Shown here piece by piece: positions 1 to 64,000 of a stretch of 64,000 bases of DNA (positions within the stretch are counted from its first letter, which is position 1; each line of letters begins with the position of its first letter). The DNA comes from Paraphysomonas bandaiensis (lineage: Eukaryota > Protista > Chrysophyceae). The notes under the pieces were generated by a model. That model saw only the letters and a program-made list of their open reading frames with translations, searched no databases and was not told where the DNA came from. The DNA is taken from NCBI GenBank assembly GCA_965644295.1, contig CBFFRP010000434.1:146634-210633 (forward strand), written 5' to 3'. The position numbers and the translations under genes were made by a program.

Positions 1-774
1 GCGCCACCACTAAGGCCAGTCTGTAGTACCCCTGCCCAGCAGTTCCCTTTTCAAAGGTGTAGACTGGTTTAAAAGAGTCTACAAAGCTCAAGGACTCATC
101 GAATAATCGAGGGAAAACCCAGAATTCATATCCTAGAATCCACATGACCAGGAACAGTATGAATCGAATGAATATGAAGGTGAAGGTGAATAGTAAGAAA
201 GTTACTGAACAGTACCACAGGGCTTTCTTGGCAATCTGTGGCCACACTGGAAGAAGAGTGAAGATTATAACAACAGCAATAACTGACGCGGTGGCGACGT
301 TTGACCACACAGTATTTCCAGAAAACATCCAGGTGTAGTAGCCAGTTTCTTCAAACACTTTCTTCTTTGATATCTACATCCCGTAGGAATTAAATCAAAC
401 ATAGTAAATGTCCTTCATCAATTACCACAAGGTGTCCCTTCTTATCTTCATCCTTCTCTGATCTATGAAAGAATCCGTTCTTAAGCAGCGTTGCCGCTAA
501 TGCGAGTGCAGCGCCCTTGTCTGTGATCCTCGGCAGCCCCTTCGGCCAATTCTGTCCCTCTAAAATGCACTCTATCAGTCGCTTCCCTATTCACACATAT
601 ACACTATAAATACACCGCAATACTGATATCGACGACTTGACCTTTGAAGTACTCCACTCTCTTATCGTGCTGCGTCCCTGACCTCACCTTCACCCCATTA
701 GAGGAGCGCAGGTATGTCCCCAGCTTCTTCTGACCTTCTTCAGTGTCATAAATCGGAGGGTAAGCCTGAGCCAT
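1..774 (-). CDS. SEC62: Translocon subunit Sec62, 5' part; 3 exons visible (774-642, 586-426, 373-<1)
   Basis: Hand-spliced across GT-AG introns 641-587 and 425-374. Reads MAQAYPP...KRVEYFK|GKRLIEC...GYYTWMF...FTLLPVWP...LWYCSV...FWVFPRLFDESLSFVDSFKPVY, matching the Sec62 two-TM signature. Not in the ORF track. Confidence 0.9.
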
Positions 775-876
775 ATCTCAACCGATATTTGGATGTGAGT
801 GATGTGAAGTGGTCGCTATGCCAATGATAACCACAAGTCTATCCCAGCATATACATGTATAATAATTCCAGAATAA

Positions 877-1165
877 ATACATACATACATACATACATAC
901 ATACATACATACATACATACATACATACATACATACATACATACATACATACATACATACATACATACATACATACATACATACATACATACATACATAC
1001 ATACATACATACATACATACATACATACATACATACATACATACATACATACATACATACATACATACATACATACATACATACATACATACATACATAC
1101 ATACATACATACATACATACATACATACATACATACATACATACATACATACATACATACATACA
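877..1165. repeat. (TACA)n microsatellite between divergent SEC62 and DRC7
   Basis: Pure ATAC tandem array read directly. Confidence 0.99.
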
Positions 1166-1407
1166 AACTCTTCGTGGAATACTGGAATACATAATGTATA
1201 CGTTAGTGGAGTACAAAATAAAAATGAAACTGTCGTTGGTGGGTGTTTGGGGTATGTATGCGTAGAGACTGTTGGAGCATTGCAACTTATACATCTAGGC
1301 TCTGTGGGGACTATCACAGACATCAAGAACCATTACACCCTCAGCACTACTTTCTCTTGTGCCTCTTTGACCCATCTTTCTGGCTTGACGATTAGCAAGC
1401 GAGTGCG

Positions 1408-3949
1408 ATGAGACGAAGCTCTGCTTTTACAGCTGAAGGGCGGCTTAACTCCAAGTCACGTAGAATACAGGAGTTCAGAAAGCAGATGAAGAAGTCGTCT
1501 TCTCCTTCTCCTGCCTCTTACACTTCAAATTCGACAAAGGAGGAGTTGTGCATGCAGTATGTTCAGTCTTTTATCGAACAGTTCGCAGTTGTTTATCCTG
1601 ACCGGAAGATACCGTACATGATAGCCGAGAACGAATGTGGTGTCAAAAAATTTGTATGTTCTACGCTTAGACCAACACAGCTTCAATTTTCAGAGTTGTA
1701 TGATATGTATGAGTGTGCAGTCTTTCTTGCCGGCTTTATGTTGTATGAACCACTGGATCCCCCAACCGAACCTCCTCGTGTCCTTCCATCTCCGTGTCAG
1801 GTATTGGACTGGCATGTCGGGGATAGCTTTGATATGGCTGTGCTACTTTGCTCGCTGCTCATTGGGAGTGGATATGACGCATACGTAGTGAATGGATATG
1901 CTCCCAAATACATCACATTGCACGACCAGACACAAACGCAATGCCCTTTAATATCTAAGTTATCAGATAATTCAGTTAATAAAGCCAGCGGCCAAAACAC
2001 AGGCAGTACAGAATTAGATGACGATAACCCGTACGTTCCTCCGAATAATGAAGTGCGGGACAGTACTTACCTGGAGATGCAGCGTGAAAAGAAGAGGATG
2101 GAAGGGTTAGATTCTTTCGTTCTGTGGTGCTCAGACACTAATGTGTTACCTGATCCCTCAGCAACGGATGACAACATGAAGCGGTCTCATGCTTGGGTAC
2201 TGGTGCGAGCTGGAATGCGGGATGTTGAGGAACATACTTTTCTTGAACCAACTACTGGTCGAGCATATCCTGCTTCCAATTCTCCTTACCACGGCATAGA
2301 ATCTGTTTGGAACAAAACAAACTACTGGGTTAATGTAAACCTCACCACTTCTCCCTCTGACGTAAGTTTATACAGTAATAGATGTTGTGTTCCTTTAAGC
2401 TAACCGTAGTATGTAGCTTGAGTATGCATTCAATGACTCGTCCAAGTGGGAACATTTGTTCCTCGGTTCGGGTCCAATGGGGAGAGACGAGTCCGGCAGC
2501 AAGAATCAAGGCTCGGGGGATGACCTCCTTATGGGTCAAGGCGCAGATGATGTCAGGAATGATTCTCCGGAGCGTAAAGACTCTGACACAATAGAAAGAC
2601 AGTTGGATCCACCTCCGTCCTGGTGCAAGGATATTTCAATTGATCGTTCTCGTTACCTTTTGCGATATCCCCCACTGGGCCGTCGGACTGTACAATATCA
2701 CAAGGCAAAAGTAGACTACTTCGCCAAAAATAAGCACCCCCAGGCAATGGTTATGCGGGTTATAACTTATTTGGATTCTTCCCGTGTCACTGTCAGTGAA
2801 ATACATGAGTGGTTTGAGAATCGAAGAGACAAAATGTACAAGCGAGTACGGTACTTTTTGGAGGGCAGGTTTGTGGAGGAGTTCTTCCCTGGTAGTGTAG
2901 GAGAAGTTCGCAGATGGGAGGAACACCCTGGCAAACGCAGAGACATTGACTTTTATGTGAGTGGGCGACTGGACCGCATGTGCCGCCGAGAGGAGATAAT
3001 TGGAGAGCGGATATCTGAATATTTTGAGGGTCGAACAGATTTTCTCACGTTCCGGTCAATGTTAGTTACTCAGAGTCGAGAAAAGGCCGGATCAAAAACC
3101 TCTTATACTCTTCCATCTGGGGGACTCAATAATGACCTGTACGTGTTACGGATCAATCAGTCTTTTGATCGCAATCCTGCTGCCACATCTGGTACGGATA
3201 TAGCGCACCGAACCTTTCACCTGACGGAGGCTAAAGTCGTGACCCAATACCATTTTGCGAAGGGGAAAATTACTCAGAAGGTTAAGGTCCACAGTCATGC
3301 GAAGAGTGGGGGAATTTTGGCAGGAGCAGGTGAGGAGCTCTCTGCAGAAGACTTGGAAGGCATTCAAGAGGCAGCGCTAATAGAGAGAGAGTGTTTCGCT
3401 GCTGTGAAGCTGAGCTACGTCCAGATAATGAACATAATTAAGATCAGATCTGAATTTGAGTCTGGTGTTGTCATTGAGAAAACTGTCTTCGAGAATGCCC
3501 TTGAACGTGCAGAGAAAGGTGCTACCGGTGCTGTGGGTGTGGAAGAAGACAATCAGAGCGATGCTAAAGGAGTGGATTATCTCACACCTTTTCTGCGCAA
3601 CATTAAGGACCTATCCAAGATCACCAAGGAGGAGGCTCTGGAAGTACGACAGGCGTGTTTGGATGCTCTCAAGGCGCGTCTAGTGGAACGAGCAAATATC
3701 ATTCAGTCTCGTCTTAACGAGGAAAATGCAAAGCTAGCACGGAAACAGGAGCAGTTTCAGCGGTCGCAGAGGGAGGGTGATCTGTCAACGGAGGAATACG
3801 AGAAGTATTGCACAGAAGCCATGTTCCGAATTCAGATTCTCGAGCAGCGTCTTGTCGCCCACGAGGAATCCGCTATACAGAAGTTCGGTAATTTGGACAG
3901 CAAACTGTCTACAGAACCACGCCTGGCAGTGCTCATGCGAAAAGATTAA
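1408..3949 (+). CDS. DRC7: Dynein regulatory complex subunit 7 (CCDC135/FAP50-like); intron 2362-2416
   Basis: NECGVKKFVCSTLRPT, GDSFDMAVLLCSLLIGSGYDAYVVNGYA, HAWVLV, GIESVWNKTNYWVN, DYLTPFL and C-terminal ERANIIQSRL...FRIQILEQRL. A GTAAGT..TAG intron joins ORFs 1408 and 2456 in frame. Confidence 0.92.
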
Positions 3950-4339
3950 TTGTTTCAGAATTCTTATTCGTGTCGTCTTGTAAAGCTATTATATGCTACG
4001 TTGTACTTCTAGCAGTATGTGAAAATAACTAATCACCAAGCTATACATAGTGTTATCGATTTTAGCTGCTGTAAATACTGTAGTCGTATAGCAATATTAT
4101 TAAGTTTAGTTGCAACATCTGTGATGCAATACGTCATACGTTATATTATAAAATATATATACAACATTATTGAAGGCGACCGGAATGGCGCGTTGTTACG
4201 CCTCCGCTTTACACGTAGTAAGCGTAGAACCCGCGGCTTCCGCTGGGTGTTGCTCGATTTAAATCGTGTGTTGCCGCATGTCGAGCTGGGAAATAACTGC
4301 GGACTCCGCCATGCTCTGCTTTGTATGTTGCTCCGTATG

Positions 4340-6612
4340 TAATTAGGAGTTTCTGAAGAAGTTTCTTGTGTCTCTGAAAGGCGGACTCTCGCATCTCAGA
4401 GATGGAGGCGTGTGGACAATCACGACACTTATGTTTGAGAGAGTCAAGTCGAAAGCCACAATCAGAGCATCTGGCTTTGTCCAGGTCAAGTCCGAATTTT
4501 GTTTTGCCCTATTCCTGTCATTGCTGTAAGATATGCCATGTCAGGGCTGTATTGAGTATGCGTTGTCTTAGTTGTGAATTCTCCACTGTACTCCACTCTT
4601 CCGTGCCAATCTGGACTGATTGTCAGGCGGTACAGACGCGGACCAAAGAGGCCCTCTCACACAGACGGCGCGCCCTCGGAACAAAGCCCCAGGGAATATT
4701 TTACGAATGCCTCGCCACAGCTCTTAAACAGCGCCCAATAAAATGGACGCGCTCGCACCCCGAACGTAGAACACAAGATCAAAGCAACTGGACCTACAAC
4801 GGCATTTATATAGCTGACGCCGCCGCCAGCGGCGATTGGAAGACACTAGACAGAGTGCTCGGAGCCTCCAACTACAGTGTTGTCACAACTGACGCTACGC
4901 ACATACTGGATGAATTCTTCACCACGGGTCAATGGCACTGGCGAAGATACGATACACACCTCCTCACAGACCTCGGTCCCATGCTAGGAGACGTCACAGA
5001 TCTCCACCACCAGTGGGACCTCCATCAATACACCCTCCGACGAGATAGCATGTATGCTGCACAAACGCAGCGAGACCCGCAGTATTGGACACGCAGCGGA
5101 ACAAGGCTCCCACACAAGCTCCACCCCCTCCGTACCCATAACTCCTCCAAACACTACATCTCCCTCTCGCAGAGCGTATACGCGAGACGGCATACGTATG
5201 GGACAAATCCTTCGCAATGGGAAGAAACCGAGCCAAAGGAAAATCCGGACATGATCGCACAACGGCTTCCACATGCACAGATTGTGCACACCCCACAGAC
5301 AACATGGCGCACATGCTTCTCACCTGCACTCATCCTGACATCATTCATATACGTGAAGATGTCCACCAAGCACACCACAATAAGCTTGACAAACTTCGCA
5401 CACGCACGCTCCCCCATCCCTGGTTTTACACCGCCATAACCAAACTAGCCAAAGCCGCATGGAACCCAACCACCCCCCAGGTTGAGCGCTTACTAGACCG
5501 GCCACATTACTGCCACACAATTGGCCGACGCATTATTCGGACGCCACATATCCAGCTCACTGCTCGAACATCAATTCCACGCCCTAGAAAAATCCATCGC
5601 CTCTATCCTACTCCCCCTATATGATGGAGGGCTCCGCATGCTTCGCAATAGGGGATTCAGACACCACAACGCAGACACGGCACCGGCGACACCGGTCACG
5701 ACACATTCACAGCAACGCCAGTCCCAGGATACTCATCCGACACCAAAAATACTCCAACTACTCCAGGCAACATCCACTCCAAGAACTACACTCTCTGCAA
5801 GAGTCCAGACCCGACAGAGGCAAGCGCAACCACTCCGGAAACAACTCCTCTTTACTTGTGGCCGAAACCCCACCTCAACAACCAGCACCATCTCCACCAC
5901 CGACTTACACTCTCATATACATCTCGCCTCATCCACCCCTCACATAATCCATGGCACAGGCCCGCCAGACACATTGCCCAAAGGTAGACCCCCGACTAAC
6001 CTCAATACAAGGGACGGTTGCACCATGGTGCTCGCAGCGATGCACAAGCAGTCCCGAGACGGTTGCCCGCCACTAGTAGTATTTAGCAAATCTAGTTATT
6101 ACTGTAGTTAGTCTATAGATATAAACTAGTTTCTGTACACAACCGTTCTCATGTAATAATCAGACTTTCCTATATGTCTTAGTCTTAGTTGTGAACTGTT
6201 CTTGATCTTAGATCTGCCGCAGGCAGCCCAGCCATGTCCAGTTTGTGCGGAAGTAAGGCACCGCTACCTTTCCAGTACCCAGGCGCACAATCCAGATTAT
6301 GACCGAAGAGTTGATCACGGAGCGCAGGTAATTCTCTAAAATCTATTGATTGCGAAGAGATTGGAAATAAGTGATCATGGGGTGTGTAAGATACGACCGG
6401 CGTGTTCCGGACAGACGCCAGTGCCATATTCTGGACGTAAGTATACGTTCCATGACTCTGGCAACATCAATTTTACAGAAAGTGTAATTGTTTCGGCCTA
6501 GCATATGGTCAACCTCCAATCATTCATCCCCTGCAACCCCGTCTGCTATGTAGATTACTTTGTCTTCATACGTTCATTGAGATTCATCAGTAGTGCGACG
6601 CTTAGGGTGTGA
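4340..6612 (-). mobile_element. Old degenerate LINE (family B) RNase H/zinc-finger region, split by a younger antisense LINE insertion
   Basis: Minus strand 6612-6196 reads SHPKRRTTDESQ..YEDKVIYIADG..ALRDQLFGHN..PGYWKGSGALLPHKL. It resumes at 4578-4340 with CSDCGFRLDSLKH, collinear with the copy at 45.5-47.4 kb. Confidence 0.75.
4579..6175 (+). mobile_element. 5'-truncated LINE (family A): RNase H C-half, CxxC..H..C finger, PKGRPP end, 3' UTR; 14-bp TSD
   Basis: TSD GTCTTAGTTGTGAA at 4565-4578 and 6182-6195. Highly similar to the minus-strand copy at 25.6-27.5 kb. Frameshifted (ORFs 4402, 5217, 5521). Confidence 0.9.
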
Positions 6613-6860
6613 GCTCCCGGAGAAATATCACCAGTACCTATACCCTAGAACACCACGAAAAAGTGCGAGTCCAACATTGTTGAGAGTGGTTGCACCTTGG
6701 TACTCGCAGTGACGCACAAGCAACATTCGTAGCGCTAAATAGTAGGATATCGAGATAAGCACTAGTTTGTTAAATTGTTTTGCTACATTAGTTTTGACTC
6801 TTAGACGCCTATTGCTAATAATCAGACACCCACTACTAATAACTAATAAGACATTCACTA
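6613..6860 (+). mobile_element. Ribozyme-headed SINE-like copy with inverted head (6613-6681 minus) and LINE-derived tail (6682-6860 plus)
   Basis: Reverse complement of 6613-6681 matches the head at 18687-18750. The tail carries GTTGCACCTTGGT..GACGCACAAGCA. Confidence 0.7.
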
Positions 6861-7162
6861 ACTATATTATTCAATAACCAAAAATTATACTTGTGTACAC
6901 AATTAATACGGAAACGATGAGATATGTTACGAACACGTTTCCCGAAAAGCAGCAATTATATGTAGCATCTACTTTAATAGTCACTATCTTTATCTTGCGA
7001 TACAATTCCCAAGTGCTGTTCATGTAGAAATTATACCGGTATGAATTGTACATAATCACTAGTCCATAGTTTAGAAGTTCCAAATTTTCGTAGACTGCGT
7101 ACAATATAGCCAAAACTATTTATTACACATGCACAACGCACTACATAAACACAATGTTATTT

Positions 7163-8857
7163 TCACTGATCCCAAGACATTGCGGAAACATCATCGTCTG
7201 GTGGTGGAGAATCCACAGACACTTGTCTTCGGGGAAGAATAGATGCCCCAAGAACGCTTGATTTTCTGGTGATCGCCGATCTCTGTGTACCGACTTCCTC
7301 CCCGTCCTCATCGTCCTCATCCCCCTCGCTTTCCTCAGAATTCCGGCGACTGCTCTTATCGCTATCGCTATCGCTATCGCTACCATCACCACCTCTCTTT
7401 TTCGTGACCTCTTCGGATTCATTCTGTTTCCCTTCTCCGTCGACGGTCTCCATAGACTCTTGCTGCTTTAGACTAATCTGTCGTTGCACAAGCCATTCTG
7501 GGCGAGGTATATTCTCATCCCAGTTATCATGCGCGGTCTCTCGCATCTTTGCCTCTGGCCAAGTGTAAAGAGGTCGGGGATCCAGTACCACCAAAATCTG
7601 ACGATATATATAGTATGGTCCATATCGGGCCACCTTAAGTTCGTCATCACGATCTTTGACATAGAATATCTGAGTACCAACAATTAGACCAAACAATGGC
7701 TTAGTGTTTTCAATTACCTCCATGATTTTTCTCGGGGAATCGTCATCAAGCTGCGCAGGGGTAAGGAAATATATATATATATATAAAGACATGTTAGCAC
7801 TCACCGTAATAGTACTGGTGCAGGTCAGGAGATACATGCACATATTCGGGGGGCTTTCGTCAATATCAACTCGCAGCACGCGATGGCGCACACGCAGTTT
7901 CGAGTACTTGGCCTACTCATAAGCGAAGACAATCAGAGAAAAACAATCGACTAATTAGTCAAGTTACCACTAATGCTTTAGCAATACGTCTTCGTCCGAC
8001 AATATCCGGAATACCCGTAAATTGTGCGGAAGAGTCTGTCTCGTAATATCTAGCAATATGCCTCGTACTCGTTGCCTCATTATCAAGAGTGAAGTAGTAG
8101 TCCGCCATGAGGTTTGCTGCCACCTCTGATGGATCTTTGAAGAAAAACTCCTTGGTCTGCTCATAATGAATCTGAAGTAGTTCCCTAAACCGAGTAACCT
8201 CTTCTTTCATGTCCTCTGCAAAAGAGAGTCAAGAGTATAACACTCACTCCAATACACACCGGAATACACGCCACCCACCAACCCATTTTTTAGCTTGTCA
8301 TATAGACCTTCCATTTCCTCTATCACTGCTTCTAGCTCTTCTGCCGATATCCTTTTTATAGCCACTGCTGGGAGCACTGTCTCACTGAAATCCTCCTCCA
8401 TAGCGGATGTGTCACCTACAGTGTCAGCTCCCCCTTTAGTTCCATCTCCAATTGCACTCTCCACACCACCACCAGAACCTAAAGTGCTATCCACAGTCGC
8501 GGTATCTTGGTATGATGTTTCATTGTCTCCTTCACTCGCTGATATGAGAGTCTCGCCGTCCGCATCATCAGGAGGGCTCTTCTTATTCTCATCGGCAGAT
8601 TCCTCCCTGTAACCCTCAATATAACTCTGAGCATGCTCGTAGAGAGCCAGTTTGAACTCAGCAACAGTGACCCTGCGGTACAAAGGTGAGGTTCATGGGC
8701 ACACAGCACAGCTGCCTCACCAGTCGTTACCCTTCGAATAACTGTTAAACTGATCTTCATCAAAGTGATCCTCTCCCAATATATCCCTAACCTCCTCCCT
8801 GCTCAGATGAAGCTCATCATTCTCAGGTGGTTGCCACGACGATACTGCAGCACCCAT
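7163..8857 (-). CDS. Multi-exon protein with possible N-myristoylation, acidic linkers and an NTF2-like domain
   Basis: Starts MGAAVSS. Exon ORFs 8207-8683, 7959-8210 and 7163-7891. ADYYFTLDNE..IARYYETDSSAQFTG..IVGRRRI..HRVLRVD..IVGTQ resembles the NTF2 fold pattern. Exon limits are approximate. Confidence 0.55.
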
Positions 8858-8931
8858 CCTGCTAAACCTCGATACCTTCCCACACTGTGGAACGGCCCAC
8901 ACTATCAACACACAGCAGAAGTACACAACTG

Positions 8932-9200
8932 TACATACATACATACATACATACATACATACATACATACATACATACATACATACATACATACATACAT
9001 ACATACATACATACATACATACATACATACATACATACATACATACATACATACATACATACATACATACATACGTACATACATACATACATACATACAT
9101 ACATACATACATACATACATACATACATACATACATACATACATACATACATACGTACATACATACATACATACATACATACATACATACATACATACAT
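8932..9200. repeat. (TACA)n microsatellite between divergent NTF2-like and sulfotransferase genes
   Basis: Tandem array with two TACG variants. Confidence 0.99.
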
Positions 9201-9371
9201 TCCTACTACATACTACAGGTGGACACTGTATCAAACTGTCCATGTATCAATTTTAGTGCTTAGATTCCGTTTTTTACTACTTCGTATCTCAAGTGGATGT
9301 TGTGAACTCGGTTGTCAACTCGCTTCCTTTATTCAACACTTCCCCTTTGGGGTGGTAAGTGCGAGTGTAAC

Positions 9372-10373
9372 ATGTGGTGGCTCGTGATAATCTCCTGTTT
9401 GTCTTCTGCGGTTGTCTCTGGTTTACATCACTCACTGCGGTATGGGACAATATCTAGTGAGTGTCGAAGCTACTTCACTAGTACCGATCATCTTACTCAA
9501 CTTGTCTACGACGCTGCCCGTGAAATCGATAAAGAACCACCGCTGTCATCGTCTCTTAGTTCTTTTCTATCATATTTCTATCATAACTACAACGGGTATT
9601 GGTTGTTCGATATCGCGAACAGCTCTGTCATATACACACAAGTTCATAAATGCAATTCCGATAACATTATTTATTATCTTTACAATGCTGAAGTTGCTGA
9701 TCGTATGTTTTCATATTGCAACCATTCCTGCATCAAGAAGACACACAAGTATCACAGTTTAGTCAAGTTACGCGAAACACTACGTCAGAGAAATATAAAT
9801 GTTGCTGATGTGAAATCTTTTACATTTGTTCGAAATCCATTTAGTCGTTTTATATCTGGTGTTATCGAATCTCACTATCGGTCCACTGAGCTCAATTTGA
9901 TACGGTTCGCTCAGACTGAGGAGGAAATGCAACGTGTTTACAGAGTAGTTAATTCCACCACCAATATTTCGGCAATTTTAGAAGAGTTAGTATACAACCT
10001 GTCTCATGGAAATATTCAATTTGTGCTTTCCAGTTTCAGAGATCCTGAACACTTCGTCTCAATGAGTTACATGTTCACACTTTGGAAGCAAAGTTATATT
10101 GGTTTTGTTGACAGCTTTGAGGTCGATTGGACTGAAATGCAGAAAGCATTGGAGCTAAGTATTCGATACGATAACGTTCATCGGCACACGACTTCTATAG
10201 ATCCCTTTAAAATTAAGCCGGCGTTTTCAGATTTATTCGAGTCTCGGCCAGAGTATATGCGTGCGATCTGCAGACTATTAGCCGTAGATTTTGTTTGCCT
10301 GCAGGTTCAAATGCCGCGTCAATGCACAGGTATTCTAGATTATACATCTTGGAAATATATACCATATTTGTAG
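9372..10373 (+). CDS. Golgi-type carbohydrate sulfotransferase (Sulfotransfer_2-like)
   Basis: Hydrophobic N-terminus MWWLVIISCL, 5'PSB-like VHKCNSDNI, 3'PB motif FTFVRNPFSRFISG, C-terminal DFVCL. Confidence 0.75.
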   Translation: MWWLVIISCLSSAVVSGLHHSLRYGTISSECRSYFTSTDHLTQLVYDAAREIDKEPPLSSSLSSFLSYFYHNYNGYWLFDIANSSVIYTQVHKCNSDNIIYYLYNAEVADRMFSYCNHSCIKKTHKYHSLVKLRETLRQRNINVADVKSFTFVRNPFSRFISGVIESHYRSTELNLIRFAQTEEEMQRVYRVVNSTTNISAILEELVYNLSHGNIQFVLSSFRDPEHFVSMSYMFTLWKQSYIGFVDSFEVDWTEMQKALELSIRYDNVHRHTTSIDPFKIKPAFSDLFESRPEYMRAICRLLAVDFVCLQVQMPRQCTGILDYTSWKYIPYL

Positions 10374-10913
10374 GTGTCTGGTGGTTATTAAATTCAGTAC
10401 ATTCACCTCTTTAAACTGCCACTTTTCGAAAAATAATGTGAATTTATGTTATTATTTTTGAGAACTCGATTAATATTCATAAAGGATCAGCGAAAATATA
10501 TTTCTTTGTCATATGGCGTTCCGTTAAGTATATTTCTGCACACCACTCTATCTATGATTAAGTTTTCCGGCTGACTAGTATCTCAGAGAATGAAGTTTAG
10601 ATCCAATGTACCAAATCTTAGAGCAGTCATCGTTTCGTAGTAAACATCTGTGTCTTGTGAATTGCATCTATTGTTGACAATTTTAACACTTGCGTGGTGT
10701 AGGATATACTATATACCAATCCTAGTTTAAGTTTAAAAGAAGCAGTTCTCATCTATGATATTGGTACTTTTTGACCAAGTGTTATATATCTAAAACTGAA
10801 GGCTGCATTATTTCGTGAACCACAGCACGTCGCACTATTCTCATGGCAATCACCGCCCTTGTAGACGATCTAAAAAAGTTTGAAAACGTTTCGAAGCTGC
10901 TTCAAACAGGAGA

Positions 10914-11330
10914 CTTGGAATATATTTGTTTATCTGCACGTAGTCCCCGCAGATACGTATGAAAGGTTTAGTCGCCTTCGGGGCTATAACAAGACAAGAG
11001 GCCCATGGAGACCTACTGGGAACATAAATATACCCACAGAGTCTCTTGAACTCCTTCTCCGCATCTTCGTACAATCTCGGATTAACCGGCCTTGCTTTCG
11101 GCTTGATCCTAGGAGGTAAACTTTCGTCGAACTTGATATTGAGCGGGTCAACTCCCTTAATGCCGTCCCACCTCTCTGGAACAAAAACCTTCACTCCCTC
11201 TGTCTTCAATAACTCCAGCACCGGCTGTGACTCTCGAAACTCCGCTGAGACATGCTCTTCAAACATACTCTCGAACGCCACAATGGCTTGTCGAGGGACT
11301 TCGGGACTCGGTATTCCGTATTTGCTTTGA
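10914..11330 (-). mobile_element. Ty3/Gypsy reverse transcriptase relic
   Basis: PSRSPWASCLVIAPK..FIRICGDYVQINKY is the Gypsy RT N-terminal motif; truncated. Confidence 0.8.
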
Positions 11331-11345
11331 AGAAAATCAGTTTCG

Positions 11346-11820
11346 TTGCTAATGATACGAATTACAAATATTCAAGCATGCAAAATATTTGAGTTGACAA
11401 GATCTGAGAAAGATGCTGTTAGAATGGTAGAATATATCTCCGTTCTGACAGTGATTTCAACTTTTGATAAAACAGAGGATGATGAAGCTGATGTCGGCTA
11501 TGCGGAAAAATTTCTTCAGTCAGCTCATAAACTTAAGAAGCGAAAAGTTAGAACATCTAAGTGTATGTGCACGAGTAATGTAGTATGTAATTTCAGTTCA
11601 TGTGAACGCCTATTCAGTTCAGCTAAACTTATGCTATCAGCGTTTCGCAAACGTATGCATCCTACTACACTTTATAAGCCGTTGTTTCTGAAAGCTAATC
11701 GACATTTGTGGCCTGAAGCAAGCATATTTCAATTAATTTGAATGAATATGGTGATGTTGGCGTCACCGATGATCACTCAGGGGATGAGTATGAGAAAAAT
11801 AGTTACTAGCTAAGCAGTAG
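11346..11820 (+). mobile_element. hAT transposase C-terminal dimerisation relic
   Basis: SSCERLFSSAKLMLSAFRKRMHP..LFLKANRHLW. Confidence 0.75.
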
Positions 11821-12490
11821 TGGGTTTGATTATCATGTGATCTTAATGACTAGTACTGAAAATGGATTCTACGGAGGGTTTAATTACTGGGCCGATTGAA
11901 AAACTCCATCAATACTATTGACGGGATGCTATCGAAGAATAGCATTGCAATATAGTGTTCCCTATCCCTGTTCTTATCTCACAATACATAACTTGTTCTC
12001 TCATGGTGCGATATAATTCCACTCTTGAATGCAATGTATAAATGCATTCTAAGACAAGATCCAGGAGATAAACTCGGAATAAATTCACATTAACAACCAC
12101 GCTCTATTCATCAATGAATCTCCTGAAGAACGAAGAAGATACCAGCCTTCACCACATGATGAATGTGCAAACAAGAAATATGAAACCTAGAAACCTACTA
12201 ACTAACCGGATAATGTTACCAGAAGGCTTCGCTGCCTTCTTACGTTGATGAATACAGCTTAACAGTCCTACACTCACGAGTTTCGTGTACAATAGAGACA
12301 CCTGTCGATGTGTACGTAAAACAACGAAGGGTTGCTGGCAGTCCTGCGGGATATATATACAGTAGCTCTATGTCATGTATGGAGTGTGACACTGAAAGAT
12401 CCTACACAAGGCAGGTCCCTTGGATGACATGTACAATATAATAATCTTTATTTATATATTCTAAATTTCGTAGTTCAGACATGAGGTCGT

Positions 12491-12563
12491 GGCGCTATAG
12501 TGTAGTTGGTTATCACTCAGGGTTCTGATTCCTGCGACCTGGGTTCGAATCCCAGTAGTGCCT
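12491..12563 (+). tRNA. tRNA-Gln(CTG)
   Basis: Cloverleaf: acceptor GGCGCTA/TAGTGCC, anticodon arm CAGGG-TTCTGAT-TCCTG, T arm CTGGG-TTCGAAT-CCCAG. A T5 terminator follows. Confidence 0.95.
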
Positions 12564-12814
12564 TCATTTTTGTTGTGCTATTTTTGTGTATATACATTGT
12601 TTGTCAACAGTATAAAAGTAGTATAAAATTTTTTTTAATACACTTTTGGTCTGACTTCAGGACATTTCTAGGTGTATTTTTCGAGAGTGTGTGGTAGGGT
12701 AATGTCCAGGCTACGAATGTATGTACACAAAAATAGCACAACCGACACAGCTACGTCCACTTAGAAGATACGTCCACTCATAATATGTACACAAAAATAG
12801 CACAACAAAAATGA

Positions 12815-12887
12815 AGGCACTACTGGGATTCGAACCCAGGTCGCAGGAATCAGAACCCTGAGTGATAACCAACTACACTATAGCGCC
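12815..12887 (-). tRNA. tRNA-Gln(CTG), identical second copy
   Basis: Exact reverse complement of 12491-12563. Confidence 0.95.
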
Positions 12888-13086
12888 ACGACCTCATGTC
12901 TGAACTACGAAATTTAGAATATATAAATAAAGATTATTATATTGTACATGTCATCCAAGGGACCTGCCTTGTGTAGGGTCTTTCAGTGTCACACTCCATA
13001 CATAACATAGAGCTACTGCATATATATCCCGCAGGACTGAGTGTAGGACTGTTAAGTCTGGTGGTGCTCTGCGCCGCGAATTGACA

Positions 13087-16000
13087 ATGTGGTGTAGCGA
13101 TATTCTGGACGCATATGCAGTGAATATATACGTAAGAGAGGTGGGCGCTCTGCGTCTAGTTATCGGGCTGCTGTATGTCGTCATGATGTTTGTTACGGCC
13201 TGCTGGATTCATAGACAAAAGAAAGCAGCAGAGCTTGGTGATAAAGTGGCCGTGAACTCTGTGATCTTCCCTCTGTTTCTTAATATCATGTGGTTCTTAG
13301 CATTGTCCGATCTGTTAGTGGGACTGCTCATCATATTGGTGCCAACAGAATACAGAGAGAATGCGTCCACTTTAGCGTTCTCACTCTATCCTATAGCTTA
13401 TGCTATTCAACATATGGTCCTTGAAGGTGTAGCGTTCTTGTTAATGCAGCATGGCTGTGGATCACATGCAGCTTTTGTCTCCATTCGATACACACTCGTC
13501 TGGTGTGCTGTGACTCTCATGTGTATGTATATCTACTATGCAAGCATTCCCACATTATCACCGGTAGTGTATTGTCTGTGGTCGCTAACGCTGATAGGAT
13601 TCTACTTTCTACTGTGGGTACTTCCGGTACGCATTCTATACAGACGGGCCGCCTGTGTACAATATGCGAAGTTCTGGTGTGTGTACAGATCACTGGTACT
13701 CGTATTTACCGGCATGATACTGCTCCCGGAGTCTGCTATAAGCGAAGCGGGAAGTTGTGGGTATACAGTTATTGGCCTGATATTTTATGCTGTATGTCAC
13801 CCCATGATCCTGTACTCATCGCTCCTTGCAGACAGCAGGTGTGTAATATGCATATTCGCTGACAATGTGCATTAGAGTGATAATTTCATGAATTAATGGC
13901 ACATCTATCCCGATTCAATATGTAGGTGGTGGCAGGGTATTGTTGGAGAAGATAAGTCCGAAGGAACAATGAGGGCTCCGCTGTTAGGGGTAGACCTTTC
14001 CTTGCATTCAGCTCAGGTCCATATATACGTAACTCTCACTACATGAATAGTGGGATTAGATTTAGGCATATGTCGAGCATCATGCTCTTAATACACTAAA
14101 GTATGAGGCATTTGACACGCCACATAATTGTATTAGTTTACGAGGCACTATGTGTTATGTGTATATATTTTATTTCTGACAATTTATACTGCATGCTTTT
14201 AGGTGTTGGCTGGGGTTATGGACAAAATGAAGGGCAATCACACCACCAGACTGTTGAACTTTGCCCACATTCACCTCGACAAAAGCAGGCTTCTCGGGCA
14301 GGGCTCATTCAGCAAAGTATACAGGTAAATAACATAGTTACTCACCAGTCAATGTGTCGTTTATTCCGTTAGCACTCCACAGTGTATGTTCCTGCACTGT
14401 AAATATAGACATAGTATGCAGTATATAGTACCTTACAATATGTTATAAGACGATTATGTGGCTAAGATTGATGTTTTAAGGGGTTCATACAAGGGAGAGA
14501 TATGCGCCATCAAACTTATTTTTACAATGGATGTAACTGAGGCAGTAATCAAACGAGCCGCCGCTGAAGCGACTATTCTTTCTTCCATCCAGGTCCTCAT
14601 CATGTATGAATATCTGTGATATTTAAATGTCTTATCCCATTTCGTCTAGATGTAACTGACATCCCAGTCTAATTGTTTTGTATTTGTCAGAGCGATAACA
14701 TTGTGAAAATATTCGGCGTATCAGTTTTGCCCCCGAGGTGTGTATGTTTTAAACATGTTGAGCAGTGATGGACGAGGGTCTTTCAAATGCTAGTATTTGT
14801 AGCAGTTGTACATGTTGAAAGTATTTTGCCCTTATACACCGTTAATGTATATTGTGTTAACAGCGTGTGCATGGTTCTGGAGCTGTGCGCGTTTGGTTCT
14901 CTTTCTGAGGTGCTCAGAGGCGGTGAAGGCAAGGTGCCGCTTCTTTTGTCACTTCCAGACAGACTGTTCCTGGCCTTGGGTTGTACCAGGTAGTCCAACC
15001 CAAATTGATCGTGATATGTATGTGGAGAAGTATATTTACTTATATTTGTTTTTCCGCCATTCCATGTGCTGTATGTATTTTCGTATTAGTGATAAGTGTT
15101 AACAGGGGCGTGGCAGCTTTGCACAGGCTGGGACCACACGCTATGCACAGAGACATTAAGTCTTTTAACTTTTTAGGTAGGATTCCACGATTTCTGTGTT
15201 TTTCTGTCGGTACCGCACTTGTTGGCAAACACCGTGAGGTCTTATGTGCGATGCAGTGGATGAGCATATGAACGCCAAGCTCGCAGATTTGGAGCTGGGT
15301 CTCTGTAGTACTATTGGAGGAAGTGAGAACAATGCGGATGAATATGTTTTTGGGGATGATTTCCTCGTCAATTGGGCACCTCCAGAGGTAAAACTAATTT
15401 TGAAATTCCTCGTGTCACGCTTTTCAGGTGCTTCGAGGAGAGCCGTACAGTCAATCATCCGATATATACTCACTTTCATTGGTTCTCTGGGAGATTATGA
15501 CTGGTCTAATACCTTACAATGATATCACTGGTGGAAGAAAATCAAATAGAGTAGCTGCGGTCAACGCTGTAAGTGCTATGTACATTCATACTGGATATTG
15601 TGGGCGTACTGCACAACAAGGCATTATTGTGCCGGTGGTAATATTCGTGTGGATATTGTACAGATTATTGAAGGAGCACGACCAGACGCTTCTGGAATTA
15701 GTGATGTTGCTGAGGGATACGCTGATGCTATGTATCGGGGCTGGGCAGACAATCAGTCGGACAGACCAACTGCAGGAGGTATGGGAATAGAGCTTGCCCA
15801 GAGTATTAGTGTAACGAATATATATCCTATGCCACTGTAAAACAGATTTATCAGAGGCAATACTTGTAGCCTACGAGAGTTGTTGTCCTTCCATAATGAC
15901 AAGTATAGAGGTGATGCTCTGTGCCTACGATGTATTTTCCGTTGCATTTATGATATTGCAGTTAGACAATAATGAGTGTATGTACTTACGCAGGAACTAT

Positions 16001-16974
16001 CTGATGTCAGCATCATGATGAGAGACTTCATATCTTCGCAAGAAGGCGCTGATTATTTATCTTCGGTTCTTACTGCTACTCCAGTTAGCAACACTGATGT
16101 CCATCCGCCTCATAGCATCCTCATACGCGAGCATGCCCGTAACGAACGTACATCCTCGACAGGGCTTAGTGCAGAGAGAGAATCTTGGACGAAGATGAGC
16201 GCTGCCTCAGAAATCAGTGTCGACATACCCGCACAGCTGCCTTGTGCCCCAGCTTCTCTGCAGTGTATATACCATTCCGTGTACAAAAGCCATCTATGGT
16301 CTATTGTGGATAGTCTACAATCCCCGGTTGTAGTTGTAACTGGACAGCCTCCCCATTTATTGTTGAGGGCCTCTCGTGAGTGGTACGATACTATGCAGAT
16401 CATCCCTATCCCTGGACATTATTTTGGACGACCAATTGCCCCTGTACTCTCCCACTACTTCCCGGGTGTTGATTGCGAAGGCGGTCAATGCAGAGAGAAC
16501 TCCTTTATGAAATTTTTGGCAGAGTTAAGGGCTTGGCCAAAGTATGGACATTGCGTCCTTGCAGCAGCGCCTGTGCTATCACAACCATCCTCGAGGCACA
16601 TTTCACACCTGTCAGTGCACGGTTTTGGAGTGAAGTACAGATCCCTTCCCGACGAGTCACATCACTATGACAATGAGGGGAAGGCAATGGAAGGTACAGC
16701 CTCTACAGGGAGCACGATGGAGATTGGGGGGACTGCGTATTTTGTATTGCACATGAGTCATCTTTTTCCTGTGGATAAAACCTCTAGGATGATGCGAAGG
16801 TCATGGTGGCCAAAGAGGGATCGACAGCGCCGAACAAATAGCACAAACAGTAACAGCACTATTATAGGTAGTGGTAGGACTTGCGCGCATACTGCCAGAA
16901 GCAGCAGCATTCTGAGTAGAGGGAGCTTGAGCAGTAGTGTGTTCGCTCTTGCTAGTGGACCTGAGGATGTTTAA
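13087..16974 (+). CDS. 7TM domain fused to a tyrosine-kinase-like kinase with a PAS-like C-terminal region (multi-exon)
   Basis: Seven hydrophobic segments in exon 1. Later exons give LGQGSFSKVY, ICAIK, MVLELCAFGSL, HRDIKSFNFL, KLADLELG, NWAPPE and SDIYSLSLVLWEI. The last exon has PVVVVTGQPPHLLLRASREWY. Confidence 0.85.
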
Positions 16975-17698
16975 CACTGCGTTATCCGTTTTAAAATTGT
17001 TGTAGCGTACTGTAGAATTAATTCGTAAACATTTTCACATGATGTATAAATACTGCTAAATATATTCCTTGTGCTAGAATCACGAGTAGGGTGAGTTGGT
17101 ACTACCATTGTGTGTATTAAGTTTGAATGCGTACCGATTAGGTTTATCTGGAAAGCTTGTCGTAGCATATATTATACATATATGGTAGTTTGGGACAAGT
17201 TCAATTGTGTTAATCGAATAGACTAAAGTGAAGTACTATTTAAAATATTGCGCTATTTTTATTGACTTACACCACACAGAATAGCTTAGTTTCCTAAGTG
17301 TATACCTGATGACGCTCCCTGCTAAGTAGCGCCAGAGCCCCTTTGAATCCTCACTGACTTAACAAAGAAAAACCAAGATTTGGAGATCTCTTTTCTGTAA
17401 TTTTATCATCAATAAATTTTCTACCGTTAAAGTCCAGATAAGTTCCATTAAGTTAAACCCGTGAAACAGCCACCTCACTGAAACCAACATGATCGTTAGA
17501 AATTTCTAACATTCACGCTGGATGACTTGATATATATAAACTTACATTTTAACTAATTAAAAAGCGGAGAAGATCTTATTAGATGCGTAGAATGATTACA
17601 TATGTAAACTATTTCATTACAGAGAAATGTTAAGATCAGGCTTAATGTACTATTATTACCAAAATACAATGAAGTACTACGGGTAAGCAATACCCCCT

Positions 17699-18080
17699 CA
17701 ACAAAGTCGGCTGGTGTTCTGAGGGATAAGAACCGGAGAGAATCTCTCCGGGAAACTAACGTGAACTGCATATATAGTCAGCAGATATTGTTCTACCCAC
17801 TCATGGCCAAATGCTTGTGTGGTACAAGGGATACTAATTACTATTAACTGTGACTTATGTAGACGTCTTTGGGCCTTGACGACACACACATAATAAACAG
17901 GCACCCACCTCAAGGGAATTCGGACCGTTCACCTTAAGAACAGAGAGCGAAATTGGCTGCACCTTGGTGCTTGCGGTGACGCACAAGCAGATTTCGTAGC
18001 GCCTAATAGAGTAGTTAAGCACTTGTTAGTTAAGTGGTTCTGACTCTTAGACGCCTATTGCTAATAACCAGACATTCACT
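17699..18080 (+). mobile_element. Ribozyme-headed SINE-like element, copy with a deletion in the ribozyme core
   Basis: Same start (ACAAAGTCGG), body and LINE-type tail as 18684-19137. Confidence 0.8.
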
Positions 18081-18682
18081 AGAATGGAAAATACAGCTTG
18101 TGGAGTGTTTGGTGATCTGATTTTGAAATTTGAGTCATATGTTTGTTTTAACTCGTGTATTATATTGAAGTCCCTTTCAAATGACTGTCAACATCATCAT
18201 GGCTAAGATTGAAGGTAGTTTCTGTTGAAACCGACTACTGAAGTTGAATACCCTTGTTTTCTCAGTGCTAATACCCATTTCGACATGAACATATCACCGT
18301 CCCTCAAGAAACCCTCAGGACCTCGATAACAACGCCGTCTCCGGCAACTTTACCTGTGCCGGAGGCCCAAACGGTGCACTGAGACAGAGCCATATTCCAA
18401 ATCTCAATCCACCTCTCTCAGCCTACACATCTAGCACTCGGTAAACTCAGGGCCTTAATACAGAACCCTGTACCTCCACAAAGCCCAATGGAGTCTCATC
18501 TCAAGGGGAGACCCCCTGATCGCACGCGCCAGTGAGTCCTTGGACACACGATCAAGGCGAACCTCACAATCGACATTAAGAACGGAAGTGGTCGCACCTT
18601 GGTGCTTGCGGCGACGCACAAGCAGCTTCTGTAGCGCTAAATAGTAGGATAATAGAGTGTGTACTGATTAGTTATGGGTTGT

Positions 18683-18766
18683 TGGACAAAGTCGGACTCG
18701 CACCTTTTCGTGGTGTTCTGGGGGATAAGTACCGGACAGATTTCTCTGGGAAACTAACGTGAGCCG
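18683..18766 (+). ncRNA. HDV-like self-cleaving ribozyme (predicted)
   Basis: P1 (T)GGAC/GTTCT; P2 CGG(A)CTCGC/GTGAGCCG; P3 ACC/GGT; L3 TTTTCGT; GG after P1; P4 hairpin bracketed by AGTA..GAA; J4/2 CTAA with putative catalytic C at 18754. Confidence 0.65.
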
Positions 18767-19137
18767 CAAACATAGTCAGCAGATATATTGTTCTGCCCAC
18801 TCATAGCCCACCAATAAGTGTCACTTGTATAGACGTCTTTGGGACCTGACGAATAAACAGGCATCCGGGAATGGGCCCACCTGAAGGGTAACCGGGGTAT
18901 TGGGCTGCATGCTGAAGTCAAGCATCCGGGATGTTCGCCTTAAGAACTCAGAGCGGAAGTGGTCGCACCTTGGTGCTTGCGGCGACGCACAAGCAGCTTC
19001 CGTAATGTTAAATAGTAGAATGAAAAAGTGTGTAGTGATTAGCTACAGGTAGAGGTCTAACTAGTTTGTCTAGCATTCATCTAGCTACTAAGCTGGTGCA
19101 AGTTTTTAACACCTACTGCTAATAATAAGACTTTCAA
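18684..19137 (+). mobile_element. Full-length non-autonomous SINE-like retroelement (ribozyme head, unique body, LINE 3' tail)
   Basis: TSD TATGGGTTGTTGGA at 18673-18686 and 19138-19151 (last 3 nt may belong to the element). The tail is shared with LINE family B. Confidence 0.85.
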
Positions 19138-19954
19138 TATGGGTTGTTGGAAATTGCTCATTCTTAACTAGATCTCAGAGAGAATTAGTCGTTAGACTAG
19201 ATAGATTTATTAATATTGTTTACACGAAGTTGTGATTAACAACATACACTCAATTTGTTTCACGCATAATCTCCTACATATGCGAACCTCTTGTTACTAA
19301 ACATATCTTGAAAGATCAAACTATTTCAGTTTCTCAATATCATCACAGCATTTGTACATCACTATATTTCACTGTATTCTCGTACATTGTCTTCAAGTGA
19401 CATACTGAATATACTAGAATAAGATCCATATTCTAATATGGGTAGAGGTCTAAATAGTCTGTCTAGCATTCAACTAGCAACTAGCCACTACATTGGTGCA
19501 GATTTTTAACGCCTTTTGCTAAGTAACAAAACTTTCAATATATACCCATTTCAAGTAAAAACACTTTCTTGAGGAAAAATGGGGATAATACACTATGTGT
19601 GTTACTCAAATATTTACTGCACAACGTAGAATGAAAATAATGAAAGTCGTTATACTTTAGATAGTATTTTTGATCGACTGTAATCCTTGACAACTGCCGA
19701 ATGTTACAATATAATGGCCTCCTTGTTGCTGAAATTATTTTTTGGAAGTTAAAGACTCTAACTGCACTATTATTACTGTTTTGGTGTCGATATGTGATTA
19801 AGTTTTGTCGCATACAACAACTGTCCTTTTTCACATTGTCAAAACTCATCTTATACTCTGATTAGCAACAACCAATTGCTGTTATAATATATTACATATA
19901 ACAGTCAAGCAGTACAGTGCCTCCACAATCAAGTATTGTAGCAAACTGGTGGTT

Positions 19955-22305
19955 TTAATGTGCTCCTATCTCTCTGTCCTCATACTGTAGAAGCGGGCGT
20001 GTAACATCTGATGCTCGCGATGTCGATATATTTCTCATGGCTGGGTTAACACGACTACCCAACAGTATTTCGATGTCCTCCAAGGACAGACCTTTCGTCT
20101 CCGGAACGAACTTGAACACAAAATATAACGCAGCGGCATCTATCACAGCAAATATACCAAACGTATTGGCCGCTCCTGCAAACAGAAAGATATCACTACC
20201 GCCACAACATGTCGCTACGTCTGCCTTTTAGAAAACGCCAACAATATATACGAAAGCTCGAATACATACGTACAAAGCAGGATATAATTCTCACCTATAC
20301 TTTCAGTGGCAAGAGGAAATAGATAGGAGGTGACCACATTCCAAAAGAAGTTCATTTGCACAGCAACAGCTACGGCCTGTCCCCTTACCTCGAGCGGGAA
20401 AACTTCCGAGATAAGTAGCCAGGAAATGGGACCAAACCCAATCTGGTACCCGCCGATATAGATAAACATTGCGGTCAAGATAACTATCTGGGAGAAAATA
20501 TGAGCGAATCATATAACTTGTTGCCTAGATGATTACAGTCTAACTCCATGTTGTATGTTGGCATGATATAATGTCCACATTATAACATCCTCATATGTGA
20601 GTCAAGAACAAAAGTTCGATACCTGTGTACCGCTGATAGACTTATCATCGTTGTCATCGTCGTCACTGGTTTTCGTGAAGCTGAAGGCTATAGCCAGTGC
20701 AACCAGAGCCACCAACATCACAGCGATCCCCACATACAGCAGAAGTTTCCTTCCGAATTTGTCCACAGTGAATACCGCCAACATGGTCATGACTAACTTG
20801 AATGCAGCTACTCCAACTGTTGCCACAGCAGCGAGCCCTGCATCATTGAATATGCTAGCTGCATAATAAAGAACCGACGGCTGGCCGGTGACCTGCGACA
20901 AAGGACATAACATTCATATTATATACCGCGCGACACTTATTACACTCATATCGTACGGCACAAACATACAACAACAGTGCTTAGCTAAATTAGACTGTGC
21001 CACAATCATCGTGTTCTGAATCTGCATGTACACGCTTGTAGATTGTAAACGGTACCTGCTGTAGAAACACCAACCCCACGCCAGCAATAAGAGCAGGCCT
21101 GAATCTGGCTGCCCACAAGCTCTTATCGAGGGGTTTAATGTGGCTGAGAGGTTCAGTTGATAAAACACCAGATGCTTGGCGGACATGGTCTCCAGCATCG
21201 ATGTCAATGCTGTGGGCATTAGACACCTTCCTGATGGCAGATGTCTGTTCCGCTACATATCCACATGAGAGCAACATATACACACATGCATCACTAACTA
21301 TATAAATTAACATGGGAAAACACAGATATTGATATGTATTGCGTTTCGGTACCCATGTCATTGAAAGCAATATCTGAAGCATGAGGTCTGAGCACCCAAT
21401 CCATTGCAGCCCTGCTTTCATCCATTCTACCCTTCATGTAAAGAAACCTCGTACTCTCTCGTAATATAGAGTACGCTCCGATTCCCATCACAGCAGCGGG
21501 TGCCATTGCAATTCCATAAGTGTAAGCCCACCCGCCGTTAGTGGAGGAGAAAAGGAACCCTATGAGATAGCCCAGTAGGATACCCAGCACTATGAAGGCT
21601 TCCTTAAGAGATACAAGGAGACCTCTTACTGACGGTGGACTCATTTCCCCAATATAAGCCGGCGCACCTAGCAAATTACATGAGCCGAGAGTGTGGGTGG
21701 AGTGCACAATTAGAAGGGAGGTGGAACACATGACGTACATATATCTACCCAATATTATCCTTTCGTCTGTTAGACGAATTGACAGGCATATAAAATTAGT
21801 CCACATACCGTGCATAGAAAATCCGATTCCACACCCATATATTACCCTCCCAAGGATCAGAACAGTCAAACCGGGCCCTGATCCCCACCCTGGCCTAGCA
21901 GCGAGGGCCTCAATAAAAGCACCAAAAAGGTACAAGCCAGCACCCACAACAAGTTCCATTCGCCTGCCCATGCTATCAGCAAGCTTGAACACTGCCATTG
22001 AGGACAGCAGAGCGCCAAGAACGGAAGCGGAAGTAACGGCTCCCTGCAGAGACGTGTTGTTGTCGAGGATCCCATCCCACTGCACGCCTGCGTGATCTCC
22101 TTTAATGATCTGCTCTACCACAAAACTAGTGGACCCCTATGAGCAAACTATCACAGTTATCTATAGGAAGAGAGGCGTTACTTACGATGTCATAGCCGAA
22201 GAGCAGCCCCCCGAGAGCAGGAAACAGAAACACAGACAGTAATGCCGGAACATAAAAATCAGGCTCAGGATTATACCCTCCACTCTTACACCGTGACTGC
22301 GTCAT
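19955..22305 (-). CDS. MFS sugar porter (VGT / xylose-proton symporter-like), multi-exon
   Basis: FPALGGLLFGYDI, ADSMGRR, YIGEMSPPSVRGLLVSLKE, QQVTGQPSVLYYA, VDKFGRK, GFGPISWLLISEVFPLEVRG, VPETKGLSLEDIE. The start codon is tentative. Confidence 0.92.
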
Positions 22306-22348
22306 TTCAACTGCACTATACGAGGAAACAATAATCCAACAGCACTCA

Positions 22349-23093
22349 ATGTATGTATGTATGTATGTATGTATGTATGTATGTATGTATGTATGTATGT
22401 ATGTATGTATGTATGTATGTATGTATGTATGTATGTATGTATGTATGTATGTATGTATGTATGTATGTATGTATGTATGTATGTATGTATGTATGTATGT
22501 ATGTATGTATGTATGTATGTATGTATGTATGTATGTATGTATGTATGTACGTATGTATGTATGTATGTATGTATGTATGTATGTATGTATGTATGTATGT
22601 ATGTATGTATGTATGTATGTATGTATGTATGTATGTATGTATGTATGTATGTATGTATGTATGTATGTATGTATGTATGTATGTATGTATGTATGTATGT
22701 ATGTATGTATGTATGTATGTATGTATGTATGTATGTATGTGTATGTATGTATGTATGTATGTATGTATGTATGTATGTATGTATGTATGTATGTATGTAT
22801 GTATGTATGTATGTATGTATGTATGTATGTATGTATGTATGTATGTATGTATGTATGTATGTATGTATGTATGTATGTATGTATGTATGTATGTATGTAT
22901 GTATGTATGTATGTATGTATGTATGTATGTATGTATGTATGTATGTATGTATGTATGTATGTATGTATGTATGTATGTATGTATGTATGTATGTATGTAT
23001 GTATGTATGTATGTATGTATGTATGTATGTATGTATGTATGTATGTATGTATGTATGTATGTATGTATGTATGTATGTATGTATGTATGTATG
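22349..23093. repeat. (TATG)n microsatellite, 745 bp, between divergent transporter and repeat-protein genes
   Basis: Near-pure array; same motif as (TACA)n on the opposite strand. Confidence 0.99.
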
Positions 23094-23178
23094 AGAGTGT
23101 GAGGTAAGGTGTTTGTGGTATTCTATATATGAGGAATGAGGGTGCTCTGAAGTCTCTGCTTGTGGTCAGATTTGTTCA

Positions 23179-25605
23179 ATGCACGCTCGTGCTTTTAGTC
23201 GGCTTCGACTATTTGTGAGGCGATATGGCGTAGTGAGTTGTAGAGGTGTGTGTATGTCAGTGTCAGGGCTCAAGAACAACCACCGCATCATATCTCTCTT
23301 ACACGGGTATGGGAAAAGGAGCTTCGACATCAGTTCGTCGAAGTTAAACAGTGCAGTGGATGCAGTTGCTGCCACCGATAGCATTAGCGAGTTTGACATA
23401 GGGAAGTTGTTCGTGGCTTTGGATCGTATGTGTGCAGAAAATGTCAAATGCGACAAGTACATATCCGCACTCTCACGGCTGCTGTCTAATTACAATGGAG
23501 AGTTGTCTGCTCGCACGGCATCTACTATGCTGTATAATATCAGGCACTTGACCTCCTACAATCCTCAAAGTAGGGCTATGTTAGCTTCTATCGTGAATGT
23601 TTTACAGAGACAAGACAATTTAGTTTTGGATGGAAGACGCTTCTCCAGTGCATTATTTGGATGTCAGCTCCTATCAGCCAAACACAGTGAAGTACGTCAA
23701 CTTCTCAAATGTTTGGCTGACATTTCCATGGGGTGCGTGTTAGACTACAGGGGAGTGGCAATGTCACTCTATGGTATACGTGATATGAGTAGCGACTACG
23801 CAGAAGTAAGGCGGATTCTACGCATATTATCCCAAGCTATCCCTTCATCATCAGATCCCACCCTGCCTCCTCAAGTTGTTGCTAGCGCGCTTTATGGTCT
23901 CCAGAGTCTATCTTGTCGCCACAAAGAGGTTCGGACACTGTTGCGGAGATTGGGCCTCATGGTTACCACATGCACGGGGCCTTACACTGTTCATGAAATA
24001 ACACAAAGTCTCTACGGTTTACACCGGATGAGACACCCAGCTGCCCTATTGGTGGTTTCTCACCTGACTGCCCAAATTCCACATTTTGTTGGTTCGTTGA
24101 CGTCGTCAGGAATGGCGATAGGAATGTATGGTCTCCGGTCTTTGGAAAGCAAACATGCAGAGGTAAGATCCCTGATGAAAGCTTTGTCACAGCGTCTTCG
24201 TGGACAATTTGAAGTTCTCGGTGAAAATATGACATTTAAGGAGGTCAGCATGGCTATGTGCGCACTCACGAATAAAGATAGTAGATTTCCAGAGGTTAGA
24301 GCCATGGTGCACGATATGGCGAATCTGTTGGATACATATATGAATACCAAAGATTCCAGAGGCGAAGAGGTAGATCTACGGGGATTAAGCATGATATGTC
24401 GAAGTCTCTCCTACTTGCGACCTAATGATGATGGTGTGCACGCAATTTTGCAAAGCGTGTGTCGTATGGTTGATGATGCTGCCAGAAGAGGCTTGCGGTT
24501 AGACCGGGAGGGGCTTGAATGTGTTTGTGAATCTCTGCGGCGCATGCATTCTCATCACAGCACAGTTCGGAAGCTGCTACTAACATACACACCACTAGTA
24601 GCACGACAACAGGGCATTTTGGATGGCCAATGTGTGGCAGTTTGTCTTCGTAGCATGTGCGGGTTATCGAGCGATCACGATGAGGTACGGGTGTTTGTTT
24701 CTCATCTGGCGGAAATGCTTTCGGCTGCCATGTCTTCGCGTTGTACACTTGACCCAATACAGTTAAGCGAAGCTCTTTATGGTATGCAAGGCTTGTCTAC
24801 CTCACATGCAGAAGTGAGGTCACTGCTAGAATGTATTTCTGTTGCTGTGACTAGGTCTGAAGGAAAAATAGGCGGAATGAGTGCTTCTGAAGTTTCTCGA
24901 TCCCTCTATGGTATGCACAACATGTGTGCGTCCCATTGGACCGCCACACCACTTAGTAGTTGTGATGATTCTGGTGCTGAAAATAGTATTGATCAAGGAA
25001 TTGATTTCAACCCAGTTGGTACTATTGTGACCCATCTGGCCCAAGAGCTCTCGGTTTGTTCCACACCATTATCTGCCCACCAGTTGGCCATGTGCGTATA
25101 TGGTCTGCGGTCCACCACCTGCCAACATCCCCACTCACGCCAGCTTCTGAATATTGTTGCAGCACATGCTTCACGGTGTTCTACTTCTTCCTTTTCATCC
25201 GCGGATGTGGCGAACGCTCTGTATGGACTACAGGGTGTCTCATCCGATGTCCCCGCCAGTGTGACATTGCTACGTGTTTTGCGAAGAGCATTGCATAAAT
25301 CCAGAGACTCACTCCAACGCGAAGAAATAGTCCGCTGCGTGCGTGGTTTAGCTACTATGAAAACTGACAACACCGAAGTTATTGCAGTACTGGATATTCT
25401 GACCACCCGCGTGAACGAAATGACCGAAGCGTTCTCATTCGAGCAACTTGAAGTGATGTTCTTGGGTTTAAAGGATCACGACTGCAGTGCTCCTGGCGTT
25501 GTTAGATTTTTAAATAGTTTACAGAAGAATGTGAATACATCTGAGCATCAGTTTCGTAGTAGTAAGAATTCTAGTGATTCTATAAAGTCGGAAGATGTAA
25601 CTTAG
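23179..25605 (+). CDS. Helical-repeat protein (~40-aa LYGL..EVR.LL repeats), probably organelle-targeted RNA-binding
   Basis: 808-aa ORF with more than 10 repeats like SALYGLQSLSCRHKEVRTLL; Arg-rich, acid-free N-terminus. Confidence 0.75.
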   Translation: MHARAFSRLRLFVRRYGVVSCRGVCMSVSGLKNNHRIISLLHGYGKRSFDISSSKLNSAVDAVAATDSISEFDIGKLFVALDRMCAENVKCDKYISALSRLLSNYNGELSARTASTMLYNIRHLTSYNPQSRAMLASIVNVLQRQDNLVLDGRRFSSALFGCQLLSAKHSEVRQLLKCLADISMGCVLDYRGVAMSLYGIRDMSSDYAEVRRILRILSQAIPSSSDPTLPPQVVASALYGLQSLSCRHKEVRTLLRRLGLMVTTCTGPYTVHEITQSLYGLHRMRHPAALLVVSHLTAQIPHFVGSLTSSGMAIGMYGLRSLESKHAEVRSLMKALSQRLRGQFEVLGENMTFKEVSMAMCALTNKDSRFPEVRAMVHDMANLLDTYMNTKDSRGEEVDLRGLSMICRSLSYLRPNDDGVHAILQSVCRMVDDAARRGLRLDREGLECVCESLRRMHSHHSTVRKLLLTYTPLVARQQGILDGQCVAVCLRSMCGLSSDHDEVRVFVSHLAEMLSAAMSSRCTLDPIQLSEALYGMQGLSTSHAEVRSLLECISVAVTRSEGKIGGMSASEVSRSLYGMHNMCASHWTATPLSSCDDSGAENSIDQGIDFNPVGTIVTHLAQELSVCSTPLSAHQLAMCVYGLRSTTCQHPHSRQLLNIVAAHASRCSTSSFSSADVANALYGLQGVSSDVPASVTLLRVLRRALHKSRDSLQREEIVRCVRGLATMKTDNTEVIAVLDILTTRVNEMTEAFSFEQLEVMFLGLKDHDCSAPGVVRFLNSLQKNVNTSEHQFRSSKNSSDSIKSEDVT

Positions 25606-25642
25606 TAACCATCCCTGTTGTATATATTGTGATAATGGTTTT

Positions 25643-28570
25643 CATATATGAAAGTCTGATTATTACATAAGTACGGTTGCGTACAGAAACTAGTTTATGT
25701 CTATAGACTAGCTAATAACTAGATTTGCTATATACTACTAGTGGCGGGCAACCGTCTCGGGACTGCTTGTGCATCGCTGCGAGCACCATGGTGCAACCGT
25801 CCCTTGTAGTGAGGTTAGTCGGGGGGTCTACCTTTGGGCAATGTGTCTGGCGGGCCTGTGCCATGGATTATGTGGGGGGTGGGTGAGGCGAGTTGTATAT
25901 GAGAGTGCAAGTCGGTGGTGGAGATGGTGCTGGTTGTTGAGGTGGGGTTTCGGCTACAAGTAAGGAGAAGTTGTTTCCGGAGTGGTTGCGCTTGCCTCTG
26001 TCGGGTCTGGGCTCTTGCAGAGAGTGTAGTTCGTGGGGTGGATGTCGCCTGGAGTAGCTGGAGTACTTTTGGTGTCGGGTGGGTATCCTGGGGCTGGCGG
26101 GGCTTTGCGTGTGTCGGGACCGGTGTCGCCGGTGCCGTGTCTACGTTGTGGTGTCTGTGTCCCCTATTGCGAAGCATGCGGAGCCCTCCATCATATAGGG
26201 GGAGTAGGATAGAGGCGATGGATTTTTCTAGGGCGTGGAATTGATGTTCGAGCAGTGAGCTGGATATGTGGCGTCCGAATGCGTCGGCCAATTGTGTGGC
26301 AGTAATGTGGCCGGTCCAGTAGCGCTCAACCTGGGGGGTGGCTGGGTTCCATGCGGCTTTGGTTAGTTTGGTTATGGCGGTGTAAAACCAGGGATGGGGG
26401 AGCGTGCGTGTGCGAAGTTTGTCAAGCTTATTGTGGTGTGCTTGGTGGACATCTTCACATATGTGAATGATGTCAGGGTGAGTGCAGGTGAGAAGCATGT
26501 GCGCCATGTTGTCTGTGGGGTGTGCACAGTCTGCGCATGTGGAAGCCGTTGTGCGATCGTGTCCGGATTTTCCTTTGGCTCGGTTTCTACCCATTGCAAA
26601 GGATTTGTCCCATACGTATGCCGTCTCGCGTATACGCTCTGCGAGGGGGATGTAGTGTTTGGAGGAGTTATGGGTACGGAGGGGATGGAGCTTGTGTGGA
26701 AGCCTTGTTCCGCTGCGTGTCCAATACTGCGGGTCTCGTTGCGTTTGTGCAGCATACATGCTATCTCGTCGGAGGGTGTAGTGATGGAGGTCCCACTGGT
26801 GGTGGAGATCTGTAACGTCTCCTAGCATAGGACCGAGGTCTGTGAGGAGGTGTGTATCGTATCTACGCCAGTGCCATTGACCCGTGGTGAAGAATTCTTC
26901 CAGTATGTGCGTAGCGTCTGTTGTGACAACACTGTAGTTGGAGGCTCCGAGCACTTTGTCTAGTGTCTTCCAGTCGCCGCTGGCGGCGGCGTCAGCTATA
27001 TAAATGCCGTGGTCAGTGTAGGTCCAGTTGCTTTGATCTTGTGTTCTACGTTCGGGGTGCGAACGCGTCCATTGTATTGGGCGCTGTTTAAGAGCTGTGG
27101 TGGCGAGGCATTCGTAAAATATTCCCTGGGTCCAATCACAGCTACAACTGTACAATGATCTTCACGGATGGATCCTTCACACGCACACACCTCACCCCTG
27201 CTCACCTACTCGGCAACACCCACACACAGCCCAATTCTCACGACGGAGGAGCTGCAATTGTATGGCTCCCGCCCAAGAACACCTGGGGTCACAGACAAAC
27301 CAAAATCCTACAACTTACGGCACCACAGTACACAGCGCCTGGCCTCAACGCATACACTTACGAAACCCTTGCAATGTCAGCAGCACTGACATTCTCCAAT
27401 GTACTCCACTCTTCCGTGCCAATCTGGACTGACTGCCAGGCGGTACAGACGCGGACCAAAGAGGCCCTCTCACACAGACGGCGTGCCCTCGGAACAAAGC
27501 ACTTTGTCAATGGTAGCTCGGAATTGTGGCGTAGCTGGGGAGGGAGGTTGTATTCTGATGCCTAGTTGTTGCCCCCATTGTACCAGACTGGTGATGTACG
27601 TGTCAACGTCCTGGGGGGGGTGCTCGTAGCGTTGCAAGAGCGATATGGCCGCACTCTTGGGCTGTCCTCCGAGTGTGAGAGCTCGTTGAAGAGTATGCCA
27701 TTTCTGAGTCTGGGCGTGGGTTGAAAATTTGCGCAGTCCAAGCCCTTTGTATTTCGGGGGAAGGTAGATAAGATCCGTGGGATATCCAGGGGGGAGACGG
27801 AGTATTTTCCTAGCGGCCTGCGCGAGTAGTTTGTCTATGGCGATGTATTTAGCGTATGTCCAGGATGCTTTGGTGGCCTTGTATAGTAGGGTCGGGAGTA
27901 TTTGTGTGTTGAGGACGAGTAGCTTGCAGTCAGGTGTCGCGCATTTGGATCGTAGAACTGCCGTGGATGTGGCTATGTAGGTGGTGCACCAGCTGTGGGA
28001 GTCGGTGTCCTTTACTGAGAATGGAAGTTGTACGCCGAGATACTTGGTGGAATTGGTGGTTGTTCGGATGGGGATGGGGTGTGGGCACCAGTTCCAGTCT
28101 CTTATGATGATGTGTGGGTTTGATTCTAACATGGCCGTCACCGCAAATGGGGCTCCCAGGGCAATGCATTCAGTTTTGGGGATGTTTAGTTGCATTCCGG
28201 AGAAGGCGCAGAAGGATGAGAGTTTGTCGGCCTTGAGCTGAGTGGCCTCAATGGAAGTTGTGATTTGGGAGAGGTCATCTGCGTACGCCTCATCTTGGCT
28301 ATCATCATGTAGGTCAGACCAGCATAGGATCATGTCAAAGATGACGATCCATGCAACTGTGGATTCAGTTCCACCTTGTGTGACCCCTCTCTCCGCGGAG
28401 AATCCCATGTCAGGGTGCTGGATAAAGGAGCCATCTGAGCCAAGCAGTTCTTCGAGTGATCGGGGATCGATGTTGTCGGCCATGTGTGGGGTCCAGATGA
28501 AGGTGCGACCCCCATCGTCGAGGTCGCTTTTAGCCATTTGATTGTGTCATCGGGGACACCAAGTCTTGCT
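25643..28570 (-). mobile_element. 5'-truncated LINE family A: RT, RNase H (internally inverted 27131-27500), zinc finger, PKGRPPD*
   Basis: RT motifs RGVTQGG, AYADDL, QLNIPKT and KYLGV. RNase H motifs IFTDGS, YETLAM and IWTDCQ lie on the opposite strand. CADC..HMLLTC finger. 3' UTR matches 5990-6175. Confidence 0.92.
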
Positions 28571-29014
28571 ATCTGGCTGGCGCTTTTATATGGAGGGCAA
28601 GCTAGAAGCTATATACGAACCGGGTCATACTTGGCTAGTAATACGTAATCCGTGAGGATCACGTAGAGGTTTTGTTTATAGGTGACATAAATTTTATCGT
28701 CAACGCTTAATATAAACTGTCGACACAATGCTTTCGTCGCGATAGCACTTGGTCCTGAAATGCTTTTATATATCAGTGGAAAAATTCCAACCTACTCAAC
28801 ATGTTCACGCGCTAGATTGACAACTACAGCAATATCAGAATCGCAATGAATGCTCTTTATTACCATCGACATCCAGAAATCACATTCTTTCCAATTACAG
28901 TTACGCAGTATCACAAATCATTTACAGTATTAAGACACACGAAGACTATTCGCCATCAATGTTTACTACACATTGGCCATCCAATCGTACTAAAAGCGTA
29001 GAAATGACAGGCAA

Positions 29015-31341
29015 CTATAAAATATCTACTGTCTTGTCTACCATGGTGCTGTTCCATCTATGGGCACATTGTTTGGCTGAGCGGAGTCCTCCCATATGAG
29101 CAGAAACTCTCGCCCAATCTATTCCTCTACCATCTCCCTTAGCTCCACAAGTCTCCACCCCTTCCCACAAACGTAGATCCTAGTGATATAAAAACACAAG
29201 TATTATCTCCAAAGAGGAATACATTTGTCCATACCTCAGCCTCAGTCCACGCTTGCACCAGCTTTGGTTTAAGAGTCTTATTCCATCGATGTGAGCACTG
29301 CTGTGAAGTTCTCCTACCACCCATGTGTTCAGATACCTTCCCCCAGTGAATAGCCCCCCCTATACCCTGTCCCCTATACAATTCCATGCCTTCCCGAAGT
29401 TTAGCGTCCTGTTTCGGGAATATAAGTACCACAATTATGTAATTCCGATCATTACACAACAGCACAACTTGATACAGTATAATCGTATAGTATTTTGTAT
29501 ACCTCTTCGTCTGTCCACATGGAAGACACCACCTCCTGCTTACGATGCTTTAGAGTTACGTTCCACCTGGTGTTGCACTGCCTTGGAGTCCTCCCACCGC
29601 CCATGTGCTCCGCAACTTTATTCCAATCTACGAGGCCACCAACAGCTTCTCTTTCAAACAGACGTACACCCTCTCGGAGCCGTTCGTTCTAACAATCCAC
29701 ATCACTATCGTATGAAGAAATAGGCAAGAAAATAGTATAATAGAATGCCTACCACAAATACTGTAACGAAATCGTACCTCCTCTTCAGTCCATGGACAGG
29801 TCCGCAGACCTGGAGATCGATGCTTCAATATGTTATTCCATCGATGAGAGCACTGCTGAGGGGATCGAGTGAAAGACATATGCTCCGCTACTTTTCCCCA
29901 ATTTACCCTCCCACCCTTGCCCTGGCCCTCAAACAGCCCCACCCCTACCCTTAGAGCTTCATCCTGCACAAAGATAAAGTAAAAATACATGCACATAGTG
30001 CTTCGCACGTAATATAACGCTAATTGTGATGTCTACATATATGCTGCAGTATTGCACCTCTTCTTGAGTCCACGGGGTAGCTTTCACCCCTCCCCTCTTG
30101 TGCTTAAGAGTGTCCCACCTATGAGAGCACTGCTTCTTCGTTCGTCTGCCCTGCATATGTTGTGCAATACTTGACCAGTCTGGACATCCCCTGCTACCGG
30201 GACCCTGTCCAGGTTTACAATACATACCCATGGCCTCTATGAGCAGGTCATCCTAGAATTTACTGTCAGGACAACGTACTGCACTATTACACCGCTTAAC
30301 AAGACTACATTACCACACACTTCAATATAAAAAAGTACATACATAATCGATATCTTATGCATATTATAGAACATATTCATCATTCCTATCAATAAGGTAT
30401 TGTACAATTGTTCGCGATTTAACAGCTCGTGCCAACAGTGTATTGAGCAGTCCTACCTCATCCTGTGACCACGGAGCATGCTTATTACAACCCTGTGGCT
30501 TGGAGAGCCGTGCCCAGCGGTCCATACACTGGTCACTAGTCCTGACGAATCCAATGTACGCTGCGACAAGGTCCCAGTCCACACCACCAACAGTAGAATA
30601 CCTCTGTACTCCCTCCCGCAAAAAAGTATCCTATTGTAATTAACTTCACTCCCTCCTCAACAGAATATGCATACGCAAATTAATACATACATGCATACAT
30701 GCCTCACTATATACCATATTTCCACAGCATATAATCTGAATAAAACATACATACGAACACTGACCATGGCGTCAGTCCACGACGAATCTGGAGGCATGCT
30801 TGAGGAGTTGTTCAGCATGGCCCAGCGCAATTGGCAATCTTGTACTGTGCAATCTCCACCAACCGCCATTGCAACCACATCCCAATTGACCTCACCTCCA
30901 TCCCCCACATCCACAGACGTAAGCTCATACTTCAATATCTCATCCTGCAGACATTTATATCAGTGCACTGTCGTACATCCTAACACACAGTTCCCTGACT
31001 GTGTCTGTATCAATTATCCAGTGGCCTTAACGAGATAAACCCATCTGATCTGAATAATCACACGAACTCACCTCTTCTTCAGTGAAGTCTCTGAACTTTC
31101 CCTGTCATAATAACAGTAGCAGTTAAGCCATCACAGGGAGATGACTGCGTTATATGAACACCACCTTGTTTGTTTTTTGTCGTTTAGAAAGTGGTTGTTC
31201 CATATTTACTATTTGCTGAAAACCGGATTGGATATGATGGTTACTGGGCGGTACGTACACACCCTCTTGGGGCGGTATGTCCTGTACCGGAAGCATAACG
31301 TGGTTATAGGGAGCTATCCTGTCGTCTCTCGGTACTTCCAT
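29015..31341 (-). CDS. Myb transcription factor with 7 tandem repeats, one exon per repeat
   Basis: Seven exons of form D..L.EG....W..VA.HM...RT..QC..RW....WT.EE, with GT donors right after the WTxxE-like motif. The true start is uncertain. Confidence 0.85.
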
Positions 31342-31782
31342 GATCTCCTCAATACACAGGATACCTCTATTGAATCCTTATTTACTTCTATTTCAATAAG
31401 ATCTGAGAGGCAATCGATCCAATAGTATCTTCTGTCTGAGTATCGTATCGTTACCTCCTCCTCCTGTTCACAGTTCGCTATGAGACCCCCCACTTATATA
31501 CACAAAATACTCTGTACTGTAGTTGCCATAGTGAAATCTCATATACATTTCGAAATGACCGTGGCACGTACCACCATTAAATCACCAGAAAATTCTTTTT
31601 CTCCATCCTAATTTAAATTAACCAATTATCAAAAAGGATCCAAAATTGATTCGCTGAAATATTTTCAGTTTGACGGTTTAAGATACGAAGAGGAAAATCG
31701 GTGGCAGGTAAAGTATAGTGAAGGGACGGATGATAATGATTTCGATTCATATAATTGAATTATCTTAATAATCAAAGTAATC

Positions 31783-33185
31783 ATGGCTGATATCAATGAA
31801 CCAAGAGAAGCTCCTCTGGAGGATTCCGGAGATGGAGTGGAGACCAACTGGGACGAGGTAGTCACCAGTTTTGATGATATGGATCTGAAAGAGGATCTGC
31901 TGAGAGGTATTTACGCCTATGGTTTTGAGAAGCCTTCTGCCATCCAGCAGAGAGCTGTCAAGCCTATCCTCACTGGACGTGACGTAATTGCACAGGCCCA
32001 GTCAGGTAATTTTTTTGTTTTTTCGATGTGCTACATGTAAAGTGCATATGTTCAACGGGATGATGACTAAACAAATACCATCTTTCGAGTCTGTACTTAA
32101 TGGTTGATGATAAATACCTCTGACAAACTGACCGCTGCTATGTATATATGTGTACATAAAATTTTGCCTTTGTTGCTGGATATGTGCTGATATTATTGGC
32201 AGGTACCGGTAAGACCGCCACCTTCGCCATTGGTATTCTGCAGACACTGGATGTATCTATCAGAGAGTGCCAGGCTCTTGTACTTGCCCCTACCCGTGAG
32301 CTTGCCCAGCAAATCGTGAAAGTCATTACCTCACTTGGAGACTTTATGAGTATCAAAATCCACGCATGTGTTGGTGGTACTGCCGTACGTGAGGATATTC
32401 GCACACTGCAGGACGGTGTACATGTAGTGGTTGGAACCCCTGGCAGAGTCTATGACATGATCCAAAGGAGAGCTCTGAGACTAGAGAACATCAGAATGTT
32501 CGCCTTAGACGAAGCCGATGAAATGCTCTCTAGAGGGTTTAAAGAACAAATCTATGATGTCTTTAAGTATATGCCCGAGAGTGTTCAGTGTACAATTTTC
32601 TCCGCTACAATGCCTTTAGAAGTGTTGGAGGTTACTCGCAAGTTCATGCGCGATCCTATTCGTATTCTCGTGAAGAAGGATGAGCTCACCCTTGAAGGTA
32701 TCAAGCAGTTCTTTATTGCCATTGAGAGGGAAGAGTGGAAGCTAGAGACTCTATGTGATCTGTACACTACTCTTACCATCACCCAGGCCATTATATATTG
32801 CAATACCCGCCGTAAGGTAGATTGGCTCACAGAACAGATGCAGAGCCGTGACTTTACTGTCTCGTCCATGCACGGTGACATGGAACAGCGAGAGAGAGAC
32901 ATGATTATGAGAGAGTTTAGATCCGGTTCCACCCGTGTTCTCATTACAACCGATCTGCTTGCTCGTGGTATTGACGTCCAACAGGTGTCTCTTGTGATTA
33001 ACTATGACCTTCCCACAAATAGAGAGAATTATATTCATCGTATTGGCCGCTCTGGTCGATTTGGTAGGAAAGGTGTGTCCATTAACTTTATTACCCAAGG
33101 AGATGTAAGATATCTTCGCGACATCGAAGAGTTCTACCACACTCAGATTGAGGAAATGCCTTCTAATGTGGCAGATCTCCTTTAA
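31783..33185 (+). CDS. EIF4A: Eukaryotic initiation factor 4A; intron 32006-32202
   Basis: [13 protein letters not shown]|[42 protein letters not shown]. Confidence 0.97.
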
Positions 33186-33633
33186 GCAGATGCTACGCTG
33201 TTGACATGTGTGTCACGGAGTGGTGTCTTTATTGGATCAGTATAGTGTAGTCGACCATTGGCATCGTTGTCATGGCCACTTATATAGACACGTGCATTCT
33301 CCGTAAGCATCCTCAAACTATTAGCACTGCCATAATTATCATCCCCTAATATGCATGGTGCTGTGGGTGTTAGTGGTTAATGTTAGATGGCATATCATTT
33401 GCCTCGAACTTGGTTTTGGTAGTTGTTCTTTATAAGGTAATTATATTCTTACTAGCACTCATACCCTTTCCATTTTGCGTTCTGGTTTTGTCCTTTACAT
33501 CTCTTTATCCTAAATCACAGCATAAGAGTTACTGACTACTGACTGCAAAAATTACGCAAAACAATTTAGTAGTAGATGACGGCACACAGCAGTGACGATT
33601 TATTTAGTGCACCTAGTGTTAGTATGTGCATTT

Positions 33634-33779
33634 CGGGGCCTGGTAACCAGTAATGGTAATGGCATTATAATATACATACATAATACATACTGCTACTATC
33701 TGTACATACATCTACTATAGCAGTTGGTTGCCGGTAACCGGACAACCATTAATGGGCCATTAATGGTTACCAGGCCCTG
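33634..33779. mobile_element. hAT-type MITE, 146 bp
   Basis: 23-bp TIRs C(G/A)GGGCCTGGTAACCA(G/T)TAATGG; 8-bp TSD GTGCATTT at 33626-33633 and 33780-33787. Confidence 0.88.
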
Positions 33780-33786
33780 GTGCATT

Positions 33787-36700
33787 TATTAATTTACGCT
33801 TTTAGTTAGTGCAATATTGACTGATTGATATTATAGGAGATATAGTAAGTTTATGATGTTGTAGCCCTGTGAGTTAGGAACCACGTCATTCACCAACATC
33901 AACATTCTGTTCTACAAATCATATCTTTAACAGCTACTATATTTTCAGTTTCTTTGTATACTTGTAATAGCTACTCCTATACTGTAGTCATGTATATTCT
34001 GTATTTCATTGCTACATAGAATACAGGATAACTACTAGCGATTGACTTTACCAAACTTCAAGTACGCACGTAGGAGTTGGTTGTAGTTCAATACTCCCAC
34101 TCAATGAACATATCAGAATATACTGTGATGAGCAAGTCTACTTAGTGCGATACCATAGTGTGCACATGCTGATAGTGCAGCTTCTCGGACAAGGCTTTAG
34201 TCATCACGTCTGCTGTCATCTCTGCCGTTGGCACATGATTCAGCCTGACGATACAGCCTCCCACTTGCTCTCGAATCCAATGATACTTGATCCGAATATG
34301 CTTGGAACGTTTATGATTTACCGGGTTCTGAGCTAGATCAATCGCACTCTTGCTGTCCATATTCAAGATTGTTGGAGACGCATTCTTACTGAGCTCAAAT
34401 CCACGAATTCCGAGCTCTGTCATCACCCCTCGTATCCATACAATCTCCTGAATTGCAGCATATGCAGCCATATATTCAGCTTCCATAGTCGACGTAGCCA
34501 CTGTTGGCTGCAGTCTGGACTGCCATGCAATTGGAGCACCCCACAGATATACGATATACCCTGTAGTGGATCTGCATGTATCCAGATCTCCGGCCCAATC
34601 TGCATCAGAGTACACACATAGAGGGTCTTCATCTGTGAAATTAGGAAATATGATACCTTGATCAACTGTATTTTCTAAATACAATAAAGTATGCAGAGCA
34701 GCTTGACATGCAGCGTACGTGGGTCTTGTGGTGAACCGGGAGAGAAGATTTACTGTATATGCCATGTCTGGTCTAGTATGCACTGCCAAATACATTAAGG
34801 CACCAATAACAGATTGATAGGGAAATGCATCAACGTATTCTCTCTGTTTTCGAGTTTCTTCCTCTTTTGCATCCTTGGACAACTTTAGGCCAGGTGGTAG
34901 AGGTGTGGTTGCCTTGCACCGTCTCTTCTTTTCTGACAACAAGTGATTGAATCTGGCCACAACATCTTTAGCATATGCAGACTGATGTAACTTAATCTGG
35001 CCATTATGACGCTCAATGGTAAGACCTAAATAATGCTTAAGGTCCCCCATATCTTGCATGGCATATTGAGTCTTAAAGGCGCTGATGACTTCTTCAATAT
35101 GACGGCTGTCAGAGCTGAGCACAATGATATCATCTACATACACAAGTATCATATGTAGGTTATCATCAGTACCCTTGAGTACAAATAAACATGGGTCAAG
35201 AACACATTGTTTATACCCCATCGCCTTTATACTGTCCTTCAGCATTGAATGCCAATTTCGAGGCGCTTGTTTTAGGCCATACAAACTCTTCAGAATCTTC
35301 AAACAACAGCCTTGTGGAATATCTATTCCTGCAGGTGGAGACATAAACACGTCTTCGTCCAGATCTGCATACGGAAATGCCGTTTCTACATCGAGTTGAC
35401 GGAGTTGCAGATTGTATCGCAGAGCCAGTGCCAGTGCTAGCCTAAATGATACACCTTTAGCTACTGGGGAGAATGTCTCATTATAGTCGACTCCTTGTTC
35501 TTGAGTAAACCCTTTCGCCACAAGTCGAACTTTGAACTTCTTAATTTTTCCAAGATGGTCGCGCTTTACTTTAAAGACCAATTTAGATTTTATGATTTTT
35601 CGGTGTTTCGGCCTTCGGACAATCTTCCAGCATGTCCTTCGTTCAAGCTTGTGCACCTCCTTCCTGGTAGCTTCAATCCAGTATGTTCTCTGTGGAGTCT
35701 TCTTTGCTTCTGCCAGCGTCTGTGGCTCTTTAATTGTGCTGTTGGAGGAATCAAGAAACAATGAGACATCGCCGAGGACACCAACGTTAACAATGTGCCG
35801 TTTTTTTCGAGGTCGTTTTTCAGTTCTGGGATTTCGATCTGCCCCACCTGTTGAAGATGCGCCCCGATTTGAGCGGTCAGGAGTCCTCTGTTCATTGTCA
35901 CTGTCATTACAAGTCTGATCCAACTCATTTCGCAAACTATTAAACTTGTCGGTCTGACACTTTGTAGAGTGAGTCATCTTTACTACATCTTTGATATGAA
36001 TTGGAGTTTGCTCCTCGGTAGTATTTCCTTTCATATCTAATCTCCTATATGCAACAATGACTCCTCTTCTCTCTATCACTCTGGTGGTAACATAACACAG
36101 GTGTCCATCAAGATGTCTGAGGCCCACCAGGTACTGATAGTCATTTACACTCTCTGCTGTTTCTGAGGTGTCGATTTGTAGATTATCTATTTCGTCGAAA
36201 TACTCCTGTGAACGCTCTGGAATTGACTCATCAAACTGTGCATTGACTGCAACAATAATAGCATTCAGGTCTGGAATATATATTTGGTGTCCAACAGGTT
36301 GTTGACATTGTCCCATATAGTATCCAGGTTTTCCCTTTTCTTTCCACTCTTTGCGGCGCTGCTCCTTCGGCACAATAGCCCATGCCTTGCAGCCCCAGAT
36401 CTTCAAGTCACTCACATCTGGTGCGGTTCCAGTAATATACTCAAAAGGTGAGATGTATCCTTTCGTTGTCTTCGTAGGTAACCTGTTGATCAGATATACA
36501 GCATGCAAGACTGCTTTGAACCAAAATACTGATGGCATGCCACTATCGAGCAATATAGCAAGGGCCATCTCCTTCACTGTACGATTAGTGCGTTCCGATA
36601 GCGAATTCATTTCGGGTGTGTCACGTGGAGTCCAAGTAACCTGTACAGTCCTTGTGCTGGTGGTTTCACGTAAGTACTGCCTGACATGTTGCCCTACTAG

Positions 36701-38965
36701 TTCTCCTGCGCCATCTGCATGATATCGTCGTAGTTGCAATCCTTCTTTGACAAGTTGGGTCTCTACCATGTCCTTCATACACTTTAACACTTCACTCCCA
36801 GTCTTGTTTTTCAACCCATAAGCCCATACATGTTTTGCATCACTGTGCTTGAATAGTAACACATGTTTGTAGCCTTCCATCGATGGCGTGTTTAGGACTT
36901 CCATCGTATCTGCACTGAGCACCCCTCTCTCCTTTGGGTTGTTGTCTAAGTTCATCAACTGGCGTGGAGTCCTGAAGTTCTTTCTCGTGAGTTTCGATCG
37001 CATGCAGGTATTACATTTGCATATCGTTTTTTTGTGTTTTTTTCTGAAATATTTCTTGTCCAGATTTATTCCATCAACTAGGCCTCGGCGGTCGGACTCA
37101 GTCAGTTTATCATAGTTGACATGGCCAAGTCTTTTGTGCCATAGAATTCGCTGGTCATCAAACCCCTGCTCCTCAAGTGCTGCTGAGGATTCTTCTCCAA
37201 GCTGAAGTAAGTCTTCGAGTCGAACTGGATATAATCCATTAACACTTCTCTGTCTAATGAGTGTCTTGTTCGTAGTCTTATTTCGAATGACGACTTCATC
37301 ATTATCGAACGTCACAACACAACCCCTATCTGTGATGCTCTTCATATCTACGAGGTTCTTACTTGCTTCAGGTGCGTAGTACACCTTTTTAAAGCTTCCT
37401 ACATCGCCAACACTGTGTATTGACAGTTTACCTTTGTTCGCTGTGGACATCTGCCTATCAGCGCGCTGAAGGTTGGTCATGTGGTTTTTGGAGGTAAGGA
37501 TCATCTTGTTGCACCCGCTGTCTAAATAAATAACATCTGACATGCTCTGTGCTAGATTCACCTCTTCTTCCACACATATCATCGATTCGTATCCCGCTTC
37601 ATCTTCTGAATCATGTACAGACACTCGCGGTTTCTTCTTGTTCTTGTAGGGTGCCGTTTCCCTTCTAGAGTCTCGCCCCCGTTTAGAACTGACCACTGCA
37701 GCTTTAGCAGTCTTCAAGTGGAAGCAGTCTTTAGTCTGATGGCCTGGGATGTCACATATCTCACACACAGGTAGCTTTGTTTTGTTATCACCCCTGTTTC
37801 TGTGATCTCTATCTTTTCTCTGTGATCTTGTCCCCTTCATCCTCTTTATGACATGCTCTGGAGTCTTGCACTCCCTAGCAAAGTGGCCAAGTTTCTTGCA
37901 CTTATTGCATCTGCCCTTTCTCTTGTGCTCTTTCCATTTACTGTCATCCACTGCTTGATTGACACTGTCTTCCCCTGAATTTTGCAACGCATGCTTGCCG
38001 AATGATGTGTTTTCATACCCTTTGATTAGGCTGCTTGCTCTTGCGTATGTCACATCGTTTGCTGTATACAGGCTGTGTGCTAGTTGGGAATATCTCTTGT
38101 CTGTGAGACCTTCCTTTAGTCGAGTGAGCTTGTCGTCTTCCGTGACTTCACGACCTAGATTCTCGAGAATCTTGGCCTGGGCTTCAACGCTGTCGACGAA
38201 CTCTGCTCCTGACTGACTTGAGGTAATCTTCATTGAATTGAACTTTGTGACCTCTGCCTGTACTGTATTCTTTTCAACATTGAGAAATCTCTCTTCCAGT
38301 GCCTGTAGTAACCCTTTTGCTGTACTTCCTTCGTAGAGAGCCGCTGTTGTGCCTGCTTTTGGGTGAGCATTGCACACTTCCATCAGGAAGGAGTACGCGG
38401 TCTCGTTCCGGGTGTTCCAGAGTTTCTTCGCTTTGCGTAGTCGCTTCTTCTGTGCATCAGTCATATGAGCTCCCGCTGGGACTGTAGAGTCTAGATCATG
38501 AATGTGCCTTGGTTTATCCTTTGAGAGGACAAGATGAGCTCGATTGTGTCTCATGAGGAATGAGGTGAAGAACTTCTTGAATTTCTTGAAGTTCAGTTCC
38601 TCGAAGGGAGGTACCTTTGAGCCTGAGGCGACATTCGTGAAATTTCCATCCGCTGCCATATTAATTTACGCTTTTAGTTAGTGCAATATTGACTGATTGA
38701 TATTATAGGAGATATAGTAAGTTTATGATGTTGTAGCCCTGTGAGTTAGGAACCACGTCATTCACCAACATCAACATTCTGTTCTACAAATCATATCTTT
38801 AACAGCTACTATATTTTCAGTTTCTTTGTATACTTGTAATAGCTACTCCTATACTGTAGTCATGTATATTCTGTATTTCATTGCTACATAGAATACAGGA
38901 TAACTACTAGCGATTGACTTTACCAAACTTCAAGTACGCACGTAGGAGTTGGTTGTAGTTCAATA
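33787..38965 (-). mobile_element. Intact Ty1/Copia LTR retrotransposon with identical 307-bp LTRs
   Basis: LTRs at 33787-34093 and 38659-38965; TSD GCATT at 33782-33786 and 38966-38970; PPT GAGTGGGAG; PBS-like TGGCAGCGGATGG. Confidence 0.97.
34142..38659 (-). CDS. Copia Gag-Pol polyprotein (1505 aa)
   Basis: Two CCHC knuckles, protease YLDSGC, LWHKRLGH..CNTC plus integrase core, RT YVDD, RNase H YSDADWAG, in PR-IN-RT-RH order. Confidence 0.97.
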   Translation of the reverse strand: MAADGNFTNVASGSKVPPFEELNFKKFKKFFTSFLMRHNRAHLVLSKDKPRHIHDLDSTVPAGAHMTDAQKKRLRKAKKLWNTRNETAYSFLMEVCNAHPKAGTTAALYEGSTAKGLLQALEERFLNVEKNTVQAEVTKFNSMKITSSQSGAEFVDSVEAQAKILENLGREVTEDDKLTRLKEGLTDKRYSQLAHSLYTANDVTYARASSLIKGYENTSFGKHALQNSGEDSVNQAVDDSKWKEHKRKGRCNKCKKLGHFARECKTPEHVIKRMKGTRSQRKDRDHRNRGDNKTKLPVCEICDIPGHQTKDCFHLKTAKAAVVSSKRGRDSRRETAPYKNKKKPRVSVHDSEDEAGYESMICVEEEVNLAQSMSDVIYLDSGCNKMILTSKNHMTNLQRADRQMSTANKGKLSIHSVGDVGSFKKVYYAPEASKNLVDMKSITDRGCVVTFDNDEVVIRNKTTNKTLIRQRSVNGLYPVRLEDLLQLGEESSAALEEQGFDDQRILWHKRLGHVNYDKLTESDRRGLVDGINLDKKYFRKKHKKTICKCNTCMRSKLTRKNFRTPRQLMNLDNNPKERGVLSADTMEVLNTPSMEGYKHVLLFKHSDAKHVWAYGLKNKTGSEVLKCMKDMVETQLVKEGLQLRRYHADGAGELVGQHVRQYLRETTSTRTVQVTWTPRDTPEMNSLSERTNRTVKEMALAILLDSGMPSVFWFKAVLHAVYLINRLPTKTTKGYISPFEYITGTAPDVSDLKIWGCKAWAIVPKEQRRKEWKEKGKPGYYMGQCQQPVGHQIYIPDLNAIIVAVNAQFDESIPERSQEYFDEIDNLQIDTSETAESVNDYQYLVGLRHLDGHLCYVTTRVIERRGVIVAYRRLDMKGNTTEEQTPIHIKDVVKMTHSTKCQTDKFNSLRNELDQTCNDSDNEQRTPDRSNRGASSTGGADRNPRTEKRPRKKRHIVNVGVLGDVSLFLDSSNSTIKEPQTLAEAKKTPQRTYWIEATRKEVHKLERRTCWKIVRRPKHRKIIKSKLVFKVKRDHLGKIKKFKVRLVAKGFTQEQGVDYNETFSPVAKGVSFRLALALALRYNLQLRQLDVETAFPYADLDEDVFMSPPAGIDIPQGCCLKILKSLYGLKQAPRNWHSMLKDSIKAMGYKQCVLDPCLFVLKGTDDNLHMILVYVDDIIVLSSDSRHIEEVISAFKTQYAMQDMGDLKHYLGLTIERHNGQIKLHQSAYAKDVVARFNHLLSEKKRRCKATTPLPPGLKLSKDAKEEETRKQREYVDAFPYQSVIGALMYLAVHTRPDMAYTVNLLSRFTTRPTYAACQAALHTLLYLENTVDQGIIFPNFTDEDPLCVYSDADWAGDLDTCRSTTGYIVYLWGAPIAWQSRLQPTVATSTMEAEYMAAYAAIQEIVWIRGVMTELGIRGFELSKNASPTILNMDSKSAIDLAQNPVNHKRSKHIRIKYHWIREQVGGCIVRLNHVPTAEMTADVMTKALSEKLHYQHVHTMVSH

Positions 38966-39079
38966 GCATTTCTAAGAATGCAATAATTATTAATTCAAAT
39001 ACTTCAAGCAATATTTGTGTAACATCTGGTGGTAATCTGTTCTCCTTCCCATCTCTTTAATAAGGAGAAGCGGAATAAG

Positions 39080-39270
39080 GAAGGGCACGTATCTAAACTT
39101 TAGACTTAAGATTATAAAGTATATATCCTGTAATCCTGCTGCACAAATATAGAACACTTGTGACTGGGCGAGCAGATACTTCAAATAATAATTTTTAATA
39201 AACGTAATGATGACTCTACTGATTATGGTTTAGAAGATGAGTATGAGGAAAATTAGTATAGCTAAGTAGA
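39080..39270 (+). mobile_element. Degenerate hAT relic related to 11.6-11.8 kb
   Basis: Shares GATGAGTATGAG(G/A)AAA..TAGCTAAG and upstream similarity with 11700-11820. Confidence 0.4.
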
Positions 39271-40332
39271 ATGTAATCTTTGCTTGGCAGCAGTGTTAAC
39301 AGTTTGCATTAGAGGGTATAGGGTATAGGGTTATGTCAGTTTTGTCAATGGACGATGTGCAGCTAAGAATTGTGTGTGTTTCAGAAGTATGATGACTACT
39401 TGAGTAAATCTAGACCAAATATAACGTTTATTTTTTATTATACTAGATGATATGCCTAACAAGTTGTACGTAATAAATTCATTGTTCTGACGTTGACCTT
39501 ACAAACTCATTGAATTTATATGTTGTACAATTATTATGATTCTAAAGATGTGATATATAGTCCTCTAGTATTAAGTACTGCACATACCAAAAGTACATTC
39601 CCCCTATACTATCTTATATTGTCAGTTCATTGAATAGAGAACACTCACCGACGGTGCAATTAGTTTCTTTGTGATTGTTTTAGCAGCACTAATTCTCACC
39701 CACAACCCCTGCACAAGTGGAAATGCCATGGTGCCGCATCCGCCAGCTACTTCTCTGCCTCAGGCCCAACTCGCGGCCTGCGCCATCTCCAGACACGCCG
39801 GAATCCGCGGGCTCTTCGCTTACTGGGTGTATATATACAAAGAGGAGACCTAGCTTACCCCACACGTCCACCTCTCCACAATCCCTGCACAAGTGGAAAC
39901 GCCATGTGCTTTTTATTATTGATGCACTCTATATATTTGAAAGGTTTGAAGCATTTAACGACGTGTTTCGTACCCCAGGTAAATTCATGGTGTTTCCAGT
40001 GACGGGCAAATAATTGCTAGTGCTGTGTACAGATAAAATGATTCATAGCATATAGAGTTGAGGGTGCGTATGGTCAGTATCACTCTTTCTTTCTTATCTA
40101 CTATAACATCCAAATTGTGTGTACTGTGGCATCACTTCAGTATTGACTTTACAATTTTCCTACATGTATGTTTTCTTTGTAAATTAATTCGAATTACTAC
40201 TATTCATTACATCATGTACTACTAGCGATGACACGTCTCTATATGACAACGTTATCATATTTCTACTAACTACCAACAATCCAATACAATCAGTACATGA
40301 CATGACTTTCGCACGCACAGAATCCAACCATA

Positions 40333-40762
40333 TCACCCTGCCTTGTACAAGCATATCGCCGTCTTTCCAATATAAAAGAAAATGAAATGTTTGGATTCAT
40401 GAGTAACAAATGCTCTGAAGTCACTGCCAACTATACAATGCCATGTAGGTCCATACTTCTGGTCAAAAAATGTCTGTATATAATTTGAATGATTAAAGTG
40501 TTCAGAGCAACTACTCGAAACAAAGCAAACCTTGATGTGCTTTGAAATATCTTTCTCTTCAGGATTAGCTTCCAAAGCAACTCCCGCAACATTCATCGCA
40601 TCGTTTCGCATTTCTCCGTGAATTCCATGATCATCCACTGTATGAATTACCAATAAATAGCCATTAAACGAGACGTGCATACACATTCAGTTGATACATA
40701 CTGTCGCAAATCATTTTCCCGCCTGGTCCGCCTCCTCCACTAGATGTCGTCGCGCTTGCCAT
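40333..40762 (-). CDS. Dynein light chain, LC8 family (3 exons)
   Basis: EKDISKHIK|TFFDQKYGPTWHCIVGSDFRAFVTHESKHFIFFYIGKTAICLYKAG*. Confidence 0.9.
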
Positions 40763-41879
40763 ATTAGAATCAAAAGAATGTGTAGATGTTGCACAGGTAT
40801 TAGGAGCTCACTCTATTCACAATATCTACCTGGTTGTATGATTTAAGGAGGTGTAAACGATAGCAGTACAGTATCACCTACAGACCTCCACATATAACGG
40901 CACACCTCCACAGTGTGATGCATAGTATACTGCCTGTATACAGCAGTACACATATACGACATGCGTATACACATACTAACTGCACCACAGCAACAGTTGA
41001 AACTGCCCTCCTCTGTACAATCTGCTGATGAGGCTTTCTGATTTTGACCTCACGATCGAACCAATCAGATCGAAGAAACGAGCGTACATAACAACTATAA
41101 AACCCCTTATTTTTAGTATATACTGTACAGAGTGCAGTGCATAAAAATCCATGATATTATTACCTCCTGCTGGAGAGATACAGTATGAGGACAGGCACGT
41201 ACACTGTACTGGGCATTCAATGTACACCAGCTTATCGGAACAGTGCTATATAGTGGAGCGAGTTAAACTAAATCTTGTTGTTAAAGGGCTGGATGAAAGA
41301 AATAGATGAAAAAACAGTATCTTTCGAAGTGTAGGGTTCTCACGAAGATATAAGCATCGGCGAGGCTATCAAAGGCTCAAGTTATGAAGCATCCTATTGA
41401 TGAAACTGTGGTAAGCTATTGTTTACTGCAATCTCAATTGATGAACACATTCTCAAACATAGGGAAAAAATGTAAAGACACGAGGAAAACATTACTGGAG
41501 CTGTAGTTTTTAGCAGCAGTAATCATGTTGAAAAGGACACTCAATATGCCATGAATCCGGTAAAAGAAAATGTAACCGTAAGTGCACGGGCTTATCAGAA
41601 TTACGAGAGTGCACTCCGATGGTGTCATCAATACAACTATCCAAGTATGGGAAAACTCGGCTACCTATGGCCTGGTGACGTAGATATGGCTTTTCGTGCT
41701 ACAATTGCAATCTATAAAAATGGTGTAGGAAGTGAAAAGCACAACGGCATAATGAAGTCGAGAGAAGGGAAAAGTGATTTTAATTTACAAGGCTATAAAG
41801 CTGAATGTCGTTTTTTGAAGAAAATGAACCCCATCTAAAAGGACAATCATGGCATGAGAAAGTATTTTGCTTCTTCAGT

Positions 41880-42072
41880 TACGGAAGTGGTTGCACCTTG
41901 GTGCTTGCGGCGACGCACGAGCAGCTTCTGTAGCGTTAAATAGTAGGATAATGGAAATTGAACGGATTAGTTATGGGTAGAGGTCTAGCTAGTATGTCTA
42001 GCATTCAACTAGCCACTATATTGGTACAGGTTTCTAACGCCTATTGCTAATAAATAAAAAGACTTTCAATAT
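41880..42072 (+). mobile_element. LINE/SINE 3' tail fragment
   Basis: ACGGAAGTGGTTGCACCTTGGTGC...GACTTTCAATAT. Confidence 0.8.
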
Positions 42073-43443
42073 ATAACAAGGTACTTACCTTAGTTAGTTG
42101 TAAATATTGCTAGAGCAGTAGGGTCAATACTGAGGGAAAGTGAAATCCCTCGGTATTAGGATTCATCTTTTTATAAGATAGTATATGTGAAATATAATGT
42201 TCAAAAAAATATATCATGAACAAAATTAATGATTTATCACAATGATTCTAACTATTTCATTGTGTGTGATAGTTATGTCTTGCATTATTATTCACTTTTT
42301 TACATTACTGTGTTCGTCACTTTACATTCTAATTATTACAACATGCATCTTACAATCACTAAGCTTTAACCTGCATTCTCGGAGTAACGGCCAATCTGTT
42401 TTCAACCATGCGATTTTTGAATCCTAACCTGCCATCTAGAGTTCATGCTGAACAACCAGACATGCCCACTGGAATCAATATCAACAGCCTAGGGGATAGA
42501 CTGAAAGAGTGTCGTCTTTAGTTGCGAAAAGTAAAAATTCTCTCAATACCATTTATAGTGTTCGCATCAGATAAAGTATCATACAGTATGGTATATAAAA
42601 GCAGCAGTGTGTAACATGAAAAAGTAAATTAATAAATTAAATACCATCAAAGACAATGATATGAAAGACAATGTCATTAACACATCGACAACACGGTACA
42701 TGTAATACACTACTAAAGCAGTGACGGACCACCATTGCAATACAATTACGTCCATTGAACAATGAACAGGAAAGTTCTACCAGTATTGAAGTTGTGTCTT
42801 CTCTCTTAGTCTCGCTTCTCTCTCTTAGCCGGTTTTGCATGAAAACGATTCTCGCAATGAGGTTGCAGCCAGCAGTCTCTGATTGCACCAATATCACAAG
42901 TACCAGGAATGAAGTCATGTAACCTCGAGGGGAAGATGATGGAACCCATCTAACAGCTCACAAGTAGCCATATTCATTCAAAGAGACCCCTTTTCATTGA
43001 CACGCATTACTCTTACAGTCATATACGCTTATAGTCAGGTCAGGTCTGTTCCATAGAGAGGCCAAGTGATCATCTATGTGTGCAGTTCCGTACCACAGAG
43101 TATATACGTCATGTATACAACGTAATACGTAACAGTTCTACATCATAGTTCCGTAACACTACCGAAATGATAAAACTTTAGAGTACGACGATCGTACTTC
43201 GATCGAATGTATCGCACTCCCACTTTGCATACATCGTACTACGATTTTATCAGCAAATCACAGGCTCTTGTTTCACAGTGCTGTGATACTATTTGTCCGA
43301 TAACCACATGGGATGGGATATCTTTCCCATTGAAACGATAGTGAATGATTTCATATTTTCGTCACAATTAATTCACAGCACACCGCAGAGCAAGGGAGCA
43401 GATCTCCTACGAACACTGAGTCATATCACGTATCACTCATTCG

Positions 43444-44472
43444 ATGGGATCTTGCCAAAGCTCTTCGGTAGACTCGATCAGTTCCGTGCTTCTAAAAGAA
43501 ATTGGGCTGTCATACTCTGAGCTCAATCTATTGTTTGATGTGTTCTCCGGCTTCTCCCCTCCGCACTGCGATAGTGTCGACATTCATAATATATTTACAC
43601 AATTGGGATTACAGGCCGGAAAGTTGGAGCATAGAATATTCAGTCCCCGGAGATTCTGTCAGGTGACTGGTGCGAAGAGTGTGAACTTTTCCCAATTTGT
43701 ATGTCTGGTGTGGTGCTTTCTATCACTGGAGGCCTGTGAACTGGCACCGTACATATTCATTGTATATGACGACGACAATATCAATTCCTTAACCTCTATA
43801 AATATGCGGAAGTTGCTGGTAGATATCCATGGAAACAATTTAAAAGACGATGGGAATGTACATGCTGTTTCTGAACTATTGTTGAGTAACGGCGACGTAA
43901 TTACTGCTAGCATGTTTGCTCAATGGTGCCACGGCCACCCTTCACTCTGTTCTCCTCTAAAAGCTTTACAGGCCACTCTTCGCCGTCGGATCTGCGGTGA
44001 GGCGTTTTGGAGTACTATCTGCAACCGTCGCAGCAAAACGAAAGCCCAGATGGAGGCATCTTATGTACGGGTGCTCAGCTCAAGATATAAAGATGTAATA
44101 TTTAGACAAGAGCTATCCTCCAGATTGGCTGCAATAAAGAAAGAGCTAACAGATATGAAGACTACAAACTACTCCGCTCGAGGGGTATTTAAAACCCTGA
44201 GCAGTAGTGTATGCAGCCTTATTGATCGTAACCCAAGCATCTCAACTGAACGAATTCATGCTCCCAGTCCGAGGCAATACGACAATCCACTCGTTGATGT
44301 TCTTAGAGAATACGAGATGGATAACTACCCCCCATTACGTATAAAATGTAAACCCTTGTGTACATCTTATACGCCTTCTCGAGGCAGCAGCTCAGTAAGT
44401 CCAACTTCATACACTGCAGCCTCTACTCCTACTATCGTCTCTATGCATTCTGCAGAGGATCGACTTTTTTAA
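43444..44472 (+). CDS. Myristoylated degenerate EF-hand (calcineurin-B/recoverin-like) protein, copy 1
   Basis: MGSCQSS start; SVNFSQFV and FIVYDDDNINSLTSINM EF-hand-like loops. Confidence 0.65.
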   Translation: MGSCQSSSVDSISSVLLKEIGLSYSELNLLFDVFSGFSPPHCDSVDIHNIFTQLGLQAGKLEHRIFSPRRFCQVTGAKSVNFSQFVCLVWCFLSLEACELAPYIFIVYDDDNINSLTSINMRKLLVDIHGNNLKDDGNVHAVSELLLSNGDVITASMFAQWCHGHPSLCSPLKALQATLRRRICGEAFWSTICNRRSKTKAQMEASYVRVLSSRYKDVIFRQELSSRLAAIKKELTDMKTTNYSARGVFKTLSSSVCSLIDRNPSISTERIHAPSPRQYDNPLVDVLREYEMDNYPPLRIKCKPLCTSYTPSRGSSSVSPTSYTAASTPTIVSMHSAEDRLF

Positions 44473-44793
44473 GTTTGAGCTATAACGTGAGCAGAAATGT
44501 AATCCCAAAGCTTTTGGAACATTTCTAATGGTTTTCGATATTTTATAGTTTTTTATTGCCACCATTCATAGTTTTATGTTTCTGCTGTCCATTTTATTGT
44601 GTTTGTTTTGTGAGCAGTATGTTTTATCCTCTCTTTTATACAGCATATCGTGTTCTTTGTTTTATGTGTTTTTTCTGTGGTATTAGCTGTCTTGTTTTCT
44701 AAAGTGACAATAAAGTATAATCGATTTCATCTGTGCTAGAATTAGACATACACTTAAGTCAACCTTGCTCTACAAAACCTTAATGTTGGCTTT

Positions 44794-45092
44794 TATTGAA
44801 CTACAACCAACTCCTACGTGCGTACATGAAGTTTAGTAAAGCCTATCGCTAGTAGTTATCCTGTATTCTATGTAGAAATGAAATACATGATTACATTATA
44901 AGAGTAGCTATTACAAGTATACAAAGAAACTGAAAATATAGTAGCTGTTAACGATACGATTTGTAGAACAGAATGTTGATGTTGGTGAATGACGTCGTTC
45001 CTGAATCACAGTGCTACAATATCATAACTTTACTATATATCTCCCTTAATATCAATCAGTCAATATTGCACTCTTAAAAGCTTAAGTTAATA
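44794..45092 (+). mobile_element. Diverged solo LTR of the Copia family at 33.8-39.0 kb
   Basis: TATTGAACTACAACC...AAGTTAATA aligns to the LTR; flanked by CTTT(T). Confidence 0.9.
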
Positions 45093-45486
45093 CTTTTAAG
45101 ATTCATTGATTCACGTATTTCTCTTAACCCGTGAATACAAGAAGATAATCCATATTCGATGAAACATCATTAACTGACTTATTATTTAACAGACTATATA
45201 AGACATGCTTATGTGTATTAGTAAAGCAATGTTGTGATTATTAGAAGGTAAGTGTGAATAGAAGTAAGTGTTACTAAGTGTCGAATGTAAGTGTTATACT
45301 TTGTATCAAGAGTTAGTTAATAAATGTAAGAAATGGAACAAACTAAGAAATTACTAAGGAACAGATGACAAAAAATATTACTAAGTAGAAACAAATAATG
45401 CAGGAAGAAGTGTTAAATCAGCCGATGGAAATGTATTGGTGTCAGTGAGCTGGTCATGATTCCGTGAATTCTCGCGGGCGTGTATG

Positions 45487-47465
45487 ATCACAGACGGATC
45501 ATACACACCCGCAGCTCTTTCCCCACGCCGCATCACGCATGTGCACCCACGCACAAGATGGACACATCACGGAGGATGAATGGGAGAACGGCACTACAAA
45601 AATCCTGCGTCTAGAGACATCCTTCAGAGACGTACCTGGACTTGGCCCGTATGCGTATGAACTCATGAGAGCTTCGATGGCACTTATACTATCTGCGCGA
45701 CTCCCTGCGCACATACCGATTAACACAGACTGTAAGGCCGTATGCATCCGCACTGACGAGGCACTTTCCACCAGACATCGGGCCCTAGGACATCGTGCCA
45801 AAGGTGTACTGCTCGAAAGCATTGCGGCAAATAAAGATTGTACAAGGAAAGTAGCATGGGTCTGATCACACCCTGAACGACGTACCACTGATGAATCTGA
45901 ATGGACTTTTGAAGACAAAGGCATTTACATTGCAGACGCAATAGTCGGAGAGGACTGGCTTGAAGTGGACCGACTACTGTCTGTAACATAGAAGTGGACC
46001 AAGCCATTGAGCGAATACTCATGGCGGGTTTATGGCACTGGCGCCTATCCGGGGAACGACGGCCGCTTCGCACAAGTCCCCTACTCACGGACTCTGGAGA
46101 ACTACACTGCACTCAGAGATCAACGCTACGGTCACAATCCCGACCGGACACCTGGATATTGGACAGACAGCGGGGCACTACTTCCGCGCAAACTGGCGCA
46201 AGCAGATGGTGGTCCATCAAAGGATAAAGATAGTTCCCACCTACGCCAGAGAGTGCTCAATATGCAGCATTGGCATGGGACAAATCTTTCAGCATTGGGA
46301 GAAACCGGGCTAAAACTAAACACGGGCTCGACCTGGCCAAAGCCACATGTTCTGACTGCGGATTTCGACTAGACTCACTCAAGCACATGTGTCTAGACTG
46401 CACAAATGACACCATCATTCAGATACGGGAGTCTGCATTTCACAGCCACAAAAACGCGCTTCAAGAGACACTGAGAAATCAGGAACTACCCCACTGGACC
46501 ACCAATGCGCTACTACAGCGGCTCTCCAGCAGGGCCTGGAACCCCTCCTTTCCACAGGTGGAGAGAATCTGGACAAGCAGCATCACTACTGCATAACTCG
46601 AGACGGTTTTTGGAGATCACATCCGTGAGTCCTTAACACCCCAAGGTCTGCGCAACCTTGAATCAGCGGTTATATCAGCCTGCTTCTCCCGCTTTTCGCT
46701 GCAGCAAAGCTCATGATCCAATATCAAAGTCGACGATACATTACCCTACACAAAGGACCCCCTACTAGGCTACTCCCGCGACCGCGTCTAAAACTAGACA
46801 GAAATAGAAACGCCCAAGGGTGCTACGATTACTAGGAGTCCACAGACGACCCGAGACTGGACCACCGCCCACCGCCCACACAAACCCTACCACTCATACA
46901 CACAGGAATATATATATCACCAGCCTGCATGAAACCTTCAGGCCTTAGACAACAACGACGCCGTCTGCGGCAACTCCACCTATGCCTGACGCCCGAAAAC
47001 GTGCACTGAGACAACCCCACATTCCACCACACTACCCACCTCTCAGCACACACATCTAGCACACGGTACACTCAGGACCATAATACAGAACCCTGTAACT
47101 CAGAGCCTGGTGGAATCTCATCCCAACGGGAGACCCCCTGACAACACGCGCCAGTGAGTCCTCTATAGGACACACGATCAGGGCGAAACTCTCAATCAAC
47201 CTTATATAAGAACGGAAGTGGTCGCACCTTGGTGCAAGCAGCTTCTGTAGCGCTAAATAGTAGAATAATAGAATTTGTGCTGATTAGTTATATGGGTAGA
47301 GGTCTAAATAGTATGTCTAGCATTCAACTAGCCACTATATCGGAACGAGTTTTTAACGCCTATTGCTAATAAATAAAAAAGACTTTCAATATAGCATTCA
47401 ACTACTAGTCACTACATTGGTGCAGGTTTTTAACGCCAATTGCTAAATAATAAGACTTTCAATAT
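45487..47465 (+). mobile_element. 5'-truncated degenerate LINE family B (RNase H, zinc finger, GRPPD end, partly duplicated 3' tail)
   Basis: ITDGSY, PYAYEL, INTDCK, HPERR, CSDC..HMCLDC; contains stops and frameshifts. Confidence 0.85.
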
Positions 47466-47520
47466 GTTACTATACGTGTCGAATGTAAGTGTTACTAATA
47501 AGTATCTAGAGTTAGTTAAA

Positions 47521-47750
47521 TAGTCAGCAGATATATTGTTCTGCCCACTCATAGCCAAATGCTTGTGTGGTACAAGGGACGCTAATAAGTGTCACTTGTG
47601 TAGACGTCTTTGGGCCCTGACGAATAAACAGGCATCCGGGAATGGGCCCACCTCAAGGGCATCCGGGACAGAGGGCCCACCAGAAGGGTAACCGGGGTAT
47701 TGGGCTGCCTGCTGAAGTTAAGCATCCGGGATGTTCACCTTAAGAACTCA
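47521..47750 (+). mobile_element. Internal body fragment of the ribozyme-headed SINE
   Basis: Matches 18773-18950. Confidence 0.8.
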
Positions 47751-48289
47751 AAAAACCTGAAGTCAGCAGATGTCAGGTATATCAACATTCTGCTTGCTCC
47801 CTGCGTTTGCTTTGAGTGATTGATGCTGAGTATGAGTTCACATTTTTCGGTATCTGTGTTGCCAATGACCGAGGTAATGCGTCAAACTTTCCTCATGGAT
47901 GCATGGCAATGGCAATGATGTGATTAGACCTGTCATGTCTTCTCACACGTCTACTGCCTAGTCTTGGTTTCTCCTGACCCAGGTCAATGAAATTATATCA
48001 AGGCTCTGGCACTGTTCTCCAAGCAGTGTCAGGTACATTTGTGGTGCTTTTATGTTATTTTTGCTTAGTAGGTTTCATCCGAGCGGGGAAGGTGCACGGT
48101 TTCCTACTAGTGTAAGTCACTCGGGAGAAGAGTGCAAGGTGGATGCATGTGCTGGACGAGTGCACACAATGGAGGGAAGATATTGGAGTCAGCTTGAATT
48201 TGTAACAGATTTTGGTAGATGTCTGTTTCATGCGTCCGTGTGCAAAATTGCACTAGTGAGACCGCTTCGTGACCGTGGGAGGACCCGGC

Positions 48290-48640
48290 GCTATAGAGCT
48301 ACTTTATTCTCCCTTCCAGACTACCTGCTGCTGTGAACACCACCTTGAAGAGGGCCCTAAAGATCTGCCGCATATACAGGAGACATATGCCGAAGACACC
48401 GACCGCAAGTTGTTTGTGTTAGGACAATTAGATTGGGCAGGAGCTTATGATCCGGCTTAAACACGCAACTCGTCGTATGCCCATGTAGCTAACTAAATCG
48501 TGTAGTATAGTTGAGCACTTGTCGGTGCACGCAATAGTAACTAGATGAGAGTCATGTTATGCATAGTGTCGCGCGAGTTGTTAGGTTGGTCGCGGCAACG
48601 CACAATCTTGCGCTTCTTAATAATCTGACATTCAATATAT
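48290..48640 (+). mobile_element. 3' end of a third LINE-like family (GAYDPA*)
   Basis: Ends GCGGCAACGCACAA..TAATAATCTGACATTCAATAT, related to the other tails. The 5' limit is uncertain. Confidence 0.5.
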
Positions 48641-48648
48641 AACAATTA

Positions 48649-49380
48649 AAACCTAGAAACAGCGGTTATCGATCTACTTCATCCGCTTTATGCAACAGCG
48701 AAGCTAATGTTACCGGGTCGCGGCCGCCGTTATATCACTGCACACAAAGGACTCCCTAGGCTACCCCCGCGACCGCGTCAGAAACGGAGTCAGCCATGGA
48801 AACGTCCGAGAGTGCTACGTTACTAGGGGTCCACAGAAGACCTGCGACTGTGCCACCTCCCGCCTCACACACAAATCCCACCGACCTAATCCAATTTATC
48901 ACCGTCCAGACCCCACAAAGATGCCGTCTCCGGCAACTTCATCCACTCCCGAGGTCCAAAAAGAGCACAGCATCAGTGCCCATACATTCAACGCCTCCTC
49001 CCACCACTCTCTCTAACTCACAGCCCACCCACCAAGAACTCGGTACACTCAGGAGCTTAATACAAAACCTTGAGCCCCCTCCTAACCCAGTGGAGTCTCA
49101 TCCCAAGGGGAGACCTCCAGATCACACGCGCCGGTGAGTCCCAGGACACACGATCATGACGAGCCTTATAACACACACTAAGAACGGAAGTGGTCGCACC
49201 TTGGTGCTTGCGGCGACGCACAAGCAGCTTCTGTAGCGTTAAATAGTAGGATAAAAGAGTTTGTATTGATTAGTTACCACGGGTAGAGGTCAAAATAGTA
49301 TGTCTAGTATTCTTCTAGCCACCAGCCACTACATTGGTGCAGGTTTTCAACGCCTATTGCTAATAATAAGGCATTCAATA
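48649..49380 (+). mobile_element. 5'-truncated LINE family B end (PKGRPPDHTRR*), inserted in tandem at the 3' end of the previous element
   Basis: CATTCAATATATAACAATTA at 48629-48648 and 49372-49391. Confidence 0.85.
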
Positions 49381-49783
49381 TATAACAATTATAGATTAAA
49401 AGTATTTAAAAGGGATCCAAGCAGTCAGAACTAGATAAGTGCAATGTCCACTACGCATGTATGTATGTCTAAGTTAACGACAATGTAGCGCTCAAGAGAA
49501 ACTAGAGCAATAAATTTTCAATATATCAACGAGTTCATAGATTGGAAATCTGTATCGACACTCTGTATAGGATTAGTTAATTGCTGAAGAATAAATAAGA
49601 AGCTATGGTAATAATAAATAATGGATTTTAAAATAAATTCATGTAATACTATAGTTGAAACAAAAAAGAACATAATATATCGTATCCAAAGAGTAAAATA
49701 TATTGCTCACAGTACAAATCAATGGAATGTAAAAAACTATTAGGAATCATCTGCAGTCTCCAAAGGGATACATCAGACCATAT

Positions 49784-50794
49784 CTACTCATGCTCAGTTA
49801 CTCTTGTTGGAGTAGAGGCTGCAGTGTACGAAGTTGGACTGACTGAGCTGCTGCCTCGAGAAGGCGTATAAGATGTACACAAGGGTTTACATTTTATACG
49901 TAATGGGGGGTAGTTATCCATCTCGTATTCTCTAAGAACATCAACGAGTGGATTGTCGTATTGCCTCGGACTGGGAGCATGAATTCGTTCAGTTGAGATG
50001 CTTGGGTTACGATCAATAAGGCTGCATACACTACTGCTCAGGGTTTTAAATACCCCTCGAGCGGAGTAGTTTGTAGTCTTCATATCTGTTAGCTCTTTCT
50101 TTATTGCAGCCAATCTGGAGGATAGCTCTTGTCTAAATATTACATCTTTATATCTTGAGCTGAGCACCCGTACATAAGATGCCTCCATCTGGGCTTTCGT
50201 TTTGCTGCGACGGTTGCAGATAGTACTCCAAAACGCCTCACCGCAGATCCGACGGCGAAGAGTGGCCTGTAAAGCTTTTAGAGGAGAACAGAGTGAAGGG
50301 TGGCCCTGGCACCATTGAGCAAACATGCTAGCAGTAATTACGTCGCCGTTACTCAACAATAGTTCAGAAACAGCATGTACATTCCCATCGTCTTTTAAAT
50401 TGTCTCCATGGATATCTACCAGCAACTTCCGCATATTTATAGAGGTTAAGGAATTGATATTGTCGTCGTCATATACAATGAATATGTACGGTGCCAGTTC
50501 ACAGGCCTCCAGTGATAGAAAGCACCACACCAGACATACAAATTGGGAAAAGTTCACACTCTTCGCACCAGTCACCTGACAGAATCTCCGGGGACTGAAT
50601 ATTCTATGCTCCAACTTTCCGGCCTGTAATCCCAATTGTGTAAATATATTATGAATGTCGACACTATCGCAGTGCGGAGGGGAGAAGCCGGAGAACACAT
50701 CAAACAATAGATTGAGCTCAGAGTATGACAGCCCAATTTCTTTTAGAAGCACGGAACTGATCGAGTCTACCGAAGAGCTTTGGCAAGATCCCAT
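49784..50794 (-). CDS. EF-hand-like protein, inverted copy 2
   Basis: Differs from copy 1 by N>D, H>Q and the last few residues. Confidence 0.7.
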   Translation of the reverse strand: MGSCQSSSVDSISSVLLKEIGLSYSELNLLFDVFSGFSPPHCDSVDIHNIFTQLGLQAGKLEHRIFSPRRFCQVTGAKSVNFSQFVCLVWCFLSLEACELAPYIFIVYDDDNINSLTSINMRKLLVDIHGDNLKDDGNVHAVSELLLSNGDVITASMFAQWCQGHPSLCSPLKALQATLRRRICGEAFWSTICNRRSKTKAQMEASYVRVLSSRYKDVIFRQELSSRLAAIKKELTDMKTTNYSARGVFKTLSSSVCSLIDRNPSISTERIHAPSPRQYDNPLVDVLREYEMDNYPPLRIKCKPLCTSYTPSRGSSSVSPTSYTAASTPTRVTEHE

Positions 50795-51373
50795 CGAATG
50801 AGTGATGTATATGGTTTAATGTAGTGCTTGAGCTCCGTGCAAGGGGATTGAAGTGTGTGAGTGTGATACTGTATCCATGTAAAGGAAGTGAAGTTCACAA
50901 TTGTTTGGTCCTTATCCCCTTCCATTTTATCTGACAAATAATATTACAGCACTGTGAAACAAGAGCCTGTGATTTGCTCTCTATTTGAAGTTTGCTGAGC
51001 ATAATGTGGTGTAAACCGCATACGGACGAGGAAGGCAGAGGATTCCTACTGTACCACATATCCACGATATACCGTATACGGTATACAGCACGGTATACCA
51101 GGTATGGACTGCGCGGCTGTGACCTGTGCTCCTCTATATGATGTGGTGCTGTACTGTATACATATGCAATACATGGACTGCTGCTCATACATGTCTACTA
51201 TAGACATGTATGAAGTATATACGCAACACTACTGGATGCTGTATACACACATATACACATACACGAACCACGCAGAAGAGCTTGTAAGTCAGTAGATGGC
51301 ACAGGCTTACAAACACCAGACTCAAGAGGTGCCACTGTTAAATTAGGTTAGGAATAATCTGTGTGTAGCTGAT

Positions 51374-54300
51374 ATGCTGCGCTTGCACCGTGCTCTGCGG
51401 GTGACCCAGCGCTCTCTCCTTGCCTCTTCCAATGCACAGTATAGCCCTTACAACTCTATTAGCACCACACACACTACCAGAGAGATGAAGAGATATGGGG
51501 TGCGGGCCTTTGGCGATACTGCTAGACCTCCCAGTCATTCACGCCCCCCTCAAACTAAAGGGCCTCGAAAGACGATTCCCAAACACACACAGGTGGACCC
51601 AACAACTCAGGCTGTAAGAAAAGAACTCGCCGCTCTATCGAATACGTTTATTCGGACCAGAGATGTTGATGATTTGTTTGAACGCTATGCACCAAGCGAT
51701 ATGGATCCAGAGTTGCTTGTGGAGGTTGTCAAGACCTTGTCGACGAATAGGTTTATATTGAAACCTAGGCATGTGAAACATGTATCAGATATGCTACTTA
51801 AAAACGGCCATAAATTAGATCGTTTCAAATTAGGTTAGTAGATCACTAAGATCATGTGTTGTAAAATGTTTATAATTCTTTGTACTGTGTTGCGTGTATT
51901 GTATTGTGCGATATCGTAGAACTGGCGGGTTTCACATGGCGAGTGTATGACCTGGATGCTGTACATTATGTGCTAAGAGTTGTTCGTTTTTATAACAGGA
52001 AGCCTGTTTTATCACACCAGAACTATTCCCCAACTTGAATCTACTGAGCGTTTAGAGATGGATCGACTCTACAAAGTTTTAACACACACACTGTTTGATT
52101 CAAGTGTGAAGCCTCACGGAAGAAGTGCTTCCCACTTGGCAGTAATCATGCATGGGCTGCAAAATGCTACATCATCGACAGTAGTAGATAAGTTACTGAG
52201 AGCGATAACAAACGCGATTAATACCTCCCCACATCTCTGGAAGGGGAAGGATCTAGGCATGGGACTCTATGGGCTGAAAAATATGGAAAACACTGAGGCA
52301 GTGAAAGAACTTTTGTCTGCTTTAATTTCTAAAATGCACCCCTCAGGTCCGTACATGTGGTTCATGTATATGTCTATAGTACGTGTAGTGTGTTATGCGA
52401 GTCAGGGATAGTGTAGTATATAGTGTAGAATACCGCCCTGCCTGCAGTGCATTGGCGGTGTCGTGTAGGGCATGCACTATTCCAGCTTTGTGGCATCTTT
52501 GTACTAATTCTATGCTCATATCAGCTGTTATCGGGGCGGATGATATTGCAAGTGCCTCGATTGGCCTACAACATATGTCTGCCTCTACTGAAGTTTTGGA
52601 TTTGTTCTCCTTGTTCCGAGACCGTCTGTGTGCTACGGAAGTCATTGTCAGCGAAAAGAATATATGTAATATCCTATACAGTCTCCACAGCAAGCAGTGC
52701 TCTGTACCGGAGGTCCGAGTACTACTGCATACCGTAACAGACATATTGAGATCCCCAGCGGGTAGTAAAATGGCCTTCAACTCGCGGGGTGTGTCGTCTA
52801 GTCTTTACGGTCTTCGGAGCATGAAATCTACAACAGAAGAGGTGAGGAATCTGCTAGAAGCTCTTCAGGGTCCTATAACCCGAAATTATGAGCCTTTAAC
52901 AGCGAGATCAATTGGAGATGCACTATATGGACTGCAGGGCATGAGCCCAGAACACCCTGAAGTGGCTAATTTACTATCGTGCTTGACTTCTTCTATCAAA
53001 AATTCGAAAGAAAAACTCTCCGGCAGACATCTTGGAAAAGCTGTGTATGGCCTGAAAAACATGTCCTCCGACTACGCAGTAGTTAGAGAGCTGGTGTACG
53101 CCCTTGCTGACAGAGTCTCTGCCGCTGGGACGAATGAAAGCGCTTGCCCAGAGGGGTTCTGGAGTCAATTGAATGAAGAAGCTCTTGCCGGTGTGATATA
53201 TGGTCTGAGGAACATGAAGAACGATTGTGTAGAAGTCGATGCTCTGTTAGAGGTCATTGCACGTGAGCTACAATCTTGGAAACATTTGATTACTATCTCT
53301 GATAGCAGTTCGAGTATATTATTTGGTCTGCGTAACATGACTCCGACTCCTAGTGTGCGTTTGATACTGAGTAGTTTAGCTGAGATCACTGCAAATACCA
53401 GCACTCCGATCCACATATCGCGCGTAGCTCCAAGTATATATGGACTAATGTCGATGAATGAGTGTGATGAAGTCATGCAAATTTTGGCGGCTTTGGACGA
53501 GAAGTTATGCATGTCTACTGGAACAATTACGAACAGAGATGTTGCCCACATATGTTTTGGATTACAGGGAATGTGTAGTTTAAATGACACTGTTAAATCA
53601 GTGCTGGCTACAACTCTCGACAAAGCTTTGAAAAATAACTTGACCCTGCATGCAATTGACGTGGCCATGGTTATATATGGGCTGAAGTCGCTACCGAAAG
53701 ATTATCTGGAAGTGAAAGATATACTGACGTTATGCTGTAAGAGTTTAAACGAGTGCCAACCAGATGAATTTGATCATAAGCAAATTGCTATGATTCTAGT
53801 TGGGCTGGCTAATTGTAGCTCCAATCTCAAAGTAGTTTCTGAAATTGTTGTGGCTGTTACAAGGATATTGAATCATAACCATATTGTTCTTCCCCCGCAT
53901 GAGCTCTCTACTTGTCTTTTTGGCCTAAAATCAATGACATCTGCACAGCCTGAAGTCAAGGATCTCATAGCGGCTGTGTTGGCAGTGAAGTCTGCAGAAC
54001 CTATGACTCCTGCGGGGGTAGCTCGTGCTTTATGTGGAATGCAAAGCTTGAATTCGCATCACCAGTGTACTAAAGAATTGGCTGTATATTTGGCCTCTCA
54101 GCTGCATACTGTTAGAACTCAAATGACTCCTCATGAGATTGCTATCGCTATGTTTGGGATGAAGAGTTTATCATCAGAACACGCTGAGATCAGACATATT
54201 CTCGGCCTTCTGGGCGAGGCTATACAGTCCACCAAAGAGCATTTTACCAATCAAGAGTTGAGTATCATGTTTGACGGCCTTAGCTCCTCCAATGACCGGT

Positions 54301-55427
54301 CAGAGGAGTCAATGAATGTCCTACAAGGCCTTGCTAATCGGCTGGATCACACTGTTGGTGATTTTACTGCCATTCAACTCACCGATATGTTGCATGGCCT
54401 TCAGGGTTTCAGCTCTCGTTCTGTAGATATTAAGCGTATTCTACGCATTCTAACTCCGGTTATGCAGAAAACCATTCGCGGAAAATTGGATAGCGTGTAT
54501 GTGAACAAGGTACTCTTTGGTCTGCAGCGAATGGACTGCGGAGACGATGACGTTGTCAGCGCTCTTCACGCCCTCGGTGAAGTGGTAGCTTCACCCTCGA
54601 AGGTATCTGGAGGCGGATCGACCGAATGCAATAAACTTTCTCGCTGTTCGAATCATAGTTTTGCCAGTGAAATTGATGCCCTGCGTAAGGGCGTTGTGGG
54701 GCTGACATCTTTGTGTCAAATATATACAGCCACGATATCACCTGTACAAACCGCCGCCACCATGAGGGTTCGCAGTATTAGTGTGCTGTATCACCACATC
54801 ACTACTTTTCTACATAGTGCAAGGGAGGTGACTGGTAGCTACGACGCACGAGTTGTTGAGCTGACAGATATTGAACGAAGGAGTGCGTTGATGACTCTTG
54901 AGGAGACTCTACGGGGGCTACGTCTTCTTTTGCATTATTCACCTAATCTACCAGCGGATTTACTACACGCATTGGATGAAGCACGGCATTCCATTATTTC
55001 TATTCTCCAATCATCCGATAGTTGGAAGCTTGGGGAACAGAACAAAGTGGACGAGCAGGGCGCTATCGGCAGAATGGTGGATATAATAAAAGAGTTGTCT
55101 GGACCACACTTTCAGAATATTGAAGTGACGCGCAATGTCTGTATTGGCGAGGAAGAAGTATCGGGGTATGGTTTTCACCTGCCTGTAGTTGCAACTATGA
55201 GTACACAAGATGCAGAATATAGGGCGGCAGTGCACATTGATGATCGTGATACGTGCACGTACCCTGCCACACGGCGTCTACAATTTTTGAAAGAAAGGTA
55301 CCTCAAGGACGCTCATGGCATCGAGGTTATCCATGTCACTCGTGATGATACTGATGATGACGTCGCCAGGAAAGTGAAGGCAGTAGTTCAGAACTTCGCG
55401 ACGAAATCAGAGATAGCGTATAAGTAG
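51374..55427 (+). CDS. Helical-repeat protein (~40-aa repeats) with C-terminal RAP-like domain; 3 exons
   Basis: Mitochondrial-like presequence MLRLHRALRVTQRSLL; repeats such as LYGLQGMSPEHPEVANLL; C-terminus AVHIDD..TRRLQFLKERYLKDAHGIEVIHV. Confidence 0.78.
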
Positions 55428-55899
55428 ATAGTACATATAATACCATAGTGATAGAGTAGGAAGCAAGTTAGATGGGTATGGCTGTGGCAGGGCATGAAAA
55501 TTTAAAGTGTTGAAAAACCAGCAATATACATAATATAACTAGATTTTATAAAAAAGCTTCAAAGTGTACTGTTTCGCGAGTGGACGGTGCGTTGGGCTCA
55601 CCTATCGCACACTATTCACTTTAGTTGTACAATATATATATATATATCACATCTTACAACACCTTACATTCACCCATTCTACAATTTGGTAATTTCATCT
55701 GCTGTTGCGCACAGCTAGCGCTTTTCAAAAGCACAGTGTAGATCGTATAACCTATAGTACAGCGAAACGTAACACTGTAGGGCATATGATTCGAATTAAG
55801 CCGTGTAATATATATAAGGAACTCAAGATCTTTCTCTGCCCTACGGTGGCAAATACCGTTCAACACAAAGTTTCACCTTATTAACCAGCTTTAAGCTCA

Positions 55900-58440
55900 A
55901 TGTCCCTATTAAGGGTATGGATGAGTCATGTCAGTGTGCCTAGGGCCTCTTCTCCCTCTCTTCGGCCACATTTTGCTGATCACCTCGTCTCCGACAAATC
56001 TCTTGTTTTACCACGTTGTACATGTTCCAAGCCTCACTGCCTGGCTTTGCGACTTCCACCCAACCTAACGGCTTCGGCTAAACCACGTGCCTGCACTAAT
56101 GCAGCGCTTACCGCATTCATATGCCATCACATCAATAGACATCATAGTCTCACCTATCGAATTCTACGGTTACAACCACTCAAAACGTGGCTCGTGCGAG
56201 CAGGTCCACGCAAAAGATCCTCTGGTGCTCTCCATATGGTCACAGAATACTCTCGAACCCTCACAACTGAGCTACAGGGCTGCCTCCTGATGTCCACACA
56301 AAACAACCCAACATGGTTTGTCTGTGGTCTATGCATCCAGCAGGTTACCCCCTCATTCTGTTCACCTATCACTCCCTCAGCCCATTCCTCTTATTGGACA
56401 GACACTGTATTCCGCATACGGTATATTCGGCTACTGTACTACAGTGCCCTACAGGATGTATACCACACAAAAACGGTGCTAGCATGCGGTACACCACGTA
56501 GCCCCGGACCCCATCAATACCCTACCAACACACACCCACTCAATCTTGCTGGTTATGAGTATATCACCTATGCAAGGCCCCAAAGTTCACGCTTAAGTCT
56601 CTTGCGTAACAACACTCGGTTCACATACAGATATACACCAACACCCTTTAGAAGCAACTTCGACACAATTTCAATGAAACGTGAAACAAATTCCAACACT
56701 TCCAGAACCTTCACCCCGAAGTTTGTTCTTCCCCCCTCCTATCAACCAACCAACATTGATGCGCAGATCAATAATGCTATCAGAGAACAGAAGAAAGCCA
56801 AAGCTGACACTCCCCAGCTACAGCTCCCATCGGTACGCACCTTTCTGGGATGGGAAAATGACCTACCTGTGGGAGAGTACAAAACACTCGTCCTTACAAA
56901 CATAAAAGCTGCTGATGATGCCACCTTCCTGGGGATAACACACTACCTTATCCATGAGTTGGGGTTTCCCATTCAACCCCCTACCCCCCAAGACATCGCT
57001 ACCTTCAGGGCAGCCAAGGATGCACGAACGTGTTCAGACTTACCCGCTCCCACAGCGAGTAGGGTAGTCCGAGCGTTCGACCTAGGCAGACCTGGGTACG
57101 AAGTCCGACAGGGCATGGGAGCGAATGTTACCGCTGACTCATGTATGTACTCCTCCCCTCTATGCTTTGACCTCCATGTAGAAACGGGCACATCAGTCGA
57201 TGACAAAGGCCTCCTTCGGACCGAACGCCGACATGTCCAGATATCACTTTTCCGAACGCCACGAGAACTCTTCGTGGGTCGCACCAAGGATGAGCCCTCG
57301 CTGATACCAGTGGCGGCTATATATGGGCTACATGCAGACTCAGCGCACACCAGACCTGCACATGCCTTTAGGTTACGAAACACGCTGGATATGCTTCTCC
57401 GAACGGGAGGTTTCCCCACGCCACCTCTATACGAAGTATTCTGGACTCTAACACACTATAGAGGCAAGACTCGAGCCACTGATAAAACATATAGGTTCTA
57501 TCAGATTCTATTACTCCACGATCCCATTCACGATCAGGATCTAAGAGCTAAATTCTATAAAGCACTCTTCAATAATGAAATAGGAGGACATGTCGAAATC
57601 AACCTCGGCTCACTCTGTTGTAGAATGGTCAGCACTGAAACACCCACGCAAAAGCAGTCCAACTGGACACCGTCTCAAGAACTCTTCCGCATCGCCGTCT
57701 GCTCTGAAACACTCCTATCTCCCATCCAAGTCTGGCAAGCCTGTGAGGCCATAGGTATCCCATCCACGGACATAGAGGACATCATTTGGACCGCCCGCAA
57801 CCCACTCACAAGCGGGCGCAAAGAAAAAGAACGCTTAGTTGAACAAACCTACATTTACCTTGACGACAGGAATACCAAGATCAAACTCTGTTGGGAAATC
57901 TCACGCACAGGTATCGTGCCTTTACTGCGCAAAGCTCTGGGTGACGAAACTCTAAGGCTCCTCTATCACACCATAGCAGTCCCCCCTGGCCTCCCTACTC
58001 AGCGGTTTCTATACGGCCTCCATAAGGCCCCAGACACAGCAACAAACGCCCCTCCCATAATACCGCCTCCAACGTCCCTTCAACCCTTCGGTCCAACTGT
58101 TGCTCCACAAATGCAGACCGATACACCGCGATCGTACACTCCCAAACGACAGCGACAGATGGACACATCCCCATCAACAGAGCCAGCACCAGCTCCCACC
58201 TGCCCAGAGCTCTGCGAAATAGCTCTACACATCGCTTCAGATCTTGTACCTCTGTCAAAAATCCATGCCATCCTCGCGCAAATGGAAAACGCGGTTGCAG
58301 CTCTCTATGAGATCGATGCTGGGGCGACTCTCACGGTACTTGATTACTATAAAAACAAGGTAGATCACAGTATCCCAGAAAGGTCCTCAGAAGAACACTC
58401 TCGGGTGGACTCGGACATCTTCGGCTCCGACTCCAACTGA
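55900..58440 (+). CDS. ORF1 of the giant LINE (true start may be ATG 56674); no recognised domain
   Basis: 846-codon intronless ORF upstream of ORF2. Confidence 0.65.
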   Translation: MSLLRVWMSHVSVPRASSPSLRPHFADHLVSDKSLVLPRCTCSKPHCLALRLPPNLTASAKPRACTNAALTAFICHHINRHHSLTYRILRLQPLKTWLVRAGPRKRSSGALHMVTEYSRTLTTELQGCLLMSTQNNPTWFVCGLCIQQVTPSFCSPITPSAHSSYWTDTVFRIRYIRLLYYSALQDVYHTKTVLACGTPRSPGPHQYPTNTHPLNLAGYEYITYARPQSSRLSLLRNNTRFTYRYTPTPFRSNFDTISMKRETNSNTSRTFTPKFVLPPSYQPTNIDAQINNAIREQKKAKADTPQLQLPSVRTFLGWENDLPVGEYKTLVLTNIKAADDATFLGITHYLIHELGFPIQPPTPQDIATFRAAKDARTCSDLPAPTASRVVRAFDLGRPGYEVRQGMGANVTADSCMYSSPLCFDLHVETGTSVDDKGLLRTERRHVQISLFRTPRELFVGRTKDEPSLIPVAAIYGLHADSAHTRPAHAFRLRNTLDMLLRTGGFPTPPLYEVFWTLTHYRGKTRATDKTYRFYQILLLHDPIHDQDLRAKFYKALFNNEIGGHVEINLGSLCCRMVSTETPTQKQSNWTPSQELFRIAVCSETLLSPIQVWQACEAIGIPSTDIEDIIWTARNPLTSGRKEKERLVEQTYIYLDDRNTKIKLCWEISRTGIVPLLRKALGDETLRLLYHTIAVPPGLPTQRFLYGLHKAPDTATNAPPIIPPPTSLQPFGPTVAPQMQTDTPRSYTPKRQRQMDTSPSTEPAPAPTCPELCEIALHIASDLVPLSKIHAILAQMENAVAALYEIDAGATLTVLDYYKNKVDHSIPERSSEEHSRVDSDIFGSDSN

Positions 58441-59251
58441 CTCCTACTGGACTGGGACACAACGAACATCAAACGTACACTCATAGAAGTGTCCGCAGCT
58501 GCTCACACGTGGTTATCCCCCAGTCCACACTTACATATCCATAGTTGGCCCTCACCTGACACAACGACCTTCGCCTGTAGCACCCACATGCGTCCACCAC
58601 GTAAACCGCCAGACAAACAGTCGAGATCCACCAGTGTACATCCCACGAAAAGGCACCAAGGACCGCACTTTTCCTGTGATAATAGTGGTGATGGACCACG
58701 AAAACGGCCGGCCTCGACACAACGTAAGCGAAACAACCTCCGGCGGCTCAGTCGCAAACGAACTCTGCAACAATTTCGTGAAGGAACAATCCAGTCCCTC
58801 CCTCCACACATACAACGTCAACAGACACGAAACAAGCTCCGCATCCGTGCCCACAACAAGCAAGCATGGCGAGAGCATTTACAACACCTGGCACAACAGT
58901 GTGTAGACACACACAACATCGTGACCACTCCTATACCTGACACAGCACCCACAGCTGTTACAGCACCCCCCGTCCAGAAGACTCCACACATACTATTTGC
59001 CTCCCTCCGCCCACAGTGGAGGACGAACAAGAGAGAACAATCACTGACACAAGTGTACTGCCTCAACTATTTGTGCCGCACCCTCTGCCAGCTGCCTTCA
59101 CGGACCCCGGACTGCAGAATTGGTCCTTCTACTCGCCCAGCGGTCTGTTAGCCATTGCCATACACGAAGAGGTGGTTCACAGTGTCATGTCCATGCTACA
59201 ATCGAGGCACGCTTTAGAACGCATAGAACAGCACCTCAGATGTTCGCTTGA

Positions 59252-62200
59252 GGAGGGAAAATGCTGGTTGCACGTCACTACACACACACAGAGTACAACA
59301 ACACACCAATGGAGGGCTTCTGCGGACTAGCTGCTATTGCCGCAATATACCACAAACAACCGGAGGAGGACCACTACCCGTATTTAAATCCCGATGATCC
59401 AGCCTCGAAAGCAAAACTGCTCCAAGTCATTCAGACAAGCAGGACGGTACTTAGTACCTACACGCTCGCTGAAGCCAAGATGCTTAACTTTGCATGCATC
59501 CGGAAGAAGCTCCGACAGCAGCTAACAACGTACAACAAAGCACTACGCCGCAAACGACCAACTGCTGTCGGAATACCCCCAGAGCAATGGGGCTACACAG
59601 ACATCATAGCCCTCCTGGCAGAAACCCTGAGTATACGAATTCGTATCTGGCAAGATTCACCAGTGGACCTTGGCCACAACTGGGCGTACTGGTCTACCCA
59701 CCATTCCTCCTTCCTTCCACAAACTCAATTCCTTCCATCTTATGATGTGTTTTGCTCCAACGACCACTTCTTCCTGGACACCAAATACCCGGTGGAGTTG
59801 GAACTACACGCGCTACTCGAGAGAATTCCTGACCTCGTCATCATGCGTCTCCAAAATGTGTTGCAATATCATTCCAAGGGAATGCAAGGAGTCCATCGTG
59901 CCAGGTCCATCAACCATCCCTCCCACGCCCTTCAGGGGAAGGAATTCTCTTCCGATAACAGCGGTGACGGACCCAGCAAATCCACCCACACATTACCCTT
60001 ACCCACTAAGGATGCCACCACACCGTATGCAACTCTATTTGACTATTTCCCAGTCAAACGGAGGCCACCTACCACCAACCCTACTCAACTGAACACCATG
60101 GGAACTCCAGCATTAGCCCCAGACGGCCCATCCTCACACTCCACTACCACTCCTGACATCAGGCCGGATGCACTGCCCAAGGACATTGCCACACACCCCC
60201 GACACTACACAGAGGGCTGGGGTCACACGCCCTTTCACTCCGATCTGCTGAACAACTGGGTTAGATATGATGAAACCCAAACCATTGCTGCCTCCCCACA
60301 GGGAAACCTTTTAAAAGAAATATATGCACACATGCTATCCCCTGCCTGTACAGACATATGGGAAGGATTCATAGCCAAGGCTTCCAGGACGGACAACTAT
60401 GATCTCATGATATCATTCACGCTACCAGAGCACAAATTGGATACCACGCACAGCGCCCTACTAGTTGCCCAGCATCTCGCGAATGGCAACAAACCCTGGG
60501 CAGACTCCACTCATGTTGTATCTAGGCATGTGCGGACCCTTTGCCTGACAAAGGGTATTCCCTCAACAGCCACTGTTAGTCTCCGTAAGACACTCATGCA
60601 ATATGAATCCTCGACTCCACACACAGGACTACATCTAGACACGGAGGATTTCCAACTGCTACTCGATCTTCTCTCCATACCATACAGACTATGGGACGCT
60701 GTTCAACCGCACCTGGCGCCTGGTTGGGCACAGCTGTCACCATTCTCCAGACAGGCACTAACAGTGCACGCTTCTACCAACACTGTGGTAACCCATGACA
60801 TCATACGCAGCCAGCATGGGTTTCACATACTCAATGCAACAAATATCCCCACCTGCATCATGCACGCTCTAACACGGACTCAGGAGCGGCTATCCTGTTT
60901 TCTACAACACCAGACCTCCAGACAGAGCACCAACATCCTCTGGACTTCTGAGCCGTCAACTGTACCACCTATGCTACATGAGCACAGAGAGCAACAGGAA
61001 CAGAGGGAAGTAATTGCAGTCTCCTTGTCACCGAGAGCTCGACGTCAACTACGACAGATGAACCCCACGGACCGTCGACAACTCAGGCTCCATATGTGCG
61101 ACATGAGCAGAGTCTACCGCCTCACCCTCAGACCCTCAGCCCTTCGCACACAACAACATATCCCTAGTGATGGGTACTGCGCATACAGCACACTCTATCA
61201 TCTGCACATTCTTGCTTCAAGCAGGCGACACACTCGCTCCTGTCTGAAATTAGACCTCAAACAACGCAAGGACCGTCACACGCTAGCATCTTTCATAAAT
61301 ACATTAGGCACCCAAGCGTTCGACATAATGCAACGGGAGTGCATGGCCCATCACACACTTCAGCCACTACGACATAAGTTAGATCACGCACAGGCCGCAC
61401 TTTTAATACCTACCAAAACAACATACACTACGGAAGACGACATAACTCACTGGCTCTCAGTGCGAGAGGTCCACCTTTTAGCCTCTACTATCAACCCCTG
61501 CACGACGTGGGCGCAAAATGGTAATTACCTCAGCATTGTAGGCATCCCTACTGACAAAGTAGCTTATAACATCGCATGGAAGGTGGACGAACTTAGGGAC
61601 GCTATTCGTGATAACTACTACCATGTCATACTACAAGATGCTCACTACTTCCTCTTAGACCCTGCCGGTCTTTCTACTGCCCTAGACAACGCCTTACTAT
61701 CTCTTGAAAACACCTTGGCCACCAGTATACTCTCAACGGCTGACCCCATCGCTCCACCTACACTTCCCGCGGACTCAATCACGAACAACAATAGGACATC
61801 AAAGATGACCAGCACCAGAACAACCTCGTCAAGCAGCACCAAGTTAGCACGAACAAATCGACAGATTCTGCAGGCTTCAACCCCTGGAGCACTACCATCG
61901 AACAAGAAGATGCAGTTGAAACACGCCCAAACTGCGTTGACAAGTCGATGCCAGCCAACCCGGAAAGCCAAAAAGGTCGTAAATTACGATGAAAGTGACC
62001 AACCAACGAACCTTCACAACTCACACCCAACCACGACCACACGAACGATCAGACCAACTCCAGCACTAGATACCACCGGCTGGGACAGGGACTGGTCAAG
62101 AAAGTTCTACATTGCGTACGCCGATAACACTGCCAAAGGACTATCCCTTTATGCGAAGAACACATTCCCAGCAGACGTCATCATTGCTGAGTACAAAGGC

Positions 62201-64000
62201 AAACGCTATCCACTAACAAAGATGAGTCAGTCTACAAGGCGTTCTGATTACATAGTTCAAGACAGTACTGGTACCTTCGCAATAGATGGCTTTGACCAAG
62301 TCCGACAATGTGTAACATGCGAAGCTGGGTATATTAATGACCCCCTAGCCACAAACATGGCTAATGTCAAGTTTGTCACGAAAAATAAACGCCTCTATGT
62401 CCGTACAATACGCTCCATTGCTAAGGATGAAGAACTTCTCATCAACTACGGACATCATTATTGGTGTGATCAACGCTGGCCACTTGGGATATTAATCCAA
62501 GCCAGGGCTGCGTACGACAGCGACATAGGCGGTGCCAATATAGCAGTATGGGACAGACTCCTTGCAGACAAGAGTGGAACTCCTACAGAGACCTCCAGCA
62601 GCATCCCCAAGGATCCCTCGGGAGCAGCCATGGGACTCCGACTCTCCACATGGAACACAAATGGCAATCCGGCATCACACACAGGTAAAGCCCAAGCTAT
62701 CATCCGACACTTTAAGCGGCAAAAATTGGACGTGCTCCTATTACAGGATGTCCGTCTAACAGAAACTCAGGCCAACTTCTTCACGCGTATCATCGAAGAT
62801 GCACTCCAGGGAACAAGAATATGCCTCTTCCTCAGCAAGCAGCCAAAACTGACTTCAAGAGACCCACTAATGGGGGGTACAGTAGTCATAATCAGCGAAT
62901 ACTGGAAGCGCCGTCTCGCCTTCACAAAGGCTGACTTTACGGGACTTGGTTTAGTGAGCCGACTAGAGTTCAAAACGTCGGTGGCGCACACCCTAGTACT
63001 AATAAGCGTCTATCTACCCCCGAAGCCATCCACGCCAGGCACTTGCACATTATGGAGCAAATTGACCAAGCTAGGGAGAGCGTCCCGTGGTATCTGTACT
63101 GCTGACCCCTACAAGCTCCTATGCAACATCCTTACGAAATGGGTCACTAAAGCCAGAGCCAAGGACCATACTGTCATTGTCGCCGGCGACTTCAATGGCT
63201 CCATGGAGACAAATCCTAAAGGCAGAGACATACGACAACTTGCCGACAAACTCCAACTGGCTGCACCACTCCATGAGCTTCTCCTACCCAGGAAAACATA
63301 TCATACCTTCCACAGATTAGACAAAGGAATATCGCGGATCGATCATATTCTACACACGCCGTTACCTCCGAACATGTCTGTTACGGACACTGGCTGCCTT
63401 GACTCCCCCTCATTACTCGCAGCAGCCTTCGATCATCGACCGGTCTGGGTCGGTTTCACCGTACCAGTCAATCTTGACCCTCGACCACCGGAGTCGCACC
63501 TCCGAATCCCCCCCCGTCTCAATGTAAACCCGAAGGACTCCAAGGAAGTACAGGCATACACCGCAAGACTCCTCCAACTTCATGCACAACTACCACATTT
63601 AGACAACGGATCGACTGCCATACTCCCTCCTGAGGTGGCAGCCAACAGACTAGCGGCCATCCATCACATAACCCTCCAGGCTTCGCTTGAGGCGAAGCGT
63701 CCTGCATGTACACATAGCACACGCCTACACGAACGTTGTCAGCGCACACGCTCAAAGTTCAAGAATGGCTTTTCCCCGGAAATGAGAGTAATACAGGAAG
63801 GAATGCTCATGGTTTTGCGGATTATCCAAAAGATGTTCAATTCTGCTGGATACAAACGGCATGGATGGCGCGGCCCCCCGGCAACCACCCCCACCCACGA
63901 AATCATCACTGCATGGTTCGCCCGATGGGACTCCTATCTCCAGGAGTTCTCAGGGTCACATCAAAGGCATATCGGACATCAACTTCTGGTGCAGCCACCG
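59252..64000 (+). CDS. ORF2 polyprotein (partial): OTU-like, degenerate OTU-like, OTU-like, SET, APE endonuclease
   Basis: Hand translation of frame +2 finds no stop in 1583 codons. OTU1: TPMEGFCGLAAIA..QWGYTDIIALLAETLSIRIRIW..NDHFF. OTU3: IPSDGYCAYSTL..HWLSVREVHLLA..QDAHYF. SET: KGLSLYAK..IIAEYKG..AGYIND..EELLINYGHHYW. APE: STWNTNG, LLLQD, SVYLPP, AGDFN, SRIDHI, FDHRPV. Confidence 0.9.

Follow-up and report, generated by a model that had tools for sequence, protein, structure and literature searches.

A putative APE-type retrotransposon at the end of the window

The window analyzed here is a stretch of 64,000 nucleotides from the chrysophyte Paraphysomonas bandaiensis. Open reading frames together with a domain search delineate an element on the + strand that runs from about position 55830 to the window end (Table 1). 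ORF2 encodes an endonuclease domain (PF03372) of the kind that defines APE-type non-LTR retrotransposons, and from its coding sequence we read the element as one of these, equipped with accessory modules (SET, endonuclease, OTU-like). A reverse transcriptase would be expected beyond the window end. A motif-independent search restricted to the SET-APE region identified two relatives, P0139 and P0138, neither of which has a Pfam call for a reverse transcriptase up to its end. ORF1 had no match in Pfam or the Atlas.

Table 1. Features of the element, with positions given in window coordinates.
Feature	Positions	Strand	Remarks
ORF1	55885..58440	+	851 codons stop to stop; TGA end in frame with ORF2
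ORF2 polyprotein	58441..64000	+	Open at window end; two frames as read in the window
Motif copy 1	58657..58698	+	14-residue core ending G-D-G-P, by translation; ends 37 codons from first ORF2 ATG (58588)
First OTU-like module	59300..59780	+	Cys box and His box; between both motif copies
Motif copy 2	59933..59974	+	14-residue core; directly after first OTU-like module
Later OTU-like module	61160..61655	+	Cys and His boxes by eye; no Pfam match
SET domain	62138..62464	+	PF00856/PF21549, E 1.1e-8, aa 963-1071 of last frame
APE-type endonuclease	62648..63361	+	PF03372, E 5.3e-10, aa 1133-1370 of last frame

The first OTU-like module was assigned through an Atlas match (0.93, 180 shared features), with the first 205 residues of the last ORF2 frame as query, to a cluster that has PF02338 in 20% of its members. 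The module itself has no Pfam match, a search for viral relatives of it found none, and its single-sequence fold (pLDDT 40) was too poor for use. By eye, a third and degenerate OTU-like module lies at about 60430-60845; the matching region of P0139 has Cys and His boxes, and the window seems to be without the Cys box.

As read in the window, ORF2 consists of a stretch in frame with ORF1 (58441-59151) followed by a second frame (59252-64000). Near-identical DNA was found in 17 mostly marine runs at no less than half of the sampled words. One extra base behind 59254 was present in the contigs of four of four runs in one comparison and three of four in a second, and one behind 58965 in four of four and two of four, with X18 lacking coverage at 58965 and X12 lacking the insertion there in the second comparison. 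X8 and X13 carry both extra bases, X12 carries only the one behind 59254, and X18 barely covers the area. The frameshifts near 58965 and 59254 are single-base losses private to the window copy or its assembly and, since contigs from other runs carry both extra bases, ORF2 is one frame from 58441 in the population. We considered a programmed frameshift between the motif copies and rejected it because the extra bases in these contigs restore the frame. The stop of ORF1 is real, given that contig X8 spans it with no difference listed there. This TGA (58438-58440) is in frame with ORF2 and is followed by 49 open codons before the first ATG, so that read-through of ORF1 followed by release at motif copy 1 is possible. 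An in-frame ORF directly after a stop is likewise seen in the viral motif carriers L004, L016, L035 and L069.

Two copies of a short peptide motif flank the first OTU-like module

An earlier note on this DNA had drawn attention to two peptides, encoded at 58624-58698 and 59903-59974, with 15 residues in common, and translation and alignment confirm them. Aligned with one gap, the two share 15 identical residues, and 9 of the 15 codons differ. These nine synonymous differences hold in the window, and one of them (59950) is absent from most other copies of the element in the run contigs. Aligned without gaps from the C-terminus, the copies have 13 identities and 8 synonymous differences; R and S were added by reading, and their match hangs on the placement of the gap, with MAFFT pairing other residues. 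The pair is beyond chance, as indicated by blastp between both frames (E 1.5e-5) and by tblastn against the whole window (E 2.3e-4, next match E 1.0). No DNA repeat linking the copies was detected by blastn.

The two copies sit in different frames in the window. Because the frameshifts are private to the window copy or its assembly, however, the motif copies lie on either side of the first OTU-like module within a single ORF, as had been claimed. Copy 2 is kept at the same site in the relatives P0139 and P0129, and the variants that occur within it in the population (59950, 59974) leave the peptide unchanged. In P0139 (48% identity), the motif is found at residue 55 and is followed by a segment resembling that after copy 2 of the window; P0138 begins at SET, so the motif region lies outside its sequence. 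No motif copy follows the later OTU-like module.

Definition of the motif

The conserved core consists of 14 residues, [FLQ]G[PKV]x[YF]SS[DN]N[AS]GDGP, of which about nine, at constant distances from one another, are nearly invariant. The wider consensus given originally, RS..HP....QG..FS.DNSGDGP, survives in this core and was drawn too wide at its N-terminus. We rejected RS as part of the core because it is unconserved outside the window, and HP because it is present only in a subset. Of about 205 clusters, 19 have H at -19 and 37 have P at -18, counts that are inflated because both residues were present in the first row of the profile; the LINE relative P0139 retains HP.

A profile built from two rows identified 9 proteins among 83 candidates, all of them motif-bearing and together containing 14 copies, with flanks that are unrelated between families. 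A degenerate DNA pattern matched 32 viral loci and 90 metagenome stretches in 89 loci, and the exact window-type pattern matched no viral loci. A 46-row profile yielded 104 proteins at E<=10 among 7995 candidates and 46 proteins at E<=0.001 among 1.84 billion representatives, 3 of these 46 being without the motif. There were no matches of the motif profile among PDB sequences. Pooling all searches gives a total of 387 copies, which fall into 210 clusters by their flanks; these numbers include redundancy and a few look-alikes. The 266 motif-bearing ORFs fall into 91 families when the motif is masked, of which 53 are singletons. An ORF has at most 5 copies, and the closest spacing is 20 residues.

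Information is high over about 14 residues and falls from 4.03 bits at the Pro to 0.39 at the next position. Because most copies were found by patterns or profiles built on the motif, the search itself accounts for part of the column conservation. When the last residue was unconstrained, it was Pro in 203 of 210 clusters. A scan pattern without the C-terminus was followed by DGP in 16/16 and 26/26 viral matches, which come from redundant genomes, and both viral scans without the last three codons matched only contigs that were already known. A virus search that used only the helicase turned up 10 carriers among the best 80 of 387, three of them new variants beyond the reach of the DNA pattern.

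Four look-alikes (L057, L074, L083, L087) with Trp for the first Ser and a conserved downstream flank were rejected, and L039, L048, L096, L115, P0107, P0113 and P0135 were also set aside. These are probably due to chance or belong to a different family, and some of them are still included in the pooled cluster, column and family counts.

Carriers and hosts

Carriers identified by Pfam include both viruses and transposons. Among the viruses, we found dicistronic Picornavirales-type ORF1 proteins with helicase, 3C and RdRP, which harbor one to three copies in their N-terminal part, as well as S-domain capsid ORFs and other RdRP ORFs. One named example, hypothetical protein 1 of Beihai picorna-like virus 44 (YP_009333437.1), has one copy that ends at residue 160 and a second that ends at residue 238. 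Transposon carriers comprise copia and gypsy polyproteins, RT ORFs, the LINE, tyrosine-recombinase ORFs and a Helitron RepHel. An SF3-helicase ORF with Rep-like motifs (ssDNA-type, by eye) also carries the motif, and many carriers have no Pfam match. The proteases of the carriers differ or were not detected, and in complete viral genomes a 3C-type protease or none was detected.

A scan of 596 Gb of prokaryote genomes gave 7 matches, with 4-9 expected by chance. Two full motifs in this set are on metagenome-assembled genome (MAG) contigs of 10.0 and 3.1 kb, which encode a helicase-bearing Rep-like ORF and a LINE end plus SET ORF, both of a kind typical of eukaryotic elements; both contigs are probably misbinned.

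The motif lies in ORFs of at least 150 codons in 82 of 93 clusters. Five short ORFs are open if UAR is read as Gln, and at motif positions often occupied by Gln they carry TAA or TAG. It is likely from these reading frames that the motif also serves hosts with a ciliate-type code. The five loci (L037, L077, L088, L121, L122) form one family of UAR=Gln ORFs with a basic N-terminus and no Pfam match, in which the motif is found 12-14 residues before the UGA stop; as a guess, these could be capsid proteins of ciliate-code viruses. Another family (P0002, P0003, P0012-P0015, P0020, P0026, P0109) consists of ORFs of 380-540 residues in which small shuffled modules, some with IQ motifs, are separated by 2-4 motif copies. 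Two gypsy-type polyproteins (L040, L089) have a C-terminal APE-like endonuclease followed by the motif, and the gypsy ORF P0106, with 3710 residues, has five motif copies and a SET domain.

The constraint acts on the peptide

All synonymous codons are in use in the motif, with Ser encoded by both TCN and AGY. At invariant codons, third-position identity is 0.290, compared to 0.276 expected from flank composition. RNA folding reached z<-2 in 14 of 85 windows around the motif and in 8-10 of 75-82 control windows, and a slippery-like heptamer follows 5 of 89 copies. Given the free codons, control-like folding and few heptamers, we rejected an RNA-level signal such as a structure or slippery site. 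As judged from these sequence comparisons, the constraint is at the protein level, independent of codon choice and RNA structure. The suggestion that selection acts on the peptide is thus strongly supported, with the orthologous site kept in P0139 and the motif recurring in unrelated viruses and transposons.

Position within polyproteins

The earlier note had proposed to look for the pattern in transposon and viral polyproteins. The copies found there lie between domains: none of 59 copies (39 ORFs) is inside a Pfam envelope, compared to 12.9 expected, and none of 100000 random placements gave this result. The avoidance of Pfam domains would be equally expected of any Gly/Ser-rich linker motif.

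More specific positions are seen in individual groups. In copia polyproteins, a copy ends 4-27 residues before the protease in five of five ORFs with that domain call, and the other copy is 100-150 residues ahead of the Gag domain call. In P0068, a copy ends 12 residues before the start of an endonuclease-like region (by eye). When the picorna-like ORF1 proteins are compared with 49 motif-less relatives, alignments start at or after the last copy, with 7 of 1029 alignments running more than 20 residues past a copy; the conserved replicase therefore begins at the last copy, and the modules ahead of it are variable. The idea that a signal peptide follows the motif was rejected, as signal-like hydrophobic stretches were not specifically enriched after it (10/201, compared to 11/194 and 10/178 upstream). 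Taken with the unrelated nature of the carriers, the location outside Pfam domains strongly supports the view that the motif is a candidate non-canonical, 2A-like signal at module boundaries.

Comparison with 2A peptides

Among the papers listed by full-text searches, for the letters of the motif as well as for the concept, we saw no description of a GDGP motif. We regard the motif as real and as an apparently undescribed 14-residue putative processing signal. According to the main text of Rao et al. 2025 (PMC12338488), class A and class B 2A peptides all end in PGP, which is required for activity, and that main text contains no occurrence of DGP. Class X 2As are described in the available text of bioRxiv 10.64898/2026.09.24.754024 as allowing one core substitution, with all clustered motifs keeping NPGP, and DGP is absent from this text as well. 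The 2A set of bioRxiv 10.64898/2026.06.17.732966 is biased to NPGP by a filter, and the text available for it likewise has no occurrence of DGP.

The GDGP motif resembles 2A/StopGo peptides in that it is short, has a Gly-Pro end and is conserved only upstream of the Pro. It is also restricted to eukaryotic systems, is common to RNA viruses and retroelements, and is positioned at domain boundaries, sometimes in multiple or tandem copies. However, it has neither PGP nor (N/H)PGP, so that only the last G-P is in common, and it lacks both the (V/I)E core and the Leu-rich or Trp-containing N-terminal part. It has about 14 conserved residues as opposed to 18-22 in 2A/StopGo. The class cores D(V/I)ExN (A), W...EG(I/V)Ex(N/H) (B) and their single-substitution form (X) do not fit the motif columns, and Asp replaces the first Pro of PGP in every counted copy, a position that was fixed by the later patterns. 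Since the required PGP is absent, the GDGP motif is not a member of the 2A family. A swap with a canonical 2A was not seen in picorna-like relatives: among 92 helicase-related loci, [NH]PGP is found upstream of the helicase in none and GDGP in 21.

The passages of PMC3894237 on L1Tc-type elements describe a 2A at the N-terminus of ORF2, with a model of down-regulation. Compared to the 2A-bearing APE-type non-LTR retrotransposons (L1Tc, Ingi, CR1/L2; see also PMC3708506), the LINE of the window has a different peptide, two copies of it, an upstream ORF1, and OTU-like and SET modules in ORF2. Picornaviruses with multiple 2A peptides are known from the relevant part of PMC11512398, and the viral GDGP carriers are similar to these multiple 2A-NPGP viruses in having several copies, tracts of about 50-150 residues and a position upstream of the replication proteins. 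Unlike in those viruses, as that part describes them, GDGP copies head a dicistronic non-structural ORF1.

Proposed mechanism and alternatives

We think it reasonably probable that the motif belongs to a new ribosome-acting class that causes StopGo-like skipping with partial drop-off. In such a mechanism, the nascent 14-residue peptide would make the ribosome pause at the stage where Gly occupies the P site and Pro the A site, the upstream chain would be released between Gly and Pro, and translation would then resume at the Pro or stop. From the sequence, protein-level conservation, spread and positions of the motif we infer the action on the ribosome, the Gly-Pro site and the outcome of skipping or drop-off. 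A nascent-peptide reading is favored by the tunnel length of the motif, its fixed G-P end and the lack of constraint past the Pro, as well as by the lack of a protease common to the carriers, the boundary placement and the multiple copies. In the LINE of the window, copy 1 would remove a leader of about 36 residues, or the product of ORF1 read-through, and reduce the yield of ORF2, and at copy 2 the first OTU-like module would be separated from the rest of the polyprotein (OTU-SET-endonuclease, with the expected RT).

With a little less confidence, we lean towards the view that this would be a second, independently evolved StopGo class without PGP, used in aquatic protists, among them hosts that read UAR as Gln, by RNA viruses, ssDNA-type elements, Helitrons and retrotransposons (LINEs, LTR and tyrosine-recombinase elements). 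Such a class may have been missed so far because the published 2A surveys considered here were seeded on (N/H)PGP. If it is true, peptide-bond skipping has more than one sequence solution. Current models of how 2A peptides cause bond skipping rest on the invariant PGP; a widespread peptide ending in D-G-P with a 2A-like genomic placement would test these PGP-based models. It would also settle where the polyproteins of many protist viruses and transposons without annotation divide, point to a new way in which copia elements could balance Gag against Pol, and provide a short tool for co-expression whose sequence is unrelated to that of the 2As now in use.

Alternatively, the motif could be an arrest or termination peptide without re-initiation, which would set product ratios (Gag over Pol, capsid ends) or hold ORF2p near its RNA and would not give two stable products. 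We consider this fairly unlikely, although it predicts the same tunnel-length, G-P-ended profile. Bacterial arrest peptides of the SecM type also act in the exit tunnel, end in Gly-Pro and occur as single copies; they stall the ribosome and do not split polyproteins, and the GDGP motif has no sequence likeness to SecM beyond G-P. The copies found 12-14 residues before the stop in the five UAR=Gln loci, which are not well explained by domain release, would suit an arrest peptide, as would the copy in P0001, an abundant deletion derivative whose stop comes 36 residues after the motif (see below). Moreover, some 2A peptides terminate translation without re-initiation, as noted in the relevant part of PMC11512398. 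However, up to three copies precede the helicase, protease and polymerase of the picorna-like carriers and two precede copia Pol, so that strong arrest or full termination is disfavored because it would starve essential downstream enzymes.

We judge it unlikely that the chain is instead cut after translation, either by a common host protease (for example between Asp and Gly or between Asn and Ala) or as a self-cleaving Asp-Gly/Asn-Gly peptide. Chemically, Asp-Gly and Asn-Gly are labile bonds, a location in linkers and the presence of several copies suit any cleavage signal, and all carriers could infect or inhabit related protists. Against this, the fixed residues of the motif begin 12 positions ahead of the terminal Pro and end with it, and most protease sites are shorter and less one-sided. 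In addition, the hosts of the carriers apparently use two different genetic codes, and inspection against the caspase, taspase and ubiquitin-type consensus sites gave no match. Were the motif an arrest peptide or a host-cleaved site, it would still be an undescribed processing signal common to several element classes.

A short linear motif that recruits a conserved host factor and leaves the chain unsplit would be consistent with the occurrence in disordered linkers, the tandem copies and the gain by many elements. We regard it as very unlikely in view of the roughly nine nearly invariant positions at constant distances, more than binding motifs usually have, and the placement right before Gag, protease, endonuclease and replicase core suits boundaries better. 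The originally suggested cleavage site for the element's own OTU protease is highly improbable and unsupported as a general explanation: copies flank the OTU-like module in the LINE of the window, and L061 and probably P0004 also have OTU-like domains, but L061 is the only OTU match among the scanned motif-bearing ORFs, the protease detected alongside the motif in complete viral genomes, if any, is of the 3C type, and OTUs cut after the Gly-Gly of ubiquitin while the motif has no GG.

Neighboring features and a deletion derivative of the element

Directly upstream of the element, a 1012-codon ORF with degenerate helical repeats and without a Pfam match is found at 52389-55427 (+). The window also contains a copia element with an ORF of 1507 codons (34142-38665, -), which has no in-frame motif copy.

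P0001 is an internally deleted derivative of the element in which a diverged 5' part and the start of ORF2 are joined to 59679-59982, and this segment to a different tail. Motif copy 2 is retained in P0001, with a stop 36 residues behind it. The derivative is represented in runs X12, X13 and X18. Contig depth over 59679-59982 is roughly 10-40 times the upstream depth in X5, X6, X12 and X13, and the poly(A) library X18 contains this stretch. P0001 is possibly a non-autonomous partner element. Its tail is matched within the window at 49012-49137, 18422-18532 and 47065-47154, with identities of 59-63% and 53%, and these three matches are probably truncated 3' ends of related elements.

What the first reader, a model, noticed from the sequence alone, without database searches (positions are those of the whole stretch)
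59252..64000. Giant LINE polyprotein carrying tandem OTU-like proteases and a SET domain fused upstream of its endonuclease
Seen: a stop-free 1583-codon frame missing from the ORF track. Its order is OTU-like (~59291-59780), degenerate OTU-like (~60280-60840), OTU-like (~61157-61660), a S/T-rich linker, SET (~62102-62464) and APE (~62630-63460). Known: APE normally opens LINE ORF2, and some non-LTR clades carry one cysteine protease (Ulp1 in NeSL, Josephin-like in Dualen). I know of no OTU x3 + SET + APE arrangement. Inference: the element delivers deubiquitinase and lysine-methyltransferase activities with its RNP, to edit chromatin at insertion sites, block silencing or degradation, or process itself.
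Basis: partly seen in the sequence, partly recalled or inferred. Interest (0 to 1): 0.92.

Follow-up and report, generated by a model that had tools for sequence, protein, structure and literature searches.

The report
Giant protist LINE carrying SET domain
This is the front 8 kb of a very large jumping gene (a LINE retrotransposon) of a marine-type protist. Ahead of its DNA-cutting and copying enzymes, its protein carries a histone-methyltransferase-like SET domain and three protease-like modules; elements of this general design have been described before, so this is a variant and not a first.

Summary
The stop-free frame at 59252-64000 is real. Pfam confirms SET (62138-62452) and an AP-endonuclease domain (62648-63361). 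A 98.4%-identical metagenome copy (L003) continues past the window end and carries SET, APE and RT in one frame. Two more distant relatives (L001, L002) also have RT downstream.

The element starts near 55832, so at least 8.2 kb lies in the window. It is multi-copy. Two truncated copies of a sister family sit in the same window, one with a 13-bp target-site duplication and a 5' inversion. It is therefore a LINE, not a host gene.

The three upstream modules are real and conserved. Module 3 is as conserved between families as SET and APE. Modules 1 and 3 share a Cys...His motif pair. The "OTU" label passed no test: no Pfam or PDB match, AlphaFold models of low confidence, and Foldseek results at noise level. 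OTU, Josephin or another cysteine protease/DUB are all still possible.

The architecture class is already published. Cryptophyte Dualen-1_GCr has SET + C48 peptidase + APE + RT + RNH + CCHC + RLE. Dualens with Josephin domains and an ORF2p with an N-terminal OTU are also reported.

This copy looks damaged, with a frameshift at 63940. Verdict: a new variant of a known kind. The proposed function is untested.

The parts
55832..64000 (+). 5' part (at least 8.2 kb) of one copy of a giant non-LTR retrotransposon ('family A'), cut by the window end
   Evidence: The C-rich composition block begins around 56 kb. Similarity to an independent, internally deleted relative (L005) starts at about 55832, and the left flanks differ. 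Copy L003 is 98.4% identical over 61305-64000 and runs on into RT.
55900..58440 (+). ORF1-like reading frame (846 aa) with no recognisable domain; the first ~215 aa are low-complexity and may be 5' UTR
   Evidence: ORF list. No Pfam hit. The frame (nt mod 3 = 1) is open from 55885 to 59148 except for a single TGA at 58438. The start is shared with P0137/L005.
58489..59151 (+). Continuation of the ORF1 frame after the single TGA; it carries copy 1 of the conserved motif (F-S-C-D-N-S-G-D-G-P, the D at 58678) followed by a basic stretch
   Evidence: In sister family B the same motif and basic stretch lie in the same ORF as the modules, SET and APE (P0002; z 6.5, 0 of 300 shuffles).
59261..63939 (+). 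ORF2 polyprotein in the family's conserved frame (first ATG to the frameshift)
59288..59776 (+). Module 1: cysteine-protease-like module with a Cys motif (P-M-E-G-F-C, Cys codon 59321-59323) and a His motif (N-D-H-F-F, His codon 59765-59767)
   Evidence: It aligns to P0002 aa 279-431 at 25% identity and in family alignments A3 and A6. No Pfam or PDB hit. The AF2 model has pLDDT 42.
59945..59974 (+). Copy 2 of the conserved motif F-S-S-D-N-S-G-D-G-P, between modules 1 and 2
   Evidence: The same motif occurs in families A and B, in P0012, and in the distant relative L004/P0069. It is not a 2A (NPGP) site.
60230..60847 (+). Module 2: a degenerate copy of the module-1 type with the Cys motif lost; its family-B equivalent keeps Cys and His
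   Evidence: 28% identity to P0002 aa 208-437. Alignment A3. P0005 is 54% identical over aa 416-623.
61100..61720 (+). Module 3: the best-conserved module, with Cys motif P-S-D-G-Y-C (Cys 61178-61180), central T-Y-T-T-x-D-D-I-x-H-W-L-S-V-R-E, and His motif A-H-Y-F (His 61643-61645)
   Evidence: 45% identity between families A and B, against 47% for SET and 51% for APE. Alignment A2. hhalign against the module-1 type is collinear with both motifs in register (single-comparison E = P = 0.025, probability 2%). AF2 pLDDT 51. Foldseek results are at noise level.
61721..62065 (+). Ser/Thr-rich, poorly conserved linker
   Evidence: 28% identity between families A and B; sequence
62066..62545 (+). SET domain (Pfam core 62138-62452) with a conserved C-terminal extension. 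It keeps E-Y-K-G and E-E-L-L-I-N-Y (putative catalytic Tyr) but has I-N-D where canonical SET has N-H.
   Evidence: Pfam. Alignment with 50+ database relatives that share C-x-A-G-Y-I-N-D-P-L and the Y-W...W-P-L tail. Motif positions.
62627..63460 (+). AP-endonuclease (Exo_endo_phos) domain with motifs W-N-T-N-G, L-L-Q-D (Asp where most APE have Glu), G-D-F-N, S-R-I-D-H and F-D-H-R-P
   Evidence: Pfam core 62648-63361. Motifs. Invariant columns across families.
63461..63939 (+). Conserved region between APE and RT
   Evidence: 67% identity to P0001 and 37% to P0002. In L003 it continues in frame into RVT_1.
63940..63940 (+). Extra C relative to copy L003: a frameshift that takes this copy out of the conserved frame before RT
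   Evidence: the only indel in 2696 aligned nt. The consensus of P0001 and P0002 follows L003's frame.
4579..6182 (+). Truncated copy B1 of sister LINE family B (3' end only). Its first ~110 nt are inverted. It is flanked by the 13-bp direct repeat TCTTAGTTGTGAA at 4566-4578 and 6183-6195.
   Evidence: (2 matches in the window against 0 expected)
25643..28569 (-). Truncated copy B2 of family B: part of RT, a variable region, a C-terminal ORF with a C-x2-C-x9-H-x4-C motif, and the 3' UTR. There is no poly(A).
   Evidence: 99.3-99.5% identical to the 3' half of L001. RVT_1. Translation. 3' ends compared.

Best explanation
The window holds the 5' 8.2 kb of a young but probably already damaged copy of a giant APE-type non-LTR retrotransposon. 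The host is a SAR-type protist, not human.

Its polyprotein reads, in order: three related Cys/His modules (modules 1 and 3 keep the motif pair; module 2 has lost its Cys), an S/T-rich linker, a SET domain of a transposon-associated subfamily, an AP endonuclease, and then, just past the window end, a reverse transcriptase.

Shown: the domain order; RT downstream in frame in a near-identical copy; multiple copies; conservation of the module + SET block across families about 40-50% identical in protein; and target-primed-type insertion signatures (target-site duplication, 5' truncation and inversion) in sister-family copies in the same window.

Inferred: the element moves by target-primed reverse transcription. 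The SET domain methylates a lysine on a chromatin or element protein. The modules are clan-CA-type cysteine proteases or deubiquitinases. They may cut the polyprotein, possibly at the recurrent G-D-G-P motif that precedes modules 1 and 2 (and family B's module), and/or strip ubiquitin-like modifiers. This would match the Ulp1, Josephin and OTU domains reported in other LINEs.

By architecture it belongs with the accessory-domain Dualen-like LINEs (SET + cysteine protease + APE + RT).
For: - Frame and domains.
- RT in frame: L003 is 98.4% identical, and its 989-aa product has SET-C + Exo_endo_phos + RVT_1. RVT_1 lies downstream in L001 and L002. YADD is present in family B RT.
- Mobility: L005 shares the 5' end from about 55832 but has a different flank and an internal deletion. 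Family B copies show a 13-bp TSD and a 5' inversion.
- SET followed by APE in at least 6 lineages: window, P0001, P0002, P0007, P0009, P0015/P0138, P0069.
- Module conservation: module 3 is 45% identical between families A and B, against 47% for SET, 51% for APE and 22-28% for linkers.
- Cys and His motifs are shared and in register between module types. P0024 has a module with P-P-D-G-L-C...N-D-H-Y upstream of SET.
- The same SET subfamily is paired with Ulp1/C48 proteases in P0050, P0099 and P0118.
- APE and SET signature residues are kept.
- Literature precedent: PMC5029228, PMC9977147, PMC8557442, PMC13405545.
Against: - No profile, PDB or fold evidence shows that the modules are proteases at all.
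- The Foldseek lists are noise: OTU DUBs appear 6 times in the PDB top 50 for module 3, but PD-(D/E)xK nucleases appear more often.
- SET has N-D in place of the canonical N-H, so activity is not assured.
- APE has Asp where the catalytic Glu usually sits.
- The restriction-like endonuclease that defines Dualen was not found in family B's complete C-terminus. The focal element's C-terminus lies outside the window.
- This copy has a frameshift at 63940 and an in-frame TGA at 58438, so it may not be autonomous.
- The ratio of 17 synonymous to 25 non-synonymous changes against L003 shows at most mild constraint since the two copies split.
Confidence: 0.75

Rival explanations
1. The three upstream modules are not cysteine proteases. 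They could be a different kind of domain (nucleic-acid-binding, scaffold, or a PD-(D/E)xK-like nuclease fold), and the Cys and His are structural or coincidental. The element would still be a SET-APE-RT LINE.
For: Every profile and fold test for OTU, Josephin or any peptidase came back empty. In the noise-level Foldseek lists for module 3, PD-(D/E)xK nucleases (HincII, Hjc, VRR-NUC, YqaJ, Cas4) outnumber OTU entries. The most conserved stretch of module 3 is the central T-Y-T-T-x-D-D-I-x-H-W-L-S-V-R-E, not the Cys or His loops. Module 2 and P0015 lack the Cys.
Against: The Cys...His order, the spacing of about 150 aa and the local motifs (D-G-x-C; H-[YF]-[FY]) recur in two module types and in P0024. 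Related LINEs and the same SET subfamily are repeatedly paired with genuine cysteine proteases: Ulp1 and Josephin or OTU (PMC9977147, PMC13405545). The predicted secondary-structure order (strand, Cys, helical lobe, strands, His at a strand start) fits clan-CA DUBs (low confidence).
Confidence: 0.3
2. The locus is a host gene, or a domesticated fusion of SET with an endonuclease, and not a mobile element.
For: It is a long intact frame. No second family-A copy lies within the window.
Against: RT follows in frame in a 98.4% identical copy. Separate contigs carry copies with other flanks and an internal deletion. Sister-family copies in the same window are 5'-truncated and have a TSD. This copy carries a frameshift.
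Confidence: 0.02
3. It is a Helentron-type rolling-circle transposon. That group is also known to carry an APE domain, OTU-like protease ORFs and, in a Phytophthora proto-Helentron, a SET ORF.
For: The same three accessory domain types are reported for Helentrons (PMC4067079).
Against: No Rep or helicase was detected. Here APE is N-terminal to an RT in one frame. The TSD and 5' truncation of sister copies are hallmarks of target-primed reverse transcription.
Confidence: 0.02
4. The accessory block is a recent passenger, a captured host SET or protease fragment with no role in the element's life cycle.
For: TEs do capture host fragments. SET has the non-canonical N-D motif.
Against: The block is kept in order across families 40-50% identical and in more distant lineages. 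Its conservation equals that of APE. SET signature residues are invariant across families.
Confidence: 0.07

Closest known systems
Dualen-1_GCr (cryptophyte Geminigera cryophila; Repbase; Lescot et al. 2016, PMC5029228), Dualen/RandI group
   Same: It is a giant single-polyprotein LINE with a SET methyltransferase and a cysteine peptidase upstream of APE and RT. It comes from a marine protist. A CCHC motif follows RT in the sister family here.
   Different: The protease there is C48/Ulp1, which Pfam recognises; here there are three tandem modules of an unrecognised Cys/His type. RNase H and the restriction-like endonuclease that define Dualen were not demonstrated here. No sequence comparison with Dualen-1_GCr was possible, and the RT phylogeny was not done.
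Chlamydomonas and Haematococcus Dualen LINEs with a Josephin-related cysteine protease/DUB (PMC9977147, PMC8557442, PMC13405545)
   Same: They are APE-type LINEs that carry a clan-CA DUB-like cysteine protease. Josephin has the same Cys-then-His order and similar local motifs.
   Different: No SET is reported for them. Pfam Josephin does not hit the modules here. RLE is not shown here.
[quoted passage not shown]
   Same: It has a DUB-type domain N-terminal to a LINE ORF2p. The best named matches to this window's DRC7 host gene are also labelled Symbiodinium.
   Different: It gets only a one-line mention. No SET or tandem modules are reported, and I could not compare sequences.
NeSL/Utopia LINEs with an N-terminal Ulp1 protease (PMC4640811)
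   Same: They have a cysteine protease N-terminal in a non-LTR polyprotein.
   Different: They are RLE-type, not APE-type. They have one protease and no SET.
Helentrons and the proto-Helentron (PMC4067079); Ginger1 transposons (PMC2836005)
   Same: They are TE-borne OTU-like proteases, an APE domain and (in the proto-Helentron) a SET ORF. The literature proposes the same ideas of self-processing or chromatin/ubiquitin signalling.
   Different: They are DNA transposons (Rep/helicase or integrase-type transposase) and have no RT.
Canonical L1-type LINE ORF2 (APE-RT-CCHC)
   Same: APE is N-terminal to RT. Sister-family copies show TSDs, 5' truncation and a twin-priming-like 5' inversion.
   Different: About 1100 aa of accessory domains lie ahead of APE. 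There is no poly(A) tail in the sister family. RT finds R2, not L1 ORF2p, as its best (weak) PDB match.

Membership tests
APE-type non-LTR retrotransposon (LINE) | AP-endonuclease domain N-terminal to a reverse transcriptase in one polyprotein | tested here: met
   Exo_endo_phos in the window. In the 98.4%-identical copy L003, Exo_endo_phos and RVT_1 lie in one 989-aa product.
APE-type non-LTR retrotransposon (LINE) | Multiple dispersed copies with 5' truncation and target-site duplications | tested here: met
   Shown for sister family B in the window: B1 has a 13-bp TSD and a 5' inversion, and B2 is truncated. For the focal family there are copies on other contigs with a different flank. The focal copy's own TSD cannot be tested because its 3' end is outside the window.
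APE-type non-LTR retrotransposon (LINE) | RT catalytic YxDD motif | tested here: met
   Y-A-D-D is present in family B RT. For family A the available RT piece (L003) stops before this motif.
Dualen/RandI group | Both APE and a C-terminal restriction-like (PD-(D/E)xK) endonuclease | tested here: inconclusive
   APE is present. Family B's complete C-terminal ORF (window 27155-25815, minus strand) has a C-x2-C-x9-H-x4-C motif but no Pfam or PDB match and no clear PD...(D/E)xK. The focal element's C-terminus is not in the window.
Dualen/RandI group | RNase H between RT and the CCHC/RLE region | tested here: inconclusive
   Only a motif-level resemblance to the end of RNase H was seen (W-T-R-S-H-P-E...I-A-D-A-A-A). 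No Pfam hit.
Dualen/RandI group | RT groups with Dualen in a phylogeny | not tested
The only pointer is that the best (weak) PDB matches are R2 RTs at E 0.005-0.03, and not L1 ORF2p.
OTU deubiquitinase (Pfam PF02338) | Significant match to the OTU profile or to solved OTU sequences | tested here: not met
   No Pfam hit at E<=10 for any module of families A and B, P0024 or P0015. No PDB hit by phmmer or by profiles A2, A3 and A6.
OTU deubiquitinase (Pfam PF02338) | Cys loop (D-G-x-C) about 110-175 aa ahead of a His loop (H-[YF]) | tested here: met
   Motif level only. Module 3 has S-D-G-Y-C...A-H-Y-F (155 aa apart). Module 1 has E-G-F-C...D-H-F-F (148 aa). P0024 has P-D-G-L-C...D-H-Y. The same pattern also fits Josephin.
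OTU deubiquitinase (Pfam PF02338) | OTU fold | tested here: inconclusive
   The AF2 models have pLDDT 51 and 42. The best Foldseek E-values are 0.2-0.6, and OTU entries (6w9r, 3c0r, 6dx2, 6ks5) are mixed with many nuclease folds.
Josephin (MJD) cysteine protease | Match to the Josephin profile | tested here: not met
   No Pfam hit of any kind on the modules.
SET-domain lysine methyltransferase (PF00856) | Profile match above the curated threshold | tested here: met
   35.8 bits against a cut-off of 22.4, full-length match 1-105/105.
SET-domain lysine methyltransferase (PF00856) | Catalytic Tyr in the E-L-x-x-x-Y motif and the E-Y-x-G motif | tested here: met
   E-E-L-L-I-N-Y and E-Y-K-G are present and invariant across families.
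SET-domain lysine methyltransferase (PF00856) | N-H-S/C cofactor-site motif | tested here: not met
   It reads I-N-D-P-L here and in about 50 database relatives. Whether activity is kept is unknown.
Exo_endo_phos / APE endonuclease (PF03372) | Profile match above threshold and catalytic motif set | tested here: met
   39.9 bits against 24.5. Motifs W-N-x-N-G, G-D-F-N, S-R-I-D-H and F-D-H are present. The usual Q-E-T Glu is Asp (L-Q-D-V) in all families.

The most novel reading that the evidence does not exclude
The modules may be a previously unrecognised family of clan-CA cysteine proteases or DUBs. The element would then belong to a wide, largely uncatalogued clade of protist LINEs built on a transposon-specific SET subfamily (the N-D variant). 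In this clade the partner protease has been swapped repeatedly (Ulp1, Josephin, OTU-like, or this new type). The same SET has also spread to Ty3/Gypsy elements (P0132). That pattern would point to transposon-encoded editing of host chromatin and ubiquitin or SUMO marks as a counter-silencing strategy.
Probability: 0.3. Interest if true: 0.7.

Novelty: new variant of a known kind. Interest (0 to 1): 0.45.

Why it matters
Transposons that carry their own chromatin writer (SET) and ubiquitin- or SUMO-type proteases are candidates for actively resisting host silencing or degradation.

This locus, its sister family in the same window, and at least five environmental lineages show that SET-APE-RT LINEs are diverse in marine-type protists. 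They also show that the protease partner is modular.

That gives a concrete system for a simple experiment: express the modules and SET, mutate the Cys and the Tyr, and assay. The question is whether a LINE edits host marks or merely processes its own giant polyprotein.

The result also corrects the record. The architecture class is not new (Dualen-1_GCr, 2016), and the 'OTU' label should not be carried into annotation without a fold-level test.

Tried and rejected
1. Pfam scans of each module from the window, P0002, P0024, P0015 and P0069 at E<=10 gave no peptidase family.
2. PDB sequence and profile searches with single modules and with alignments A2, A3 and A6 gave only a spurious lectin repeat match.
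3. AlphaFold2 on 4-sequence alignments of modules 3 and 1 gave pLDDT 51 and 42, too poor to use. All three Foldseek searches found nothing significant. I first read the six OTU entries in the PDB top 50 as a hint. I dropped that when PD-(D/E)xK nucleases proved even more frequent in the same noise.
4. The exhaustive representative search and a profile search with A6 found no further module homologues, so the alignments could not be deepened.
5. Two metagenome-contig scans (A1, A7) returned nothing confirmable.
6. BLAST self-comparison found no similarity among the three modules. Only profile-level comparison did.
7. I suspected that module 1's N-terminal part lies in a third frame (59016-59330), which would imply two more frameshifts. 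The alignment scores were no better than shuffles (z -0.5 and 1.7), so I dropped the idea.
8. A 2A-like (NPGP) reading of the G-D-G-P motif was rejected. There is no NPGP in any sense-strand frame of 55801-64000.
9. Ulp1/C48 identity for module 3 (because of its H-W-L motif) was rejected. No downstream Cys exists and there is no Pfam C48 hit.
10. RNase H and RLE in family B's C-terminus got no Pfam or PDB support.
11. Host identity could only be narrowed to a SAR-type protist.

Broken frames were translated piece by piece.

Full report
**Observation**

The + strand frame from 59252 to the window end has 1583 codons and no stop. A TGA sits at 59249-59251 and the first ATG at 59261. The ORF is missing from the ORF list only because that tool omits ORFs that run off the source.

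- SET, aa 963-1067, nt 62138-62452, E 1.1e-8, above the gathering score.
- Exo_endo_phos, aa 1133-1370, nt 62648-63361, E 5.3e-10.

The C-rich sense-strand composition of the element starts near 56 kb.

**Is it a LINE?**

The word-indexed protein search found two relatives that also carry SET + Exo_endo_phos: P0001 (68% identity) and P0002 (42%). Their contigs carry RVT_1 just downstream.

The exhaustive search found fragments 96% identical to the window. One lies on contig L003. L003 is 98.4% identical to window 61305-64000, with one indel, and extends 1247 nt further. Its 989-aa product has the end of SET, Exo_endo_phos and RVT_1 in one frame. So RT does follow in frame in the family.

The window copy has an extra C at 63940. 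This shifts its last ~20 codons out of the frame shared by L003, P0001 and P0002. This copy is therefore probably defective. Against L003 there are 42 substitutions, 17 synonymous and 25 non-synonymous.

**Extent and mobility**

Contig L005 (protein P0137) shares the element's 5' end from about window 55832 but has a different left flank. It jumps by internal deletion into module 1. The element thus begins about 55832, so at least 8.2 kb lies in the window.

Upstream of ORF2, one frame is open from 55885 to 59148 except for a single TGA at 58438. It contains an 846-aa ORF1-like product with no recognisable domain.

The 3' half of L001 (the family of P0002, 'family B') matches two other places in the window:
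- 25904-28569 on the minus strand, at 99.3-99.5% identity.
- 4578-5911 on the plus strand, at 95.5% identity.

Comparing the two in-window copies defines a shared 3' end without poly(A). Copy B1 (4579-6182) has its first ~110 nt inverted. It is flanked by the 13-bp direct repeat TCTTAGTTGTGAA (2 matches in the window, 0 expected). These are signatures of target-primed reverse transcription. No second family-A copy is in the window.

**The upstream modules**

They are real. P0002 aa 535-766 aligns to window module 3. P0002 aa 279-431 aligns to both module 1 and module 2. Three further fragments (P0005, P0006, P0012; 46-54% identity) cover module 2 into module 3, module 3, and the module 1-2 junction.

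Between families A and B, identity by region is as follows:

| Region | Identity A vs B |
|---|---|
| Module 3 | 45% |
| SET | 47% |
| APE | 51% |
| Linkers | 22-28% |

Modules 1 and 3 share a motif pair about 150 aa apart: P-x-x-G-[FY]-C, then H-[FY]-[FY]. Module 2 has lost the Cys in family A, but its family-B equivalent keeps it. A profile-profile comparison of the two module types is collinear over 160 columns with both motifs in register, but it is weak (single-comparison E = P = 0.025, probability 2%). P0024 carries one such module (P-P-D-G-L-C...N-D-H-Y) directly upstream of a SET.

**Is it OTU?**

Every test I could run failed or was inconclusive:
- No Pfam family at E<=10.
- Nothing in PDB by sequence or profile.
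- No further homologues to deepen the alignments.
- AlphaFold2 pLDDT of 51 and 42.
- Foldseek results only at E of about 0.2 or worse, in which a few OTU DUBs sit among more numerous PD-(D/E)xK nucleases.

The motif pair fits OTU (D-G-x-C; H-Y) and fits Josephin equally well. I therefore treat 'clan-CA-type cysteine protease/DUB' as the most likely reading, at roughly 0.55-0.6, and OTU specifically at about 0.3. These figures are my estimates, not tool outputs.

**A conserved short motif**

The motif H-P-x(5-6)-G-x-x-[FY]-[ST]-[SC]-D-[NDE]-[SI]-G-D-G-P occurs twice in the window, with the D at 58678 and at 59954. It also occurs once each in family B, in P0012 and in the distant relative L004. 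In families A and B it lies upstream of a module. It is not a 2A site. A processing site is a reasonable but untested guess.

**SET and APE details**

The SET keeps E-Y-K-G and E-E-L-L-I-N-Y but reads I-N-D where canonical SETs have N-H. About 50 database relatives share this and a Y-W...W-P-L...A-Y tail.

Kin of this SET subfamily include:
- proteins in which the SET is followed by this family's APE: P0007, P0009, P0015/P0138, P0069;
- proteins with several Ulp1/C48 domains plus SET: P0050, P0099, P0118;
- a Ty3/Gypsy pol with a C-terminal SET: P0132.

APE keeps its motif set. An Asp replaces the usual Glu in all families.

**Clade**

Family B RT has Y-A-D-D. Its best, weak PDB matches are R2 RTs and not L1 ORF2p. 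Family B's C-terminal ORF has a C-x2-C-x9-H-x4-C motif and a possible RNase H end, but no Pfam or PDB support and no clear restriction-like endonuclease. Dualen membership is therefore open.

**Literature**

- Lescot et al. 2016 (PMC5029228) describe Dualen-1_GCr from a cryptophyte, deposited in Repbase. It encodes a 5287-aa protein with SET, C48 peptidase, APE, RT, RNase H, CCHC and RLE.
- Dualens of Chlamydomonas carry a Josephin-related cysteine protease, proposed to disrupt protein degradation (PMC9977147, PMC8557442).
- A survey lists SET-TE fusions (10.1101/2021.11.30.470311).
- Helentrons carry APE, OTU-like proteases and, in one case, SET (PMC4067079).
- Ginger1 carries OTU or Ulp1 (PMC2836005). 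NeSL and Utopia carry Ulp1 (PMC4640811).

I found no paper describing tandem modules of this kind with SET ahead of APE.

**Host**

The window also holds the following:
- a Copia element;
- DRC7 and CEP76-like genes;
- a DEAD-box helicase;
- a sulfotransferase;
- two tRNA-Gln genes.

DRC7's best named matches are two short-contig proteins labelled Symbiodinium microadriaticum (75-79%), followed by ochrophyte and oomycete proteins (38-50%). This is a SAR-type protist.

**Verdict**

This is a real and interesting element. The LINE reading and the SET-APE fusion are solid. The 'OTU x3' label is unproven. The architecture class is already known. I rate it a new variant of a known kind, with interest 0.45.

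Noticed in passing
window 4566-6195 (+): Sister-family LINE copy B1 is 5'-truncated, and its first ~110 nt are inverted relative to copy B2, as in twin priming. It is flanked by an exact 13-bp direct repeat (TCTTAGTTGTGAA at 4566-4578 and 6183-6195). There is no poly(A) at the 3' end.
   Followed up: yes
window 25643-28569 (-): A second truncated family-B copy is 99.3-99.5% identical to metagenome contig L001 (ENA ERZ27288152). The organism, or a very close relative, is therefore present in that sample.
   Followed up: partly
window 58678-58698 and 59954-59974; L001 about 692; L004 about 1156: A short motif (...F-S-[SC]-D-[NDE]-[SI]-G-D-G-P, preceded by H-P) is conserved across very divergent relatives and, in families A and B, lies upstream of a module. 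It may be a polyprotein processing site. It is not a 2A (NPGP) signal.
   Followed up: partly
proteins P0050 (locus L006), P0099 (L007), P0118: Environmental proteins pair several Ulp1/C48 protease domains with the same N-D-type SET subfamily. They may be N-terminal parts of cryptophyte-type Dualens.
   Followed up: partly
protein P0132: A Ty3/Gypsy pol (RT, RNase H, integrase) carries a C-terminal SET of the same subfamily, in the position where chromoviruses carry a chromodomain.
   Followed up: no
window 22349-23093: A near-perfect (ATGT)n microsatellite of about 187 units. It shows up as three overlapping 'ORFs' in all three frames.
   Followed up: yes
window 12491-12563 (+) and 12815-12887 (-): Two tRNA-Gln(CTG) genes with equal Rfam scores lie in inverted orientation, about 250 bp apart.
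   Followed up: no
window 34142-38659 (-): An intact-looking 1505-aa Copia-type gag-pol ORF (zinc knuckle, integrase-associated domains, RVT_2).
   Followed up: no
window 52395-55427 (+): A 1010-aa ORF immediately upstream of the element. It is built of ~37-aa repeats with a recurring Y-G-L-[RK]-x-M motif (heptatricopeptide/FAST-like in appearance) and has no Pfam hit.
   Followed up: no
window 18437-18682, 18950-19140, 41881-42079, 47065-47393, 49036-49389 and others: A dispersed repeat family matches the 3' part of contig L005 (1301-1644) at 73-89% identity. It is unrelated to the LINE's coding part and may be a SINE-like or other short TE.
   Followed up: no
window 23179-25605 (+): An 808-aa ORF with no Pfam hit lies between the microsatellite and the 3' end of LINE copy B2. 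Its nature is unknown.
   Followed up: no

Follow-up and report, generated by a model that had tools for sequence, protein, structure and literature searches.

The window analysed here, a 64,000-nucleotide stretch of Paraphysomonas bandaiensis DNA, ends in a copy of a LINE retrotransposon in which a single open frame, ORF2, holds both a SET domain and an APE-type endonuclease domain (Exo_endo_phos) (Table 1). The contig end removes from this copy the rest of the linker after the endonuclease, the reverse transcriptase (RT) and the tail, while its 5′ end was placed by means of other copies, which start matching at query positions 1026–1033 of the segment 54800–57200. In intact sister copies, the ORF2 open frames span 2348–3021 residues. 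One of these copies, C352, extends into RVT_1 and the 3′ tail, and RVT_1 was also found in the 3021-residue ORF of subfamily A2; the closest solved structure to the RT region is human L1 ORF2p (5e-8). Exo_endo_phos is thus followed by RT within one ORF, as in APE-type non-LTR (LINE) elements.

Table 1 Features of the element in the window.
Feature	Coordinates	Strand	Remarks
LINE copy, subfamily A1	55826–64000	+	5′ end at ~55826–55832; contig end at 64000 removes the 3′ part
ORF1, 846 aa	55900–58440	+	From the ORF list; no recognisable family
ORF2 open frame	59252–64000	+	Frame scan; first ATG at 59261; at least 1583 aa, ended by the contig end
SET core, 121 residues	62102–62464	+	Pfam SET envelope 62138–62452 = ORF2 residues 963–1067
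Motif I region, KGLSLYA	62135–62155	+	Family consensus AGxGLFA
Motif II, EYKG	62189–62200	+	Tyr in 139/147 and Gly in 144/147 relatives
Motif III, GYINDPL	62327–62347	+	Asn in 139/147 relatives; Asp at the canonical His site
Motif IV, EELLINYGHHYW	62429–62464	+	Catalytic-position Tyr, then G..YW
Conserved C-flanking helix, RWPLGILIQARAAY	62474–62515	+	Stands in for a Cys-rich post-SET region
APE-type endonuclease (Exo_endo_phos, PF03372)	62648–63361	+	E = 5.3e-10; ORF2 residues 1133–1370

The SET-bearing stretch occurs in at least 40 copies in the 62.6-Mb assembly, at 92–100% identity. These dispersed copies have a common 3′ part and are variably truncated at the 5′ end, as expected of a LINE (C352 begins at window position 60890 and C132 at 56955), and the full-length copies share a 5′ end at ~55826. 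The element is a young, multi-copy LINE. All comparisons reported here are between natural copies. Assembled contigs from polyA metatranscriptomes match parts of the element, including the SET domain (62031–62384), at 95–99% identity, which is not in itself proof of transcription.

Outside the SET, APE and RT domains, profile searches against Pfam and NCBIfam returned no match for ORF1 or for the 950 residues upstream of the SET domain. The first 190 residues of ORF1 are common to subfamily A2 (66% identity by blastp over residues 1–190). A possible OTU-like module in the element was a weak Atlas lead (0.92), with recognition below threshold.

A compact SET domain with an N-D motif

The original prediction of a SET core of about 120 residues inside a retrotransposon ORF, lacking Cys-rich flanking regions, was borne out. 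PF00856 (Pfam SET) matches residues 13–117 of the core along the full length of the profile (positions 1–105; score 41.8 bits, cut-off 22.4; E = 1.6e-10), and no Cys clusters of the SUV39/EHMT pre-SET or post-SET type were found before or after the core. Together with the in-frame endonuclease, the RVT_1 of the sister copy and the many copies in the assembly, the profile match rules out a chance hit; the locus encodes a real SET domain within a real retrotransposon ORF. The translated core contains KGLSLYA, EYKG, GYINDPL and EELLINYGHHYW, that is, all of the motifs previously noted (GxSLYA, EYxG, NDP and a motif IV with the catalytic Tyr), and the stretch EELLINYG at 62429–62452 corresponds to a motif IV of the ELxF/YDY type that includes this Tyr.

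An AF2 model built from a 140-sequence input (pLDDT 91.9), which superseded an earlier run with 11 sequences (pLDDT 68), shows the SET beta-fold including the C-terminal motif region. Foldseek and VIA-align matched the model to SET7/9, MLL, SETD8 and PRDM9. In the alignment to SET7/9 (chain residues up to 364), the C-flanking helix, residues 138–147 of the model, falls on the C-terminal helix region.

We compared these motifs with relatives, using a search of 1.84 billion proteins from which the 147 nearest were aligned. A word-based search with the isolated 161-residue SET returned no matches, and relatives were found only through the long-ORF search and an exhaustive profile search; the closest stand-alone relatives are all metagenomic proteins. 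At the catalytic position, Tyr is present in 146 of the 147 sequences, and the Trp of YW in 134. Thousands of relatives show almost no variation at the catalytic-position Tyr, at the SAM-pocket Asn or at the aromatic residues. The GxG position of motif I reads G-L-S in this family and G-N-A in LINE families C and D; its second Gly, kept in 137/147 relatives, gives way to Ser here and in family B and to Ala in the other two. This site may tolerate small residues.

In motif III, the canonical N-H-S, which contributes to the SAM pocket and pseudoknot, is replaced by N-D-P, with N-D falling over N-H in the alignment to EHMT2. The earlier description of NDP as a variant of NHS needs correcting, in that it is not a one-off change: Asp occupies this site in 128/147 nearest relatives and His in only six, and therefore N-D is not a lesion. 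By these alignments, N-D is the norm of its subfamily rather than a mark of decay, and the relatives define a large SET subfamily, as yet uncharacterised, with Asp where His is canonical.

Spread and selective retention

Six more families of this genome, four of LINEs and two of Ty3/gypsy elements, contain the same type of SET. It lies directly before APE in LINE families A–D, which form one starred SET clade in our tree, and directly before integrase in gypsy families E and F. Beyond this genome, the SET domain adjoins APE and RT in the metagenomic elements P0001, P0002 and P0003 (69, 48 and 27% identity), and it is also carried by P0166, at 25% identity over APE–RT. In P0166 and P0079 a long distance separates it from the endonuclease, with RT and Ulp1 or OTU preceding it, and P0079, P0085 and P0166 combine it with bona fide Ulp1 and OTU proteases. 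Across LINE lineages, the domain is retained down to 27–30% identity. SET genes sampled from the host genome are of the N-H type and are not close to the element SET; H3 genes were also located in the host genome. Our literature searches turned up no description of a LINE, Ty3/gypsy or other LTR polyprotein with a SET domain.

Comparison of the SET domains of families A1 and B gave pN 0.19 and pS 0.66 (Fisher p = 2e-15; omega ~0.13), against an omega of ~0.42 for the adjacent linker (SET versus linker pN contrast, p = 5e-7), with between-family dS being saturated and the omega values hence approximate. Families C and D showed the same pattern. Within family A, the SET is free of stops and indels in 28 of 29 other copies. 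Shared variants there (five non-synonymous, four synonymous) are too few to decide, and the singletons (14 non-synonymous and one stop versus five synonymous) look neutral, as expected after insertion; with so few within-family variants, the conclusion on selection rests on the between-family comparisons. These substitution patterns show purifying selection on the SET domain between LINE families, and a tighter constraint there than on the linker beside it.

Possible functions of the element SET

The element holds a SET domain that has the SET fold and conserved motif residues, lies in frame, is retained in diverged lineages and is under purifying selection. The reading that we favour, with moderate confidence, is that this is a functional, selectively maintained SET of a LINE polyprotein. 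Most likely it is an active, SAM-dependent enzyme of the compact type that methylates protein lysines. It would be translated as the part of ORF2 that immediately precedes the APE endonuclease and RT, a compact domain without pre- and post-SET regions whose closing C-terminal helix resembles those of SET7/9 and SETD8. We infer that it would bind SAM and methylate a lysine. The target would most plausibly be a histone tail or some other chromatin protein in or close to the element's own chromatin or integration site, and the modification would alter the host's treatment of the element, either by working against silencing or by putting a mark on the insertion. The conservation of the Tyr and the SAM-pocket Asn favours catalytic activity. 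Counting against activity are the His to Asp change in motif III and the replacement of the second Gly of GxG by Ser or Ala in LINE families A–D. The closest PDB matches of the SET include no solved ND-type domain, all being N-H enzymes except for PRDM-type domains, and we know of no characterised ND-type SET.

EHMT2 gave the best PDB profile match of the SET core (3.4e-13); sequence profiles place EHMT2, MLL/SET1 and EZH2 nearest, and structure places SET7/9 and SETD8 nearest. EHMT2 methylates H3K9, MLL/SET1 H3K4 and EZH2 H3K27. Because these nearest enzymes methylate different lysines, the substrate lysine is not readable from sequence.

The alternative offered by the original prediction, besides a methyltransferase, was a histone-tail reader that targets integration. 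Such a pseudo-enzyme, binding a histone tail or chromatin protein through its SET fold and tethering the endonuclease/RT complex (or integrase, in the gypsy families) to particular chromatin, would parallel the chromodomain of chromoviruses. Its appeal lies in the substitutions in motif III and GxG just described and in the placement of the SET directly before APE or integrase in families A–F. A pure binding module, however, would not be expected to keep the catalytic Tyr, SAM-pocket Asn and aromatic residues nearly invariant, and the position of the SET after RT in the related LINEs P0166 and P0079 weakens a strictly endonuclease-coupled targeting role. Sequence cannot settle the choice between the two, although we regard the reader as rather unlikely. 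It is improbable, too, in our view, that the domain is an active methyltransferase whose substrate lies outside chromatin, such as the element's own ORF1 or ORF2 product, or a host defence or ubiquitin/SUMO-pathway factor, working alongside the protease-like modules of the polyprotein. SET7/9 and SETD8, the nearest structures, have many non-histone substrates, and the union of SET with Ulp1 and OTU proteases in P0079, P0085 and P0166 would suit such a role, as would the joining of SET, OTU and endonuclease in the Phytophthora proto-Helentron (PMC4067079). Yet histone methyltransferases account for every one of the closest sequence-profile matches.

Finally, the SET could be a passenger, a captured fragment of a host gene with no function for the element. 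Transduction of host sequence does occur in LINEs and in Helitron-like elements. Gene capture by Helentrons has been discussed (PMC4067079). A passenger would not, however, be expected to stay in frame and intact in nearly all other copies, to persist across such diverged LINE lineages or to show an omega below that of the neighbouring linker, and the sampled host SET genes are of the N-H type and not close to the element SET. On the selection and retention data, we reject this very improbable explanation.

The LINE lineage thus probably carries an enzyme of its own for modifying proteins or chromatin. A broader proposal, which we put forward only tentatively, is that a guild of protist retroelements has long kept its own active N-D type SET histone methyltransferase, writing marks on and around its own insertions and thereby evading silencing or choosing and marking integration sites. 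The proposed guild comprises at least one LINE lineage and one Ty3/gypsy lineage here, plus distant metagenomic relatives that add Ulp1/OTU proteases.

Comparison with known systems

Histone methylation is usually seen as something done to transposons rather than by them, the few known exceptions being mark-reading chromodomains, captured DNA methyltransferases (DNMTs), the SET gene of an oomycete Helentron and the domesticated SETMAR. With SET domains in LINE ORF2 and gypsy Pol, the epigenetic writers that elements carry for themselves would come to include enzymes for lysine methylation of histones or other proteins. The element SET would also offer a tractable enzyme for studying how mobile elements manipulate host chromatin, and the N-D subfamily bears on which SET residues catalysis truly requires.

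Like the window SET, SET7/9 (SETD7) and SETD8 are compact lysine methyltransferases without Cys-rich pre- and post-SET regions, but they are host genes with 17–19% identity to it and read N-H where the retrotransposon polyprotein reads N-D. The PR domains of PRDM proteins (e.g. PRDM9, PRDM12) differ in being joined to a zinc-finger array: PRDM2_PR (PF21549) scored 27.9 bits on the isolated domain, against a cut-off of 27, but 21.8 bits, below the cut-off, in the whole ORF, and zf-C2H2 had no match anywhere in the ORF. In the tree, the PRDM-ZnF representative P0049 lies across the midpoint root from the transposon clades, by a weak split (SH-aLRT 33) and on a long branch that leaves its placement unsure.

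A likeness to viral and bacterial compact SETs, noted earlier, is upheld in size and fold. Medusavirus, Megaviridae, Bodo saltans virus and phaeovirus SETs were matched in BFVD (TM 0.6–0.65), bacterial SET clusters reached TM 0.69–0.72, and LegAS4 was recovered by profile search. These minimal SETs (PBCV-1 vSET type, giant-virus SETs, Legionella LegAS4/RomA) are, like the window SET, carried by a genetic parasite or pathogen, but they share only 13–22% identity with it and none is fused to a reverse transcriptase or endonuclease; vSET has the canonical N-H motif. SETMAR, in which a host SET gene is fused to a mariner DNA transposase, likewise joins SET and a transposon-derived enzyme in one protein, but is a single-copy domesticated host gene. 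It is, as had been supposed, a different case, the window SET being mobile, multi-copy, young and fused to APE and RT rather than a transposase.

Among stramenopile transposable elements, the Phytophthora infestans proto-Helentron also carries a small SET of ~153 residues, and Helentrons carry OTU-like proteases and an APE-type endonuclease as well (Thomas et al. 2014, PMC4067079). That SET, described as similar to Clr4 (PMC4067079), has an ORF of its own in a rolling-circle DNA transposon with Rep/helicase, whereas the SET described here lies in frame in LINE ORF2 and, in other families, in gypsy Pol. A comparable case is that of dinoflagellate and charophyte retrotransposons with captured DNA cytosine methyltransferases (de Mendoza et al. 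2018, PMC5890265); their writer acts on DNA, and SET domains are not mentioned in that paper, but the logic is shared, in that a polyprotein carries an epigenetic writer that was acquired and then kept in protist or algal element lineages. If the broader, tentative proposal of a guild is true, the element SET would constitute a retrotransposon-encoded histone-writing system, parallel to these retrotransposon-encoded DNMTs.

Identity and predicted fold of the SET domain

The stretch for which a SET core had been claimed translates into the 121 residues described, and it matches the Pfam SET model end to end (profile positions 1-105; E 1.6e-10, 41.8 bits where the curated cut-off is 22.4); the isolated domain also scores just over the cut-off of the PR-domain model PF21549. 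Close profile matches in the PDB include EHMT2 (3.4e-13), MLL3/4, SET1, EZH2, PRDM9 and SETD7, all of N-H or PR type, and no solved ND-type SET stands among the closest of them. As originally described, there are no Cys-rich pre-SET or post-SET regions; in place of the latter, a conserved helix, RWPLGILIQARAAY, follows the YW motif and lines up with the helix region at the C-terminus of SET7/9.

AlphaFold2 was unsure when given only 11 sequences (pLDDT 68), and reached pLDDT 91.9 and pTM 0.87 with 140 aligned relatives. SET and PR domains were all that Foldseek returned from the PDB at probability 1.00, SET7/9 having TM 0.69-0.71; top matches among predicted viral structures were giant-virus and phaeovirus SETs (TM ~0.6-0.65), and those in the ESM Atlas were small bacterial SETs and PRDM12 (TM 0.69-0.73). 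The SET fold expected from structure prediction was obtained in this predicted model, as judged from overall SET/PR fold matches rather than from inspection of the knot. By both profile and modelled fold, the domain belongs to the SET superfamily.

The LINE that carries the domain

The SET domain lies in one open frame that continues to the end of the contig and is joined in frame to an APE-type endonuclease, and a sister copy on contig C352 runs on into a reverse transcriptase (RT) and stops after 2348 codons, in agreement with the proposed placement inside a retrotransposon ORF. For residues 384-573 of this sister-copy fragment, a region just upstream of and overlapping the RT start (Pfam RVT_1 at 470-763), the nearest solved structure is human LINE-1 ORF2p (5e-8). 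The 62.6-Mb assembly has at least 40 copies of the 2-kb SET-APE segment, which are 92-100% identical and in many cases lie at contig ends; full-length copies share a common 5' end, and 5'-truncated copies start at window 60890 (C352) and 56955 (C132). By this anatomy the element is a young APE-type LINE, roughly 12 kb in length (family A, with the window copy in subfamily A1). Copies of subfamily A2 are ~98% identical to the window from 59679 onward and lack a stretch before this junction; in one example, the N-terminus of ORF1, whose first 190 aa are 66% identical to those of the window, runs on in frame into ORF2, and the two make up one ORF of 3021 aa.

Features of the element and of related SET-bearing loci
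Feature	Location	Description
Full-length copies	~window 55826	common 5' end
ORF1	window 55900-58440	upstream of ORF2; 846 aa, no recognisable family
ORF2 frame	window 59252 to window end	first ATG 59261
ORF2 N-terminal 240 aa	window 59261-59980	motif GFCGLAAIAAIYH
SET core	window 62102-62464 (+)	121 residues
Helix RWPLGILIQARAAY	window 62474-62515	after YW motif
Exo_endo_phos endonuclease	ORF2 residues 1133-1370	APE-type, 65 residues past SET
Subfamily A2, compared with window	window 55832-56465 and 59679-64000	
Subfamily A2, stretch lacking	window 56466-59678	
Subfamily A2, example L060	G000:C440:4000-13900 (-)	ORF1-ORF2 fusion
Regularly spaced SET matches	C505:58045-62715	family A
Tail-like stretches	window 48650-49384, 4897-5285 (-), 18409-18679, 18950-19136, 41881-42053	77-87% identical to LINE 3' tail
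Second SET of family D	L053:253-750 (+), L054, L055	on C644, C566, C505
Ty3/gypsy family	L058:3217-9057 (-)	Pol ORF 1947 aa
Ty3/gypsy family	L059:2178-6755 (+)	Pol ORF 1526 aa

Stretches of the element are present in many marine metagenomes and in runs labelled with three organisms. Contigs from polyA-selected marine metatranscriptomes cover parts of it at 95-99% identity, including window 62031-62384 over the SET, and their divergence from the window falls precisely on the A2-type junction at 59679, which points to an A2-like form in the RNA libraries. This contig-level evidence fits, without proving, transcription of A2-like copies.

No Pfam match was found at E <= 1 for the N-terminal 240 aa of ORF2; their language-model features lie nearest clusters with OTU in about one-fifth of members (score 0.92, recognition below threshold), and an OTU-like protease there is a weak lead. 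On another contig, three family-A SET matches spaced regularly at 2178 bp suggest that an internal part of the element is repeated there in tandem. Several window stretches resemble the LINE 3' tail, taken from the C352 copy beyond its ORF2 stop, and are probably related LINE tails or SINE-like elements borrowing the tail.

An N-D subfamily and its distribution

When 1.84 billion representative proteins were searched with a profile built from nine SETs of transposons, 15,283 of them scored E <= 1e-3 and 2,303 scored E <= 1e-10. Among the 147 of the best 150 relatives that align over the domain, the residue after the motif III Asn is Asp in 128 and His in 6, and the Asn itself (139), the EY.G Tyr (139), the Tyr at the catalytic position of motif IV (146) and the Trp after this motif (134) are retained. 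The motif III reading NDP had been called a variant of NHS; the canonical His is indeed absent, but the change is not peculiar to the window copy, since its prevalence among the closest relatives marks N-D as the hallmark of a large SET subfamily, so far uncharacterised, rather than as a lesion. By comparison, the second Gly of GxG, present in 137/147 relatives, is replaced by Ser in LINE families A and B and by Ala in families C and D, and this alteration is specific to them.

Families B, C and D were recognised by sampling the 126 matches of a PF00856 search of the genome, and all have the order SET-APE-RT of family A. The SET region of family B matches the metagenomic protein P0001, and that of family C is identical to that of another, P0002. 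In the SET-APE stretch used as query (ORF2 residues 920-1400), identity to the window element is 69% for P0001 (SET and APE), 48% for P0002 (SET and APE, RT in the next ORF) and 27% for P0003 (30% in the SET; RT in the next ORF). ND-type SETs also occur in the metagenomic LINE P0166 (APE-RT-Ulp1-SET; 25% identity over APE-RT), in the metagenomic protein P0079 (RNase H-RT-SET-OTU-Ulp1) and, between RNase H and integrase, in two Ty3/gypsy LTR families of the assembly, with the SET placed likewise in metagenomic gypsy polyproteins P0030, P0054 and P0116. Host SET genes sampled from the assembly encode canonical N-H enzymes or are otherwise unlike the element SET.

Further SET arrangements were seen in passing. 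The 3731-aa ORF of family D (C644) has a second, far more divergent SET near its N-terminus, with N-T in motif III, a motif IV reading DYGDGHL without the Trp, and a long insert. The gypsy Pol proteins P0030 and P0116 have an N-terminal Exo_endo_phos domain in addition to the ND-type SET before the integrase. In the giant metagenomic proteins P0020 and P0025, ND-type SETs are joined to a PRMT5 arginine methyltransferase, and P0025 also has a DOT1-like domain; both thus combine several methyltransferases in one architecture. Multi-copy ORFs of ~230-270 aa at three loci (L077, L078 and L079, on C564, C338 and C51) have a SET-like domain of another kind (GRFVNT..., EELLADYG) and may represent a further SET gene associated with transposons.

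A maximum-likelihood tree built from 140 SET domains groups the five LINE SETs of the assembly in one clade (SH-aLRT 99) and all gypsy SETs, genomic and metagenomic, in a separate clade of 18 rows (SH-aLRT 99); both fall within a 72-row group (SH-aLRT 92) that also holds many stand-alone SET proteins. An integrase is found in only 3/95 mid-sized relatives, so the subfamily extends beyond transposons. Most simply, SET modules from a single subfamily would have been taken up early and then passed down in one LINE and one gypsy lineage, with some shuffling of domains.

Selection, function and precedents

Between families A1 and B, the SET has pN 0.19 and pS 0.66 (Fisher p 2e-15; omega by NG86 0.13), against pN 0.39 and pS 0.63 (p 0.002; omega 0.42) for the 87-aa linker just upstream, the contrast in pN being significant (p 5e-7); between C and D, the SET has pN 0.15 and pS 0.76 (p 2e-26), with omega not computable at saturated dS. 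The same saturation makes the other omega values approximate, the direction not being in doubt. Single-copy private variants of the SET within family A look neutral (14 non-synonymous, 1 stop and 5 synonymous, the expected synonymous share being 22%), as dead-on-arrival copies should, and the SET is free of stops and indels in 28/29 other family-A copies. The pattern indicates purifying selection between transposing lineages, the decisive level, and the neutral evolution that would have spoken against the original prediction is not seen there.

A predicted SET fold with conserved cofactor and lysine-channel residues is thus found in frame with endonuclease and RT, and has been retained under purifying selection across deep element divergence; that it is a functionless passenger is very improbable. 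Either an active methyltransferase or a histone-tail reader had been proposed, and we lean towards an active methyltransferase acting on chromatin. The domain would bind SAM and methylate a lysine. Judging from all characterised relatives of the core, this lysine would most likely belong to a histone tail or to a protein of chromatin. The adjoining endonuclease, or the integrase in gypsy elements, suggests that the domain acts at the integration complex or on the chromatin of the new copy. In related LINEs, however, the SET follows the RT; it need not be physically coupled to the endonuclease, and the protease-like modules might even free it as a separate protein.

A pseudo-enzyme serving as reader or scaffold, to be weighed with both the missing motif III His and the retained cofactor and lysine-channel residues, seems unlikely. 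An active enzyme with a non-chromatin substrate is slightly less probable again.

The domain differs from canonical SETs in its missing motif III His and belongs to the uncharacterised N-D subfamily. It is not of SUV39/EHMT type, because it lacks the zinc clusters, nor a PRDM, because it lacks the zinc fingers; SETMAR is, as originally stated, a different case, because the window SET belongs to a multi-copy mobile element and is joined to APE and RT. Full-text literature, in which subscription journals and Repbase reports are thinly covered, yielded no account of a LINE or LTR polyprotein with a SET domain, and an earlier description is possible. The nearest precedents for the arrangement are the SET gene of a Phytophthora proto-Helentron, whose element family also has OTU proteases and an APE endonuclease (PMC4067079), and the DNMT-bearing retrotransposons of dinoflagellates and charophytes (PMC5890265).
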